Source: Spirochaetota bacterium
GTDB taxonomy: Bacteria > Spirochaetota > UBA6919 > CBDBPB01
Assembly (NCBI GenBank): GCA_965208615.1
Contig: CBDBPB010000001.1
Coordinates: forward strand, 64,001 to 128,000
DNA: 64,000 nt
Reading direction: 5' to 3'
Shown: in pieces, positions 1 through 64,000 of the stretch
Layout: every line of letters starts with the position of its first letter
Position numbering within the stretch: the first letter of the stretch is position 1
Made by a program: the position numbers and the translations under genes
Notes under the pieces: model-generated
The model's database searches: none
Told to the model about the DNA's origin: nothing
Seen by the model: only the letters and a program-made list of their open reading frames with translations

Positions 1-1459
1 TTCCGTCTTTAAGCTCATATATAAATTCACTTAGCATTGCAGTTTTAATAGCCTTATCTAACTTGTCATGGTCAATATCATCAGTAGGAACACCAAAGGC
101 AATGTTAGACGAAATAGTATCATCGTATAAATAAATATGTTGTGGTATATAGCCAATATTAGCCATCCAATTTTTAACTGTATCACTATTAAGCTCTTTG
201 CCATTAATAAAAATATTTTTTAAGTGATCAGGGAAAAGTCCTAGCATGATGTCAACAATAGTAGTCTTTCCAGCTCCAGACGTTCCAACAAAAGCATTAG
301 ACTTGTTTTTTTCTATTATAAGATTAATGTCTTTTAATACCAAGCTATCACATTTAGAATATTTAAAATTTAAACCTTTAAGCTCCAAGCTGTTAAAATC
401 TAACTTGTTACATTTACGTTCAGATAAACAAATATCATCTATGATTTTCTGGTCAAGATTTTTAAGAGCATCTAATGTTATATCAACAGAATAAATATAA
501 CTTTTTATAAGCTGAAAAGCCTTTGGTATTTCACTAGCCCTTGGCAAAAGCCTATATGCGGCAATAGCATAAAAACTTATTATAACAAAAATATCACTAA
601 AAGGCATAGCTATATAAACAAAATAAATAATTACAAGTATAAGCATAAGAATAGCGAAGAACTCTAGTATTAAATATGGAAGCTGATTAATAGTTTGTAC
701 TTTGGTAGTTATATCAGACATAACAGCAGAGCTATGCTTAAACGTTTTATAAAAGAAAAACTCCTTACCTAAAACCTTAATATCCTTTATACCATGAAAT
801 GCCTGTGATCCAATTCTATATAAACCAGTGCTATGCTTATTACTAAGATCACTATACCTATGTAATCTATTTTTTACAACATAATATAACAAAGGTATAA
901 ATACGCTAAAAAATATTAACAAAATCAATGTAATCTTTAGTTGAACAACCAATAACATTGTAAGCATAAAAATTATAACCGTAAAATTAGTAAAAGACAA
1001 AAAAAGAGGTACTATTACACTGAAAGCTAAAGTATTAACAAGTTCTAATATATTACGCAATAAATGAGAACTCTCTTCATTTATGAAAAAACTGTAGTTC
1101 TTGGATAAATAACTAGAAAACATATCTATAGAGAACTTATGTCTTAACCTTAAGCTATAGCTATAATATAAATAATAAGCAAACATTGAAAATACATTCT
1201 TTAAAAGAATAGCCAATATAACTAAAAACCCTAAAGAAATGATAAAACTACTAACAGAACTAAAACCTAATAACTCATAGGCAAAACTTAAATATTGATT
1301 AGACTTAATTAGGTCTACGTCATTTAAAATGCCTATAAAAGGTACTAAAAGACCAATACCAACTAACTCTAAACCTGCAAGCATAAAAGAGGATAGCACT
1401 AATATTATTATCTTTTTTTTACCTATCATCAATAAAATAAATATTAATTTTTTAATCAA
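1..1459 (-). CDS. ABC transporter permease/ATP-binding fusion (MsbA/PglK-like glycan or lipid exporter), 3' end outside the window
   Basis: Not in the ORF track because there is no stop in the window. Segments translated by hand at both ends share one frame: AGGAG then TTG at 1459, hydrophobic N-half (LAGLELVGIGLLVPFI), Walker A GTSGAGKT at about 262-285, Q-loop IGYIPQHIYLYDDTISSNIAFG. Confidence 0.88.
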   Translation of the reverse strand, partial: MIKKLIFILLMIGKKKIIILVLSSFMLAGLELVGIGLLVPFIGILNDVDLIKSNQYLSFAYELLGFSSVSSFIISLGFLVILAILLKNVFSMFAYYLYYSYSLRLRHKFSIDMFSSYLSKNYSFFINEESSHLLRNILELVNTLAFSVIVPLFLSFTNFTVIIFMLTMLLVVQLKITLILLIFFSVFIPLLYYVVKNRLHRYSDLSNKHSTGLYRIGSQAFHGIKDIKVLGKEFFFYKTFKHSSAVMSDITTKVQTINQLPYLILEFFAILMLILVIIYFVYIAMPFSDIFVIISFYAIAAYRLLPRASEIPKAFQLIKSYIYSVDITLDALKNLDQKIIDDICLSERKCNKLDFNSLELKGLNFKYSKCDSLVLKDINLIIEKNKSNAFVGTSGAGKTTIVDIMLGLFPDHLKNIFINGKELNSDTVKNWMANIGYIPQHIYLYDDTISSNIAFGVPTDDIDHDKLDKAIKTAMLSEFIYELKDG

Positions 1460-1958
1460 AGAGAACTCCTCTTTTTATCTAAGAGCTTATCTTAACAAAC
1501 ATAATAACCATAAGATATTTTTATTATAAATACTAGTAGACTTTTATTCAAAAACTGTTAATAAATATCCTAATAAAGATAATAAAAAGTGTTCTAACAG
1601 GCACTTTTTATAGGTTATTGGCTAACTTAAACTAATATTATGTTATTTAATGTCCTAATGATAAATTGTAGTTCCAAATATCTTATAACGTTGATCTATA
1701 ATAAGTTTAAGGAGTTAACCCGTTCTTTGTAGAATAGCTAATGATAAATTTATAAATATGTTTTTCTTATAAAGTTGATTTTAACAAACATTTTTAGTTA
1801 ACTATTTACATTATTCTAGATAGCTTTTTATTATATTTACACAGATTTATTAAAACTCTTAATATAAGAAATATTATTAAATAAATTGTTTGGTTTTCAT
1901 TTATATTATTTTTTTTGTTAAAGTTAAAAATCTTTAGTTATTGATTATAGGGGTGAAT

Positions 1959-3083
1959 ATGCTCAATAAAGATGCAACTAATAGAAATTTTATTCAAGTA
2001 AAAAAGAGAAAAGAAATAAACTATCTTATTGATAGATACCTAAATAAAAAGAAAGTCTTCATAAAAGGCATACCTAATACAAGTGCATCCTTTAGAATTG
2101 TAAACCCCTATGGAATAATAGAACTACAATTCAATGAGCCATATCAAAAAAATATTATTGGGCTATACGAAATAACAATTTATACCGTTTTAAAAAGGTA
2201 TATAGAGATTACACTACACCAGGTATCCAGTGATACTAATCAACATAAGGCAAAATATCAGTTTATTAAAGTTAACATAGCTAATCAGATACGTAATGAT
2301 AAGCGAATTAATGTTAAAGGGATTAGTGCATATAACTTTAAGCTGGATAAATACTCTATAAACCCTAATATGCTAAATCTTCCTATTGCTGTACAACTAT
2401 CTTTTGATAAATATAAAAACCTAATTATAAAAGAGTTTGAAAACTCTAGTGTTGAGATCTTTGATGGAATACCAGACAATAAGCTTTTATTGGCAGTAAA
2501 AAAACTTCAAAAAAGTTTTTATGTTAAAAATATGCCTATGGAAGAAGCTGAAACAGGAATATTACCAGATTATAAAAGCCTTATGAAGTCAGGTTTTAAA
2601 ACTGAGATGGATAATCTAAGAAGTCAGGGTATTAGGTCTATATTAATTCATCCTATTATTTATACCAATTTAAAAAATGAAAAAACTACACTAGGTTATT
2701 TCAAGATTCACTCTTTTTCTAAGCCAATAGATGAGGATACTATAGCCAAATTAAACTACTACGCCGATGCTATTAATAACGATATTAAGGAAACTACCTA
2801 TCAAACTATCAAAACTCATCTAAAAATAGCAAATATATCAAAAAGGGGATTACAAATTATAATAAATCACCAAAGTACTGTTGATATGTTCTTAATCGAC
2901 TCTAAAAACGTTATTTTTAATATTAAATTAAATAATGATTATCCTACACTTACTCTTACAGCAAAGATAATTAACATATCCTTGGATAAAGACTATATTT
3001 ATAAATTAGGAATACATCTTCATGATAAGTCTAAGGATATAAAGTTATGGGATAAATATATATACTCTTTAACTAAAAGTTAA
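1959..3083 (+). CDS. DUF1577-like / PilZ-domain protein (putative c-di-GMP receptor)
   Basis: RxxxR (RNDKR) and NxSxxG (NISKRG) motifs, with a GAF-like middle region (SILIHPIIY...LGYF). ATG at 1959 follows GGGGTG; the track uses TTG at 1941. Confidence 0.6.
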   Translation: MLNKDATNRNFIQVKKRKEINYLIDRYLNKKKVFIKGIPNTSASFRIVNPYGIIELQFNEPYQKNIIGLYEITIYTVLKRYIEITLHQVSSDTNQHKAKYQFIKVNIANQIRNDKRINVKGISAYNFKLDKYSINPNMLNLPIAVQLSFDKYKNLIIKEFENSSVEIFDGIPDNKLLLAVKKLQKSFYVKNMPMEEAETGILPDYKSLMKSGFKTEMDNLRSQGIRSILIHPIIYTNLKNEKTTLGYFKIHSFSKPIDEDTIAKLNYYADAINNDIKETTYQTIKTHLKIANISKRGLQIIINHQSTVDMFLIDSKNVIFNIKLNNDYPTLTLTAKIINISLDKDYIYKLGIHLHDKSKDIKLWDKYIYSLTKS

Positions 3084-3122
3084 TTCAAAACCAGCTACTA
3101 AAACATTCACTAAGGAAAGAAT

Positions 3123-4112
3123 ATGATAAAAAATAAAAAAAAGGCTGTTGCTCTATTATCTGGCGGACTTGATAGTACAATAGCTACCAAATTAATAAAA
3201 GATATGGGCATTGATATTGTAGCATTAAACTTCCATACTGTATTTTGTACTTGTAATAGAGATGGGTGTAAGTTTGAGTCTAAAAAAGTAAGCAAACAAT
3301 TTAATATACCATTAAAAGTTATGAGTGTTACTAAGGATTATATGAAAGTTATTCGTAACCCTAAGTTTGGATACGGATCCGCTATGAACCCTTGTATAGA
3401 CTGTAGAATATTTATGTTTAAGAAGGCTAAAGATTATATGAATGAAATTGAAGCTTCTTTTATTATTACTGGTGAAGTTTTAGGACAACGTCCTATGTCT
3501 CAAGGAAAGAGCAAGATGGCTTTAATTGAAAAAGAAGCTGGACTAAACGGATTAATACTTAGACCTCTAACTAGCTTTAATGATAAGCTCTATGATAACA
3601 TAAAAAGCTCCATCAACTTTAACGATTTACCTAATATAACCGGACGCTCTAGAAAAAAACAGATTGATCTTGCAGAAAAGCATAAAATAGATAATTATTT
3701 ATGTGCAAGTGGAGGATGTCTACTAACAGATAAAGATTTTACTATAAGGTTAAAAGACTATTTTGAACATAATGACGAAGATGATATTAATCAAATAAAG
3801 CTACTTAGAATAGGAAGGCATTTTAGACTAAATAAAAAGATTAAGTTAGTTGTTCCAAGGGATGAAAAAGAAGTTAACAAGCTTAATTTTTATAAGCATG
3901 TGGGTATTTATTTAACACCTAATATTAAGGGGCCTACGGGGTTGGTCTTGGGTGAGGATATAAATATTGATAACATAAAGTTAGCTGCTAGGATAATTAG
4001 TCGTTATTGTTATAAGCCTGAGGTTTACTTTGAGCCTGATAAACTTTTTAAACCATTTACTGTTAAGGCATTTAAACCTGAAGACCTTACTCCGTATTGG
4101 ATAAAGCGATAA
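3123..4112 (+). CDS. PP-loop tRNA thiolase of the ThiI/MnmA-like family
   Basis: SGGLDS PP-loop, NPCIDCR, TGEVLGQRPMSQ and GGCLLT motifs. Confidence 0.8.
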   Translation: MIKNKKKAVALLSGGLDSTIATKLIKDMGIDIVALNFHTVFCTCNRDGCKFESKKVSKQFNIPLKVMSVTKDYMKVIRNPKFGYGSAMNPCIDCRIFMFKKAKDYMNEIEASFIITGEVLGQRPMSQGKSKMALIEKEAGLNGLILRPLTSFNDKLYDNIKSSINFNDLPNITGRSRKKQIDLAEKHKIDNYLCASGGCLLTDKDFTIRLKDYFEHNDEDDINQIKLLRIGRHFRLNKKIKLVVPRDEKEVNKLNFYKHVGIYLTPNIKGPTGLVLGEDINIDNIKLAARIISRYCYKPEVYFEPDKLFKPFTVKAFKPEDLTPYWIKR

Positions 4113-4222
4113 TACTATTAAATAATTTGACTTAGTCTAATTTTTGTATATCTTTATCATCTTAGAACAATAATGTGATTTTACTATATGAGTTTTAGAT
4201 ATTTTTTAGGGAGCATAGTTTA

Positions 4223-5502
<1,280 letters not shown>

Positions 5503-5503
5503 C

Positions 5504-6706
5504 ATGGTTGAACTACTTGCTCCTGCTGGGAATATGGATAAGCTGTTTGTGGCTTTATCATACGGCGCCGATGCAGTATACTTATCAGGACAGTATTTTG
5601 GCTTACGGTCTGCCGCTGATAACTTTTCCATAGGGGATATAGAGCGTGCTGTTAAGTATGCCCATAAGCTTAAAAAAAGGGTATATCTTACTGTTAACGC
5701 TTTTCCTAATAACATTGAGATCGACTATATTGCTAAATATCTTAGTTTAATTAAGGATATCGACTTGGATGCCTTAATCATAGCTGATTTTGGTGTTTTT
5801 ACTTTGGCTAAGGAACTCACACCTTTTAATATTCACATATCCACTCAGACTTCGGTTACTAATTCAGAGGAGCTTAAATTTTGGTATAGACAAGGGGTTA
5901 AGCGTGTTGTATTAGCTAGAGAACTCTCTATTCATGAGGCATATAACATAAAAAATCACCTTGATATTGAGTTGGAGATGTTTATTCACGGTTCTATGTG
6001 TATGTCATACTCTGGTAAGTGTACTATTTCTAATTACACTGCTAATAGGGATGCAAATAGGGGAGGCTGTGTAAACTCGTGTAGGTGGAAATACTCTATA
6101 GCCGATAAACTTGGGCAGGAGCCTTTTGATCATAGTTATATTATGAGTTCTAAGGATCTATGTACAATCGATGAAATAGCCAGCATGATAAACTGTGGTA
6201 TTCATTCTCTAAAGATAGAAGGCAGGATGAAAGGACATTTATATTTAGCTAATTCTGTTAGTATATACAGAGAGGCTATTGATCAATTTATTGAAAATGG
6301 AGTTATAAGCCAAAAAGAATCCTGGGTTGACAGGTTTAACTTTTTACACAACAGAGGTTATACTAATGGATTTTCATACAACAGGGCTGGTAGGAGTTCT
6401 ATATTCAGCAAAAAGCATACTGAGAGCAGTAATAATCGGTTTAACTATATTGGAACTGTAAAAGCTATAACTCAGAAGTTTATTATTATACAGGTAAAAA
6501 ATCGTTTTTTTATTGGTGATGTTTTAGGTTTTCTAACTTTTAACGGCATTGAGGTTATTTATAAGGTGGATAATATAATAAGTATAGCTGGAGACAATAT
6601 TAATGAGGCTAAGGCAAATAATATAGTATACCTAATGAAGATTAAGGATATAGAGCCATATAACATAGCTTATTTAAAATTAGGTATGACTAATAAAAAT
6701 AATTAA
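5504..6706 (+). CDS. Peptidase U32 family protein (TrhP/YegQ-like tRNA hydroxylation)
   Basis: ELLAPAG, HISTQ, HGSMCMSYSGKC..NRGGCVNSC Fe-S cysteines, SLKIEGRMK. Confidence 0.88.
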   Translation: MVELLAPAGNMDKLFVALSYGADAVYLSGQYFGLRSAADNFSIGDIERAVKYAHKLKKRVYLTVNAFPNNIEIDYIAKYLSLIKDIDLDALIIADFGVFTLAKELTPFNIHISTQTSVTNSEELKFWYRQGVKRVVLARELSIHEAYNIKNHLDIELEMFIHGSMCMSYSGKCTISNYTANRDANRGGCVNSCRWKYSIADKLGQEPFDHSYIMSSKDLCTIDEIASMINCGIHSLKIEGRMKGHLYLANSVSIYREAIDQFIENGVISQKESWVDRFNFLHNRGYTNGFSYNRAGRSSIFSKKHTESSNNRFNYIGTVKAITQKFIIIQVKNRFFIGDVLGFLTFNGIEVIYKVDNIISIAGDNINEAKANNIVYLMKIKDIEPYNIAYLKLGMTNKNN

Positions 6707-6785
6707 TATATTTTATTTATTATTTTAAAGAGTTTGATAAAAAAAAAGATATTTATTCCATATTCAAGTGTTTAGTTAGTTAAAC

Positions 6786-6818
6786 CATCTAATAAACAAT
6801 TTGTTAGATGCTTTTTTT
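6786..6818 (+). terminator. Putative intrinsic terminator after the U32 gene
   Basis: catctaataaa-caa-tttgttagatg stem followed by c and T7. Confidence 0.5.
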
Positions 6819-6840
6819 AATTTATCTCTCCTTAGTTATA

Positions 6841-6870
6841 AAAGGGGCTGGTTATATACCAGCCCTTTTT
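6841..6870. terminator. Strong, possibly bidirectional intrinsic terminator
   Basis: gggctggt-tatat-accagccc stem flanked by A and T runs. Confidence 0.7.
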
Positions 6871-6983
6871 GTTTTAAAGTCAAAAGATTTTAAATAGTCC
6901 GCCTATAGATTAGTAATTTTAAGTATAATAGGTTTATATATGTGTTAGAATATATAGCCGTCCTTTTTTATAAAGGAGATGTT

Positions 6984-9179
6984 ATGAAAAAGCTATTGTA
7001 TATCACATCTGTTATTTTATTGCTTTTTATATTTAGTCACAGCTGTACTAAAAAGCATATCAAACCACCTATAGAACATATTAGTAGTGCTAAGCTTGTA
7101 TTAAATCTTACTAATAAAGGATATTATATCACCACTAAGGAGGGCAAGGTAATTACTGAAAAAAAAGATAGGGTAATAAACTTATGGGACATTGACAACC
7201 GCAGTATAAAACCTATTAAAATTAGAGGTAACTATATTTATGATGCTTCATTTTCTCCTAATGGAAAGAAAATCATTATAGCAAGGAGCGATGGAAAGAT
7301 AACTTTATGGAATATAAAAGATTGTAATAAGTTTTATAATTTTGAAGGACATACAGGTAATGTTTTTAAAGCCATTTTTTTACGAAATAGTAAAAAGGCT
7401 ATTTCTGGCGGCGATGACGGCAGTATCAGAGTATGGGATACACTAAACCATAGACTAATAAAAACATTAAAGGGTCATTCATTTTTTATAAACTCTTTAT
7501 CATCCTCTCCAAAAAGTCATTATGCTGTATCAGGTGGTGCAGACAAGATCATCAGGCTATGGGATTTAAAAAAAGAAAAAGAAATTGCAAAACTAAAAAA
7601 GCATACTGGTACTATACTTAGTTTAGCTTTTTCTCCTGATGGAAATAGTATTATATCAGGGGGGAGTGATGGAAAGATAAATCTTTGGAGTATTAAAAAA
7701 AGACGTTTAATAAAAACTTTTAATGGTCATAATGGTTCTGTATTTGCGGTTTCCTTCATGCCAAAACATAATAGTATTATATCTGGCAGTGATGACGGAG
7801 ATATAAAAATATGGAATATAAATAATACTAAAACATTAAAAACTTTTAAAAGTAATTCTATGGTAAGAAGTGTATCTCCATCTAAGATTAGCAACAAGTT
7901 TTTATCAGCAGGAGGAGATAACCTTGTAAGGCTATGGAATACAAGTGGTTATCTTCCTAGTAAATCTATTAAGAGTAAAAAAGGGAATATTTATTCAGTA
8001 GCTATAACTCCCAAAGGTAATAAGGGAATATCGGGGAGCGAGGATGGTGAACTAAAAATATGGGACTTAAATAATGGAAATATTATTAAAACATTTAAGG
8101 CTCACTCAGGTTCTATATTTAGTGTAGCCTTATCTCCCGATGGAAAAACTGCATTGACTGGTGGAAGTGATAGTTTGGTTAAGCTTTGGGATCTAAAAAA
8201 CTATAAGCTTGTTAAAACTTTTAAAGGACATACTGGTATTGTTTATAGTACTACTTTTTCTCCCGATGGAAAAACTGCTCTAACTGGAAGCTTTGATAAA
8301 ACTATAAAACTATGGGATTTAAATAATAAGAAATTAATAAGAACTTTTAAAGGCCATACTTATAGGGTATCCAGTGTTACTTTTTCTCCAGACGGAAAAA
8401 CAGCTCTATCTGGCAGTGAGTCTATTATACTCTGGGATGTATCTACTGGTAGTATTATAAGAAAGTTTAAAGGGTATTTTTATTTTTATCCCATTTCTAC
8501 TGTAGCCTTTTCTCCCGATGGTAAAACTGCAGTATCTGGCGGAGCAGATAAAAATATTAGACTTTGGAATGTTAAGACTGGTAGTACTATTAAAATATTT
8601 AGAGGTCATTCCAGCGATATTAGTAGTGTAATATTCACTTCTGATGGGACTAAGATTATATCCGGCAGTAGGGATAAAACTATAAAGCTCTGGAATATTA
8701 AAACTGGAAAGCTCATTAAAACTCTAAAGGGCCATGATGCTCATGTACACAGTATTGCAGCCACTCCTGATGGTAAGAAGTTTATATCAGGAAGTTCCGA
8801 TAAGAAAATTAACATTTGGAATTTAGAAAAAATGAAAAAGAGTATAAGGCTTTTTAAAGGTCATACTTCTTTAGTTTTTAATGCTTTATTTTCTCCCAAT
8901 GAGAAGTTTATTATATCCTCCAGCATGGACGGAACCATAAAACTATGGAATCTTAAGACTAACTTTGTAACTACACTATATCATATTAGGTGGATAGAAC
9001 AAAAAAAGAGATATTCCGAGTGGATAATAGTATCCTCAGATGGATATTGGACTTCTTCAAAATGTAAAAACACTCAGATTAGTAAAATCAATGATAATAG
9101 GCTAAAGCACAGAAAAAAGACAATGTCTATTAAGGATAACCGTTCAGATATTATATTAAGACGTATAAATAAAAACTAA
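6984..9179 (+). CDS. WD40-repeat lipoprotein (about 15 repeats, probably a double beta-propeller)
   Basis: Repeated GH...FSPDG...SGS.D..IKLW[DN] units. AAGGAG then ATG at 6984; signal peptide ending SHSC. Confidence 0.9.
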   Translation: MKKLLYITSVILLLFIFSHSCTKKHIKPPIEHISSAKLVLNLTNKGYYITTKEGKVITEKKDRVINLWDIDNRSIKPIKIRGNYIYDASFSPNGKKIIIARSDGKITLWNIKDCNKFYNFEGHTGNVFKAIFLRNSKKAISGGDDGSIRVWDTLNHRLIKTLKGHSFFINSLSSSPKSHYAVSGGADKIIRLWDLKKEKEIAKLKKHTGTILSLAFSPDGNSIISGGSDGKINLWSIKKRRLIKTFNGHNGSVFAVSFMPKHNSIISGSDDGDIKIWNINNTKTLKTFKSNSMVRSVSPSKISNKFLSAGGDNLVRLWNTSGYLPSKSIKSKKGNIYSVAITPKGNKGISGSEDGELKIWDLNNGNIIKTFKAHSGSIFSVALSPDGKTALTGGSDSLVKLWDLKNYKLVKTFKGHTGIVYSTTFSPDGKTALTGSFDKTIKLWDLNNKKLIRTFKGHTYRVSSVTFSPDGKTALSGSESIILWDVSTGSIIRKFKGYFYFYPISTVAFSPDGKTAVSGGADKNIRLWNVKTGSTIKIFRGHSSDISSVIFTSDGTKIISGSRDKTIKLWNIKTGKLIKTLKGHDAHVHSIAATPDGKKFISGSSDKKINIWNLEKMKKSIRLFKGHTSLVFNALFSPNEKFIISSSMDGTIKLWNLKTNFVTTLYHIRWIEQKKRYSEWIIVSSDGYWTSSKCKNTQISKINDNRLKHRKKTMSIKDNRSDIILRRINKN

Positions 9180-9298
9180 AAAATCTAATTACCTTTTTAT
9201 AATAAGGTTAAATAACTTGTATATAACTTCTTTTGTACTTGCTTCTTTCCTTTATTTTAACTATATTTCATACTTATAATCTTTGCTAGGGGAACATA

Positions 9299-10579
9299 AT
9301 GATAAATATTATACCTTTTAGGGGTATTAGGTATAACAAAAATAAGGTAAAAGACTTAAATCTTGTTATAACTGCTCCTTATGATAAAATTGATAAAAAA
9401 TTACAAGATGAATATTACAATAGAAGTGAATATAATTTTGTACGCCTCGACCTAAATAAAAGTGAAGATAGATATGATAGTTCTAAACGCTACTTCCATA
9501 GCTGGATAAAGGATGAGATCTTAGTTCGCGAGGATAAACCCTGTATTTATTATTATACTCAAGAATATGAGTTTGAAGGCTTTTCTAAAGTTAGAAAAGG
9601 CTTTATCGCACTACTAAAAGTCGATGAACTGGAAAATGGTAATGTATTACCTCATGAACAAACACTTTCTGGCCCTAAAAAAGATAGACTCGATTTGTTA
9701 ACGGCTACTGAGGCTACTTTCGGACAAATATTCATGCTATACAGTGATAAACAAAACTTAATAATGAAAAGCATATCCAAAATAGACAAAAATACTCCCA
9801 TAATTCTTGTAAAGGATGATGACAACAATATCCATACAGTTTGGAAAATCGACGACCCTAACTTGATTAAAAATATACAAAATGAAATGGCTAATAAAAA
9901 AGTATACATTGCTGATGGCCATCATAGATATGAAACCTCAATAAATTATAGAAATATTAGAAAGAATCACTCTAGTAATTATACAGGTGAAGAGCTTTTT
10001 AACTATACTATGTGTACTTTTATTAATATGGATGATACATCTGGAATGTCTATTTTACCTACCCATCGCTTTATAAAAGGATTAAAGAACTTTAATCTGA
10101 ATGACTTTTTGGATAACTTAAAAAAAGTTTTTACTATATCTAAACATAATAACAAAAATGACTTATACAAAACATTAAAAAACTCAATACATTCTTTCGG
10201 ATTAATAACCTGTAAAGCTAAAGAATTATATACAATTAACCTTAGAAAAGATATTAATATAGACGACCTATTTACTAAGAATTATACAAAAAATATGAAG
10301 TCATTGGATATTACTATTCTCCATAGTCTAGTTCTTGAGAATATGTTGGGCATTGATGAAGATAAACTTAGAAAAAAACTAAACGTTGACTATTTTAGGG
10401 ATAAAGAAAAAGCATTTAATTTAATTTCTTTGGGTAATTATGATCTTGGCTTTTTAGTTAATCCCATTAACATTGATCAAGTTAAGAATATAACAGAAAG
10501 TGGAGAAAAGATGCCGCAAAAGTCTACTGATTTTTATCCAAAACTACTTTCTGGACTAGTTGTTAATTATTTATCTTAG
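9299..10579 (+). CDS. DUF1015 family protein
   Basis: PFRG..Y, APYD, LPHEQT, IADGHHRY, PTHR and MPQKSTDFYPK motifs. Confidence 0.88.
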   Translation: MINIIPFRGIRYNKNKVKDLNLVITAPYDKIDKKLQDEYYNRSEYNFVRLDLNKSEDRYDSSKRYFHSWIKDEILVREDKPCIYYYTQEYEFEGFSKVRKGFIALLKVDELENGNVLPHEQTLSGPKKDRLDLLTATEATFGQIFMLYSDKQNLIMKSISKIDKNTPIILVKDDDNNIHTVWKIDDPNLIKNIQNEMANKKVYIADGHHRYETSINYRNIRKNHSSNYTGEELFNYTMCTFINMDDTSGMSILPTHRFIKGLKNFNLNDFLDNLKKVFTISKHNNKNDLYKTLKNSIHSFGLITCKAKELYTINLRKDINIDDLFTKNYTKNMKSLDITILHSLVLENMLGIDEDKLRKKLNVDYFRDKEKAFNLISLGNYDLGFLVNPINIDQVKNITESGEKMPQKSTDFYPKLLSGLVVNYLS

Positions 10580-10619
10580 TATATAATAGTTTGCTGTAAT
10601 AAAACTATTATATATAATG

Positions 10620-11114
10620 TTAGCTTCGTTTTAGAGTAGTAGGACTAATCTGTTTAGCCATCTCATCAAAAGTTATATATGATATCTCTTTAGCCTCTAC
10701 TTTAATCAAAGTAAACTGATCCCTGTTTTCCTTATCCTTTGGGATATTGCCTATATAAGGAGACTTTTCACCTATAATCTCATATCCTAATAAGGTATTC
10801 TCATCATCAAAGCCGTCTAATAACTGGGCTATACCTTTTACACAAAGCTGACATATATTAGAAAGCTCATCTTCTTCTTTGTATATTAGAATAGATACTT
10901 TTGGATTCTCACTAATAGGCTTAAATATCTCTTTATTATTTTGACTAGATAAATAAAACTCCCCATCTACATTATGAGAGAATATCATTAATTGACTTTC
11001 TAATCCATCTTTATAAGGAAAGGTTAAAACTCCAAAGAAAGCTTTTCTAAGAAACTGATCTATTTCGATTTTTGTATGTATCATCATATTACAATATCGA
11101 CTAAGATAACTCAA
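10620..11114 (-). CDS. Pyridoxamine 5'-phosphate oxidase-like split-barrel FMN-binding protein (start uncertain)
   Basis: FGVLTF, FYLSS..K, ENPKVSILI and VKGIA pattern. Confidence 0.6.
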   Translation of the reverse strand: MSYLSRYCNMMIHTKIEIDQFLRKAFFGVLTFPYKDGLESQLMIFSHNVDGEFYLSSQNNKEIFKPISENPKVSILIYKEEDELSNICQLCVKGIAQLLDGFDDENTLLGYEIIGEKSPYIGNIPKDKENRDQFTLIKVEAKEISYITFDEMAKQISPTTLKRS

Positions 11115-11219
11115 TATTAAGTCAAAAATATTAGTTTATAGCCAGGTTTTTATATCTATACCTCTAAAATATAGCCTTTAACTCTTTGATAATAAAAGAC
11201 TAAGAATTAAAATAATAGA

Positions 11220-11579
11220 CTAAATAGATATAGCATTTTTAGCCTTTTCAACTATTAATTTAAAGGTGCCTTTATCTTCAATTGCCATATTAGATAACAC
11301 CTTACGATTTAGTTCTATACCAGCTTTATTTAGTCCATATATGAACTTGCCATAACTAATACCATATTCTCTAACAGCGGCATTAATCCTAACTATCCAT
11401 AATCTTCTAAAATCTCTTTTTTTTCTACGTCTATCTTTATAGGCAGAATATAAAGACCTCATAACGGCTTCTTTTGCTGTATGATAGTTCTTACTTCTTC
11501 TACCTCTAAAGCCTTTTGCTAATTTTAGTACTTTTTTTACTCTTTTGTGATGGACAACTCCATTCTTTACTCTAGGCAT
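11220..11579 (-). CDS. rplT: 50S ribosomal protein L20
   Basis: [35 protein letters not shown]. Confidence 0.98.
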
Positions 11580-11593
11580 AATTTTCCTCTTAA

Positions 11594-11794
11594 CTAAGCG
11601 TATGGTATCATTTTTTTAATATTCTTACTATTAGCAGGACTAACCACTACACTTTGTCTATATTTTCTTTTTCTCTCTTGGGATTTCTTTGTTAATATAT
11701 GATTTGCAAAAGCTTTATTTCTTTTAATTTTTCCATTTTTAGTCAACTTAAATCTTTTTTGTGCAGATTTTTTTGTTTTAATCTTTACCTTCAT
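11594..11794 (-). CDS. rpmI: 50S ribosomal protein L35
   Basis: [22 protein letters not shown]; lies between infC and rplT. Confidence 0.97.
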
Positions 11795-11828
11795 TACAAA
11801 CTCCCTAACTAACCTTTATTTATATACA

Positions 11829-12338
11829 TTATTTTGCAGGTGCTAAAATCATAACAATTTGTCTACCTTCTAATCTAGGCTCACGTTCAATAGCAACCAT
11901 ACCTTTTAAGTCATCTTTTAGTTTTTTTAATATATTCATTCCAAGTTCTGTATGTGCCATTTCCCTTCCTCTAAACTGCATAGTCACCTTAACTTTATCA
12001 CCCTTAGAAATAAATGTGTTAATATGCTTAAGTTTATATTGATAATCGTGTCGGTCTATCTTTGGACGCATCTTAATCTCTTTTAACTGGATTTTCTTAG
12101 CATTCTTCTGAGATTTACGCCTTGCTTTTTTCTGATCAAACTTAAACTTACCGTAGTTCAATATCTTACAAACAGGAGGTCTAGAAGTAGGAGAAATTTC
12201 TACTAAATCAAGGTCTTTATCAAAGGCTATTTTCATAGCCTCCTCAGTTTTAATAACCCCATGTTGTTCGCCATTTTCTCCTATCAGCCTTACCTCAGGC
12301 ACTCTAATTTGTTTATTAACTCTATATTCTTTTTCTAT
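11829..12338 (-). CDS. infC: Translation initiation factor IF-3 with a non-canonical ATA start
   Basis: DLVEISP..PPVCKI, GDKVKV..FRGRE. The conserved RVNKQIR lies upstream of the track start; AGAGGT, 6 nt, then in-frame ATA at 12338. Confidence 0.95.
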   Translation of the reverse strand: MEKEYRVNKQIRVPEVRLIGENGEQHGVIKTEEAMKIAFDKDLDLVEISPTSRPPVCKILNYGKFKFDQKKARRKSQKNAKKIQLKEIKMRPKIDRHDYQYKLKHINTFISKGDKVKVTMQFRGREMAHTELGMNILKKLKDDLKGMVAIEREPRLEGRQIVMILAPAK

Positions 12339-12358
12339 GGCGATACCTCTAACTTTAT

Positions 12359-14275
12359 TTATCTTATTAATATTTCTTTTTCTAACTGCTCAATAAAAGA
12401 ATTTATATTAGTATGTCCTAATTCACCTTTATCACGACTTCTTACAGATAGCTCATTGTTTTCAAGTTCATTATCACCTAATATAATCATATATGGGATT
12501 TTTTCCAACTGTGATTTACGAATTTTATATCCTAATTTCTCATTTTGAAAGTCAATCTCTACTCTAATTTTTTTTCTTATAAGAAGTTCTTCAATTTTTT
12601 TAGCATAACTAAAATGTTTTTCTAAAATAGGAATTAACCTAACCTGTATAGGCGATAACCATAAAGGTAGTTTTCCAGCATAATGTTCTATTAAGATTCC
12701 AATAAATCGCTCTAATGAACCCAATATTGCCCTGTGAATCATAACAGGACTATGTTTTTGCCCGTCTGAACCTTCGTAATATAAATCCAACCTTTTTGCC
12801 ATAGAAAAATCAACCTGTATAGTACCACACTGCCAATCTCTTTCTAATGAGTCTTTAATATTAAACTCTATTTTAGGCCCATAAAAAGCACCTTCTCCCT
12901 CTTTTATTTGATAATCAATGTTTAGTTGTTCCAACGACTCCATTAAAGACTTGGTTGCATGATTCCAATCATCTTCACCGCCTATAAACTTGTCAGGCTT
13001 AGTAGCAAGATAAATAGTAAAATCCCTAAAGCCAACAGTTCTATAAACATAAAGAGTATAATCAATAAGGCCTATAATCTCATCTTTAACCTGACTCTTA
13101 AGACAATAAATATGAGCATCATCCTGAGTAAAGTTCCTAACACGAAATAAGCCATGAAGTACACCAGAAAGCTCATGCCTGTGAACTAAGCCAAACTCAG
13201 AAAACTTAATAGGAAGCTCTTTATAAGAATGAAGATTAGTTTTATAGATCAAACAATGTCCAGGGCAGTTCATAGGCTTAACTGCAAAGTTACGGTTGTC
13301 TATTTTAGTAAAATACATATTCTCCTTAAAGTTGTCATAATGGCCACTGGCGTGCCACAAAGACTCATGAAGAATAATAGGAGTTTTTACCTCTTTATAA
13401 CCACGCTTTTGATTCTCATGTTTTATTAAGTCTAGTAGAGCATCATAGACTATTGAACCTTTTGGATGCCAAAAAGGAAAACCTGTACCCTCATCATGAA
13501 AGCTAAATAACTGAAGCTCTTTTCCAAGTTTTCGATGATCCCGCTTTTTAGCCTCTTCTAGCCTATTAATATAAGATAACAAATCCTTTTTGGCAAAAAA
13601 AGCAGTTCCATAAATCCTTTGTAGCATCCTATTATTAGAATTACCACGCCAATATGCCCCTGCAATACTCAAAAGCTTAAATGCCTTTAAGTATTTGGTA
13701 TTAGGTATATGAGGACCTCTGCAAAGATCAGTAAAATTATCTTGACTATAAATAGATACCGTATCTATATTATTAGACTTAATATCCTCTAATATCTCAA
13801 CCTTATAAATATCTTCTTTAGTCCTAAAGTAGTTAATAGCTTTGTCAATATTGCTTTCCCGTCTTTCAAATACATAGCCCTCTTTAATAATGCTCTGCAT
13901 CTCAAGTTCAATCTTTTCCAAGTCCTCAGTGGTAAATGGAGACTTAACATCAAAGTCGTAATAAAATCCATCTTTAATAGCAGGCCCAATAGCATACTTA
14001 GCATCAGGAAATAACCTCTCTACTGCCTGTGCCATAATATGTGCCGCACTATGACGCAATATCTCTAAAGAAGATTCACTTTTAGACGTTATAACCTCTA
14101 AGTCAATATCACCCTTAACAACATAAGATAAATCCACTAACTCAGTATTAACCTTAGCAGCTATAGCATTCTTAGCAAAACCTCTACCAATATCCTTAGC
14201 AATATGCTCTATAGTAATACCTAAATCATACTCTCTCTGTGAGCCATCAGAAAGCTTAATCTTTACTTTGCTCAT
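12359..14275 (-). CDS. thrS: Threonine--tRNA ligase
   Basis: TGS domain, RHSAAH, DLCRGPH, KPMNCPGH, FYGPKI, HRAILGSLERF. Start is ATG 14275 or 14293. Confidence 0.98.
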   Translation of the reverse strand: MSKVKIKLSDGSQREYDLGITIEHIAKDIGRGFAKNAIAAKVNTELVDLSYVVKGDIDLEVITSKSESSLEILRHSAAHIMAQAVERLFPDAKYAIGPAIKDGFYYDFDVKSPFTTEDLEKIELEMQSIIKEGYVFERRESNIDKAINYFRTKEDIYKVEILEDIKSNNIDTVSIYSQDNFTDLCRGPHIPNTKYLKAFKLLSIAGAYWRGNSNNRMLQRIYGTAFFAKKDLLSYINRLEEAKKRDHRKLGKELQLFSFHDEGTGFPFWHPKGSIVYDALLDLIKHENQKRGYKEVKTPIILHESLWHASGHYDNFKENMYFTKIDNRNFAVKPMNCPGHCLIYKTNLHSYKELPIKFSEFGLVHRHELSGVLHGLFRVRNFTQDDAHIYCLKSQVKDEIIGLIDYTLYVYRTVGFRDFTIYLATKPDKFIGGEDDWNHATKSLMESLEQLNIDYQIKEGEGAFYGPKIEFNIKDSLERDWQCGTIQVDFSMAKRLDLYYEGSDGQKHSPVMIHRAILGSLERFIGILIEHYAGKLPLWLSPIQVRLIPILEKHFSYAKKIEELLIRKKIRVEIDFQNEKLGYKIRKSQLEKIPYMIILGDNELENNELSVRSRDKGELGHTNINSFIEQLEKEILIR

Positions 14276-14389
14276 AACATTATACGCCAACATTAAAAAG
14301 CATAAATAAACTATGCTTATTTAAAATAGTAAAACAATATACACCTTATAGACAGTCCTAATCTTAAGCAAGCATTTACTATACCTTAA

Positions 14390-15352
14390 TCATACAACTG
14401 CACTAGACTTCTTTTTAGACTTTCTTTGTCTAAGTAATTTCTTCTCTCTTTTAATAAGAAAGTTCTCCCACATAACTAATGCAGGACTAGCAATAAAAAT
14501 AGAACTATAAGTTCCAACAACAACTCCAATCAATAATGCAAACGAAAGATTCTTTAACGCATGCCCTCCTAAAATATATAAACATAAAACCACAAAAAAA
14601 GTAGTCAATGATGTTACCACTGTCCTACTCAGTGATTGATAAATACTCTTATTAACAACAAGCACATAATCATCAATATCCAAAAGACTCTTGTTCTCTC
14701 TAATCCTATCAAAAACTACTATGGTATCATTAAGTGAGTAACCCATAATAGTCATAAGTGCCACAACAGTAGATACATCCATTTCGCTATTAAAAAAAAG
14801 AATAAATGCCAAAACAATAGAAACATCATGTATTAATGCAATGATTGCGGCTACACCAAACTTAAACTGAAACCTAAGACCTATATAAAATAATATCAAA
14901 ACCAAAATAAGCAAACTAACAATAAGAGCTTGGTTTTTTATTATATCCCCTTGAGTAGGACTATAAATAGTCTCATTCTTAATCTCCATTTTAGGATATT
15001 TAAGCCTTAAAGGAGCTACAAGGTTTTTCTTAGAAAACTCCTTAATTCCTAATTCTTTTTTTTCTCCATCAGAATTGTACTCAAGGTCTTTATCGTTAAT
15101 GGATAATTTAATAATATACTCATTAGAATTGTCTAACAATTCAATAATATCAGCCCTATTCCCAACAACAGCAGTAATATCAGAGGAACTAACATTACTT
15201 TTAAAAGCTACCTGTAATTGCGCTCCTCCTTCAAAATCGCTACCGTAATCAAAGCCCTGTACAAATAAAAAAACAATGCCCAATATAATTATTAGCCCAG
15301 ATGCAGGATAAGCATATTTTTTAGCCTTAATAAAATCAAAAGTTTCTTTCAC
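14390..15352 (-). CDS. secF: Protein translocase subunit SecF
   Basis: GSDFEGG, ALIHDV, GYSLNDTIVVFDRIRE, GTYSSIFIA. Confidence 0.96.
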   Translation of the reverse strand: MKETFDFIKAKKYAYPASGLIIILGIVFLFVQGFDYGSDFEGGAQLQVAFKSNVSSSDITAVVGNRADIIELLDNSNEYIIKLSINDKDLEYNSDGEKKELGIKEFSKKNLVAPLRLKYPKMEIKNETIYSPTQGDIIKNQALIVSLLILVLILFYIGLRFQFKFGVAAIIALIHDVSIVLAFILFFNSEMDVSTVVALMTIMGYSLNDTIVVFDRIRENKSLLDIDDYVLVVNKSIYQSLSRTVVTSLTTFFVVLCLYILGGHALKNLSFALLIGVVVGTYSSIFIASPALVMWENFLIKREKKLLRQRKSKKKSSAVV

Positions 15353-15397
15353 ACTTAAGTCCTTAATTTATTGTGTTAGAAAATAAGTTAAAAATAC

Positions 15398-17356
15398 CTA
15401 TACATATACTTTCTTAAAACGAAAACCGTCTACAATTAAATCAAACATAAACCTAGTTACAAAAAGTGAAGTAAACATACTACTAATAATACCCCACATA
15501 AGAGTAAATCCAAAGCCCTTTATAATACCAGAACCAATCTGAGACAATATAAACGCCGCCAATATAGTAGTCAAATTGGAGTCAAAAATAGCAGAAAATG
15601 CTTTTCCATAACCGCCATCAATAACACTATGAACGGCTTTGCCTAGCCTATTTTCCTCACGTATTCGCTCAAATATTATAACATTAGCATCCACAGCCAT
15701 ACCCACAGTTAGAACTATACCAGCTATACCCGGTAGTGTAAGAGTAAAGTTGAAAGAGGATAAAATAGAAAGCAGTAAAAACATATTCAACAATAACGCA
15801 AAAACAGCTAATAAGCCACCAAGCCTATAATAAATAAGCATAAAAATAATAACTACACTAATACCAATAAGTATTGCATTTAATCCCTTTTCTTGATATT
15901 CTTTACCAAGCTTAGAATCAAGGGTTATCTCGCTCTCAACCCTTATCTTACCCGGCAAAGCACCAGCCTTCAATATGGCAACAAGACGCTTAACCTCTGA
16001 TAACTTTGGATTAGTACCCAATGTTATCTCTCCTCTATCCCTTATCTCGCTCCTAATAGACGGTGCACTCTTCACATTATCATCTAATACAATAGCAAGT
16101 TGTTTATTTATATTTTCTCTTGTAAGACGGGCAAACTTTTTTCCACCATCAGAGTCAAATTCAAAAACAACCCTTGGACTACCAGTTTGCTGATCATAGT
16201 CTATATGGGCATCACTAAGGTGAGTACCATCTACACCAACTATGTTTTTTAAAATAAGATAGCCTTTTAAGCTCGAGCTACCAAACTCTTCACCCTCTAT
16301 CACAGGATATATATTAGAATTATCTGTCTTATTAGAAAAAGTAATATTTTCATTTTCCTTTAAATAGTTAGTGAGCTCTTTTTTATTTAAATTTGCTCTA
16401 AGATAGCCAGCATATTCCCCTCTCTGGGTCTTATAGCTCAGTGGAATTTTATTCATTATATCATGATCAACTATTTGAAAAGTTAAGCGACCAGCTTCAG
16501 TTATAGTCTTTACAGTTGCCTCTACCTGACTTTTATCTAAACCAGGTAGCTCTACAAATATAGTATCCCCTAAACCCTTGCTAATAGTTGGTTCTGATAC
16601 CCCAAACTTATCTATACGGCTTCGGATAACAGTCATAGCCCTATCAGTAGCCTCATCAAGCTCTTTATCTAAACGTTCTTCATACTCATCTTGTAGTCTA
16701 ACCTTTCTTTTTTCTATTTCCTTTTGTAATTCAGCCTCTAATAAGTTATTGCCCTCATCCTTAATTTGAGCCTCTATAACCTCATTTTTCATTTTATTAT
16801 CATACAACCGCTTTAACTTATTCTCAGTGTCTTTCTGATCAACCTTTAATGTTAAATGAGTCCCACCAGCTAAATCCAAACCTAATTTAATTACCTTACC
16901 ACGCATCTCTTTAAAATAATTAAACTCGTTAAGAGTAGCTTGTCTTGCAACTACCTCTTGGCCTAACTTTAAAAACTTAGCTTTTGTATCAGCGTCAACT
17001 TTAGCAAAAACTTTTTGTATAATTAAATCTTTTTTAGTTAGATCAATAACATAGTCTTTATAGCCATTTTTTGATTCTTTTATATCTAAAATAACGCTGT
17101 CATTACTTTTATATTGAGCTTTTCTATTTTTTATAGGAATCATACTTCGCATTTTATATATTCTATTTTCAAGTTCATCGTTGATCTTTTTTAACTGATC
17201 ATTTGTCTTATTATACTGTTCTTTTTCATCTCCAAGTAAAAAGTACCAGTTGATGCTAGGAAATATACCCTGCGGAGGACTAATTAAGGGCCATAAGCCT
17301 ACAGAGCATATCCATAGTACAAACAAGATAATAAAAAAGCGACCTGATTTACTCAT
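15398..17356 (-). CDS. secD: Protein translocase subunit SecD
   Basis: LGLDLAGG, RIDKFGVSEP, LTLPGIAGIVLTVGMAVDANVIIFERIREE. Confidence 0.97.
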   Translation of the reverse strand: MSKSGRFFIILFVLWICSVGLWPLISPPQGIFPSINWYFLLGDEKEQYNKTNDQLKKINDELENRIYKMRSMIPIKNRKAQYKSNDSVILDIKESKNGYKDYVIDLTKKDLIIQKVFAKVDADTKAKFLKLGQEVVARQATLNEFNYFKEMRGKVIKLGLDLAGGTHLTLKVDQKDTENKLKRLYDNKMKNEVIEAQIKDEGNNLLEAELQKEIEKRKVRLQDEYEERLDKELDEATDRAMTVIRSRIDKFGVSEPTISKGLGDTIFVELPGLDKSQVEATVKTITEAGRLTFQIVDHDIMNKIPLSYKTQRGEYAGYLRANLNKKELTNYLKENENITFSNKTDNSNIYPVIEGEEFGSSSLKGYLILKNIVGVDGTHLSDAHIDYDQQTGSPRVVFEFDSDGGKKFARLTRENINKQLAIVLDDNVKSAPSIRSEIRDRGEITLGTNPKLSEVKRLVAILKAGALPGKIRVESEITLDSKLGKEYQEKGLNAILIGISVVIIFMLIYYRLGGLLAVFALLLNMFLLLSILSSFNFTLTLPGIAGIVLTVGMAVDANVIIFERIREENRLGKAVHSVIDGGYGKAFSAIFDSNLTTILAAFILSQIGSGIIKGFGFTLMWGIISSMFTSLFVTRFMFDLIVDGFRFKKVYV

Positions 17357-17416
17357 CCTAACTCCCAGATATTTTAAATATAATTCACAATAACACTAAA
17401 CCAACTATCTGCTAAA

Positions 17417-17737
17417 CTATACCTCACCTTTTGCTACAACCCTTGTTATAGCATTTTTATTAATCTCTACTTTAACATCATCAGCTATTTTAGCAACAAT
17501 AATATCATCCTTAATGCCTACAACGGTAGCATAAATCCCACCAGCAGTCATAAACCTATCACCCTTTGTCATAGTACTAACCTGGCTTTTAAGTTCTTTT
17601 TCTCTCTTTTTTTGAGGTCTTATTAATAAAAAATAAAATATAGCAAAAAACCCCACTATCATAAGTAAAGGCATATAACCAGAAAAGCCTCCAGCCTCAC
17701 CTGTTGCTTGGGCAAGAAATAATAAATCTAAATTCAT
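17417..17737 (-). CDS. yajC: Preprotein translocase subunit YajC
   Basis: FYFLLIRPQKKR, GD..MTAGGI; directly upstream of secDF. Confidence 0.96.
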   Translation of the reverse strand: MNLDLLFLAQATGEAGGFSGYMPLLMIVGFFAIFYFLLIRPQKKREKELKSQVSTMTKGDRFMTAGGIYATVVGIKDDIIVAKIADDVKVEINKNAITRVVAKGEV

Positions 17738-17985
17738 TTGTCTTCTCCTATTAACATTATTTACAGATTATTAACTCATACACTGATATATCTTAAACAC
17801 CCAATGTAATATTTAACTATAATGATTATCCAGCATACAAATTGTCAAATTATCATTCAAAACAATATATGTTATTTTTGAGGCTTAAGTATAATAAAAA
17901 AAAGATCTATCGACAAGGTCTTTACTACACTTATGTATATCTATATTCTAAAATATACCATAATTATTGAAGAATTATGGTATTA

Positions 17986-18020
17986 ATTGTTTTACTAGTG
18001 TAGAAAGGTATTATAAGCTA
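17986..18020. repeat. Imperfect direct repeat, copy 1 (partner at 19926-19960)
   Basis: attgttttactagtgtagaaaggtattataagcta versus attgttttagtagtgtagaaaggcattataagtta, 32/35 identical, with weaker similarity on both sides. Confidence 0.8.
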
Positions 18021-18109
18021 TCTTATATTCATAGAGCTTACTAAAATATAAATAAAACCTATTTAGCAATTGTCTTTAAATAATTCTTTACTTAAAAATT
18101 AGTAACAAC

Positions 18110-18146
18110 AAAAAAAGGGGCTAAGCAATAAATTGACTTAAGCCCC
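18110..18146 (-). terminator. Intrinsic terminator of the ankyrin gene
   Basis: ggggct...agcccc imperfect stem followed by a T run on the minus strand. Confidence 0.65.
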
Positions 18147-18232
18147 ATATTATAAGTAAGTTACATTGTACTATCTTATTATTTATATTAAAAAAGGTTT
18201 AACTTTCCTTAAGCTTAATACAACAATTAGGA

Positions 18233-19765
18233 TTATGGCTTAAGGAGCTTCTTTATTTCGTCAGTTTTTGCTATATCAAGTGGAGTTCTGCCTTTTTTAT
18301 CTTTTATATTAATATTGGCTCCTTTAGATAGTAATAATTTAACAACCTTTGGACGTTCATATTTAACAGCCATAAATAAAGGAGTTTTGCCTTTTTTATC
18401 TTTTTTATTAATCTTAGCTCCTTTAGACAGCATCATGCTAACAAACTCTGCCTTTCCATATTTAGAAGCCACATGTAAAGAAGTTTTGCCATGTTTTTTA
18501 CTTGCGGCATTAACCTTAGCCCCTTTAGATATTAATAATAGTCCAGTCTTTGTATGCCCATGTTCAGCGGCCTCATATAGAGGAGCGTTACCCTTCTTTA
18601 CAGTTGCTACATTAACTTTAGCCCCTTTAGATATTAATAACTTAGCTACCTCTGTCTTTCCAAACTCACTAGCCACATGTAAAGGGGTCCAACCACGATT
18701 TTCTTTTGCATTGACCTTAGCCTTATTAGATATTAATGATTTGGTTATCTTTACATCCCCCCAAAAAGAGGCCCTATGTAAAGGTGTATAACCGGTTTTA
18801 TCCTTTGCATTAACATTGGCTCTATTAGATATTAATAGATTAACAATTTCTGGAAGTTCGCTAATAACAGCCAGATGTAAAGGAGAGTTACCAAGAGCAT
18901 CTGCTGCATTAACATCGGCTTTTTTAGATATTAATAATTTAACAGCCTTTGAACGTCCATGTTGAACAGCCATCAATAAAGGAGTTCTGCTTTTTTTATC
19001 TTTTTTATTAACCTCAGCTCCTTTAGATAGTAATAAGCTAATAACCTTAGTTTTTCCATACTTAGAAGCCACATGTAAAGAAGTTTTGCCATGCTTTTTA
19101 CTTGCTCCATTAATCTTAGCTCCTTTAGATAATAAAAACTTGATTACTTCTATATGTCCATGCTCAGCGGCCTCATATAAAGGAGCGTTACCCTTTTTAG
19201 TCTCTATATCAACCTCAACGCCCTTATCTATTAATAATTTGACTACCTCTAACTTTCCAAACTCACCAGCTATATGTAAAGGACTCCAGCCACGATCATC
19301 AGGCTCAGCAACCTTAGCACCTTTATCTACTAATAACTTGGCAGTATTTATATCTCCACTATTAGCAACCCTATGTAAAGGAGTATTACCGGTTTTATCT
19401 TTTGCATTAACTTCAGCTCCTTTATTTATTAATAACTTGGCAACTTCTGGATGCCTACTAATAATAGCATTATGTAAAGGAGTATTACCAAATTCACCTA
19501 CTGCATTAACCCCAGCTCCCTTAGAAAGTAATAGTTGAGCTATCTTCATATCACCATTACCAGCAGCCATGTGTAAAAAAGTATTACCATTTTTGTCTGA
19601 TACATTAACCTCAGCTCCTTCACTTATTAACTTTTCTACTATTTTATAGTCGTTAGCTAAATTGTTAGTACTACTTTTAGATACTGATGTCTTTTTTGAT
19701 TGTCCACAATTTAGTACTAACGAAAAAGTTAACAAAAAGGTAATCACTGTGAGTAATTTTTTCAT
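18233..19765 (-). CDS. Ankyrin-repeat lipoprotein (about 14 repeats)
   Basis: GxTPLH...LLxKGAxVN repeats, signal peptide ending LVLNC, AGGAGG RBS. Confidence 0.93.
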   Translation of the reverse strand: MKKLLTVITFLLTFSLVLNCGQSKKTSVSKSSTNNLANDYKIVEKLISEGAEVNVSDKNGNTFLHMAAGNGDMKIAQLLLSKGAGVNAVGEFGNTPLHNAIISRHPEVAKLLINKGAEVNAKDKTGNTPLHRVANSGDINTAKLLVDKGAKVAEPDDRGWSPLHIAGEFGKLEVVKLLIDKGVEVDIETKKGNAPLYEAAEHGHIEVIKFLLSKGAKINGASKKHGKTSLHVASKYGKTKVISLLLSKGAEVNKKDKKSRTPLLMAVQHGRSKAVKLLISKKADVNAADALGNSPLHLAVISELPEIVNLLISNRANVNAKDKTGYTPLHRASFWGDVKITKSLISNKAKVNAKENRGWTPLHVASEFGKTEVAKLLISKGAKVNVATVKKGNAPLYEAAEHGHTKTGLLLISKGAKVNAASKKHGKTSLHVASKYGKAEFVSMMLSKGAKINKKDKKGKTPLFMAVKYERPKVVKLLLSKGANINIKDKKGRTPLDIAKTDEIKKLLKP

Positions 19766-19925
19766 TTTAAAGCCTCCTTAAAGATATATTTATTTTATTA
19801 ATAAAATATCAATAAAAGAGTGAAAAAGCAAATAGCTATTTATGGACAACATTAGTCAGTTAATCATCTATGCCACAAAAAGTAAACTTAATATTTACCT
19901 AATTATTACATAATAATTGTTATCG

Positions 19926-19960
19926 ATTGTTTTAGTAGTGTAGAAAGGCATTATAAGTTA
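19926..19960. repeat. Imperfect direct repeat, copy 2 (partner at 17986-18020)
   Basis: 32/35 identical to 17986-18020. Confidence 0.8.
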
Positions 19961-19988
19961 GTTTATCTTTCTAAAACTTCCTAGTTAA

Positions 19989-20025
19989 CATTTTTAATAA
20001 AAAAATAGTTTTTTTATTAAAAATG
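19989..20025. repeat. Perfect 17-bp AT-rich inverted repeat
   Basis: catttttaataaaaaaa-tag-tttttttattaaaaatg. Confidence 0.7.
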
Positions 20026-20039
20026 AGCTAATTTATAAA

Positions 20040-20110
20040 GTTAAATTTTAAAAATAACAAAACAGGGTAGGAGAAGGCGGGGCTATTTATAATAATGAAG
20101 AGCAAAAGTA
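20040..20110 (+). pseudogene. Remnant of a GGAIYN/FxxN beta-helix repeat gene
   Basis: Reads GEGGAIYNNEE. The 18-mer ggcggggctatttataat (20076-20093) is identical to 38721-38738. No open frame surrounds it. Confidence 0.45.
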
Positions 20111-20839
20111 TTCTAAGGTAATTTATCTTTTTTTAAAACTTAAAAAACACAGATTATGAAGTTATAGAAAGTGTTCTGATGAAGGTAAAAAGGTTATGAA
20201 AGAGGTTTTTGACAATGGGGATAAATATAAACATGTAGGTTTAGACTTTGAGTTAGGGCTGATAAGCATATTTATTTTTTTGTTAAGGTTAAAGGGATAT
20301 TATTTAATAATTTAGTTATCATTTTATGATAGAATTATAACGAGGCATACAAGGTAAAAAGGCAAGACATATAACGTAAAGGGAAGTGAATTCCAGATTT
20401 CTTTGTGGAACAGGAAAATTAAAATATTCATGGAAAAGTTATTTCCTTGTGTCAAGCAGGTTATCCCTTTATGCTCTTTAAGTGCTGCTTAAATGCCTTA
20501 GCAATGAACACAAAATATCACTTTTTATGCAAGTAGTCATCACTACGAGAGCTATTAAGAATCCCTTGCTGAGACTAAGGATTATAGACCTTTATTAAGT
20601 GTTAACGGATTTATTGTTCTATAAAAGGATAGAGCGGATTATTGGAATATTCTATATTGACTTTATGTGTATATTTCTATGGGAATTAAAAATAATAGAA
20701 CAGCTTATACCTATAAAAATTGATTAACTTAGAACGTTTTTACAATAAACTACTAAAACGCTTGATAACAAATTGTATCCCATTTGAGTAAATAATAAAT
20801 AAATAAAACCTAAAATAATCCTAATTATGAATGTATTAT

Positions 20840-21430
20840 CTATTTTATAAAACGCTTTTTAATAACCACCGTAGAACCTACTATATCATGAAAAGCACGT
20901 CTTTGCTTATTCCTAAATAAAACCACTAAATTAATTATAATCCATATCAAAAAAGATATACCAATAAAAATTGATAAACTTTCTATCCATGCTAAATAAG
21001 GAATAACTCCTCCTCCCCAAGCATAAATAAAATCTCTCTCCAAAAAAACCCAAAAAATAAATGAAAACATAACTAACAAAATAACTTCAACTAAAGAACG
21101 TCTTAATACCCTAAGCCATCTAACAGAAGAACCATCCACTCCCCTAACCCGAATGCCAACTATAAACTTTCCTAATGTGGCTCCAAAAAATATGGTAAGG
21201 ACTAACTTATATATCAAATAAAAAGTTAATAAAAAAATAACTATAGTAGGTGCATATACTCTATAGTCAATACCAAGAGGATATAAGCCGCTTTGGATTA
21301 TTATAACTAAAATAGCAATAATAATTGAAACATCCAGTAAAAAAGCGGCTAATCGTCTCATAAGTCCAACGTAAACCTTAGTTCCATCTACGGTTAAAGG
21401 TAAAAAGTTATTATCTTTCCCGCTATCCAT
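20840..21430 (-). CDS. RDD family membrane protein
   Basis: RRLAAFLLD, GATLGK..VGIRV, RRAFHDIVGSTVV. Confidence 0.88.
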   Translation of the reverse strand: MDSGKDNNFLPLTVDGTKVYVGLMRRLAAFLLDVSIIIAILVIIIQSGLYPLGIDYRVYAPTIVIFLLTFYLIYKLVLTIFFGATLGKFIVGIRVRGVDGSSVRWLRVLRRSLVEVILLVMFSFIFWVFLERDFIYAWGGGVIPYLAWIESLSIFIGISFLIWIIINLVVLFRNKQRRAFHDIVGSTVVIKKRFIK

Positions 21431-21637
21431 TTATAACACCCCTTTTTCTAAAACCTTAAAATATTATCCGCATTATCTGACTAATAAACTTAACTATGAA
21501 AATTATATTAGTAAAGAAATCTATAAAAAAAACAATAAAAATTACGTCAACAATACTTAACAATTAAGTTAAAAAAAAGAAATTGCATTGTAAAAAAGTG
21601 TTAACTTAAAAATATAATATATAAGGGAGTCTAAAAT

Positions 21638-23275
21638 ATGAAATCGGCTGAACTAATAGTTAAATGCCTCGAAAATGAAGGAGTATCAACAATATTTGGC
21701 GTACCCGGTGAAGAAAATATAGACCTTATGGATGCACTTATAGATAGCAATATTAACTTTATCCAAACAAGACATGAACAAGGTGCGGCCTTTATGGCCA
21801 ATGTATACGGCAGACTAACTCAAAAAGCAGGTATATGCTTATCTACCCTTGGTCCTGGAGCTAGCAACCTTATAACCGGTATAGCAGATGCAAATATGGA
21901 TCACGCACCTATAATAGCCATAACTGGACAAGCAGGACTAAACCGTATGCACAAAGAAAGCCATCAATACATGGATTTAGTGGCAATCTTTAAACCTATA
22001 ACTAAATGGAATAGCCAAATTAAAATAGCAGAAACTATACCAGAAATAGTCAGAAAAGCTTTTAAGGTCGCACAAACTGAAAAAAAAGGTGCTTGCCATA
22101 TAGACGTCCCAGAGGATATTGCAGAACTTAACGTAAATAATGACTTATACATTCTGCCAATAAAAGATGGACACATGCCAGACCCATCACAAAAAAACGT
22201 TAATAACGCCGCTAAACTAATATCACAAGCTAAATATCCCATTATACTGGCTGGCAACGGTATAGCAAGAGGAAATGCACATAAATCACTCCTTAGCTTT
22301 GCAGAAAAACAAAACATCCCTGTAGCACATACATTTATGGGTAAGGGAGCAATTCCATATACAAATGAGCTGTCCCTTTTAACCATAGGCCTACAGGCAA
22401 ATGATTATATATCCTGTGGGTTTAATAAAGCCGACCTGGTTATAGCTGTAGGATACGATATTGTGGAGTACCATCCCGTATTATGGAATCCAAATAAAGA
22501 TAAGACAATAATTAATATTGATACAACCCCTGCTGAGATAGATTCCTCATTTACCGTAAACATAGACCTAGTGGGCAATATAAATAGCTCCCTAAACGCC
22601 ATTAATGATATAGCCAAACCCCATGACAATCAAATGACAAAATCTCTTAGAAAAACTATAATGGCTGAACTAACTAAATATAATAATGATAAAGCCTTTC
22701 CACTAAAACCACAGAAAATTATCAGCGATATAAGACAGGTCATGGGAATAGACGATATTGTTATATCCGACGTAGGGGCTCATAAAATGTGGATAGCAAG
22801 GATGTATCCATGTATAAAGCCCAATACTTGTATAATATCCAATGGCTTTGCATCCATGGGTATAGCTCTACCAGGCGCTATTAGTGCTAAATATCACTTC
22901 CCAAATAAAAAAGTGCTGGCAGTAACAGGAGATGGTGGGTTTATGATGAACTCACAAGAAATTGAAACCGCTATTAGAATAGGTGTAAACTTTGTTACCC
23001 TAATATTTAATGACTCTAAATATGGGCTAATAGAGTGGAAGCAAATTAACAAGTTTAAACGATCGTCCTACATAAACTTTAATAATCCAGACTTTGTTAA
23101 ATATGCCCAAAGCTTTGGTGCAAAAGGATATAGGGTTATGAGTGCTGATGAACTAATACCAATCCTAAATGATGCATTCATACAAAATAAACCTGCCATA
23201 ATAGACTGTCCCGTTGACTATAAAGAAAATCTTAAATTAACCGAACAGTTTGGTAAATTAGTTTGTCCTATATAG
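21638..23275 (+). CDS. Acetolactate synthase large subunit (ThDP-dependent; no small subunit adjacent)
   Basis: FGVPGEEN, RHEQGAAFMA, STLGPGASN and GDGGFMMN ThDP motif. Confidence 0.9.
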   Translation: MKSAELIVKCLENEGVSTIFGVPGEENIDLMDALIDSNINFIQTRHEQGAAFMANVYGRLTQKAGICLSTLGPGASNLITGIADANMDHAPIIAITGQAGLNRMHKESHQYMDLVAIFKPITKWNSQIKIAETIPEIVRKAFKVAQTEKKGACHIDVPEDIAELNVNNDLYILPIKDGHMPDPSQKNVNNAAKLISQAKYPIILAGNGIARGNAHKSLLSFAEKQNIPVAHTFMGKGAIPYTNELSLLTIGLQANDYISCGFNKADLVIAVGYDIVEYHPVLWNPNKDKTIINIDTTPAEIDSSFTVNIDLVGNINSSLNAINDIAKPHDNQMTKSLRKTIMAELTKYNNDKAFPLKPQKIISDIRQVMGIDDIVISDVGAHKMWIARMYPCIKPNTCIISNGFASMGIALPGAISAKYHFPNKKVLAVTGDGGFMMNSQEIETAIRIGVNFVTLIFNDSKYGLIEWKQINKFKRSSYINFNNPDFVKYAQSFGAKGYRVMSADELIPILNDAFIQNKPAIIDCPVDYKENLKLTEQFGKLVCPI

Positions 23276-23370
23276 CTTAAAAATACGATTAAGACCCTTA
23301 GTAAATTATAACAAAAATAAGATGAATTTATAATAATGCGGTGTATATATTTTATAAACAGGAGAAAATA

Positions 23371-23619
23371 ATGAAAAGTGATAACTTGCCTAAAGAAATA
23401 TTAGACTATGTTTTTTACCACTACCAAAAAGGTAATAAGAACTTTATAAACATTAGTAACAAAACCAAAGAACTAGACAATAGACAAATAAAAAATGCAG
23501 TAACCTTACTTAAAATAGATGGCCTAGTTGAATACAATATTAACAATAGCGGAATTTATTACATAAAACTAACTACAATCGGACTAAACTACTTACAACA
23601 GTATATAGAGATAAATTAA
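23371..23619 (+). CDS. Small hypothetical protein, winged-helix-like
   Basis: AGGAG then ATG at 23371; L..DGLVE...IKLTTIGLNY pattern. Confidence 0.55.
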   Translation: MKSDNLPKEILDYVFYHYQKGNKNFINISNKTKELDNRQIKNAVTLLKIDGLVEYNINNSGIYYIKLTTIGLNYLQQYIEIN

Positions 23620-23701
23620 ACTATCTGTCTAATAAACTCCTTTGCAACAAAGAATACACTGGTCAAACACTAATTATATAATCTAAAAACAAATATCTAT
23701 A

Positions 23702-24607
23702 TTATAACTTAAATAAACTGGGCTCATCCTCAAGGCTTATCCTTTGTTTAGCTAACTTTGCATAATCAATATCAACTTCATAGCCAATAAAAAACCTATC
23801 CGACTTAAGAGATGCTATGGCAGTTTGTCCACTGCCAATAAACGGATCTAGTATAACCTCATCCTTAAAAGTATAGAGCTGAATACACCTATAGGGTAAC
23901 TCTATAGGGAAAGGTGCTGGATGACCTATCTTCTTTGCCGATACAGTTGGAAAGGTCCAAACACTTTTTGTGTACTCTAAAAACTCATCCTTGGTTATAG
24001 TATTGACTTTATCCCTCTTTTCTCTTTTAAAATTGCCCTTTGAAAATATTAAAATATATTCATGAACATCCCTCAAAGTCGGATTAGATGCAGATTGCCA
24101 ACTACCCCATGCAGTAGATGTTCCACTACTAGCCCCCTTATTCCATATTACCTCGCCCCTCATTAAAAAACCAACTTTTAACATATCCTCAATAATAAAA
24201 CTATGTAGTGGTATATATGGCTTTCTTCCAACATTAGCAATGTTAATACAAACCCTTGCACCCCATACAAGAACTCTATAACACTCCCTCCATATCGCTA
24301 TTAGGAAATCTCTATACTCATTTAAGGTTATATCACTATCATAGTCTTTACCAACATTATATGGTGGTGAGGTTACCATTAAATGAATAGAATTATCAGG
24401 CAACTCTTTCATATCCTCACTAGATGAGTCAATAATACTATTTAAATACTTTTTATCTATTACATTCTCAGTCTGACTACACGGTAAGCCTACTTGATTT
24501 ATATTCTCATAAAGCTTACTGTCATAAAACTTCGATGAATCATGTCCAATACGCTTGGATACACCAAAAGAACTCGTTTTGGTATTTCTTATATTACCTT
24601 TAGCCAT
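23702..24607 (-). CDS. Beta-class N4-cytosine/N6-adenine DNA methyltransferase, cognate to the adjacent endonuclease
   Basis: TSPPY precedes HPAPFP and DPFIGSG. ATG at 24607 overlaps the endonuclease stop (TAATG). Confidence 0.92.
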   Translation of the reverse strand: MAKGNIRNTKTSSFGVSKRIGHDSSKFYDSKLYENINQVGLPCSQTENVIDKKYLNSIIDSSSEDMKELPDNSIHLMVTSPPYNVGKDYDSDITLNEYRDFLIAIWRECYRVLVWGARVCINIANVGRKPYIPLHSFIIEDMLKVGFLMRGEVIWNKGASSGTSTAWGSWQSASNPTLRDVHEYILIFSKGNFKREKRDKVNTITKDEFLEYTKSVWTFPTVSAKKIGHPAPFPIELPYRCIQLYTFKDEVILDPFIGSGQTAIASLKSDRFFIGYEVDIDYAKLAKQRISLEDEPSLFKL

Positions 24608-25239
24608 TAGTCTTGCTCCCATAGTTTAATCCAACGTTTGTATAAGTTAAAGTCTATTTTTGACCTTATCCACTCTATATTTATGCTTTTTGTCTCTCTG
24701 TCATTAATAAGATCAATTAACGCTTCCTTACTAATCTCAATTCCTCTGGGATTAGTACCCTTTTTAGGAACTTTAATATATTTATCCTTGCCAAGTTTTT
24801 TAAATATACGCTTTTGAACATCTATCGGTATATAAAATAGTCCTCCTTGTTTATTCCAGTTTATTTGAACAAGTAACATATCTACTTTTGGATAATAGCT
24901 TTTAATAAACTCTTCTACCTTTTTATAATCAACAGTCCAAATTATCTTAACCCCAGTTAAGGTGTTTGTAGTAATAGTCTTTATTGATATAGGCTTTCCA
25001 AAAGCTCTAAAATCTACTTCAGACTCAGTTATAGGTATATTAGTCTCTATATTTTTATCACCGAATTTATAAATCAACAATGCTATTATAATAGCCTCTC
25101 TTATTGAACCGACCTCCATACCAATTTTACCAGCCCTTGAACTCTCAAGCTCGGCAAGCTGAAACATTTTAGGCAACCTTAACTTAACCTTTTTAACTAT
25201 TTCTTTATCATAAAATAAAGCTTTAATACCTTCTCTCAC
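24607..25239 (-). CDS. ThaI-family type II restriction endonuclease
   Basis: AELESSRAGKIGMEVGSIRE, D..ISIKT (PD-(D/E)xK-like), GTNPRGIE; coupled to a methyltransferase. Family recalled, not searched. Confidence 0.8.
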   Translation of the reverse strand: MREGIKALFYDKEIVKKVKLRLPKMFQLAELESSRAGKIGMEVGSIREAIIIALLIYKFGDKNIETNIPITESEVDFRAFGKPISIKTITTNTLTGVKIIWTVDYKKVEEFIKSYYPKVDMLLVQINWNKQGGLFYIPIDVQKRIFKKLGKDKYIKVPKKGTNPRGIEISKEALIDLINDRETKSINIEWIRSKIDFNLYKRWIKLWEQD

Positions 25240-25321
25240 AATTGCCTCTTAAAATAAGCTAAACTAAAATAGTAATCTATATAAAATACATCTGAATACT
25301 AAATGTTAACTATAACGTTTA

Positions 25322-26476
25322 TCAATAACTAATATCACCTAAAACCTCCTTCACCACAGAGGATATATAATAAATATCATCCTTTTTTATAGCAGGGGAA
25401 ATAGGTAAATTAATCAGCCTATTATAAACACTCTCACTTACTGGATAGTCCCCAGCCTTAGTGTTTAAAAGCTTTTTGTATGCAGTGTGTAGGTGTAAAG
25501 GCTTAAATAATACACTGGTACCAATACCACGATTCCCTAACTCAGAAATAAAAAGCTCTCTATTAACATTCACAGGTAATAACAACGGAAATAAATGCCA
25601 TGATGACTTATTATTATCATCCACTTTAATAAACTCTAAATCCTTAAGCTCACTAATGTATATCCCGCTATAAATAGTCCTAATACGGTTAAACTCATCA
25701 AGCCTTTTTATCTGGTGTAAACCAATAGCCGCATTTAAATCAGTCATATTAGCCTTATACCCTATAAGCTCTATATCATAGTCCCATGAAGGCTTTGATG
25801 AATATCTATTATCCCATATCTGCCTGGAATCAGATATTCCATATCTACTAAGCTTCCTAACCTCATTAGCCAAAGATAAATTATTAGTAATAACCATACC
25901 ACCCTCAGCAGTAACAATGTTTTTGGTAGCATAAAAACTAAAACATGTTGCATCACTATCCAGGGTGCCAATCTTATTCCCCCGATACTCAGAACCAATA
26001 GCATGAGCCGCATCCTCTATAATATATAAATTATGTTCTTTAGCAGTGTCAATAAGACTATCCATGTCAACCACGTTACCACCATAGTGAACAGCAATAA
26101 TAGCCTTAGTCCTATTGGTTATTTTATTTTTAACTTTATTACAATCCATCTGGAGGGTCTTTGGATCAATATCCACAAAAACAGGAGTCGCTCCACAGTG
26201 TACCACAACATGAGCAGTAGAGGCAAAGGTAAATGTCGGTACTATAACCTCATCCCCCTTTTTAATACCAAGAGAACGCAAAACTAAAAACATAGCCGAT
26301 GTACAAGAAAATACAGCCACACCATAACCACTACCTAAATAATCACAAACTAGGCTCTCAAACTCCCTTACCTTAGGACCAGACGTTAACCATCCACTCC
26401 TAAGACTATCTATAACCTCCTTAATCTCATCCTCACCTATAAAAGGCGGCGAAAAACTAATATATTTATCAACCAT
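25322..26476 (-). CDS. DegT/DnrJ/EryC1/StrS sugar aminotransferase
   Basis: SGWLTSGP, IEDAAHA, FSFYATKNI (PLP lysine), EGG. Confidence 0.93.
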   Translation of the reverse strand: MVDKYISFSPPFIGEDEIKEVIDSLRSGWLTSGPKVREFESLVCDYLGSGYGVAVFSCTSAMFLVLRSLGIKKGDEVIVPTFTFASTAHVVVHCGATPVFVDIDPKTLQMDCNKVKNKITNRTKAIIAVHYGGNVVDMDSLIDTAKEHNLYIIEDAAHAIGSEYRGNKIGTLDSDATCFSFYATKNIVTAEGGMVITNNLSLANEVRKLSRYGISDSRQIWDNRYSSKPSWDYDIELIGYKANMTDLNAAIGLHQIKRLDEFNRIRTIYSGIYISELKDLEFIKVDDNNKSSWHLFPLLLPVNVNRELFISELGNRGIGTSVLFKPLHLHTAYKKLLNTKAGDYPVSESVYNRLINLPISPAIKKDDIYYISSVVKEVLGDISY

Positions 26477-26490
26477 AATATATCAAATGC

Positions 26491-27747
26491 CTATTGTGAA
26501 AAGTGAATGGTAAAATAATTCTCACCATTATAAGCCTCATAACTAAAACTAAAACCATGAGCACTAACAACATGATTAACTATATAAAGCCCTAATCCAA
26601 AATGACCAGAATCATTATTAGTCCAACCTCTAAAAAATGGCTTTAAATACGTTCCAAATGGATAAATTAATGGCTTCCCCAAACTAACAAATTGAAGAAA
26701 GTCCTTAGTCTGGGTGATAATAACATGCTTATCAGTAGAATAGCTTAAACCGTTCTCAATAAGATTCTTAATAGCAATAGCAAAAATCTCAAAGTCAACA
26801 TTAATTTTATTAGTGCTAACATCCACGGTTAAAGACTTTCTGTTAGCATATAAAAGATCAATAGCATGATCCACAACGTCTATTAGCCTGTAACTCTTAA
26901 CGTTTAAACTATAAGCACTGGATGTTATCTTCTCTATGTTAGCAAACTCCTCAATAAGCTGTTCAAGACGACTAAATACCCTAAATAAAATCTCCTTGTT
27001 ACGAGAGTCGTCAAGAAGCTCAACCGAAATCTTACCCTTAGTAATGGGAGTCTTTAACTCATGCATAATATTCCTAAGAAATACAGTTCTAGAGTCCATT
27101 AAGTTCCTAATCTTATGAATAGCCCTATCAAACTCATTGGACACCTGAGATATCTCATCCTTTTTTGTCGTTGTACACTGAATATTTAAATCTCCATCAC
27201 CAAACTTTATTATCTCATTCCTAAGCCGCTTAATTGGATAAATCGTTTTTATAATTACAATAAACGATGATACAATAATCAAAAATACTAACCAATAAAC
27301 CATCCACAAATAACCCTCAAGCCAGTCAATATCCTCTTTTAAATCCCTAAACAAAAAATTAAAATTACGACCCTGTAAATATAGATAGTAGCTCCTATCA
27401 AAAGTTAAAATAGCTACATTACCCATTCTTAAACGCCTCTTTGTAAAAATATTTGCCCTTTTAAGAATGTCCTGTTTTTTATCATCATCTATAATGCGCT
27501 CTAACATTAAGTCTTTAATACGCTTGTTTATATCCTCATTTATGACTTGCCTCCTATTACGCATATGCCCCCTACCACGCATCATATTATGGTGAACAAG
27601 CCTGAAAATAGTAAAATATCGCTTTTCAAGACCCTTTAAAACCATTTCCTTTTCCATATCAAGAAAATGAATGAATAATACAGATATGCTAACTAATGCA
27701 ATAACAAAAACTACCGTAATATAAAAGAAAATTGAATGCCTATTCAT
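26491..27747 (-). CDS. HAMP sensor histidine kinase, ArsS/RacS-like
   Basis: Two TM segments, HAMP, FLRNIMHELKTPITKG, NLIENG, GLGLYIV. Confidence 0.92.
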   Translation of the reverse strand: MNRHSIFFYITVVFVIALVSISVLFIHFLDMEKEMVLKGLEKRYFTIFRLVHHNMMRGRGHMRNRRQVINEDINKRIKDLMLERIIDDDKKQDILKRANIFTKRRLRMGNVAILTFDRSYYLYLQGRNFNFLFRDLKEDIDWLEGYLWMVYWLVFLIIVSSFIVIIKTIYPIKRLRNEIIKFGDGDLNIQCTTTKKDEISQVSNEFDRAIHKIRNLMDSRTVFLRNIMHELKTPITKGKISVELLDDSRNKEILFRVFSRLEQLIEEFANIEKITSSAYSLNVKSYRLIDVVDHAIDLLYANRKSLTVDVSTNKINVDFEIFAIAIKNLIENGLSYSTDKHVIITQTKDFLQFVSLGKPLIYPFGTYLKPFFRGWTNNDSGHFGLGLYIVNHVVSAHGFSFSYEAYNGENYFTIHFSQ

Positions 27748-28412
27748 CCTATAAATTTATAACCCACTCCCCTTACTGATTGAATATATTTAGGTCTTTT
27801 TGAACTATCCCCAATCTTACTGCGAATCCTGCTAACAATAACGTCAATACTCCGATCACTGCTCTCTATATGAAAACTATCAATATTATCCGCTATATAC
27901 TCCCTTGAGACCACATAACCACTACGCTTTATAAAAAGTTTTAAAATCTCATACTCACCCCTGGTAAGATCTAAAGGTTCACCGTATTTATATATTTGTA
28001 TTAAATCGTCATCCACCCTGAATATACCACTTGTTGTCTTCTCTATCTGTTTGTTATAACGCCTTAGAACACTCTGTATTCTTGCAACAAGCTCTCTTGG
28101 ATCATAAGGCTTTGGTAAGTAATCATCAGCACCCACCTCAAGACCAAGTACCCTATCAGTAATATCACTCCTAGCCGTGGATATAATAATAGGAATGTCA
28201 TGCTTCTCTCTTACCAGCTTGCACACATCTAATCCATCTATACCAGGCAAGGACAAGTCAAGTATTAAAAGATCGTACTTATCCCGCTCAAGAGCATTAA
28301 CTCCCAGCATAGGACTCTGATAATTAAATAATTCAATATTATACTGGCTAAGATAATTAGTTAATAATTCAGCTATCTCAGAGTCATCCTCTATCATCAA
28401 AATCTTAAGCAT
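27744..28412 (-). CDS. OmpR-family response regulator, ArsR/RacR-like
   Basis: IEDD, LDLSLP, GADDYLPKPY, SVRGVGYK; overlaps the kinase start. Confidence 0.95.
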   Translation of the reverse strand: MLKILMIEDDSEIAELLTNYLSQYNIELFNYQSPMLGVNALERDKYDLLILDLSLPGIDGLDVCKLVREKHDIPIIISTARSDITDRVLGLEVGADDYLPKPYDPRELVARIQSVLRRYNKQIEKTTSGIFRVDDDLIQIYKYGEPLDLTRGEYEILKLFIKRSGYVVSREYIADNIDSFHIESSDRSIDVIVSRIRSKIGDSSKRPKYIQSVRGVGYKFIG

Positions 28413-28446
28413 AAAAAATACCTATCTGTTAAGCTAGTCCGTTTAA

Positions 28447-29896
28447 TTAATGAAAAAAGTCCTCTTCAAACTCAGCTTTTCTATTTAGCCTTTCAGCCTT
28501 CTTATGATAATCCATAATGAGGGGGAGTTGTGGCTTTTTACCATCAAGCAACTCCTCAATAGTAAATATTTGTATTTTAGGATAGCGATTATTTAACCCT
28601 GTTGAGTCATAATAGCCCTTTTTAACCGCCTCAGTGATCATTGCTTTAGTAGGCTCTTGCATACAAATGAAAATGCCAATCTCTGCCTTTTCCCTATCAA
28701 TAACATGACATAAGTCCCTAATTTGTGCAACAGTAGGCTTACTAGCCACCTTACCACCCTTAACCTGTACAATAGCTTTTTTATTAAGTATCTTTTTATT
28801 TTCACCATAGTCATTAAAGTAAATATAACCATCAATCCCACCATCAGCCCCCTTCTTTTTATCACCATAAGGCCTTGCATTAACCAATGAACAAGCCCAC
28901 CACTGAAATTGATATTTATTCTGATCAGATAAAGCTTGTACACCAGATATGTCCTCTGGTTCGCCTATGACCCTATAGTCCTTTTTAACCTCTAAGCTGG
29001 ACATATCTTTAAGCCTCCACTTCATTAAATTAACAGCCAAATGGGTAATGTCTATACCTATCCACTTTCTTTTTAGCTTTTGAGCAGAGCATATTGTTGT
29101 ACCACAACCACAAAATGGGTCTAATATAATATCCCCCTTGTTTGATGAGGCTTTTATAATCCTCTCTAATAAGGTAATGGGCTTTTGAGTAGGGTAGCCA
29201 AGCCTTTCTTTAGCCATAGTATTAACAGGTGATAAATCAATCCACCAATCATTATGAGAAGTTAAATCTTTTTTTTTATCATATTTAGTTCCATCACTAT
29301 GTATTCCAGAACCAGTTTGTGAATACTTTCTTAATGGAGGCTTGAAATAATAATTATGACTTTTTGAGTACCTTAATATTATATCATGCATTCTTTGAAA
29401 CTGTTTTTGAACATTCGTCCATCTTCTGTAATGCCATACAATTTCATTCCTAAAGTTCTTAACCCTGAATATAGTATCCATAAGTATTTTTAAATAATGA
29501 CTAGCCGTCGGATCGCAGTGTAGATAAATAGAACCAGTATCTTTCAAAACTCTCCTTAGCTCTATTAACCTAATACACATCATTGTAAGATAAGCCATCA
29601 TATCATTCTCTCTAATGAACTGCCTTAGAGCCCTAATCATCTCAACAACATCAGCAGGGGCACTATTAATTATATCCTGATATGCCCTTTCTGTTTGCTG
29701 AGTCCAATGCCATGTATCCTCAAAGGCAGTAATTTGCGCCTGTGAGGACTTATCTGTTGTTGGCTCCTTAAAATAAAATATTATAATTAGCCTTTGAGTT
29801 AAACGGCGGATCAAGATAAATTAAATCTATAGACTCATCCTTAATATAATTCCTTAATATATTTAAGTTATCACCATAGTATAAAGCGTTATCCAT
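28447..29896 (-). pseudogene. DNA adenine methyltransferase fused to an Mrr-like nuclease domain, frameshifted near the 5' end
   Basis: GAGG then ATG at 29896 gives MDNALYYGDNL...LIYLDPPFNSKANYNILF* (stop 29770-29768). Removing one T joins it to KEPT..., YPTQKP, DPFCGCGT, ADGGIDG..VQVKGG; repaired length 482 aa. Confidence 0.85.
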
Positions 29897-29935
29897 AAAT
29901 CCTCTTTAAACTTTGATAAACAAGCTTAATAAACC

Positions 29936-30730
29936 CTATACCTTATCCCTAAAGTGCTCCATAACCTTATTTGTAATAATCCTAACTAAATCATCATGAG
30001 AAGTATTATCACTCACTATATCATTGTTATCAGCTCTATTACAGTTATCATGCAAACCACAACTATCATCACATCTAACAACATCGCCCTCTAAGCCGTA
30101 GGTAGTCTTTCTGAGTTCCATAAGCTTATCAACCTGCGATGGGCTTAATGTCTGCACCCCACCTAACATTTTAGCGTATATCATGATCTGAGCAGTATGC
30201 TCTATCTTCTCAAGCTTGTTATATGCCGAATATATAGTATCACCAACAGTAAGACTACCATGCCTATCAAGCATAACAGCGTCGGACTGCTTTATATATT
30301 CACAAATGGAGTTAACAACCTCATCAGTAGACGGTGTAGCATAAGGTGCAGTAGGTATAGCTCCCAAAGATACAACTACCTCTGGCATAACACATTTTGC
30401 CATACTAACCCCTGCTATAGTAAATGCCGTTGCCTTTGGAGGATGAGCATGTACTACAGATAAAACATCAGGCCTAACCTTATATACATAAGTATGCATC
30501 TTAAGCTCAGTGGATGGCTTATTACGTCCAGCTAGTTTATTTCCGTTAATATCAACAATAACTAAGTCAGACTCCTTAAGAAAACCCTTTGACATACCAC
30601 TAGGAGTAGCTATAATCCGATTTCCAAGCCTAATGGATAGATTACCATCAGTGGCTACTATTAACTCTTTATCATATAACCACCTTCCAACCTCTACAAT
30701 CTGTCTTTTTGCCTTACTCTCGTTAATCAT
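29936..30730 (-). CDS. Class II aldolase/adducin-family protein (FucA/MtnB-like) with a C-terminal encapsulation-peptide-like helix
   Basis: DGNLS, TPSG, PSTE..MH, VHAHP, HG metal ligands; GGGGTG then ATG at 30730; tail DDLVRIITNKVMEHF. Confidence 0.9.
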   Translation of the reverse strand: MINESKAKRQIVEVGRWLYDKELIVATDGNLSIRLGNRIIATPSGMSKGFLKESDLVIVDINGNKLAGRNKPSTELKMHTYVYKVRPDVLSVVHAHPPKATAFTIAGVSMAKCVMPEVVVSLGAIPTAPYATPSTDEVVNSICEYIKQSDAVMLDRHGSLTVGDTIYSAYNKLEKIEHTAQIMIYAKMLGGVQTLSPSQVDKLMELRKTTYGLEGDVVRCDDSCGLHDNCNRADNNDIVSDNTSHDDLVRIITNKVMEHFRDKV

Positions 30731-30938
30731 TATCACCCCATTAACAAAGTCATAAATAAAAAATAATTCATTTATAACAAGTTCCAAAGAAAAAATTATT
30801 TTATATTGAGTATATTGTGGGATGTTATGATGTTAGTAGTATAACAGGATGGTAGAATATTTAATTATCTTATATACAAAAAAATATAACAGCTTATTAC
30901 AGCACAAAGAAAAAAACTACTAACTAAATATCATTATA

Positions 30939-33578
30939 TCAATCTATATCAGAACCCTTTTTAGCCCCCTTAGACCTTAAGAGCTTAATAGTAGCTGTAT
31001 GCCCCTCTTCAATAGCCATGTCTAATGGAGTCTCACCATTCTTATTTTTAATATTAACATTAGCCCCCTTAGATATTAATAATCTAACTGTTTTTGTATG
31101 GCCACTAGAAGCAGCCCAATGTAAAGGAGTAAAGCCGTATTTATCTTGTACATTAACATTAGCACCCTTAGATATTAATAACTTAACAACCTTTGTACGC
31201 CCCTTTTCAATAGCACTATGTAAAGGAGTATAGCCGTATTTATTTACTACATTAACATTAGCACCCTTAGATATTAATAACTTAACAACCTTTGTACGCC
31301 CCTTTTCAATAGCACTATGTAAAGGAGTATAGCCGTATTTATCTTTTACATTAACATTAGCACCCTTGGATATTAATAACTTAACAATCTTTGTACGCCC
31401 CTTTTCAATAGCCCAACTTAAAGGAGTCCAGCCATATTTACTTACTCCATTAACATTAGCCCCCTTAGATATTAATAACTTAACAACCTTTGTACGCCCC
31501 CTTTCAATAGCCCTATGTAAAGGAGTATAGCCATTTTTACTTGCTACATTAACATTAGCACCCTTGGATATTAATAATCTAACTGTTTTTGTATGGCCAC
31601 TATCAGCAGCCCAATGTAAAGGAGTATAGCCATCTTTACCTGCTAAATTAACCTTAGCACCCTTAGATATTAACAACTTAACAACCTTTGTACGCCCTTC
31701 TATAGCAGCCCTATGTAAAGGAGTAAAGCCAAATATACTTACTACATTAACCTTAGCACCCTTAGATATTAATAATCTAACTGTTTTTGTATGGCCACTA
31801 TCAGCAGCCCTATGTAAAGGAGTAAAGCCGTATTTATCTTGTACATTAACATTAGCACCCTTAGATATTAATAATCTAACTGTTTTTGTATGCCCCCTAT
31901 CAGCAGCCTCATGTAAAGGAGTAAAGCCGTATTTATTTACTACATTAACCTTAGCACCCTTAGATATTAATAGTCTAACTGTTTTTGTATGCCCCTTTTC
32001 AGCAGCCCTATGTAAAGGAGTATAGCCATCTTTACCTGCTAAATTAACCTTAGCACCATTAGATATTAACAACTTAACAACCTTTGTACGCCCTTTTAGA
32101 GCAGCCCTATGTAAAGGAGTAAAGCCAAATATACTTACTAGATTAACCTTAGCACCCTTAGATATTAATAATCTAGCTGTTTTTGTATGTCCCTTTTCAG
32201 CAGCCCTATGTAAAGGAGTATAGCCAAATATACTTACTACATTAACCTTAGCACCCTTAGATATTAATAATCTAACTGTTTTTGTATGCCCCCTATCAGC
32301 AGCCACTTGTAGAGGAGCAACCCCATTTTCACCTTCTGCATTAACCTTAGCACCACTAGATATTAATAATCTAACTATTTTTGTATGCCCCCTATCAGCA
32401 GCCACTTGTAGAGGAGAAACCCTATTTTTACCTTCTGCATTAACCTTAGCACCACTAGATATTAATAATCTAACTATTTTTGTATGCCCCCTATAAGCAG
32501 CCCTATGTAAAGGAGTAAAGCCAAATGTACTTACTGCGTTAACATTAGCACCCTTAGATATTAATAATCTAACTGTTTTTGTATGCCCCCTATCAGCAGC
32601 CCTATGTAAAGGAGTAACGTCATATTTATTTACTCCATTAATCTTAGCCCCCTTAGATATTAATAACTTAATAGAATCAGTATGTCTATTTTGAGTAGCA
32701 AGATGTAAAGGAGTCTTGTCATATTTATTTACTCCACTAATCTTAGCCCCCTTAGATATTAATAACTTAATAATCTCAGTATGCCCCCTATAAGCAGCCC
32801 TATGTAAAGGAGTATTGCCTTTTTTATCTGCTAAATTAACATTAGCCCCCTTAGATATTAATAACTTAACAATCTCAGCACGCCCTCTAGAAACAGCCTC
32901 ACGTAAAGGAGTATAGCCTTTTTTATCTGCTAAATTAACATTAGCCCCCTTAGATATTAATAACTTAACAACCTTTGTACGCCCCTTTTCAATAGCACTA
33001 TGTAAAGGAGTATTGCCATTTTTACTTGCTACATTAACATTAGCCCCCTTAGATATTAATAGTCTAACTGTTTTTGTATGCCCCCTATCAGCAGCCCAAT
33101 GTAAAGGAGTAAAGCCAAACATACTTACTAAATTAGTCTTAGCACCCTTAGATATTAATAATCTAACTATTTTTGTATGGCCACTAGAAGCAGCCCAATG
33201 TAAAGGAGTAACGCCAAACATACCTACTACATTAACATTAGCACCCTTAGATATTAATAACTTAACTGTTTTTGTATGGCCATTTTTAGAAGCATAATGT
33301 AAAGGAGTATAGCTTATTCCAACTCTTACTTCGTTAACCTTAGCACCCTTAGATATTAATAATCTAACTATTTTTGTATGGCCACTAGAAGCAGCCTCAT
33401 GTAAAGGAGTATTGCCATAATATATACTTAGTCCATTAGCCTTAGCACCTTTTGCTATTAAGTCCTTTACTCTATTATAGTCACCAGCCTTGACAGCTTC
33501 ACGAAGGTCATTATTAACATTCGCTAATAAAACCCCCTGTAAAACTAATAAACATATTACTATAAATAGCTTTTTCAT
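30939..33578 (-). CDS. Secreted ankyrin-repeat protein (N-cap plus 25 repeats)
   Basis: 33-aa GxTPLHxA..G.TK.V.LLISKGA.VN units with 99-bp DNA periodicity; signal peptide; AAGGAG RBS. Confidence 0.95.
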   Translation of the reverse strand: MKKLFIVICLLVLQGVLLANVNNDLREAVKAGDYNRVKDLIAKGAKANGLSIYYGNTPLHEAASSGHTKIVRLLISKGAKVNEVRVGISYTPLHYASKNGHTKTVKLLISKGANVNVVGMFGVTPLHWAASSGHTKIVRLLISKGAKTNLVSMFGFTPLHWAADRGHTKTVRLLISKGANVNVASKNGNTPLHSAIEKGRTKVVKLLISKGANVNLADKKGYTPLREAVSRGRAEIVKLLISKGANVNLADKKGNTPLHRAAYRGHTEIIKLLISKGAKISGVNKYDKTPLHLATQNRHTDSIKLLISKGAKINGVNKYDVTPLHRAADRGHTKTVRLLISKGANVNAVSTFGFTPLHRAAYRGHTKIVRLLISSGAKVNAEGKNRVSPLQVAADRGHTKIVRLLISSGAKVNAEGENGVAPLQVAADRGHTKTVRLLISKGAKVNVVSIFGYTPLHRAAEKGHTKTARLLISKGAKVNLVSIFGFTPLHRAALKGRTKVVKLLISNGAKVNLAGKDGYTPLHRAAEKGHTKTVRLLISKGAKVNVVNKYGFTPLHEAADRGHTKTVRLLISKGANVNVQDKYGFTPLHRAADSGHTKTVRLLISKGAKVNVVSIFGFTPLHRAAIEGRTKVVKLLISKGAKVNLAGKDGYTPLHWAADSGHTKTVRLLISKGANVNVASKNGYTPLHRAIERGRTKVVKLLISKGANVNGVSKYGWTPLSWAIEKGRTKIVKLLISKGANVNVKDKYGYTPLHSAIEKGRTKVVKLLISKGANVNVVNKYGYTPLHSAIEKGRTKVVKLLISKGANVNVQDKYGFTPLHWAASSGHTKTVRLLISKGANVNIKNKNGETPLDMAIEEGHTATIKLLRSKGAKKGSDID

Positions 33579-33688
33579 GATAGCTCCTTAACTGTAATAA
33601 TTATAAATATTGTACTACTATTCTTGTGTATGAAAAGATATATACATTAAATAGAAAAGACAAACTTATGAAAGATAGGGCAAAATAA

Positions 33689-34303
33689 CTACTTTTGTTT
33701 GCTAGAAAAAACCTGTACACAATAAAACTGAAAGGGATAATATGTACGTGCCTTAGCCCCAATACCTAAATAACTATATCCATATCCTAACATATTAGCC
33801 CTATGACCTTTAGAATTTCCCCAAAGATTAATCACATGTTTAGCAAGACTAATATATGTATGAGGCTTATTACGACTAGGAGGATTGCCATATATCTGTA
33901 GAATGTTCTCACCAGCAGAACCAAAACCACTATGACCAGAAATAATTAATCTATCTTTAATGGTTTTATGTTTTTTAACCTTACTTTTATGACTAACAAA
34001 GTTTAACCTTAACATATCATCAGCGTGAATTTGCGATGCCTTATCCAAATAAGAAGAATATTTTAGAGCAACTTGGTTATGCTTTAACCTAAAAACATTT
34101 GTCTCATGAAAAATTGCAGCACGTAAAAGCTTATAATCAACATTTTTGAAGTCTATTATTTTGTTGGTATTATAACTAAAAAACTCTTTACAACTATATT
34201 CTCCACAATCACTAGCGGCACTCCAAATATCATTATCAATATTAGCCTTATCACCACTGCAAAAGCTAAACAACGATAAAACCATTATTAAATACCATAT
34301 CAT
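33689..34303 (-). CDS. CAP (SCP/PR-1) domain lipoprotein
   Basis: ETNVFR, HADDM, F.SH, AGENI, W.NSKGHRANML. Confidence 0.87.
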   Translation of the reverse strand: MIWYLIMVLSLFSFCSGDKANIDNDIWSAASDCGEYSCKEFFSYNTNKIIDFKNVDYKLLRAAIFHETNVFRLKHNQVALKYSSYLDKASQIHADDMLRLNFVSHKSKVKKHKTIKDRLIISGHSGFGSAGENILQIYGNPPSRNKPHTYISLAKHVINLWGNSKGHRANMLGYGYSYLGIGAKARTYYPFQFYCVQVFSSKQK

Positions 34304-34425
34304 ATTAACAACTCCTTGAGCTAAATAACTATATTTATATAAATAATTAAAAATACGAATAAAAAAATAACATTCACCCTAAAGCTAATTTAATCGATAA
34401 AGTTATAAATAACTAGGACATAATA

Positions 34426-36399
34426 GTGAATAACGAAATAGACAAACTAAGAAATATAATCCACCATCATAACAAAAAGTACTATGTGGATGCACAACCA
34501 GAAATATCCGACTTCGAATACGATACACTAATAAAAAAACTAATCGACCTTGAACAACAACATCCAGAGGCTTATGATCCAAACTCTCCATCTCAAAGAA
34601 TATATGGTGATATATCAAAAGGATTTAACACTGTAGAACATACCATAGCTATGAAAAGTCTGGGTAATACCTACTCAGAAAAGGAACTTATAGACTTCAA
34701 TAACCGAATAGTGAAAAATATAAATACCAATCCCCAATACGTTGTTGAACTAAAAATAGATGGCGTATCCATATCCATTAGATATAAAAACGGTAAATAT
34801 AGTCAGGCTATAACAAGGGGTGATGGACAATATGGCGATGACGTTAGCAATAACATCCGTACTATTAAGTCAATACCCCTTATCCTAAATAAGCCAGACA
34901 ACCTAGAAGTAAGAGGAGAGGTATTCTTAGCTAAGTCAATATTTAAAACGCTAAACAAAGAACGTATGAATAATAACCTAAAACCCTTTGCTAATCCAAG
35001 AAATACTAGTGCAGGCTCTATAAAGCTCCTTGACCCAAAAGAAGTTAGTAAACGTCAGTTAGACGCCTTCTTTTATGGTATAGCTAACGCTGACAATAAA
35101 AATATACCCCAAACTCACTTCGATAGACTAAACTATATAAAAACCCTAGGGCTTAAAGTTAATGGTCATATAGCTTTGTTAGACTCCATCCATGATGTGA
35201 TAGAATATATAAACACTTGGATAGATAAAAGACACGATCTAGACTACGATACAGACGGCATGGTTATTAAGGTTAACTCTATTAGTCAGCAAAATATACT
35301 GGGATATACCGCTAAAGAACCACGATGGGCTATATCTTATAAGTTCCCTGCTAAACAGATGTCCAGCATAATAGAGGATATTAGCTTATCAGTAGGTAGA
35401 TTGGGGATTATAACTCCCATAGCCATATTAAACCCTATTTTACTATCAGGAACTAAAGTTAGTAGGGCATCCTTACACAACTTCGACGAAATCACTAGAA
35501 AAGATATTAGAATAGGCGATACCGTATTCATAGAAAAGGGCGGTGAGATAATACCACAAGTGATAAGCGTTGTTGAGTCTAAAAGAAAGACCACTAGTAC
35601 AACCTTTCCCCCCCCTATAAGCTGTCCATGTTGTAAAACCAACCTTGTTAAAGAAGACGTATTTTTAATATGCCCTAATATTAACTGCTCAGAACAACTA
35701 AAAAGACGAATACAATACTTCGCCTCTAAAGACGCTATGGATATTGATGGTCTAGGTGAAAACATTATAGAACTCTTTATAAACAAAGAACTGATAAAAG
35801 ATTACGGCGATCTATTCTACCTCACAAAAGATATGATAATCAATATGGAGGGCTTTAAGGATAAGTCCGTTGATAACCTTATTAGCTCTATAAATAATAG
35901 TAAGAGCCGCCCTCTTTATAGGCTCATAAAGGCTTTAGGGATTAAACATATTGGTTCTAGGGCATCAACAATCCTGGCTAACAACTTTAACTCCATAGCT
36001 GAGCTTAAACAAGCTAATACAAACAGCCTAACCAATATAGACGATATTGGCCCCACTATGGCTAATAGCATAATCGACTTCTTTAAACAAGCCTATAACC
36101 TTAATATAATATTAAAGTTAGAGAAGGCAGGAGTCAGTATGAAAGAGAGTATGACCGCCATTAACAAAGATAACTTTTTCTTTAATAAAACCTTTGTATT
36201 AACCGGTAGTCTAACTAAGCTTAGTAGAAAAGAAGCTCAAGACAAAATAATAAGTTATGGGGGTAATATTAGCTCGTCCATAAGTAAAAAAACTCATTGC
36301 CTTATAGCAGGTACTAATCCAGGATCAAAGCTGGATAAGGCTAATAAATTAAATATTACTATCCTAAGTGAACAAGAGTTTATAGAACAACTTAAATAG
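34426..36399 (+). CDS. ligA: NAD-dependent DNA ligase
   Basis: ELKIDG, TRGDG, NPRN, CPCC zinc finger, C-terminal BRCT. Confidence 0.98.
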   Translation: MNNEIDKLRNIIHHHNKKYYVDAQPEISDFEYDTLIKKLIDLEQQHPEAYDPNSPSQRIYGDISKGFNTVEHTIAMKSLGNTYSEKELIDFNNRIVKNINTNPQYVVELKIDGVSISIRYKNGKYSQAITRGDGQYGDDVSNNIRTIKSIPLILNKPDNLEVRGEVFLAKSIFKTLNKERMNNNLKPFANPRNTSAGSIKLLDPKEVSKRQLDAFFYGIANADNKNIPQTHFDRLNYIKTLGLKVNGHIALLDSIHDVIEYINTWIDKRHDLDYDTDGMVIKVNSISQQNILGYTAKEPRWAISYKFPAKQMSSIIEDISLSVGRLGIITPIAILNPILLSGTKVSRASLHNFDEITRKDIRIGDTVFIEKGGEIIPQVISVVESKRKTTSTTFPPPISCPCCKTNLVKEDVFLICPNINCSEQLKRRIQYFASKDAMDIDGLGENIIELFINKELIKDYGDLFYLTKDMIINMEGFKDKSVDNLISSINNSKSRPLYRLIKALGIKHIGSRASTILANNFNSIAELKQANTNSLTNIDDIGPTMANSIIDFFKQAYNLNIILKLEKAGVSMKESMTAINKDNFFFNKTFVLTGSLTKLSRKEAQDKIISYGGNISSSISKKTHCLIAGTNPGSKLDKANKLNITILSEQEFIEQLK

Positions 36400-36480
36400 A
36401 GCAAAGTTTTATTACTTTATCCGAAAGCCTATTTGACGATATTTTAACTAAAACGAAAAATCATTATGCCAGAGATCATT

Positions 36481-37221
36481 ATGAAAAAAGTTGTTTATTC
36501 CGTAATACTTATCTTTTTAAGTCAGCTATGTTTTAGCAAAAATATAGATAATTATTATACCATCCAGATAGATAATAACACTAATCTATACAAAGTAGCC
36601 AGAAAACACCTTGCAACCTTTGACTATTGGAGAGAACTACTCCTTTTTAATAAGCTTAAGTCTCCAAAAAAGATTATACCTGGTATGACCTTGAAAATAC
36701 CCTATTCAATAGCTAGAACAAGAATAGCAAAGCTAAAAAGCCTATATGGCAAAACTACTCACAACTTATACAACATAACTAATAACTACAAAATTATAAA
36801 GGATAATAGCTCCATCAACACCTCAGACAATACTAAAGCAATAATCACCCTTGACAGCGGATCAACTATAACCCTTAATGACAATATGGATATATATCTT
36901 GCCGATATGTATAGAACTAAAAATCTATCCAAAACCATAGTCAGACTAAACAATGGAGGAGTTAATATAACTATCCCGTATCCGAATACAGAACATATTA
37001 TTATTTTATCTTCAGGATCAAAAATAGAACTTAAACCCGGTGTATACTTTGCTAAAACCTATCCCAATGGTACAGTTAAACTAGCCGTATACTATGGCGA
37101 ACTAACTATTAATAAACAAAATAATAACTTTACCATAAAACAAGGCTATGGTGTTGTTATACCTAAAGACTTATACCCTCAAAAACCTTTTGAACTTCCT
37201 AAACAAATTAAATTAAACTAA
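36481..37221 (+). CDS. Secreted LysM/FecR-domain protein
   Basis: Signal peptide, LysM-like W.EL..FN.LKSP.KI.PG..LKIP, FecR-like beta-rich C-half. Alternative ATG at 36466. Confidence 0.65.
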   Translation: MKKVVYSVILIFLSQLCFSKNIDNYYTIQIDNNTNLYKVARKHLATFDYWRELLLFNKLKSPKKIIPGMTLKIPYSIARTRIAKLKSLYGKTTHNLYNITNNYKIIKDNSSINTSDNTKAIITLDSGSTITLNDNMDIYLADMYRTKNLSKTIVRLNNGGVNITIPYPNTEHIIILSSGSKIELKPGVYFAKTYPNGTVKLAVYYGELTINKQNNNFTIKQGYGVVIPKDLYPQKPFELPKQIKLN

Positions 37222-37334
37222 CTATAGCTAAACAGCATAGTAGCTTATCCAGTTTTTTTATTTTATCAAAAAGTTTTGATTTTCTATAATATTATATATA
37301 TATTTACAGTTAAAATTATGCGGGGAGGGCTTAC

Positions 37335-38885
37335 ATGCTAAAAAATAAGATCCGCTTAAAGCTATTAACAGCATTACTACTTAGTTTATCACTATTTGGC
37401 TGTGATGATAATGCGGTTAATGAAGCTTTAGGTAAAAATAATATACAGTTTAGCTCTTTAGCTACTGATACAAATAATTATATACCAGGGGGAGTGCATG
37501 TAAGAGCTAACGCAAAGGCTGGAGGTGATGGATCAACTTGGCAAAAAGCTTTTAATGACCTTCAAAAGGCTATTGATAAAGCTAAAAAAGATGGGGGCAT
37601 AGTATATGTTGCTCAAGGGACTTATAAGCCTAATAGCCATCCCAACGGCGGTAGCGGGGAACGTAATAAACATTTTGCCTTACGAAATAATGTAGTAGTC
37701 ATTGGGGGATATACCACTAACCGCGATAAACGGGATAAGGATCCTACTAAGACTATTTTAACTGGTGATCTTGGTAATAAAAGGGTACTTAATGTTTTTT
37801 ATAATAAGGGTTTAAATAAAACTTCAAAGTTGAAGTACTTTACTATTACTAAGGGCAAGGCTGATGGTGCTAATAAGGACAGTGGAGGGGCTATGTATAA
37901 TGATAATAGCTCTCCAAGTTTGATAAGCATTAACTTTGAGGATAATGAGGCTAAAAATAGTGGTGGAGCTATTTATAACAGTAATAGCACTTCAAATTTA
38001 ATAAGCGTTAACTTTAGGAATAATAATTCTAATAACGGTGGGGGAATGTATAATGCTAATAAAAGCTCTCCAAAGATAGTCAATTGTAGATTTAATAATA
38101 ATACGGCTACAAAGAGTGGAGGGGCTATGTATAATGATAATAGTTCTCCAAAGTTAATGGATAGTTATTTTACTGGTAATAAATCTATCGGTGATGACTG
38201 GGTAGATGGAGGAGGTGGCGTGTATAATAAAGAGAGCTCTCCCACTTTAACAAATGTGAAGTTTACTAATAATACGGCTAATCGGCATGGAGGGGGAATG
38301 TATAATAATAATAGTTCTCCAAAATTAATGGATAGTTATTTTACTGGTAATAAATCTAACGATAGCAACTGGCCAAGTGGAGGAGGGGGCATGTATAATT
38401 ATTTTAGCTCTCCCATTTTAACAAATGTGAAGTTTACTAATAATACGGCTAATCGGCATGGAGGGGGCATGTATAATCATTATAGCTCTTCCACTTTAAC
38501 AAATGTGAAGTTTACTAGTAATACGGCTACATATTACGGAGGGGGCATGTATAATTTTAAGAGCTCTCCCACTTTAACAAATGTGAAGTTTACTAGTAAT
38601 ACGACTACATATTACGGAGGGGGCATGGTTAATGATAATAATAGCTCTCCCACTTTAGATAATACGGTGATTTTTAATAAAAACATTGCTGGTAGTGTTG
38701 AAGATAAAAAAGAAGGCAAAGGCGGGGCTATTTATAATCTTGTTGGTTCTAAATATTATCCCGACTCAAGAATAATAGGCACACCAACCTATGGAATAGG
38801 TAATGATGAAAATAAAAAGGTCGTCAAAGTGGATAATACATATAAACTTGTAAAGTCAAACCTTGAGTCAGGCCCAGTCCTATAA
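37335..38885 (+). CDS. Lipoprotein with Pmp-like GG[AG]MYN/FxxN right-handed beta-helix repeats
   Basis: Lipobox LFGC, GDGSTW..AF.DLQ.A, VAQGTY, and about 10 GGxxxN..SP.L.N..F..N repeats. Confidence 0.85.
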   Translation: MLKNKIRLKLLTALLLSLSLFGCDDNAVNEALGKNNIQFSSLATDTNNYIPGGVHVRANAKAGGDGSTWQKAFNDLQKAIDKAKKDGGIVYVAQGTYKPNSHPNGGSGERNKHFALRNNVVVIGGYTTNRDKRDKDPTKTILTGDLGNKRVLNVFYNKGLNKTSKLKYFTITKGKADGANKDSGGAMYNDNSSPSLISINFEDNEAKNSGGAIYNSNSTSNLISVNFRNNNSNNGGGMYNANKSSPKIVNCRFNNNTATKSGGAMYNDNSSPKLMDSYFTGNKSIGDDWVDGGGGVYNKESSPTLTNVKFTNNTANRHGGGMYNNNSSPKLMDSYFTGNKSNDSNWPSGGGGMYNYFSSPILTNVKFTNNTANRHGGGMYNHYSSSTLTNVKFTSNTATYYGGGMYNFKSSPTLTNVKFTSNTTTYYGGGMVNDNNSSPTLDNTVIFNKNIAGSVEDKKEGKGGAIYNLVGSKYYPDSRIIGTPTYGIGNDENKKVVKVDNTYKLVKSNLESGPVL

Positions 38886-38912
38886 GTATATTTATTTAGT
38901 CAGTTAAAATTA

Positions 38913-38937
38913 AGGGGAGCATAGCTCCTCTTTTTTT
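38913..38937 (+). terminator. Intrinsic terminator between convergent genes
   Basis: aggggagc-ata-gctcctct followed by a T run. Confidence 0.65.
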
Positions 38938-38963
38938 ATAGAACAATAAACAGCATATAATAT

Positions 38964-39473
38964 TTAGTAAAAATCCTTAGCCTTATCCCTTACAGATGTT
39001 GGAATACTATCCATAGCAAAGTTAAACACTAAATTAAAACCATAAAGTATATGGGGAACTAATATAGACTCATTAAACTCCTTAGTAGCCAAAGGGAAGT
39101 CCAAATGATTTAAAAGAAAAACCGTTATCCCAATAAGTATGAATCCCTTAGCAAAACCAATAGCACCACCAGCAATACTGTTTAACCAACCTAAATATAA
39201 TTTCTTCATCAGTACAGAAAGATAGTCTCCAAGCTTATTCACAACAAAGTTCACAATAATAAATATTATAACAAAACTTATTACATTAGCAACTCCAGGC
39301 GATTTTATCACTTTAACTAAATAATCACTAAAAGGCTTATAAAGAAGATAGGCAGATATAACACCTGTAATTATGGATAATAAAGAAAATAAGGCTCCAG
39401 TAAATCCCTTTCTATATCCAGAAATGAAAAATAGCAATATCAAAACAGATATAGCTATATCAACAATATTCAT
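38964..39473 (-). CDS. cvpA: CvpA (colicin V production) family membrane protein
   Basis: MNIVD...GYRKGF, LNSIAGGAIG..KG, four TM segments. Confidence 0.85.
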   Translation of the reverse strand: MNIVDIAISVLILLFFISGYRKGFTGALFSLLSIITGVISAYLLYKPFSDYLVKVIKSPGVANVISFVIIFIIVNFVVNKLGDYLSVLMKKLYLGWLNSIAGGAIGFAKGFILIGITVFLLNHLDFPLATKEFNESILVPHILYGFNLVFNFAMDSIPTSVRDKAKDFY

Positions 39474-39511
39474 ATACTAATCCTCTACTTATCAATTTAA
39501 TAATAGTTAGC

Positions 39512-40558
39512 CTATCCATTAGCCAGCAAGCTATTAAACTTATCCCTAAAAGAAGGATAAATAATCCCCTTTTCGGTTATGAAAGCTGTAATATATTTAT
39601 TAGGGGTAACGTCAAAAGCAGGAGAGTATACCTTTACACCCTCTGGAGCAGTCCTTTTACCAAAACCTTGGGTTACTTCTTTAGGGTCACGCTCTTCAAT
39701 GGGTATATCCTCACCATTTTCTAACATAGGATCAACCGTAGACAAGGGAATAGCCACATAAAAAGGAATATTATGCTCCTTAGCATTAATAGCCAAACTA
39801 TAAGTTCCGATTTTATTAGCCACATCTCCGTTTATGGTAACCCTATCAGCCCCAACAATAACACTATTTATGTTTTTAGTCTTCATAACATGAGCGGCCG
39901 TATTATCCGTAATTAGAGTAACATCAATGTTATTATTCATTAATTCCCATGTAGTTAACCTTGCACCTTGTAATAAAGGCCTTGTTTCATCAGCGTATAC
40001 GTGAATAGTTTTTCCATTAGTATTAGCCATAAACATAGGAGCCAATGCAGTCCCATATCCGCTGGTAGCCAATCCCCCAGCATTACAGTGGGTAATAATG
40101 TTATCCCCATCATTAATTAGCTTAGAGCCAAATTGACCTATTTTAACCCCTCTATTAAGGTCATCCTCAAATATATTAACAGCCTTATCAAATAAAGCCT
40201 TTTTAAGCTCATTAACACTTTTATCATAATTTTTATTAATAAGCTTTTCCATCTCTTCCAAAGCCCAGAACAAATTAACAGCAGTAGGCCTTGTACCCTT
40301 AAGATAGCTAATAACCTTATTTACCTCATCCTTAAAGACATTATATTCCTTTGCTACAGAGTCCTTAACACCAAGATAAACTCCAAAAGCTCCAGCTATA
40401 CCAATTGCAGGTGCACCCCTTATTGCAAGACGCTTTATAGCACTGGCCATGTCAATGTGATTGCTTATTTTTATAAGCTTTTTTTCATTTGGTAATAAGG
40501 TCTGCTCAATAATCTCAACATAATTTTCGTAATAAGATATAGTATTTATTCTAGACAT
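39512..40558 (-). CDS. mtnA: S-methyl-5-thioribose-1-phosphate isomerase
   Basis: IRGAPAIG, TRPTAVNL, THCNAGGLAT, ETRPLLQGARLT, ANKIGTY, PAFDVTP. Confidence 0.96.
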   Translation of the reverse strand: MSRINTISYYENYVEIIEQTLLPNEKKLIKISNHIDMASAIKRLAIRGAPAIGIAGAFGVYLGVKDSVAKEYNVFKDEVNKVISYLKGTRPTAVNLFWALEEMEKLINKNYDKSVNELKKALFDKAVNIFEDDLNRGVKIGQFGSKLINDGDNIITHCNAGGLATSGYGTALAPMFMANTNGKTIHVYADETRPLLQGARLTTWELMNNNIDVTLITDNTAAHVMKTKNINSVIVGADRVTINGDVANKIGTYSLAINAKEHNIPFYVAIPLSTVDPMLENGEDIPIEERDPKEVTQGFGKRTAPEGVKVYSPAFDVTPNKYITAFITEKGIIYPSFRDKFNSLLANG

Positions 40559-41358
40559 TGGATTTCCTTTTTAAAAAAGACTTTGAATATAAAAATTAAA
40601 AATATAAAATGAATAAGACGAAATAAAAAAAATAGCTTATCTATGATAATAGTTATACCTAAACTAATAAATAGCCCCTTCTTTCCCGCATACATCCTAA
40701 TTTCGTCATATACCCCAATGCAAACACTCCTTAATAAGTCATCTTTATGTTCATATATCCATTTTTCCTGTTTTCCTGTTTTTAAGTCTAATATAAAGAT
40801 ATTGGGGGCAACCTTTTTTAACTTTTCTATAATTCCAGTATAGTCCCTTTTTAGTTGTTTGTTAGAATGCGTTCCTAATATTTTAAGCCTCGGAAAGCTT
40901 GTTTTAATATGCTTTACAGCCAAACTAAGTTCTTTTACCTTTCCACCTAATAAAAAAAAGCTTACACTACCTTTAGCAAACAAACGAAATAAAAGTAATA
41001 AAAGATTAGATCCCTCATAAAACAACTCATTACTATTTTCATTATATTCATAATAGTCTACATCAGTCTCATTTTCATATACTATACTGTCATAATCTTT
41101 ACTATCGGGGTGATCAATAGAAAAAGAAACAAGAAACTTAATCGCCCATGTCATAATCCTACCCCTAGGCAAAACTATACTAGCTTTATTGATCATCTGA
41201 GCAAGCCGTTTATCATACAAACTTTTAAGAAAAAGCTTGAAGTCCAGCATAACAATCTGATGGAACTCTCTTTTTTTTATATAACTACGTATTTTAGCTA
41301 TAAGTGGTGGCAACTTAACAATTGTTAATTCATTAATATGTCCAACTCGTATTCTCAT
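40546..41358 (-). CDS. WecB/TagA/CpsF-family glycosyltransferase, divergent
   Basis: FFLLGGK, FPRLKILG, KQEKWI, CIGV. The usual DG motif appears as RG. Confidence 0.7.
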   Translation of the reverse strand: MRIRVGHINELTIVKLPPLIAKIRSYIKKREFHQIVMLDFKLFLKSLYDKRLAQMINKASIVLPRGRIMTWAIKFLVSFSIDHPDSKDYDSIVYENETDVDYYEYNENSNELFYEGSNLLLLLFRLFAKGSVSFFLLGGKVKELSLAVKHIKTSFPRLKILGTHSNKQLKRDYTGIIEKLKKVAPNIFILDLKTGKQEKWIYEHKDDLLRSVCIGVYDEIRMYAGKKGLFISLGITIIIDKLFFLFRLIHFIFLIFIFKVFFKKEIQCLE

Positions 41359-41379
41359 AACAGAATTATATCCTTTATT

Positions 41380-42294
41380 TTATACGTTGTTTTCAAAAGA
41401 TTTAAAGTATTTTTTAGAAATACTAATTTTATATTTTTCCCATAGTCTTTCGTTCAATTTATCAAACTCTTTTTCAACAAAATGCTCTATTATAGAATTC
41501 CTTACCCTAGTATATGAAAGCTGATACCACTGCTTTTTACCTGTAGACTTAGGATACATACCAAATTTACTTTTATTTGCTTTATAATAATCTTTTAAAG
41601 GCTTTTCACCTTTTTTAATTATCTTTTGAGTTAATTCATTAATCAACTTCTTTTTATACAAATATATAAGTCTCCACTTCCAATTAAGCTTCCACATATC
41701 TTTAAACGAGGATATTTCATCAAGACCAAGTCTCTTACCCTCAATGGATAAATATATTTTATGTAGCATATTATTTTTAATAAAATCTTTTATGTTGGCT
41801 TGTTTTGGTAATATGCTTTTAAGCTCTCCCACAGTTAAGGTTAACATATTCTTAACTTCTAAAATAGTTAGAGAGTTGTTATTAGGTTTTTCTAATACCC
41901 TTTCATAAAATATTACCTTATTCTTATCTTTTTTAAAATGTCTTAATTTATTATTTTTTTTTAGCTTTTCAAAAGTAAACTGCGAAATAGTATATAAATA
42001 AAATAACTTTTTAACATTTGAGGATATAGTTTTAGAAAACTCATTTATATTAAGGTCTATCCATATAGCTTTGTTATTAAGGTAGTCAGTCAATATGGAT
42101 TTAAGCCTTTTCCAATCAGATAGTTCTTTTTCTATAACAAGGTCTTTTTTTTTATAAAACCTTGGATCCTCACTCTGTAACAAGCTAACAAACTGACTAT
42201 ATGTAATATTCTCACTCTGGATTTCAGCTATTTTAGGAGAGCAACTAACTAAAAACAATAAAACCATAGTGGTTAATAATAATTTATTCCCCAT
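41380..42294 (-). CDS. Hypothetical lipoprotein, weakly resembling PrsA/SurA foldase helical regions
   Basis: Lipobox LVSC; LKDYYKANKSKF. Confidence 0.55.
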   Translation of the reverse strand: MGNKLLLTTMVLLFLVSCSPKIAEIQSENITYSQFVSLLQSEDPRFYKKKDLVIEKELSDWKRLKSILTDYLNNKAIWIDLNINEFSKTISSNVKKLFYLYTISQFTFEKLKKNNKLRHFKKDKNKVIFYERVLEKPNNNSLTILEVKNMLTLTVGELKSILPKQANIKDFIKNNMLHKIYLSIEGKRLGLDEISSFKDMWKLNWKWRLIYLYKKKLINELTQKIIKKGEKPLKDYYKANKSKFGMYPKSTGKKQWYQLSYTRVRNSIIEHFVEKEFDKLNERLWEKYKISISKKYFKSFENNV

Positions 42295-42512
42295 CCCAAT
42301 ACTCCAATTTAATAGCTAAAGTATAATATTTTTTTTAACAAACAGCAATCAATTTTATGGTTTATAAATAGTCATAATATAAATATAAAAAGTTTAAACC
42401 CCCTTGACTTCTCATTACAGCTTTAGGATATTTAATTCGTTTATAAAATTAGTTTCTAATTAAACTTTAGTTTTATTTTTAATACTTAACAAGCAGAATA
42501 AGAGATACTCCT

Positions 42513-44018
42513 ATGAAAGAAGATAATCTAACAAAATGGAATAAAGCGTTTTGGATAATATTAGCCATATCTATTTTGCTTAGGATTATATGGTTATCAG
42601 AGTTCCCTCATAGCATTTATAGTCCTGATTCATTAAGCTATACAGCTATAGCACATGATATATTAGAAACTGGTAAAACTCATATAACCATGCGTACCTT
42701 AGGATATCCACTTTTTCTAATACCTATTATAAGTATTGCAGGGGATTATTTAGCTGTTGTTATTGTACAAATGGTTTTAGGTATACTAATTGCCGTTATA
42801 TTATATCATTTATTTTGGGAGTTCTATCCTAAACAAAAAATCAGTTTATGGCTTTTTGGACTAATTATATTATGTAGTTATCATCTTAATTATGAGTCGT
42901 TAATTGGACCAGAGTTATTATTAGCCTTTTTTCTTACCATTTGTTTTTGGCTTATAGTACGCTTGCATAAAGCTCCTAAGTTTTCACACTTCTTTTGGTT
43001 AGGCTTAATAGCTGGACTATCCACTATTACCAAGCCTGCTATTATATATTTTATAATACTTGGACTAATAATATCTATTTTAACGTTTTATAAAACAAAA
43101 GATAAGTTTAAGAAAATACTAATTAGCTCCATAATATTTTATCTACCTTATTTAGTTGTTTTAGGTGGTCAGGCTACGTTTAACTACTATCACAATGACT
43201 TCTTTGGACAAACTAGTATTGGAGGATCAAATTTATTTGGTAGTAGTGCCCGTTTTCTTGATTTAGATAAGCCTACTAAGAATAAAGAAATCAAAAAATT
43301 AATTAAGCCATATATAATAGAATATAGAAAGCTCTATAGTCAAGATAAAGCAAATGCAATGTGGTTACTTTTTCACAAAGATGGTCCTAGTAAAATAATG
43401 CGGAAATATGTAAAAGGCTCTGCTCTTGAGTATGATAAGCTATGTAAAGAATTGGGCATAGAGGCTATTACATCCCACCCTTTTCGATTTGCTTATGAAA
43501 AAACAAAAGACATTATAGAGCTATTATTTTTCCCACATAATATAGGTATGAATTTAAATAGGCCTTATGATAGAATTGTTCACTATTCTTGGCAAAGCCT
43601 TCCTAAGAAGTTATTATCCTATAATAAAACTCATCCAAAAGTAGACTTCCCAGACAACATGCCTATTGAAAACTATAAACGTAGGCCTTTTAAATCTATA
43701 GGATCTTTTGTAAGACGAATATATATTCTATCCCCTGCTGTTTTACCTACTATATGGGCTATAGGATTGTTCTTATCATTTTATTTTCTATTTATAAGAT
43801 ATAGGGTTTTTCCTATTATGTCTGTTCTGACCAGTGCTTACGTATTAATACTATTTCACTTGGCTATTCATACTATAGCACATACTAGCATGAGATTTGT
43901 TTATCCTGTATACTCTCTTATGATATTTTTTACCTTTATGTTATTGGCTGAAAGTAAGTGGGTTGATAAAATAGTTAATAAAAGAAAAGATAAAAAGCTG
44001 TCTATTAAGAAGGCATGA
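42513..44018 (+). CDS. GT-C-fold (ArnT/PMT_2-like) integral-membrane glycosyltransferase
   Basis: DS.SY loop after TM1, RTLGYPLF, E in IGPE, TKP, late RF..P; about 11 TM segments. Confidence 0.75.
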   Translation: MKEDNLTKWNKAFWIILAISILLRIIWLSEFPHSIYSPDSLSYTAIAHDILETGKTHITMRTLGYPLFLIPIISIAGDYLAVVIVQMVLGILIAVILYHLFWEFYPKQKISLWLFGLIILCSYHLNYESLIGPELLLAFFLTICFWLIVRLHKAPKFSHFFWLGLIAGLSTITKPAIIYFIILGLIISILTFYKTKDKFKKILISSIIFYLPYLVVLGGQATFNYYHNDFFGQTSIGGSNLFGSSARFLDLDKPTKNKEIKKLIKPYIIEYRKLYSQDKANAMWLLFHKDGPSKIMRKYVKGSALEYDKLCKELGIEAITSHPFRFAYEKTKDIIELLFFPHNIGMNLNRPYDRIVHYSWQSLPKKLLSYNKTHPKVDFPDNMPIENYKRRPFKSIGSFVRRIYILSPAVLPTIWAIGLFLSFYFLFIRYRVFPIMSVLTSAYVLILFHLAIHTIAHTSMRFVYPVYSLMIFFTFMLLAESKWVDKIVNKRKDKKLSIKKA

Positions 44019-44028
44019 ATAGGCTATT

Positions 44029-44901
44029 ATGATTTTTAGCAAAAAGAAAGATAAGTATTTATCACCATCCAAGATAGCCTGGACAAGGTTTAAAAAACAT
44101 AGATTAGCTATGGTCAGTCTGTGGATTATTATTGTACTTGGGATTTTATCTATTGTTATACCTGTGCTATCGAGTTACTCAGTGGGTGAGCCTAATATAA
44201 AAGAGATATTTAGAGAGCCATCAAAAGAACACTTTATGGGTACAGATGAGCATGGCTATGATGTATTCACCCGTCTTTTTTACGGGGGACGTATATCATT
44301 ATCCGTTGGACTTATGGCGGCTATATTCTCTGCTTTTTTGGGTACTATTATAGGGGCTACTGCTGGATATTTTGAGGGTATAATCGACTCTATGCTTATG
44401 CGACTAACTGATACCATGTTGTCATTACCTGTTTTACCTTTTCTATTAATACTTGCGGCCGTTGTTGAGCAGAGGAGTATAATATTAATTGTACTTATAA
44501 TATCGCTGTTTAGCTGGATGGGAGTTGCAAGGCTGGTCAGAGGAGAGGTTCTATCCATTAAGCAAAGGGAGTTTATAGATGCTTGTAAGGCTTTGGGCTC
44601 ATCTAATAGTCGGATTATATTTAAGCATATTATACCCAATGCCCTAACTCCTGTTATAATAGCTACTACTCTGTCTTTGGGCAGTGTTATTCAGTATGAG
44701 GCAGTGCTTAGTTATTTAGCTTTGGGGATTGATCCATCAACTCCCTCATGGGGGAATATGCTGTCTAATGCTCAGGAGTATTTTACTAAGGCACCATATT
44801 TGGTTTTATACCCTGGTATATTAATATCCATTACTATTATCTGTATTAACTTTATTGGCGATGGACTAAGGGATGCCCTTGATCCAAGACAGGTTATATA
44901 G
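44029..44901 (+). CDS. oppC: Oligopeptide/dipeptide ABC permease, OppC/DppC family
   Basis: GTD..G.D.F.R, RISL.VG, EAA-like loop FIDACKALG, PSWG, GDGLRDALDP. Confidence 0.92.
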   Translation: MIFSKKKDKYLSPSKIAWTRFKKHRLAMVSLWIIIVLGILSIVIPVLSSYSVGEPNIKEIFREPSKEHFMGTDEHGYDVFTRLFYGGRISLSVGLMAAIFSAFLGTIIGATAGYFEGIIDSMLMRLTDTMLSLPVLPFLLILAAVVEQRSIILIVLIISLFSWMGVARLVRGEVLSIKQREFIDACKALGSSNSRIIFKHIIPNALTPVIIATTLSLGSVIQYEAVLSYLALGIDPSTPSWGNMLSNAQEYFTKAPYLVLYPGILISITIICINFIGDGLRDALDPRQVI

Positions 44902-44914
44902 CAAGATATTGACT

Positions 44915-46996
44915 ATGAAAAATAAACCATACATTTTAATTATACTTTTATTGATTAGCGGTTGTTATTATGATAGTTCTAATGCTAGTAGGTTAAAGAA
45001 GCAGGTTATAATAAGAAAGCCTAATATTGAAAAGGAAATTAAGTATATTACTGGTCTAAAGAACAGAGTAGAACATTGGGAGCAGTATAATAAGCCAAAA
45101 GTTATAAGGGATGGGTTTAATCCCATTGTAAATGATAGCCAATATGATAAGCCTGTTAGAGGCGGCTTTTTAAACGTACAGTTTGGGGTAGAGCCTAAGG
45201 CTATAAGTATATTGGATAATTCATCTGTTAGTAGTATAATTGCGTCTTATGTATTTAACTCTCTTCTGACTACTGATCCAGAGACTTTTAAGGTAATACC
45301 AAGTCTTGCAAAGAGTTATAAGGCCTATGATATTGTTTGGCTTAAGGGCTATAAAAAGGACAGTGTTTTTAAGGAGAAGGGTGAGAACAACTATATAGCG
45401 GGTAACGTTGATGAGGACAACATAAAATGGGACAAGCATAAAAAGAGGATTTTAGCTATACCCATTGAGGTTAATGGCAAAAGGCTGATTATTGGGTCTA
45501 ATGAGCTTAGGTATAGGGTGGATAAGGCTGATAACTATACCAGGGCTTATGATAGAGCTGTGGTTTTTAAGTTTACTTTACGTGATAATGTAAAATGGCA
45601 TGATGGACATCCACTTAATGTTGATGATGTTATTTTTAGCCTTGAGATTTTAAAGAATCCCTATATACACCAGCTAACGCACTTAAGGAGCTATTATAGC
45701 CTTATCAAGGCTTGGACAAAGGATAGTAATAATACTATTACCATATATTTTGATAAGCAGTATTTTAAGGCAGTAGACTTTGCAGGGGGATTTACCATAC
45801 TGCCAAAGCATATTTACCTACCCGATAATAAAGTATTTACTAAGAAGGAGTTAGCAAGGCATTTTACTAGTCATGAGGTTAATCATGCTCCTATTGGTAC
45901 TGGTCCATATTATATGCCGTCTAAACTGCTATCAAACAGGTCTAACAAAACTGGATGGAAGTCTAAAAAGCATATTATGCTTATCAGGAATGACGACTAT
46001 TTTCAAAAGGACAAAAGGGCATATCTAAAGAGGATATATTTTAAGTTTATAACTAATCCAGAAACGAGTTTTATCGAGCTTAAGAATGGCAATATTGACT
46101 TTATGCCCAGTATGTCGGCTGAGCGGTTTTTTAATAGTAGTAATAGTGATAGGTTTAAGGCTAAGTTTGCAAAAGCTATTTATTATACCGGTGGATTTAG
46201 CTATATTGGATATAACATGAAAAAGGCCTATTTTAGGGATGCAAAAGTAAGGACGGCTTTTACTATGCTCCTTAACAGAAAGAGGGTGCTTAAAAGTCTG
46301 TATTATGGTATGGGTAAGGTTGTTAGTGGTAGTCAATATTATTTTGGTCCGGCGTACAATCATGATGTAAAGCCCTATGATTATGACAGAGAGCGTGCTA
46401 TTGATTTGCTAAACCAGTCTGGATGGGTTGATACAGATGGTGATGGTTTTAGGGATAAAAATGGTATTCCTTTTGAGGTTCAATTATTGTATCCTCAGGG
46501 TTCTCAGAGTGCTCAGAAGATATACGCCTTTTTATACGAGGAACTTAGGGGAGTTGGTATAAAAATACACCTTACGAGGCTTGAGTGGTCTGTATTTTTG
46601 GAACATCTTAGCAACCGTAAGTTTGATTTATGTATATTGGGATGGGGTACTCCAATAGAGTCTGACCCTTATCAGATATGGCATTCATCACAGTGGGCTA
46701 ATAGGGGTAGTAATCATGTTGGTTTTAATAATACCGAGGCGGATAGCATTATTGAAAAAGCAAGACGTGCTATAAACCCTATCAAGAGGTATAAGTTATA
46801 CTTTCGTTTTCATGAGGTGTTACACAAAGAACAGCCTTATTTATTTTTGTATACAATCCCTGTGAAAGCGGTTTATAATAACAGGTATCGTAATGTTAAG
46901 TTCTACAGAGGAAGGCCTGGTTATATATTGAGTGAGTGGTTTATTCCAAAAGCACTTCAGACTAAAGAAGAGCTAAAGGCAGAGTTAAAAAACTAA
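44915..46996 (+). CDS. oppA: Family 5 peptide ABC substrate-binding lipoprotein (OppA/AppA-like)
   Basis: Lipobox ISGC from ATG 44915; LRDNVKWHDG, PIGTGPY, GW.DTDGDG, WHSSQ. Confidence 0.9.
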   Translation: MKNKPYILIILLLISGCYYDSSNASRLKKQVIIRKPNIEKEIKYITGLKNRVEHWEQYNKPKVIRDGFNPIVNDSQYDKPVRGGFLNVQFGVEPKAISILDNSSVSSIIASYVFNSLLTTDPETFKVIPSLAKSYKAYDIVWLKGYKKDSVFKEKGENNYIAGNVDEDNIKWDKHKKRILAIPIEVNGKRLIIGSNELRYRVDKADNYTRAYDRAVVFKFTLRDNVKWHDGHPLNVDDVIFSLEILKNPYIHQLTHLRSYYSLIKAWTKDSNNTITIYFDKQYFKAVDFAGGFTILPKHIYLPDNKVFTKKELARHFTSHEVNHAPIGTGPYYMPSKLLSNRSNKTGWKSKKHIMLIRNDDYFQKDKRAYLKRIYFKFITNPETSFIELKNGNIDFMPSMSAERFFNSSNSDRFKAKFAKAIYYTGGFSYIGYNMKKAYFRDAKVRTAFTMLLNRKRVLKSLYYGMGKVVSGSQYYFGPAYNHDVKPYDYDRERAIDLLNQSGWVDTDGDGFRDKNGIPFEVQLLYPQGSQSAQKIYAFLYEELRGVGIKIHLTRLEWSVFLEHLSNRKFDLCILGWGTPIESDPYQIWHSSQWANRGSNHVGFNNTEADSIIEKARRAINPIKRYKLYFRFHEVLHKEQPYLFLYTIPVKAVYNNRYRNVKFYRGRPGYILSEWFIPKALQTKEELKAELKN

Positions 46997-47019
46997 TGTA
47001 TTATTTATAGGGAGGATTA

Positions 47020-47454
47020 ATGACAAAAGATTTATTTTTAGGCAGTTGGAGACTTATATCCAATGAGTTTAAGTATGAGGATGGAACTATAAGCCATCCT
47101 ATGGGTAAAAAAAGTATAGGGCTTTTAATTTATGAGCCTAATCATATGGCTGTACAGATTATGAATCCTGAGCGTAAAGCCTTTAGGTCTATGAGCCAAT
47201 ATAATGGTACTGATACCGAGATAAGGTCTGCTTTTGAGGGGTATATGGCTTATTTTGGTAAATATAGTATTGACGAAGATAAAAAAATAATTTATCATCA
47301 TGTAGATGTAAGCCTATTCCCAAACTGGATTGCTGGTGATCAAATAAGGCATTATGAGTTCTCGGATAATAATACTCGCTTATCCCTTAGAACTCAGCCT
47401 ATAGAGGCTAAAAAAGGTACCATAACAGGCTATTTATTTTGGGAAAAGGTATAA
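47020..47454 (+). CDS. Lipocalin-like domain protein
   Basis: LGSWRL, G.LIY, AYFGKY, SLFPNW.G..Q.R, L.WEK; GGAGG RBS. Confidence 0.85.
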   Translation: MTKDLFLGSWRLISNEFKYEDGTISHPMGKKSIGLLIYEPNHMAVQIMNPERKAFRSMSQYNGTDTEIRSAFEGYMAYFGKYSIDEDKKIIYHHVDVSLFPNWIAGDQIRHYEFSDNNTRLSLRTQPIEAKKGTITGYLFWEKV

Positions 47455-47530
47455 CAGGTCAATAAATAGGTTATACGTTATAATTTATGTTTTATACTAA
47501 AGCTTGATATACACTCAAAAAGGAGTTACT

Positions 47531-49027
47531 GTGAAAGAAAGCAATTTAACAAAATGGAATAAAGCATTTTAGATAATCTTAGCCATATCTATTTTACTTA
47601 GGATTATATGGTTATCAGAACTCCCCCATGGACGTTTTAACCCTGATACTCCTGGATATACAGCTATAGCCCATAATATATTAGAAACTGGTAAAACTCA
47701 TTACACTACACGTACCTTAGGATATCCACTTTTTATAATGCCTATTCTAGTTATTGCAGGGGACTATTTAGCAGTTGTTATTTTACAAATGATTTTAGGC
47801 ATACTAATTGCCGTTATATTATATCATTTATTTTGGGAGCTTTATCCTAAACAGAAAATTAGTTTATGGCTTTTTGGACTTATAGCCTCCTGTGGCTATC
47901 ATCTTAATTATGAGTCACTAATTGGACCAGAACTATTATTAGCATTCCTTATTAGCCTTTGCTTTTGGTTTATAGTACGATTACATAAAGGCCCTAGGCT
48001 GTTACACTTCTTTTTATTAGGCTTAGTAGCTGGGATAGCCACTATTACTAAACCTGCTGCTATATATTTTATAATATTTGGACTTATAACATCCATTTTA
48101 GCTTTTTATAAAGCAAAAGATAAGTTTAAAAAAATACTAATTAGCTCTATAATATTTTACTTACCTTATTTAGTTGTTTTAGGTGGTCAAGCTACATTTA
48201 ACTATTACCACAATGATTTTTTTGGACAAAGTCTCAATGGAGGACCAAATTTATTTGGTGGTAGTGCCCGTTTTCTTGATTTAGATAAACCTACTAAGAA
48301 TAAAGAAATTAAAAAGCTAATTAAACCGTATATAATAAAGTATAGAAAACTGCGTAATCAAAGAAATGAAAATCAAAACTGGTTACTATTCCACAAAGAT
48401 GGGCCTAGTAAAATAATGGGGGAATATGTAAAAGGCTCTGCTCTTGAGTATGATAAGCTATGTAAATAACTTGCTATAGAGGCTATTACATCCCACCCTT
48501 TTCAATTTACTTATGAAAAGGCAAAGGTTTTTCTATCTTTCTTATTTAACACAGGTAATAGGCTTGTTAGCATAGTTAGATCCAGGGATAATGTTGTTCA
48601 ATACTCTTGGGCCAATGTTCCTAAGCACCTACTGAACTATAATAAAACTCATCCACAAGTAGACCTATTAAAAAAAGTTGACTATAGAGTTAAGCCTTTT
48701 GAATCTTTGGGCTCTTTTGTAAGACGAGTGCATATTATCTCCCCCACTGTTTTACCCATTATATGGGCTATAGGACTATTCTTATCATTCTATTTTCTTT
48801 TTATAAGGTATAAGGTTTTTCCTATTATGTCTGTTATGACAAGTGTTTATACATTAATATGTTTTCATTTGGCTATACACACTTTAAGCATACCGAGTAT
48901 GCGATATGTTTATCCTGTATACTCTATTATGATATTTTTTACCTTTATGTTATTGGCTGAGACTAAGTGGATTACTAAAATACTTAATAAAATACAAGAG
49001 AAAAGGCTGTCTATGAAAAAGGTATAA
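47531..49027 (+). pseudogene. Paralogue of the 42513-44018 GT-C gene with two in-frame nonsense codons
   Basis: AGGAG then GTG at 47531; colinear with 42513-44018; TGG>TAG at 47570 and GAA>TAA at 48467; frame otherwise intact (499 codons). Confidence 0.92.
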
Positions 49028-49070
49028 ACAACTATTATGACTTTAGTAAAAAGAAAAGGTTTAAGGCATA

Positions 49071-50831
49071 TTATTTTTTTAGTCGTGGATCAATAGCTTC
49101 TCTTATGGCGTCTCCTAACAGGTTATACGTTGTAACTGATATGAATATTGCAAATCCTGGTACTAATGAAAGCCACCAATAGTTTAAAACATCGCTTTGA
49201 CCCATACTAATCATTTGTCCCCAACTGGGATTAGGGTCTTGTACACCAAAGCCTAAAAAGCTTAAACCTGCTTCTATTAACATGGCTGATGCTATACCAA
49301 ATGCGGCTGACACTAAAACAGGAGTTAGGGAGTTGGGTAATATATGTTTAAATATAATACTTAAATTGGATACGCCTAATGCCTTAGCCGCTGTTACAAA
49401 CTCTTGATTTCGTAGTTTTAAGAACTCTGCTCTGGTAAGCCTTGCTATCCCTGTCCAGCTTGTTAAGCCTATTATAACCATAATCTTCATAATACTTGGT
49501 CCTAAAAATGCGATTATTGTTAATATCAAAAAGAAACTTGGAAAGCATATTACAATCTCTATGAATCTGGATATTATAATATCTACCCATCCACCGAAGT
49601 ATCCCGCTAAGGCACCAATAATAATACCGATTATAACGTATATAGACACAGCAACAAACCCAACCGATAAAGATACCCTCGCACCCCATATCATCCGTGA
49701 TAACACATCACGCCCAGTGTGGTCAGTACCCAATATATGTCTACCGTAATTATTGTCTGATATATATTTTAGTATACTGGGTTTTTGATATTTCTCTTCT
49801 AAGAAGTTTTCATTAAATCCAAAGGGTACCATTGGGAAAATAGCGTAGTCATTAGTCGACGACTTAATTATCATATTTTTATAGTTAATGGGTATTTGGG
49901 GGTCAGAGTTTAATATTAAAAGCATACATGGTAGTGTTATCCATATTATTAGGGTTATATATATTATTCGCCTTTTTGTAATTTTATTATGGCTAAGTTT
50001 AAATGCTATTCTTTTAACTATGGGGAAAATAAGTATAAACAACAATCCCATCATAAAAATAACGTCTAATATAGATAGGCTTGAGAATGCAGGAAAGGTT
50101 AATTTTTTAACCAGTTCTTTTTCTACTTTGCCAAAGGATAGGGTATTTACTATTTCTTTTTTAATATTACCCAGTTTTATAGCGGTATTAATATTTTTAT
50201 CTTTGAATATTAGTTTATACTTGTCTTTAATTTTATCAATATGCTTATTTAGTTTTTCGGACAGAGGGAACTTAAGTTTATCGAGGTTATATATTATTAG
50301 TTTGGCATTTTTATTTTTGTTTAGCTTATGATCTATCTCTATTAGGCTTATATTAAGTTGTTCTTTTTGGCTATACTTTTTAACCCGTTTTTGTTTTAGG
50401 GATAGTATTTTAGCTCCTATTTTCTTCTTTTGATTTTTGAGGTCTTTGTTATTAGCGTTTTCATTGATTAGCTCTCTTAGTCTTTCTTCTTTATTTGTTA
50501 ACCGATCCTTTTGTTGATTGAGCTTATGTATGACATTTTTGAGCAGGTTAAACTCTTTATTAGCCTTATTTTTTTGTTTAGTTAGTTCATTTTGTTTTGG
50601 GCGATTATTTACATATACGTTATGGGCTCTTTCCCACGCTGGATAGTAATACTTATAATACTCACCGTAGTTAGTGTATAGAATTAGAGGTTTATCATTG
50701 GCTAACAGGGGAGCAAATATGGCTATAAAGAAAAATATAAATATTATCCACAAGGATATTATGGCAGACTTCTTTTTTTTAAGCTGTTTTAATACTATAT
50801 TTAGATAAGAGTTATTTTCTTTATGAATCAT
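49071..50831 (-). CDS. oppC: OppC/DppC-family permease with a large coiled-coil insertion
   Basis: APLLANDKP, about 200 aa of K/N/E heptads, then GTDHTGRDV, FVTAAKALG, PSWG, GDAIREAIDP. Confidence 0.88.
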   Translation of the reverse strand: MIHKENNSYLNIVLKQLKKKKSAIISLWIIFIFFFIAIFAPLLANDKPLILYTNYGEYYKYYYPAWERAHNVYVNNRPKQNELTKQKNKANKEFNLLKNVIHKLNQQKDRLTNKEERLRELINENANNKDLKNQKKKIGAKILSLKQKRVKKYSQKEQLNISLIEIDHKLNKNKNAKLIIYNLDKLKFPLSEKLNKHIDKIKDKYKLIFKDKNINTAIKLGNIKKEIVNTLSFGKVEKELVKKLTFPAFSSLSILDVIFMMGLLFILIFPIVKRIAFKLSHNKITKRRIIYITLIIWITLPCMLLILNSDPQIPINYKNMIIKSSTNDYAIFPMVPFGFNENFLEEKYQKPSILKYISDNNYGRHILGTDHTGRDVLSRMIWGARVSLSVGFVAVSIYVIIGIIIGALAGYFGGWVDIIISRFIEIVICFPSFFLILTIIAFLGPSIMKIMVIIGLTSWTGIARLTRAEFLKLRNQEFVTAAKALGVSNLSIIFKHILPNSLTPVLVSAAFGIASAMLIEAGLSFLGFGVQDPNPSWGQMISMGQSDVLNYWWLSLVPGFAIFISVTTYNLLGDAIREAIDPRLKK

Positions 50832-50839
50832 ATTAGTCC

Positions 50840-51844
50840 TTAGTCAAAGGATATTCTGGGGTTTATAACAACATATATTATATCAACTATTAGTATACCC
50901 AAAAGCGTTAACACAGAGGATAAGTAAAATACAGCCATAACAACGTTATAATCTCTATCATAGATGGCGTTAAAGCTTAACCTACCCATACCAGGTATAT
51001 CAAATATTTTTTCTATTATTATATTCCCGCCTATTAGGGCTGGTAATATACTTCCTGCAATAGTGATTATTGGGATTAAGGAGTTTCTAAGGGCATGTTT
51101 TAGTACAACGGTTTTTTCAGATAGTCCTTTTGCTCTAGCAGTTCTTATGTAGTCCTGTCTTAAGACCTCAAGCATACCCCCTCTCATTTGTCTCGCTAGA
51201 TAAGCATATCCAGCAAATGTCATACATGTTATTGGTAATATTAGGTGTTCTATAAGGCTTATTATTGGCAGGTCTAAAGATAGTCCCTGTGCTGGAAATA
51301 GTCTTATGGGTAGTCCTAATATAAACTCTTGTGTTATTTGCTCACTGGCCAAGAGATTTAAAAGCCATATTGCAACAAAAAAGCTCGGCAAAGAATAGAG
51401 CATAAACAATATTAGAGTAATGATTTTATCCTGTATGGTATTCTCTTTAACGGATGTATAAACTCCAAGAGGTATGGCGATTATATATATTATTAGTATT
51501 GATATGGTGGATAATAATAGTGTAATGGGTATAGCCTCGGCCAACAGGGAGTTTACCGATTTACCGTTATGAGTTATTGACTCACCAAAGTCAAAAGTTA
51601 TGACTTTCTTAAGCCACATTATATATTGTATGTGTAAGGGTTTATCGAGGTTATATCGTCTTCTGAACTCGTCAACGGTTTCAAAGGATACCTCTTTGGA
51701 CTTCTGAACAATTTGTCCACCTTGTTGTTCTAGTAGTTCAGCTGGATTACCTGGTGCAAGGTGGATCACTATAAAAGATATAATAGTTATACCAAATATG
51801 GTGGGGATCATTACTAAGAGCCGTTTTACTATATAGTTAAACAT
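50840..51844 (-). CDS. oppB: OppB/DppB-family permease
   Basis: YIVKRLL, APGNP, LDKP..IQY..W, DYIRTARAKGL, HALRNSLIP, NPRI. Confidence 0.94.
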   Translation of the reverse strand: MFNYIVKRLLVMIPTIFGITIISFIVIHLAPGNPAELLEQQGGQIVQKSKEVSFETVDEFRRRYNLDKPLHIQYIMWLKKVITFDFGESITHNGKSVNSLLAEAIPITLLLSTISILIIYIIAIPLGVYTSVKENTIQDKIITLILFMLYSLPSFFVAIWLLNLLASEQITQEFILGLPIRLFPAQGLSLDLPIISLIEHLILPITCMTFAGYAYLARQMRGGMLEVLRQDYIRTARAKGLSEKTVVLKHALRNSLIPIITIAGSILPALIGGNIIIEKIFDIPGMGRLSFNAIYDRDYNVVMAVFYLSSVLTLLGILIVDIIYVVINPRISFD

Positions 51845-52123
51845 ATTCTCTCTTTATATTCGAGTTAATTGTTTATATAATAGTCAATATATGTTTAAAA
51901 GACAAATAAGCTATTAAAAAGTTTATTCTTAAATTAGTTATATTGTCCTTCTAAATAGATATTTTTTTAATTTTAGAGCTTATATTTAGTAGAGCGATAG
52001 TTATAGCAAAGCTATAGACTAACTATTTAAATTGTAATTAGTTATAACTATATACTCATGGTTAAATACTCTATTTTTCTATATAGAAAAGAGAAAAACT
52101 TAATACTTTTATAAAACATGGTC

Positions 52124-52152
52124 TTGACTAAGAATATAATATTATATATTAT
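52124..52152 (+). promoter_or_regulatory. Putative sigma70 promoter of hup
   Basis: TTGACT, 17 nt, TATTAT. The AT-rich background lowers specificity. Confidence 0.45.
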
Positions 52153-52217
52153 TGGAATGAGTTTAGAGAGCGGAATTTAGCTTTTAAGGTTTACGTTTAT
52201 AAAACAAGGAGGAAAGT

Positions 52218-52496
52218 ATGAACAAATCTGAGTTAGTTGATGCCATAGCTAAAAAGAGTGGTTTATCCAAAAAAGATAGTGAAACAGGACTTAACTCTTT
52301 TATGGAAATAGTAAGAAATACCCTTAAAAAAGGCGATAAAGTCTCATTAGTAGGCTTTGGAACGTTTCAGGTAATGAAAAGAAAGGCTACTACAGGGGTT
52401 AATCCTAAAACAAAAGAAAAAATTAATATACCAGCTAAAAAAGTGGCTAAACTTAAATTTAGTGACTCCATAAACGGTATATTAAACAAAAAATAG
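52218..52496 (+). CDS. hup: DNA-binding protein HU
   Basis: MNKSEL, LVGFGTF, G.NPKT..I.IPA; AGGAGG RBS. Confidence 0.96.
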   Translation: MNKSELVDAIAKKSGLSKKDSETGLNSFMEIVRNTLKKGDKVSLVGFGTFQVMKRKATTGVNPKTKEKINIPAKKVAKLKFSDSINGILNKK

Positions 52497-52505
52497 TAAA
52501 TAAAT

Positions 52506-52533
52506 AGAGAGTCTGGTATATACCGGACTTTTT
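52506..52533 (+). terminator. Intrinsic terminator of hup
   Basis: agtctgg-tatata-ccggact followed by a T run. Confidence 0.7.
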
Positions 52534-52703
52534 ATTTATCATTCTATAACATAAAACAAAGAAACTCTTATAACTTACATTGTAAAGTTATATAATATTA
52601 TATATTCAGTTATAATTTTCCTTTTCATTAGCATTAATTTTTAGTACCTTCTTTATTATATAGCCAGCTAACTTGTGATTTAATCCTATAAGTGAGGTAA
52701 TAA

Positions 52704-53207
52704 TTGAAAGAATCAGATTTTAAAGAAGTAGATATTAGTAGTCTTATTGAGCTATTTAATAGATATAAAATAGATGAGCTCAATTTAGAAGATAACGGTG
52801 TTAAACTAGAACTTAAACGAGATTTACCTCTAAAAATGAGGAAAACTCAACTATATACAAACATACCTAATAACCCTATTGTAAATCAACCTGTAGATTA
52901 TAAAAAAGACCTCTCCAAAAAAGACTTAACTAAAAACTCAGTCAAAGACTCAAAAGAAGAAAACAATTACTTTAAGATAACCTCTCCTATGGCAGGGACA
53001 TTCTATCAAGCGGCTTCTCCTACCGATAAACCATACGCAAAAGTAGGAAGTAATATTTCTAGTAACTCTGTTATATGTATTATAGAAGCAATGAAAATGA
53101 TGAATGAGATAAAAGCTGAGGTTAAAGGTAAAATAGTTAAAATCTTAGTTGAGGATGGAAAACCAGTACTAGCAGGAACTGTCTTATTCTGGGTCGACAA
53201 AGACTAA
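52704..53207 (+). CDS. accB: Acetyl-CoA carboxylase biotin carboxyl carrier protein
   Basis: SPMAGTFY, IEAMKMMNEI biotinylation motif; GAGG then TTG start. Confidence 0.94.
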   Translation: MKESDFKEVDISSLIELFNRYKIDELNLEDNGVKLELKRDLPLKMRKTQLYTNIPNNPIVNQPVDYKKDLSKKDLTKNSVKDSKEENNYFKITSPMAGTFYQAASPTDKPYAKVGSNISSNSVICIIEAMKMMNEIKAEVKGKIVKILVEDGKPVLAGTVLFWVDKD

Positions 53208-53233
53208 ATTAATTAACATACGTCGGACATATT

Positions 53234-55027
53234 TTAGAATATAATTATTTGAAAGTTTTTATTACTCTCCAAAAGCTTTTCAATTTTATCCACATACTCA
53301 CTACTATTTTCCCTCAGTCTATGAGGAAGATAAATGACTAACAGCGAAGGAACATAGCTTTCACCGTTAATACACAGCTTAAAAAGGGTTAAATAAAAGC
53401 ATATTACAAAAATATCCTTTTGGTAGTCTGTTAGATCATTAAAGCTAACTACCCTTTTTTCGTAGGATATCTTTAGCATATACAACCTATTAAAGCTTAT
53501 TGAGTAAACCTTAGGAAAACCAAAATAGTTTAGATTATTTTTTAGACATTCAAAGAAATTTAATAATATTTTCTTATGCTCTAACTCATAACTATCCCTT
53601 AGAATATCCATACACCGTATTACAGTTTTTCTCTCTTCGTTTAATGGTCTTTTAAATAATGCCTCGTCAATGATAAGGTCATGGAATGCGTTGAGCTCTA
53701 TTATATACTTATAATTTTTACTTATTAGTTCTTTTATATTTTGGTCTATAGAACTAATATCCAGCTCAATATCTTTTATGGTTTTACTATTTTTACACTT
53801 TATATTTTCTATACTTTTATTTTTCTTATTTTGTAGATCGGCTATATTTTCATTTAATACGTTGATCTTAGAAAGATTAATATAATAGTTTGCAATAAGT
53901 TGTTCAATTTTTTCTGAGTCAATATCACTAAGTATATTAGGCTTTTTAAATAGGTTAAACTGTTTATTATTTAGGTCGATTTGTTTATTAGTTTTTTCTG
54001 ATTTAAACTCTCCTCCAAGCTGTTGTATTTCTTTTAGGATTAATAATTCTTTAGTTTTTAATTTATATAGTTTATGGGTTAGCTCAGTTATTTCATGTTC
54101 TATTTTTTTTTCTGTATTAAGGTGGAACTCTTCATCAGCCATAGTAACTATAGATTTTTTCAAGTCTTTTAGTGAGTTCTTTCTTTTTATCAGGTTAAAA
54201 AAGCGTTTTTCCCAACCTATTAAGTTATCTTCATTTGTTTGGAATACCCTATTAGTAATATTATTTTTTAGTTTACTGGCTGTTTGTATATAAAAGTCAT
54301 TTTCTGATATTCGTGTTTGAAAAAAAGAGATAGCTGGTATTCCTTTCAGCCCTAGTATCACCTGCATAGCTCTTTTTCGCCAATAATTGCTCTGTTTTTC
54401 ACAGAAGAGCTTGTATGGTCTTTTTTCATCTATAAAAAACATATTTAGGTATGTGGCAAAGGTTATTGGATGAGCTATAAGTCTTTTATTAGCGTATGAG
54501 GCATTCATAAGAAATGGAAGACATAACTTATTACTAAAAAAGCTTTTCAGTTGATATTCTATATCCTTAAGCCCCTTTCCTTTAATAAGCGGAGAACTAT
54601 ATTTTGATAATTGGGATATTAAAGATGGATATATTGCTAAACTTCTTTTCTCAACAAGGTTAATATTAATAGTATATATTTCTTTTTTTAGTTTAAACTC
54701 CATTAATATGTTATTTATTAGTTTTTTTGAGCTATTTGATAGGTCATTCTTTCCGGTAAGACAAAGTTTGATTATATACTGACAATCATATTCTTTTAAC
54801 TTATTATTATCTATAAGGTTATTAACACCTTTATTAAATTTAAGGTCTAGGATATCACCTAGTTTTATTCTTTGCAAGAGTAGATTAGAGGATCCATTTT
54901 TGTAATAATCCTCAAGTTGAGGATAAAAAAGTTCCCACTTCTTCATAAGAAAAGGAAAAGGTGAGATATAGTTTTCTAGATCATTTATAATTTTGATATT
55001 GTCCATAATGGTAAATAACTTTATCAA
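53234..55027 (-). CDS. Hypothetical coiled-coil protein with a degenerate SMC/ABC-ATPase-like C-terminus
   Basis: Long heptad region, then FNDLTDYQK..F...L, PSLLVIYLP and FQIIIF. No Walker A seen; start is TTG 55027 or ATG 55006. Confidence 0.55.
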   Translation of the reverse strand: MIKLFTIMDNIKIINDLENYISPFPFLMKKWELFYPQLEDYYKNGSSNLLLQRIKLGDILDLKFNKGVNNLIDNNKLKEYDCQYIIKLCLTGKNDLSNSSKKLINNILMEFKLKKEIYTININLVEKRSLAIYPSLISQLSKYSSPLIKGKGLKDIEYQLKSFFSNKLCLPFLMNASYANKRLIAHPITFATYLNMFFIDEKRPYKLFCEKQSNYWRKRAMQVILGLKGIPAISFFQTRISENDFYIQTASKLKNNITNRVFQTNEDNLIGWEKRFFNLIKRKNSLKDLKKSIVTMADEEFHLNTEKKIEHEITELTHKLYKLKTKELLILKEIQQLGGEFKSEKTNKQIDLNNKQFNLFKKPNILSDIDSEKIEQLIANYYINLSKINVLNENIADLQNKKNKSIENIKCKNSKTIKDIELDISSIDQNIKELISKNYKYIIELNAFHDLIIDEALFKRPLNEERKTVIRCMDILRDSYELEHKKILLNFFECLKNNLNYFGFPKVYSISFNRLYMLKISYEKRVVSFNDLTDYQKDIFVICFYLTLFKLCINGESYVPSLLVIYLPHRLRENSSEYVDKIEKLLESNKNFQIIIF

Positions 55028-55384
55028 AGAGTTGTTAACTCAATTTTTATATACCCTAGTCTGGGACTAAATATCTTATTTATTAGCTGACCTTAGCTTA
55101 GTATAGTAAATACTAAATAGTTAGCTTAACGGCTGAGCAGTATTACTTTGAAAATAGTTATTATACTGACTTTTAGCTAGACATATTATCGTAATTTTAA
55201 TAAAATAACAATAATATTTCCTACAAACGGTAAAAAGATTAAAAAAAAAAACACCATTAGTATACTTAAACAATTAACTCCCTTATTTATTATAAGGCTA
55301 TATACTTACTTTAGTAAAATATAACAATATTGGTGTTATACTACTATATAAAAACCATCTATGACTTAGAATATTTATAAAACT

Positions 55385-56518
55385 ATGAAAGAAGGTTATA
55401 CAGAAATCAGCCTGGAACACATTGCAGTAAACTCTACCTTGGCATATCCTATATACGACAAGGATGATAATGAAATACTACCTGGGCATACAATTCTAAC
55501 AAAAGAAAAAATAAACTCTCTTATAAAATCCGGAATTACAAAAGTATATTATTTAAAAGAAGCCTTTAACAAAAAAAAGTCCGCAATTAAAACTTATTTG
55601 AATAAGAATAGTTATACTGGTCCTAGGTCAATAAGCTCAAAAACACAAAATAAAGGCATAAACTTAATGGGTGACCTAGTTGATGCCATTAAAAACTATT
55701 TGATAGACTTTAAGTCGGATGACCTTAATGAACTAGTTAATGCCATAAATAAAGACCTTGATGAAAATCAACAAGAAGTCGTTAACCTATTAGACGTTAT
55801 TGATTTTGATGATTATACATATACCCATTCTTTAAATGTTGGCATTATATCTATGGTTTTCGCAAGGAACAATAGATTACCAAAAGACGTTATAAGAGAT
55901 ATTGGAATAGGCGGCTTTTTGCACGATATAGGAAAAATAAGGCTTCCAAAAGAAATTGTGAATAAAACTGAAGAATTAACTCCTCAAGAATATACCCTAT
56001 TACAAGAACATAGCCTAATAGGTTATGATATTATAAAAAATGACTACTTCTTTAGCGACTTGGTCAAAGAAATAGTATTATCCCACCATGAACGCAAGGA
56101 TGGAAACGGATATCCTAATAAACTTTCAGGAAAAGAAATTAGTAATGAAATAGAAATTGTATCCTTAGCTGATCTGTTTGACTCTCTTACAACTGAAAAA
56201 CCATATAGAAAATCCATAGATACTAGGACTGCACTAGAACAAATGTTAACTTATACTAATCTTTTTAGTAAAACATTATTAAAACAGTTTGTAAAAGATA
56301 TGGTTATAGTATTCAGAGAAAGTAACTTTTATCCAGTAGGTAGTTATGTCATTCTTAATACCAATGAACTGGCTAATGTTATTACCATTGACAAAACTAA
56401 CTTTTTTCGTCCAACTATTAATATAATAAGCAATCAACATGGTAAAAGACTTAATAAGCCTATCTCAGTTGACCTCAAAATTGACTATTCTCGTAATATC
56501 ATAAAACGAATAGGTTAA
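55385..56518 (+). CDS. HD-GYP domain cyclic-dinucleotide phosphodiesterase
   Basis: YTYTHSLNV, LHDIGK, HHERKDGNGYP, AD.FDSLT..KPYR. Confidence 0.92.
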   Translation: MKEGYTEISLEHIAVNSTLAYPIYDKDDNEILPGHTILTKEKINSLIKSGITKVYYLKEAFNKKKSAIKTYLNKNSYTGPRSISSKTQNKGINLMGDLVDAIKNYLIDFKSDDLNELVNAINKDLDENQQEVVNLLDVIDFDDYTYTHSLNVGIISMVFARNNRLPKDVIRDIGIGGFLHDIGKIRLPKEIVNKTEELTPQEYTLLQEHSLIGYDIIKNDYFFSDLVKEIVLSHHERKDGNGYPNKLSGKEISNEIEIVSLADLFDSLTTEKPYRKSIDTRTALEQMLTYTNLFSKTLLKQFVKDMVIVFRESNFYPVGSYVILNTNELANVITIDKTNFFRPTINIISNQHGKRLNKPISVDLKIDYSRNIIKRIG

Positions 56519-56591
56519 CTTTTTATACTTAACTATACATTTCTGACTATATTAGCTTGGAATTAAACAACTAATATAGTATTTTTATCAA

Positions 56592-57866
56592 ATGATTAGG
56601 CATTGTCTTTACTGTATAGTTATAGTATCTTTTTATACTTATTTTATACCTTCTTATTTATGGTCTAATAGCTATATTTTATATCCTAGGTTAGAAAGTG
56701 GTAATAATATAGGAGAGGTATATGGTTCTAGCTTTTTTATTCCAAAATATGAAATCTTTACATTCTCATCCTTCGTAACAAGCGATTTTAAGAATAGACT
56801 CGAATATGGTATACTATCAACCCTATCTTATGAACCCTATGGTACAATATCTATAGGGTTTAGCGAAAAAAACTCCCATAATAAAGCTTATAAAGAATCG
56901 TCAATCAACCTGTCATACCAAAAAAGATGGAACATAGCTAACTTTATTATAGGAGCTAACTTTTCTGACCCTATACACTCAAAGGCATTTGAATTTAATA
57001 ATCCCCTTCTATACTCAATGAATATAGCCATACAAATAGAAGCTACACCAGATATACTAATAGAAATAGGCGCTACTAACCTATTTAAAAAATATGATAG
57101 TATAGTCAACGATAACAGTGAAGAATTCTATACTTCCGTATCCCTTATGCTAATAGAAAGCCTTGCAGTAAAAATATCCATCCATAAATTCAAAAACAAT
57201 AGAGTAAATGCTAACTTCCTAACCAGATACTACATAACTAATAATATATTTGTGGGACTAAATCTATCAATCGAACCTTTAGTATTCAGCGTTAGTAGTG
57301 GACTATCCGCCTCATTTGGCTCCTTTAAGATATTTCTCGGTATGAATGAAAATAAAAACTTCTTTGGCCTACTCTCCTTTACTGTACCATATAACCATGA
57401 TCCAAAGCCTATTAAAAGCCATAACAATAAGGGTATAATAAATGATAAAAATCTAATAAATATTAATGCCGCAAATAATAAGCTATTAACCGTATTACCA
57501 GGAATCGGACAAAAAACTGCAAAACGTATAATAACCTATCGCAAAGAAAATAAAGGATTCTATTCTAAAGAAGAACTCATGATGGTTACTGGAATAGGTA
57601 TTAAAAAATATGAAAAGCTAAAAGACCTAATCACAATAGGTAATATAAATAAAACTAAACGCCTATCCAGCATAAAAAGATGGACAATGAAAGAGTTTAT
57701 TGATATTGGTTTTTCTCCATCACTTTCTTTGAAGATAGTCCTATTAATCAGAAATAAGTCAGCCTTTACTAGATTAGAAGACCTTTTAAAAATTAAAAAC
57801 TTTAATAATACTAAACTAATCCACCTTAAAAAAAGGCTAACACAATATGACAATAATAAAAATTAA
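56592..57866 (+). CDS. Predicted beta-barrel protein with C-terminal ComEA-type helix-hairpin-helix domains
   Basis: Signal-like N-terminus, amphipathic beta-strands, then ININAA...LPGIGQKTAKRII.YR...F.S.EEL..VTGIG and a second degenerate module. Confidence 0.8.
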   Translation: MIRHCLYCIVIVSFYTYFIPSYLWSNSYILYPRLESGNNIGEVYGSSFFIPKYEIFTFSSFVTSDFKNRLEYGILSTLSYEPYGTISIGFSEKNSHNKAYKESSINLSYQKRWNIANFIIGANFSDPIHSKAFEFNNPLLYSMNIAIQIEATPDILIEIGATNLFKKYDSIVNDNSEEFYTSVSLMLIESLAVKISIHKFKNNRVNANFLTRYYITNNIFVGLNLSIEPLVFSVSSGLSASFGSFKIFLGMNENKNFFGLLSFTVPYNHDPKPIKSHNNKGIINDKNLININAANNKLLTVLPGIGQKTAKRIITYRKENKGFYSKEELMMVTGIGIKKYEKLKDLITIGNINKTKRLSSIKRWTMKEFIDIGFSPSLSLKIVLLIRNKSAFTRLEDLLKIKNFNNTKLIHLKKRLTQYDNNKN

Positions 57867-59991
57867 AATAATAATAATATTTAGCATACTTATATGCAAT
57901 ATTGTCTATCCCATTGTAGCTATTAATAAACACTACCTCCAAGTAATGTTCTATAAGCCAATACCAATGAATATTAACTCAGAAAAAGAAGTTATATTTA
58001 GACTAAAATCAATAGGACTCTCAAAAAGTAAAATATCCATTATTACAAAATATCTTAAACAAAATAAAACAATATCTTTTAAAAAACTCTACCAAAAAGG
58101 AATAATAAACTATAACGAAAGCAAAATATTAAAAAACTTCTTCTTTGATCCTAACAAAAATAAGGATTATATCTTCGAAAGTAAAAACGAAAATGAGGAA
58201 TATAACGATAATACCACTTCAGAACAAAATATCAACCTAAATAAACTTAAAAAAGAAACTATATTAAACCTAAGCTTTATATCCAAAAAACAAGTTAATA
58301 GCATTATCAAATATAAAAAAAGTATTAAAAGATATACCTCCGTTTATGAGCTATTACTAATACCCAACATAAATAGAAAAACTTTTATTAAGTTAATGCC
58401 CTATCTCAAAAATCTAAAACTGAATAAAAAGAAATTAAAAAACTTTATAGAAACAAGATATAAAAAAACTAACAAGGCAAATAGAACCTACTATATATAC
58501 AACAGAATAAATATTGTCAATGATAACATAGAACTTAATATATCACTAAGTAAAAATGACTGGCAAGAAGGAACTTATCCCGGTAGCCTTATATCAAAAA
58601 AACTTAGTTGGATGGATATATATAGCCAATATAGTATGGGACTATACATAAAAACAAATCTCTTATCTATTATAGCCATAGGGGACTACTCCCTTAGATT
58701 TGGACAACATCTGTTATTCGGTATTCCATACACAAACTATCTGGATAGAATAGATTATCATCCAATTAAAAAACGGGATAGCGGTATTCATAAATATACT
58801 AATCCAAATAGATTTGGAGTGCTTAGGGGATTAGCAGTTACTTTTAGCATAAATCAGTTCGAGTTAACCCCTTTTGTTTATTTTAACGACTACAAACTAA
58901 AAAATACTAGATTTATAAATAATGTTGTAAATACAAACGTAGAAAGCCTTATTAATACAGGATACGGCATAATAAACGATAAAAGAGATAGTAAAAGATT
59001 ATTAGAAAGTGGTGGGGGAGCTAATCTGACATATAAAGTAAATAATAATCTTAAAGTTGGACTAACTTATGCTTTCAATCACTACTCCCAAAAGATAGGT
59101 CCAAAGACTAACAAGAATAATAACTTATTTAGTGGGAATAAATTACACTTGTCATCAGTCTATTTTGACTGGGATATTATTGATAACTTTAATCTATTCA
59201 GCGAGATTGCACTATCCATCCACAAAGATATTACTAATAAAAATATTATTGGTTTAGGTGCGGTTATAGGGGCTATATTAAATAACAATATTCTTAAATA
59301 CTCATTTTTAATAAGATACCTTGATAGTAAGTTCCACTCGCCCCACTCGAGTAACGTAATAAGCAAACGTAATAACGAAGTAGGACTATTCCAAGGAATA
59401 GAGGTTAAACCTTATAACAAACTACTTTTTAGAATTTATATTGACCTTTTTAAATACCTCGATCAAAAGCCCTTTAATGTAATATTTAGCCTTAAAACAA
59501 GTTATAATCCAAATGGTCTGCTTTTAGTCTACCTTTTTACTATAACAGATAAACCATATTATAGTAAGCGTAGAACCAGAATTAAAAACCAACTAAACCT
59601 TGAATATCACATTAATAAATATGTCTCTTTTAGATTTAGGTATGAAAATATTATCTCTAAAAAAAGAAATGAGATCAATAATAATTATGGTAACCTTTTT
59701 TATACACAAATTAAAGTTAATATATTAAAAACCTTTATTATCATTACAAGAATAACAGCATACAGTGCCGATAATATAAGTTCAGCAGTCTATGCAGTAG
59801 AAAATAGATTACCCTTTTGGTATAACGGTATAAACTCTTATTATAACGACGGAATTAGTTATTGTCTAATACTAAAAACTAAGCTAAGAAAAGTACAAGC
59901 CGGTATTAAACTAGAAATAGACCACAGAAAAATAAAAAATAAAACTAATATTGCCAAAAGAGTCTTTTTACAACTGATATATAAATGGTAA
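57847..59991 (+). CDS. Helix-hairpin-helix plus outer-membrane beta-barrel protein
   Basis: INLN....E....LSFIS...V.SII.Y......TSVYEL..IP module, GDYSLRFGQ, LRGLA, many amphipathic strands, terminal FLQLIYKW beta-signal. Confidence 0.72.
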   Translation: MTIIKIKIIIIFSILICNIVYPIVAINKHYLQVMFYKPIPMNINSEKEVIFRLKSIGLSKSKISIITKYLKQNKTISFKKLYQKGIINYNESKILKNFFFDPNKNKDYIFESKNENEEYNDNTTSEQNINLNKLKKETILNLSFISKKQVNSIIKYKKSIKRYTSVYELLLIPNINRKTFIKLMPYLKNLKLNKKKLKNFIETRYKKTNKANRTYYIYNRINIVNDNIELNISLSKNDWQEGTYPGSLISKKLSWMDIYSQYSMGLYIKTNLLSIIAIGDYSLRFGQHLLFGIPYTNYLDRIDYHPIKKRDSGIHKYTNPNRFGVLRGLAVTFSINQFELTPFVYFNDYKLKNTRFINNVVNTNVESLINTGYGIINDKRDSKRLLESGGGANLTYKVNNNLKVGLTYAFNHYSQKIGPKTNKNNNLFSGNKLHLSSVYFDWDIIDNFNLFSEIALSIHKDITNKNIIGLGAVIGAILNNNILKYSFLIRYLDSKFHSPHSSNVISKRNNEVGLFQGIEVKPYNKLLFRIYIDLFKYLDQKPFNVIFSLKTSYNPNGLLLVYLFTITDKPYYSKRRTRIKNQLNLEYHINKYVSFRFRYENIISKKRNEINNNYGNLFYTQIKVNILKTFIIITRITAYSADNISSAVYAVENRLPFWYNGINSYYNDGISYCLILKTKLRKVQAGIKLEIDHRKIKNKTNIAKRVFLQLIYKW

Positions 59992-59996
59992 TATAC

Positions 59997-61112
59997 TTAG
60001 TGATGGGAAAAACACCTCTCATTGCTAAAAACCATGGATATATTAAACTCATTACAAGCCTTTATAACATTATAATCACTAACTGATCCACCAGGCTGAA
60101 CAATAGCCGTAATTCCAGCTTTTGCAATAAGATCTATGGAATCCTTAAAAGGAAAGAAACCATCAGAGGATATAACAGCTCCCTCTAAACTATTATTACC
60201 CTTATACTTTGTATTAGCCTTGTCAATAGCCTGTTGAACTGCTCCAACCCTATCCTGCTGACCAGTGCCAATAGCCATACTAGTACCGTTCTTAACAATT
60301 ACAACACCGTTTGACCTAACACTAAGATTTATATACCACGAAGTTAGCAAATCATTGAACTCTCTATCCGTAGGGACTTTAGCACAACGAATATCCCCCT
60401 TGGCTTTGTGACTGTTATAAGCTAATATAAAATCATCAGTTGTACGTATTCTTGTTAAGTATGGGTCGGATAATATAATAGCCCCATCTTGTAAAACCTT
60501 AACCTCTTTAATATTATTGTCATCCCCAATAAACCTTGGAATACTCTCCATATTGGAAAGCTCAATAATACGAATATGTTTGTTACGCTTAAAATAAGCA
60601 AAGTCATTGAATATATTAATTGCCTCTTTAGTATAGCTAGGAGCCGCTACCACCTCTATAATACTAGTCATAATCTCTTTAGCAGTATCAGAGTCGACTT
60701 CTTTATTAAATACAACTACTCCACCAAATGCCGCCTGAGGATCAGCCTCTCTGGCGTTAATATAAACCTCTCTAAGGGACTCACCACTAATAGCAGTACT
60801 AACTCCACTGGGATTTAAATGTTTCATAACTACAGCAGTATTATTAGCAAAATACTTTATTACCTTAACAGCATAATTAATATCCTCAACATTGGTCTGA
60901 GAAAGTCCACCCTTGCCAGTTTTTATGGTTTTATAAGCCCCTAAACAACCCAATCTACCCTTTGGGACATAAATAGCACCCCTCTGGTGTGGGTTAGTAG
61001 CATATCTAAGATCCTCAACCTTGTCATAAGTTAAACCCATAAACTCAAAACTACTATCAAAATTACCTATGTTAGCCCTAAAATACTTATCCTTTAAATC
61101 TTTGCTATCCAT
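59997..61112 (-). CDS. purH: AICAR transformylase (PurH C-terminal domain only)
   Basis: LRYATNPHQ, KHLNPSG, AFGGVV, SNG.VI, GQQDRV, SDGFFPF, QPGGSV.D, RCFSH. No N-terminal IMP cyclohydrolase domain. Confidence 0.88.
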   Translation of the reverse strand: MDSKDLKDKYFRANIGNFDSSFEFMGLTYDKVEDLRYATNPHQRGAIYVPKGRLGCLGAYKTIKTGKGGLSQTNVEDINYAVKVIKYFANNTAVVMKHLNPSGVSTAISGESLREVYINAREADPQAAFGGVVVFNKEVDSDTAKEIMTSIIEVVAAPSYTKEAINIFNDFAYFKRNKHIRIIELSNMESIPRFIGDDNNIKEVKVLQDGAIILSDPYLTRIRTTDDFILAYNSHKAKGDIRCAKVPTDREFNDLLTSWYINLSVRSNGVVIVKNGTSMAIGTGQQDRVGAVQQAIDKANTKYKGNNSLEGAVISSDGFFPFKDSIDLIAKAGITAIVQPGGSVSDYNVIKACNEFNISMVFSNERCFSHH

Positions 61113-61126
61113 GTTATCCCACCTAT

Positions 61127-61660
61127 CTAACTAAAACCATACTTTTTAACATAATCAAAAATCCCCCCTGCCTCTATAATCTTTTGTGCGTCACCCAATG
61201 AACTTAGCGGATAAGCATCACCACTAAGCCTATGGATAAAAGTCATATTGCTTATACTAAGCTCAATCTCATCCCCAGTGTTTAACTTATCACAAATACG
61301 ATTAGGCGTCTCAAAGGGATAAAGTAAACCAGCATTAACAGAATTCCTAAAAAATATACGGGAATATGACTCGGCAATAATAGCCCTTACACCAGCAACA
61401 CTAAGAGCAATAGGAGCATGCTCCCTTGATGAGCCGCATCCAAAGTTCTTACCCGCCACTATAATAGAATATGGAGTATTATATTGTCCTTCGTCAATAA
61501 AAGGAGGTAATCCCGTGGGTAAGCCGCATAAAGCATAACTACCAAGCTTTTTTCTTTCGTCTGGATCAGTGGGTAAAAGGTTTAAATACTCAGCAGGGAT
61601 TATCTGATCAGTATCTATGTCATTTCCTAAAACATATATCTTAGCAATAATCTTATCCAT
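61127..61660 (-). CDS. leuD: 3-isopropylmalate dehydratase small subunit
   Basis: DIDTDQIIPAEYL, NFGCGSSREHAP, RIFFRN, AGG. Confidence 0.92.
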   Translation of the reverse strand: MDKIIAKIYVLGNDIDTDQIIPAEYLNLLPTDPDERKKLGSYALCGLPTGLPPFIDEGQYNTPYSIIVAGKNFGCGSSREHAPIALSVAGVRAIIAESYSRIFFRNSVNAGLLYPFETPNRICDKLNTGDEIELSISNMTFIHRLSGDAYPLSSLGDAQKIIEAGGIFDYVKKYGFS

Positions 61661-61664
61661 AATA

Positions 61665-62960
61665 TTACTCCAAATAATCTCTAGGATCAGCTATATAACC
61701 GGATAGAGCAGAAGCGGCTACAGTCAACGGTGAGGCTAAATATACCTCTGACTCCTTAGACCCCATTCTACCAGGAAAGTTCCTATTTGTAGTAGAGATA
61801 CAAGTACTAGGCTCATTTAACCTGCCATAAGTGTCAATAGGTCCTCCTAAACAGGCAGAACAACCAGGATTACCAATTTTTTGTACCCCAGCATCCATAA
61901 AGATATTCCATAAGCTCTTACCATCAATAGTATTGGTCTTTAAGGCGTTATAAACGTCAGTGGTAGCAGGTATAATGAAAGTCTTAACTTTTAACTCCTT
62001 ATCCTTTAATAAACGTGCAGCAGCCTTAAAGTCAGTCAGCTTACCCCCTGTGCAGGAACCTATATAAGCCTGATCAACCTTAACAGATTTTAACTTTCTA
62101 GCTAAAGCACGATTATCAGGCGAGTGAGGTTTAGCAACTACAGGCTCAATATCAGCAGACTTATAAACCCTAACTGAATGAAAGTTAGCATCATCATCAT
62201 TAAGCATAACCTCAAAAGACTTGTCAGTAACACTTTTAACAAAGTCTATAGTCTTATCATCAGGCTCAATAATCCCATTCTTACCCCCAGCCTCAATAGC
62301 CATATTACACAAAGTCATACGCTCATCCACATTAAGGGAGTATACCCCCTCACCAGCAAACTCCATACACCTATAATTAGCCCCATCAACACCAATATCC
62401 CCAATTATATTTAGGATTAAGTCTTTAGCCATTAAATAATTAGGTAAATCGCCCTCAAATATAAACCGCATTGTTTGAGGCACCCTAAGCCATAATTTAC
62501 CAGATCCCATAACAAATCCAGCTTCTGTATTACCAATACCAGTGGCAAACTCACCAAATGCCCCAGCTGTACATGTATGAGAATCAGTACCAAACATTAC
62601 CTCACCAGGACGACAATGTCCCCTTTGCGCAAGAGCAACATGACATACCCCTTGATAATCAGGACTATTAACATCATAAAAATACCTAAGACCCTGTTCC
62701 TTAGCAAATGTCCTTAGTATATCCACATTACGATGGCACTTTTTATCGTCAGTAAAAATATAATGATCCGGTATTATAACTAGCTTATCTCTATCCCAAA
62801 CTTTAGAGTCTTCACCAAAATGCTCCTTGAATACACCAATAGTCCCAGGCCCGCATACGTCATGAGTCATAAGAACATCAACATTAACCCATACATTATC
62901 CCCAGGTATAACCTTAGTCCTGAACGACTTCTTAGCCAATATCTTCTCTGTTATAGTCAT
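61665..62960 (-). CDS. leuC: 3-isopropylmalate dehydratase large subunit (aconitase family)
   Basis: MTITEKIL, DHY, GVCH, DSHTCTAGA, IGSCTGG, CSACLG, TNRNFPGRMG. Confidence 0.92.
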   Translation of the reverse strand: MTITEKILAKKSFRTKVIPGDNVWVNVDVLMTHDVCGPGTIGVFKEHFGEDSKVWDRDKLVIIPDHYIFTDDKKCHRNVDILRTFAKEQGLRYFYDVNSPDYQGVCHVALAQRGHCRPGEVMFGTDSHTCTAGAFGEFATGIGNTEAGFVMGSGKLWLRVPQTMRFIFEGDLPNYLMAKDLILNIIGDIGVDGANYRCMEFAGEGVYSLNVDERMTLCNMAIEAGGKNGIIEPDDKTIDFVKSVTDKSFEVMLNDDDANFHSVRVYKSADIEPVVAKPHSPDNRALARKLKSVKVDQAYIGSCTGGKLTDFKAAARLLKDKELKVKTFIIPATTDVYNALKTNTIDGKSLWNIFMDAGVQKIGNPGCSACLGGPIDTYGRLNEPSTCISTTNRNFPGRMGSKESEVYLASPLTVAASALSGYIADPRDYLE

Positions 62961-63405
62961 AACTATTTTATCCTATTAAAATATAGAATAAAATATAGTA
63001 AGATTTTTTATAAAATCAAGAATCACTAAAATTAAATATTTTGATAAGTATAAAAGCCTGTTAAGCTCTAATGTCATTTATTTAATGTAATATGCATTTT
63101 TATTAGTGCGTAATAAGTAACTTATTATTATAATCTAAGATAGCTTAATCATCATTCTCATTTATAAAAAATGTTGACCCAAGTAAATATATAACTTATT
63201 ATTTAAGACATAATATTAAGTATTTTTTTATTGTATAAAGAATGGCGAATCTTACTAACAAAATTATACTATCTTATAAACCAACAAATAAGGAAGACTT
63301 TAACATAGATATAAAATTAATGGCTTAAGTGTTTACTAATATTAGATGACTAAATCAAATATTAAATGACAAATAAATAGTGTTATATGTCTTGGTGGAG
63401 GCTTT

Positions 63406-63999
63406 ATGGACTCTTATAATAATAACATACAAAAAGGATTTCAATTTATTAAATCTAATAATTATGAAGAAGCAGTAAAATGTTATACTAAAGCTATTAA
63501 TGAAAAAGGTAATGACTCTCTTCTATTCCAGATGAGGGGTAACGCTTATTATGAGTGGAAGAAATATAAAAAAGCCATAAATGACTTTACTAAAGCTATA
63601 GGTCTCTCTTCAAAGGACTATTTAATATACTTCCACAGAGGTATGACCTATGATAAATGTGGAATGAAAAATGAAGCAATAGTTGACTTCAACCAAGTTT
63701 TACACCTAAACCCAGACTTCGAAGAGGTATATAAACATAGGGGTATAGCATTCTATAACAAAGAAGAAAACGAAAATGCCGTTAATGACTTTAGTAAATA
63801 TATTTCAAAGGTTCCCAATGACTCAATGGTATATCATTATAGAGGTTTGGCATATTATCGTCTTAAAAATCCCAAAGCTATAAACGATCTAAAACAATTC
63901 CTAACATATTGGGAATCTGGACAAATAACAATATCCCCAAAAAAAGAAAAAGATATTAAAAAAAAGATTAAAGAATGCGAAGAGAAATTTAATACTTAA
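63406..63999 (+). CDS. Tetratricopeptide repeat protein
   Basis: Four to five RG..Y.......A..DF..AI units; GGAGG RBS. Confidence 0.88.
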   Translation: MDSYNNNIQKGFQFIKSNNYEEAVKCYTKAINEKGNDSLLFQMRGNAYYEWKKYKKAINDFTKAIGLSSKDYLIYFHRGMTYDKCGMKNEAIVDFNQVLHLNPDFEEVYKHRGIAFYNKEENENAVNDFSKYISKVPNDSMVYHYRGLAYYRLKNPKAINDLKQFLTYWESGQITISPKKEKDIKKKIKECEEKFNT

Positions 64000-64000
64000 G

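What the first reader, a model, noticed from the sequence alone, without database searches (positions are those of the whole stretch)
56592..59991. Paired HhH/beta-barrel genes: candidate pilus-independent outer-membrane DNA capture or uptake system
Seen: two genes overlapping by 20 nt with mirror-image architectures. Gene 1 has a signal, about 250 aa of amphipathic beta-strands, a canonical ComEA module (LPGIG...VTGIG) and a second degenerate module. Gene 2 has a signal, two ComEA-like modules and about 500 aa of beta-strands ending in an aromatic beta-signal (LIYKW). Established: ComEA HhH domains bind dsDNA non-specifically and normally act as small periplasmic or membrane-anchored receptors downstream of type IV pili and secretins. 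Inference: up to four DNA-binding modules fused directly to outer-membrane barrels suggest a two-subunit receptor-channel that captures or ratchets DNA. I recall similar uncharacterised HhH-barrel proteins in Bacteroidota but cannot verify that here.
Basis: partly seen in the sequence, partly recalled or inferred. Interest (0 to 1): 0.72.

Follow-up and report, generated by a model that had tools for sequence, protein, structure and literature searches.

The report
Outer-membrane barrel pair with ComEA modules
Two overlapping genes encode a small and a large outer-membrane barrel carrying DNA-receptor-like helix-hairpin-helix modules. The pair belongs to a widespread but unstudied family and may be a pilus-free DNA port, which has not been tested.

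Summary
Gene 1 (56592..57866, 424 aa) and gene 2 (57847..59991, 714 aa) overlap by 20 nt.

- **Gene 1:** a predicted 14-strand barrel, then a canonical ComEA-type HHH_3 module (E 1.5e-19) and a divergent second module.
- **Gene 2:** two divergent HhH-type modules, then about 24 strands ending in W.
- **Family:** gene 2 belongs to a large unnamed family of Bacteroidota, Ignavibacteriota and allies. 318 of 508 pattern-matched stretches in genome contigs encode a relative.
- **Partner:** a roughly 276-aa PorV/PorQ-like barrel lies in 56 of 81 loci, directly upstream in 54.
- **Fusion:** the barrel-plus-ComEA gene 1 was found only in three Spirochaetia loci and a few database proteins.

I found no functional study. 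My best reading (confidence 0.38) is an outer-membrane channel with ComEA-like modules tethered on its periplasmic face that pulls in DNA.

Against it: only one of the four modules keeps the G-h-G hairpins. The gene 2 module is acidic in 53 of 66 non-spirochaete relatives. The window holds no competence genes.

Interest is moderate to high.

The parts
56592..57866 (+). Gene 1 (P0001, 424 aa): signal-like N-terminus, 14-strand barrel, two HhH-type modules
   Evidence: ORF and translation. Homologues in L001 and L002 are 46-49% identical.
56757..57392 (+). Gene 1 barrel domain (residues 56-267), 14 predicted strands, FadL/PorV-like
   Evidence: AF2 secondary structure (pLDDT 56.7). Foldseek hits are porins, OmpG, Omp33, PorV (6h3i_F, TMq 0.39) and FadL. 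hhalign against the PorV-like partner family gives 46% probability, E 2e-4.
57447..57635 (+). Gene 1 HhH module 1 (residues 286-348), canonical ComEA type (LPGIG...VTGIG)
   Evidence: Pfam HHH_3 at E 1.5e-19. It aligns to solved ComEA chains 8dfk and 8dss. Net charge is +7.
57645..57863 (+). Gene 1 module 2 (residues 352-424), divergent HhH-type with a conserved WTMKEF..GFSPSL motif
   Evidence: HHH_3 reaches only E 0.015. hhalign to the gene 2 HhH module gives 80.7%. It is conserved in 8 of 8 aligned relatives. Net charge is +12.
57847..57866 (+). 20-nt overlap of gene 1 and gene 2
   Evidence: The overlaps are 23 nt in L001 and 14 nt in L002.
57847..59991 (+). Gene 2 (P0002, 714 aa): signal-like N-terminus, two HhH-type modules, large barrel
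   Evidence: ORF and translation. Homologues are listed.
57952..58170 (+). Gene 2 N-terminal module (residues 36-108), divergent HhH-type, present only in the Spirochaetia members
   Evidence: No Pfam HHH match. hhalign to the family HhH module gives 95.2%, E 2.7e-8. The FCB homologues (Bacteroidota and allied phyla) align only from about HMM position 105 onward. Net charge is +11.
58222..58407 (+). Gene 2 HHH_3 module (residues 126-187), without G-h-G hairpins
   Evidence: Pfam HHH_3 at E 1.9e-10. Alignment to ComEA 8dss shows FIS and IPN where ComEA has GIG.
58441..59982 (+). Gene 2 barrel (residues 199-712), about 24 strands, C-terminal ...LIYKW
   Evidence: AF2 (pLDDT 66.4, pTM 0.52). The best Foldseek hits are 24-strand ushers, then TonB-dependent transporters and LptD. 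The C-terminal residue is F, W or Y in 56 of 71 family members.

Best explanation
The two genes encode a two-barrel outer-membrane module.

- **Gene 1** is a 14-strand FadL/PorV-like barrel.
- **Gene 2** is a roughly 24-strand barrel.
- Four strongly basic HhH-type modules hang from the barrel ends into the periplasm: two at the C-terminus of the small barrel and two at the N-terminus of the large one.
- **Proposed mechanism:** the large barrel is the conduit, and the small barrel docks on its wall, as PorV does on SprA and BamG does on BamA. The tethered ComEA-like modules bind DNA that enters the pore and bias its movement inward. This would be a ComEA-type ratchet built into the channel, needing no pilus or secretin. 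The imported DNA could serve transformation or nucleotide salvage.

**Shown:** gene structure, domain content, predicted barrel folds, conservation of the pair, basic charge of the modules.

**Inferred:** periplasmic location (from the rule that both ends of an even-stranded barrel are periplasmic), physical pairing, DNA binding, direction of transport.
For: 1. A canonical ComEA-type HHH_3 sits in gene 1. It scores E 1.5e-19 and aligns to solved ComEA chains with GIG hairpins and basic residues after the first hairpin.
2. ComEA's DNA binding and ratchet role rest on the HhH-associated lysines (PMC3879209, passages read).
3. All four modules of the window pair are strongly basic: +7, +12, +11 and +12 per roughly 70 residues. 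The median for 13 other window proteins is +0.2 per 69 residues.
4. Both beta regions model as outer-membrane barrels with 14 and about 24 strands. My recollection, not a call here, is that a 24-strand barrel is wide enough for duplex DNA.
5. The pair is conserved and overlapping in 3 of 3 Spirochaetia loci. In the wider family a PorV/PorQ-like barrel gene lies directly upstream on the same strand in 54 of 79 loci with an upstream ORF.
6. Small FadL-like barrels bound to large barrels have precedents: BamG-BamA (PMC12611786, passages) and PorV in the solved type 9 translocon entry 6h3i, which is among the fold matches of the gene 1 model.
7. Stand-alone secreted proteins with the same two-module C-terminal half exist (P0038, P0051). 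Gene 1 therefore looks like a ComEA-like protein fused to a barrel.
8. The barrel of the family is net positive in 62 of 66 non-spirochaete members and +41 in P0002.
9. DNA-processing and nucleotide-salvage genes recur near the pair in different lineages: DprA in 6 loci, RecJ 3, RecQ 3, UvrD-type helicase 4, RecD/PIF1-like 5, adenine deaminase 5, purE 15, a phosphoribosyltransferase 13, adk 12, dNK 8. An AICARFT/IMPCHase gene lies next to gene 2 in the window. This pattern was seen after the fact and has no control.
Against: 1. Only one of the four modules has the G-h-G hairpins. In the gene 2 family the first hairpin reads L-x-[FL]-L-[TSN]. The second has G at its first glycine position in 37 of 71 and D in 40 of 71 where ComEA has its second G.
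2. The gene 2 HhH module is net negative in 53 of 66 non-spirochaete relatives, median -4. This argues against unspecific DNA binding as the ancestral role of the family.
3. HhH-like folds also occur in proteins not known to bind DNA. Pfam T2SSK appears among the weak hits to gene 1. PsbU is another example, recalled.
4. No comEC, comF, dprA, pilQ or nuclease gene lies in the 64 kb window.
5. Both models have low to middling confidence (pLDDT 56.7 and 66.4), and I could not inspect coordinates for a plug or the pore size.
6. The neighbourhood pattern has no control, and most of those neighbours are on the opposite strand.
7. The one transposon screen for transformation genes in a Bacteroidota species reports a different outer-membrane transporter and a different HhH protein (PMC8459023, passages read).
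Confidence: 0.38

Rival explanations
1. The pair is an outer-membrane transport or assembly module for a substrate other than DNA. Candidates are a lipid, a glycolipid or an anionic polymer. The HhH-type modules would then be structural or protein-binding periplasmic domains that only descend from ComEA-like ancestors.
For: - G-h-G hairpins are lost in the gene 2 family.
- The module is acidic in 53 of 66 non-spirochaete relatives.
- The partner belongs to the FadL/PorV fold class. Canonical FadL proteins carry hydrophobic molecules, and BamG acts in protein assembly (51 of 55 partners match PorV_fam; PMC12611786).
- In 9 Ignavibacteria-type loci the upstream gene is instead an Omp28-like lipoprotein, and in 3 loci an LBF_2804-family protein.
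- The tree follows taxonomy roughly across Bacteroidota and allies, as a housekeeping envelope function would.
Against: - Gene 1 of the Spirochaetia carries a fully canonical ComEA module, conserved with its GIG hairpins in 8 of 8 relatives.
- All four modules of the window pair are strongly basic.
- DNA and nucleotide genes recur nearby (uncontrolled).
Confidence: 0.33
2. The module moves or holds DNA in the outward direction. It would release extracellular DNA, load DNA into vesicles, or anchor matrix DNA at the envelope, rather than import it.
For: The same domain evidence as for import applies. Nothing in the sequence sets a direction. No inner-membrane import genes are adjacent.
Against: - There is no adjacent nuclease, ATPase or secretion gene.
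- I know of no precedent for a barrel-tethered ComEA in export.
- In characterised cases, ComEA modules act on incoming DNA (PMC3879209).
Confidence: 0.08
3. [quoted passage not shown]
For: 51 of 55 partner proteins match NCBIfam PorV_fam at E <= 1e-3, best 1.5e-24. PorV (6h3i_F) is among the fold matches of gene 1.
Against: - The three partner representatives scored individually (42, 67.3 and 75.1 bits) lie below the family cut-off of 90.
- Gene 1 itself gives no PorV_fam hit at E <= 1.
- No T9SS gene was seen among the recurrent neighbours or in the window.
- The T9SS is described as specific to Bacteroidota and its superphylum (abstracts), whereas this window is spirochaete-like.
- The T9SS literature I searched does not mention HhH-barrel proteins.
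Confidence: 0.04

Closest known systems
ComEA (periplasmic or membrane-anchored DNA receptor of competent bacteria; Pfam HHH_3, TIGR01259)
   Same: Gene 1 residues 286-348 are a canonical (HhH)2 module that aligns to solved ComEA chains 8dfk and 8dss. The basic charge and predicted periplasmic location fit the ratchet role shown for Vibrio ComEA (PMC3879209).
   Different: - ComEA is a small soluble or single-anchor protein. Here the modules are fused to outer-membrane barrels.
- The TIGR01259 cut-off is not reached: 64.4 and 23.5 bits against 152.
- Three of the four modules are divergent, and the gene 2 module lacks the G-h-G hairpins.
[quoted passage not shown]
   Same: Gene 2 is a full-length member. 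The profile match runs from the HhH module to the C-terminus, the invariant GD..FGQ motif is present, the end is aromatic, and a small barrel gene lies upstream.
   Different: - The Spirochaetia clade sits on a long branch outside the clade of the other phyla.
- It has an extra N-terminal module.
- Its modules are basic rather than acidic.
- Its partner carries a ComEA tandem.
DdbCD / RA0C_RS04915-04920 (TonB-dependent transporter plus DUF5689 lid), the described pilus-independent outer-membrane DNA route of Bacteroidota
   Same: Both are outer-membrane barrel systems proposed to pass DNA without a pilus. They serve DNA metabolism or transformation (PMC12478041 and PMC8459023, passages).
   Different: There is no Plug or CarboxypepD_reg domain and no DUF5689 here. 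No TonB dependence is evident. DNA binding would be periplasmic through HhH modules, not through a surface lid.
SprA-PorV and BamA-BamG (large barrel with a docked 14-strand FadL-like barrel)
   Same: Both pair a small 14-strand barrel with a much larger one. The partner family is related to PorV/PorQ (PMC12611786).
   Different: There is no sequence relation of gene 2 to SprA or BamA in Pfam. Docking of the two barrels here is inferred only.
PilQ secretin with the type IV competence pilus
   Same: It would have the same proposed step, moving duplex DNA across the outer membrane for ComEA to bind.
   Different: The fold is different: no Secretin domain and a monomeric barrel rather than a multimeric secretin. 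No pilus genes are nearby.

Membership tests
ComEA / HHH_3 (PF12836) | HHH_3 domain above Pfam's gathering score (27 bits) | tested here: met
   P0001 scores 76.1 bits and P0002 35.9 bits.
ComEA (NCBIfam TIGR01259) | Whole-protein score above the curated cut-off (152.35 bits) | tested here: not met
   P0001 scores 64.4 bits and P0002 23.5 bits.
ComEA | Two G-h-G hairpins with basic residues after the first | tested here: met
   Met for gene 1 module 1 only (LPGIGQK...VTGIGIKK). Not met for the gene 2 module, which has FIS and IPN at the hairpins.
ComEA | Binds double-stranded DNA and is required for DNA uptake | not testable with these tools
   This needs EMSA and genetics.
HhH-barrel family of Bacteroidota and allies (unnamed) | Full-length profile match: HhH module, then a barrel with the invariant G-D-x4-F-G-Q motif | tested here: met
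   All 80 fetched loci plus the window hold a member above 80 bits with the A1 profile. G279, D280, F285, G286 and Q287 are invariant in 71 of 71 sequences.
HhH-barrel family of Bacteroidota and allies (unnamed) | Small barrel gene directly upstream on the same strand | tested here: met
   The partner cluster is present in 56 of 81 loci and directly upstream in 54. In the window the upstream gene is gene 1, whose barrel is only weakly similar (hhalign 46%).
PorV/PorQ family (NCBIfam NF033709) | Score above the cut-off (90 bits) | tested here: not met
   Gene 1 gives no hit at E <= 1. The three partner representatives scored individually reach 42, 67.3 and 75.1 bits. 51 of 55 partners match at E <= 1e-3.
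PorV/PorQ / FadL fold | 14-strand outer-membrane barrel | tested here: inconclusive
   The model shows 14 strands but pLDDT is 56.7. Foldseek hits include 14-strand OmpG and Omp33, PorV 6h3i_F and FadL, but also 16-strand porins.
TonB-dependent transporter (DdbC-like) | Plug domain and TonB-dependent receptor barrel | tested here: not met
   There is no Plug or TonB_dep_Rec hit at E <= 1. Fold matches to TonB-dependent transporters have TM of only 0.26-0.29.
Secretin (PilQ) | Secretin domain | tested here: not met
   No Secretin Pfam hit.
Chaperone-usher usher | Usher Pfam domain with plug and N- and C-terminal domains | tested here: not met
   The only link is a fold match to the 24-strand FimD barrel (E 1.4e-7, TMq 0.35, 9% identity). 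There is no Usher Pfam hit.

The most novel reading that the evidence does not exclude
The pair is a self-contained outer-membrane DNA translocon that needs neither pilus nor TonB. The conduit is a roughly 24-strand barrel, gated or buttressed by a PorV-like barrel. Up to four tethered, basic ComEA-type modules act as a built-in periplasmic ratchet. The widespread family in Bacteroidota and allies would then be the ancestral channel, which the Spirochaetia lineage armed with extra DNA-binding modules.
Probability: 0.22. Interest if true: 0.85.

Novelty: new variant of a known kind. Interest (0 to 1): 0.58.

Why it matters
How DNA crosses the outer membrane without a type IV pilus is known for only one route in Bacteroidota, the TonB-dependent DdbCD/RA0C_RS04915-20 system. 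In spirochaetes I found no ComEA-bearing paper among those listed in my one search.

A conserved barrel pair carrying ComEA-type modules would be a second, structurally different candidate route. It can be tested in tractable relatives such as Flavobacterium johnsoniae or Bacteroides thetaiotaomicron, if they carry the family.

Even if DNA is not the substrate, three things follow:
- A phylum-wide outer-membrane protein of about 700 aa, with a PorV-like partner, still has no assigned function.
- The pairing adds a third case of a small FadL-like barrel serving a large one.
- The automatic name 'ComEA family DNA-binding protein' on the roughly 700-aa relatives may be misleading, because their module is mostly acidic and lacks the DNA-binding hairpins.

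Tried and rejected
- **Complex prediction.** I sent gene 1 residues 45-424 (8-row alignment) with gene 2 residues 120-714 (71-row alignment). The verdict was 'no answer', score 0.00 against a mark of 0.32, and controls were not run. This is neither for nor against binding. The queue was full six times first.
- **Word-index search for gene 1.** The whole protein and residues 25-275 found no relative of the barrel part.
- **Profile search of 1.84 billion representatives with the gene 1 alignment.** It was swamped by multi-HhH proteins: 57,167 hits at E <= 1e-3. Only the best 150 were listed. Six of these are gene-1-like. Barrel-only relatives could not be seen this way.
Accessions and source names of relatives were not obtained.
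- **Promoter and terminator scan.** Counts were no higher than in shuffles. Rfam and tRNA scans of the window found nothing.
- **Literature.** No paper listed in seven searches describes an HhH-barrel protein or its PorV-like partner. The one HhH protein shown to be needed for transformation in Bacteroidota, RA0C_RS02645, is described as having three HhH domains and as predicted periplasmic, with one HhH domain at residues 236-301. I could not fetch its sequence, so its relation to gene 1 or gene 2 stays open. Supplementary Table S4 of PMC8459023 was not opened.
- **Rejected ideas.** A TonB-dependent transporter, a secretin and an usher are all rejected because the defining domains are absent. 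I did not run the PADLOC or PHROGs libraries on these proteins.
- **Not available.** The rest of the organism's genome was not available, so co-occurrence with comEC, comF, dprA and pilQ was not tested.
Full report
**1. What is there**

The window is AT-rich, with GC 0.25-0.37 in 2-kb steps. Two ORFs on the + strand, 56592..57866 (424 aa, P0001) and 57847..59991 (714 aa, P0002), overlap by 20 nt.

Upstream on the same strand lies an HD/HD_5 domain gene (55385..56518). Downstream on the opposite strand lie an AICARFT/IMPCHase-domain gene and aconitase-family large and small subunit genes.

Pfam annotation of 50 ORFs found no comEC, comF, dprA, pilQ, nuclease or type IX secretion gene anywhere in the 64 kb (15 ORFs, 35). 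A DUF1577 protein, a family described from Leptospira, points to a spirochaete. So does the fact that the closest relatives of both genes lie on contigs titled Spirochaetia.

**2. Gene 1**

The N-terminus is hydrophobic. No signal-peptide predictor was available.

AlphaFold2 on a 3-sequence alignment gives a low-confidence model (pLDDT 56.7, pTM 0.40). It has 14 strands between residues 56 and 267, followed by helices. Foldseek against the PDB returns only outer-membrane barrels: porins, 14-strand OmpG and Omp33, FadL, and PorV from the type 9 translocon (6h3i_F). PorV has the highest query-normalised TM in the list, 0.39.

- **First module.** Residues 286-348 are a canonical ComEA-type module. 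Pfam HHH_3 scores E 1.5e-19. The sequence reads LPGIGQKTAKRII...VTGIGIKKYEKL, and it aligns to the solved ComEA chains 8dfk and 8dss.
- **Second module.** Residues 352-424 reach HHH_3 only at E 0.015. They are related to the gene 2 HhH profile (hhalign 80.7%, E 1.3e-5). They are well conserved (W364, M366, F369, G373 and P376 are invariant in 8 of 8). This is a working domain, not a decayed remnant.

**3. Gene 2**

After a hydrophobic N-terminus come two helical modules.

- **Module at 126-187.** It is HHH_3 above Pfam's cut-off (35.9 bits against 27, and E 1.9e-10 on its own). Where ComEA has its two G-I-G hairpins, P0002 has F-I-S and I-P-N.
- **Module at 36-108.** It has no Pfam HHH match. 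By profile comparison it is a divergent copy of the same module (hhalign 95.2%, E 2.7e-8, 42 columns).
- **Barrel.** AlphaFold2 on a 7-sequence alignment (pLDDT 66.4, pTM 0.52) shows 24 long strands from 199 to 712. The best PDB fold matches are 24-strand ushers (FimD, E 1.4e-7, TMq 0.35), then TonB-dependent transporters, SlpA and LptD. Identity is 6-12% in all of the listed matches. The protein ends in W.

I could not inspect coordinates, so pore size and any plug are unknown.

**4. Relatives of gene 2**

The word-index search found five 37-43% identical proteins, one of them named as from Spirochaetota, and one 22% identical protein.

A scan of one genome per GTDB species, using the motif [LIV]GD[YF]x[LV][RN]FGQ, matched 508 stretches. 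Of these, 318 encode a relative, and the best 80 were fetched. Two are Spirochaetia. The rest are Bacteroidota, Ignavibacteriota, Chlorobiota and Balneolales.

A profile of the family finds a member above 80 bits in all 80 loci and the window. The non-spirochaete members align only from about profile position 105, so they have one HhH module, not two.

In a 71-sequence alignment, G279, D280, F285, G286 and Q287 are invariant. The last residue is F, W or Y in 56 of 71.

The ESM Atlas places P0002 at score 0.98 next to Bacteroidota clusters of 594-681 aa. [quoted passage not shown]

A quick maximum-likelihood tree puts the five spirochaete-type sequences in one clade (support 100) on a long branch of 1.69, outside a clade of the 66 others. 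That second clade follows taxonomy roughly. The root is unknown, so the direction of any transfer is open.

**5. The partner gene**

In L001 and L002 a 434-439 aa homologue of gene 1 (46-49% identity) overlaps the gene 2 homologue by 23 and 14 nt.

Across all 81 loci, 79 hold an ORF upstream of gene 2. The ORF directly upstream on the same strand is:

| Upstream gene | Loci |
|---|---|
| Cluster of roughly 276-aa proteins (c1) | 54 |
| Omp28-like lipoprotein | 9 |
| Gene 1 type | 3 |
| LBF_2804-family protein | 3 |
| purE | 3 |
| Single other genes | the rest |

In total c1 is present in 56 of 81 loci. In 16 loci the listed ORFs overlap by 4 nt, although ORF starts were not curated.

c1 has no Pfam family above cut-off. 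51 of 55 members match NCBIfam PorV/PorQ family at E <= 1e-3, best 1.5e-24. The three representatives scored individually (42, 67.3 and 75.1 bits) lie below the 90-bit cut-off.

The gene 1 barrel is only weakly similar to c1. hhalign gives 46% probability, E 2e-4, over 147 collinear columns, and gene 1 itself gives no PorV_fam hit. The Atlas places residues 25-278 next to 249-270 aa hypothetical proteins of the same superphylum, which is a lead only.

I read gene 1 as the positional counterpart of c1, and probably its evolutionary counterpart, that has gained a ComEA-like tail.

**6. How rare the fusion is**

A profile search of 1.84 billion representatives gave 57,167 hits at E <= 1e-3, and the best 150 were listed. 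Nearly all are multi-HhH proteins. Six are gene-1-like:
- one full-length protein (P0015);
- three that lack the N-terminus (P0016, P0017, P0019);
- two small proteins (P0038 at 193 aa and P0051 at 169 aa). Each has its own hydrophobic N-terminus followed by the same two modules.

Gene 1 therefore looks like a small secreted ComEA-like protein fused to a barrel.

**7. Would the modules bind DNA?**

For:
- Gene 1's first module has every ComEA hallmark.
- All four modules of the window pair are strongly basic: +7, +12, +11 and +12 per roughly 70 residues. The median for 13 other proteins of the window is +0.2 per 69 residues.
- In Vibrio, ComEA binds DNA through lysines next to the hairpin and is proposed to act as a ratchet (PMC3879209, passages read).

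Against:
- In the gene 2 family the first hairpin reads L-x-[FL]-L-[TSN], with D, P or E most often in the next position. The second hairpin has G in 37 of 71 at its first glycine and D in 40 of 71 where ComEA has the second glycine.
- The module is net negative in 53 of 66 non-spirochaete members, median -4. It is +4 to +12 in the five spirochaete-type members.

So unspecific DNA binding is plausible for the spirochaete pair but doubtful as the ancestral role of the family. The barrel itself is net positive in 62 of 66 non-spirochaete members (median +13) and +41 in P0002. That would suit an anionic substrate, but I have no baseline for outer-membrane proteins of these phyla.

**8. Side of the membrane**

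Both predicted barrels have an even number of strands. By the general rule for such barrels, both ends lie in the periplasm. The modules at the C-terminus of the small barrel and the N-terminus of the large one should therefore be periplasmic.

This is inference.

**9. Neighbourhood**

Recurrent neighbours within 8 kb include:

| Neighbour | Loci | Position |
|---|---|---|
| purE | 15 | |
| A phosphoribosyltransferase | 13 | |
| Adenylate kinase | 12 | |
| Deoxynucleoside kinase | 8 | |
| FolD | 6 | |
| DprA | 6 | Four are two genes downstream on the opposite strand |
| Adenine deaminase | 5 | Three are convergent, 13-14 nt away |
| RecD/PIF1-like helicase | 5 | Three are on the same strand, two genes upstream |
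| UvrD-type helicase, with a weak PD-(D/E)XK match (E 0.006, below cut-off) | 4 | |
| RecJ | 3 | |
| RecQ | 3 | |

L002 has CinA directly upstream of its gene 1 homologue. The window has an AICARFT/IMPCHase gene next to gene 2.

The theme of DNA processing and nucleotide salvage appears in several unrelated synteny types. However, I defined it after seeing the data and ran no control, and many of the loci are close relatives.

**10. What is known**

In seven full-text searches, no listed paper describes this protein family or its PorV-like partner.

- **Known pilus-independent route.** In Bacteroidota this is a TonB-dependent transporter with a DUF5689 lid. It is RA0C_RS04915/04920 in Riemerella, essential for transformation, and DdbCD in Bacteroides, needed for DNA metabolism (PMC8459023 and PMC12478041, passages read). 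Gene 2 has no Plug domain.
- **The Riemerella HhH protein.** The same screen found RA0C_RS02645 to be essential. It is described as having three HhH domains and as predicted periplasmic. I could not obtain its sequence to compare.
- **Small barrels on large barrels.** FadL-like barrels bound to large barrels are established for BamG-BamA (PMC12611786, passages). PorV is part of the solved type 9 translocon entry 6h3i.

**11. Verdict**

Structure: a conserved outer-membrane pair of a 14-strand and a roughly 24-strand barrel with HhH-type modules. I hold this at about 0.8, limited by model confidence.

Function: my best reading is a channel with a built-in ComEA-type periplasmic ratchet for DNA import (0.38). 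The main rival is a non-DNA transport or assembly role in which the modules are structural (0.33).

The complex prediction gave no answer and is not used either way.

This is a new variant of known parts. The family is annotated but unstudied, and the barrel-ComEA fusion is confined to a small spirochaete group.

Noticed in passing
window 4413-5502: ThiC is split into two overlapping ORFs in different frames: 4413..5102 matches profile positions 76-291 and 4945..5502 matches 283-419. This is a frameshift or a sequencing error. The first roughly 75 profile positions are also missing.
   Followed up: no
window 23702-25239 and 28447-29814: A ThaI-type restriction endonuclease (24607..25239) overlaps an N6/N4 DNA methylase (23702..24622). 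A second methylase is fused to an Mrr-type nuclease domain (28447..29814). All are on the - strand.
   Followed up: no
window 6942-9179, 18233-19765, 30939-33578: Three large repeat proteins are present: one WD40 protein of 745 aa and two ankyrin proteins of 510 and 879 aa.
   Followed up: no
window 49071-50831: An OppC-like permease of 586 aa has about 350 residues with no Pfam match between its N-terminal TM domain (8-47) and its permease domain (402-586).
   Followed up: no
window 53234-55027 (-): A 597-aa ORF with no Pfam match lies one gene (the HD-domain gene) upstream of the pair, on the opposite strand.
   Followed up: no
L012, L015, L020, L023, L032, L034, L037, L077, L080 (directly upstream of the gene 2 homologue): In the Ignavibacteria-type loci the upstream partner is an Omp28-like lipoprotein, not a PorV-like barrel. 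In 7 of these 9 loci it is preceded by a DUF6029 porin-like protein. The partner slot is therefore not fixed across the family.
   Followed up: partly
L054, L058, L067 (two genes upstream of gene 2 homologue, same strand): A RecD/PIF1-like helicase gene and an LBF_2804-family gene precede the gene 2 homologue on the same strand, which suggests a possible operon with a DNA helicase.
   Followed up: partly
L076 1674-2921: A NamZ/DUF1343 gene lies directly upstream of the gene 2 homologue. A DUF1343 protein (RA0C_RS09020) was reported as essential for transformation in Riemerella. This is a single locus and may be coincidence.
   Followed up: no
P0038, P0051 (database proteins): Small proteins of 169-193 aa have a hydrophobic N-terminus and the same two-module tail as gene 1. 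They are a distinct two-module ComEA-like type whose second module carries a WTMKEF..G[FL]SP motif.
   Followed up: partly
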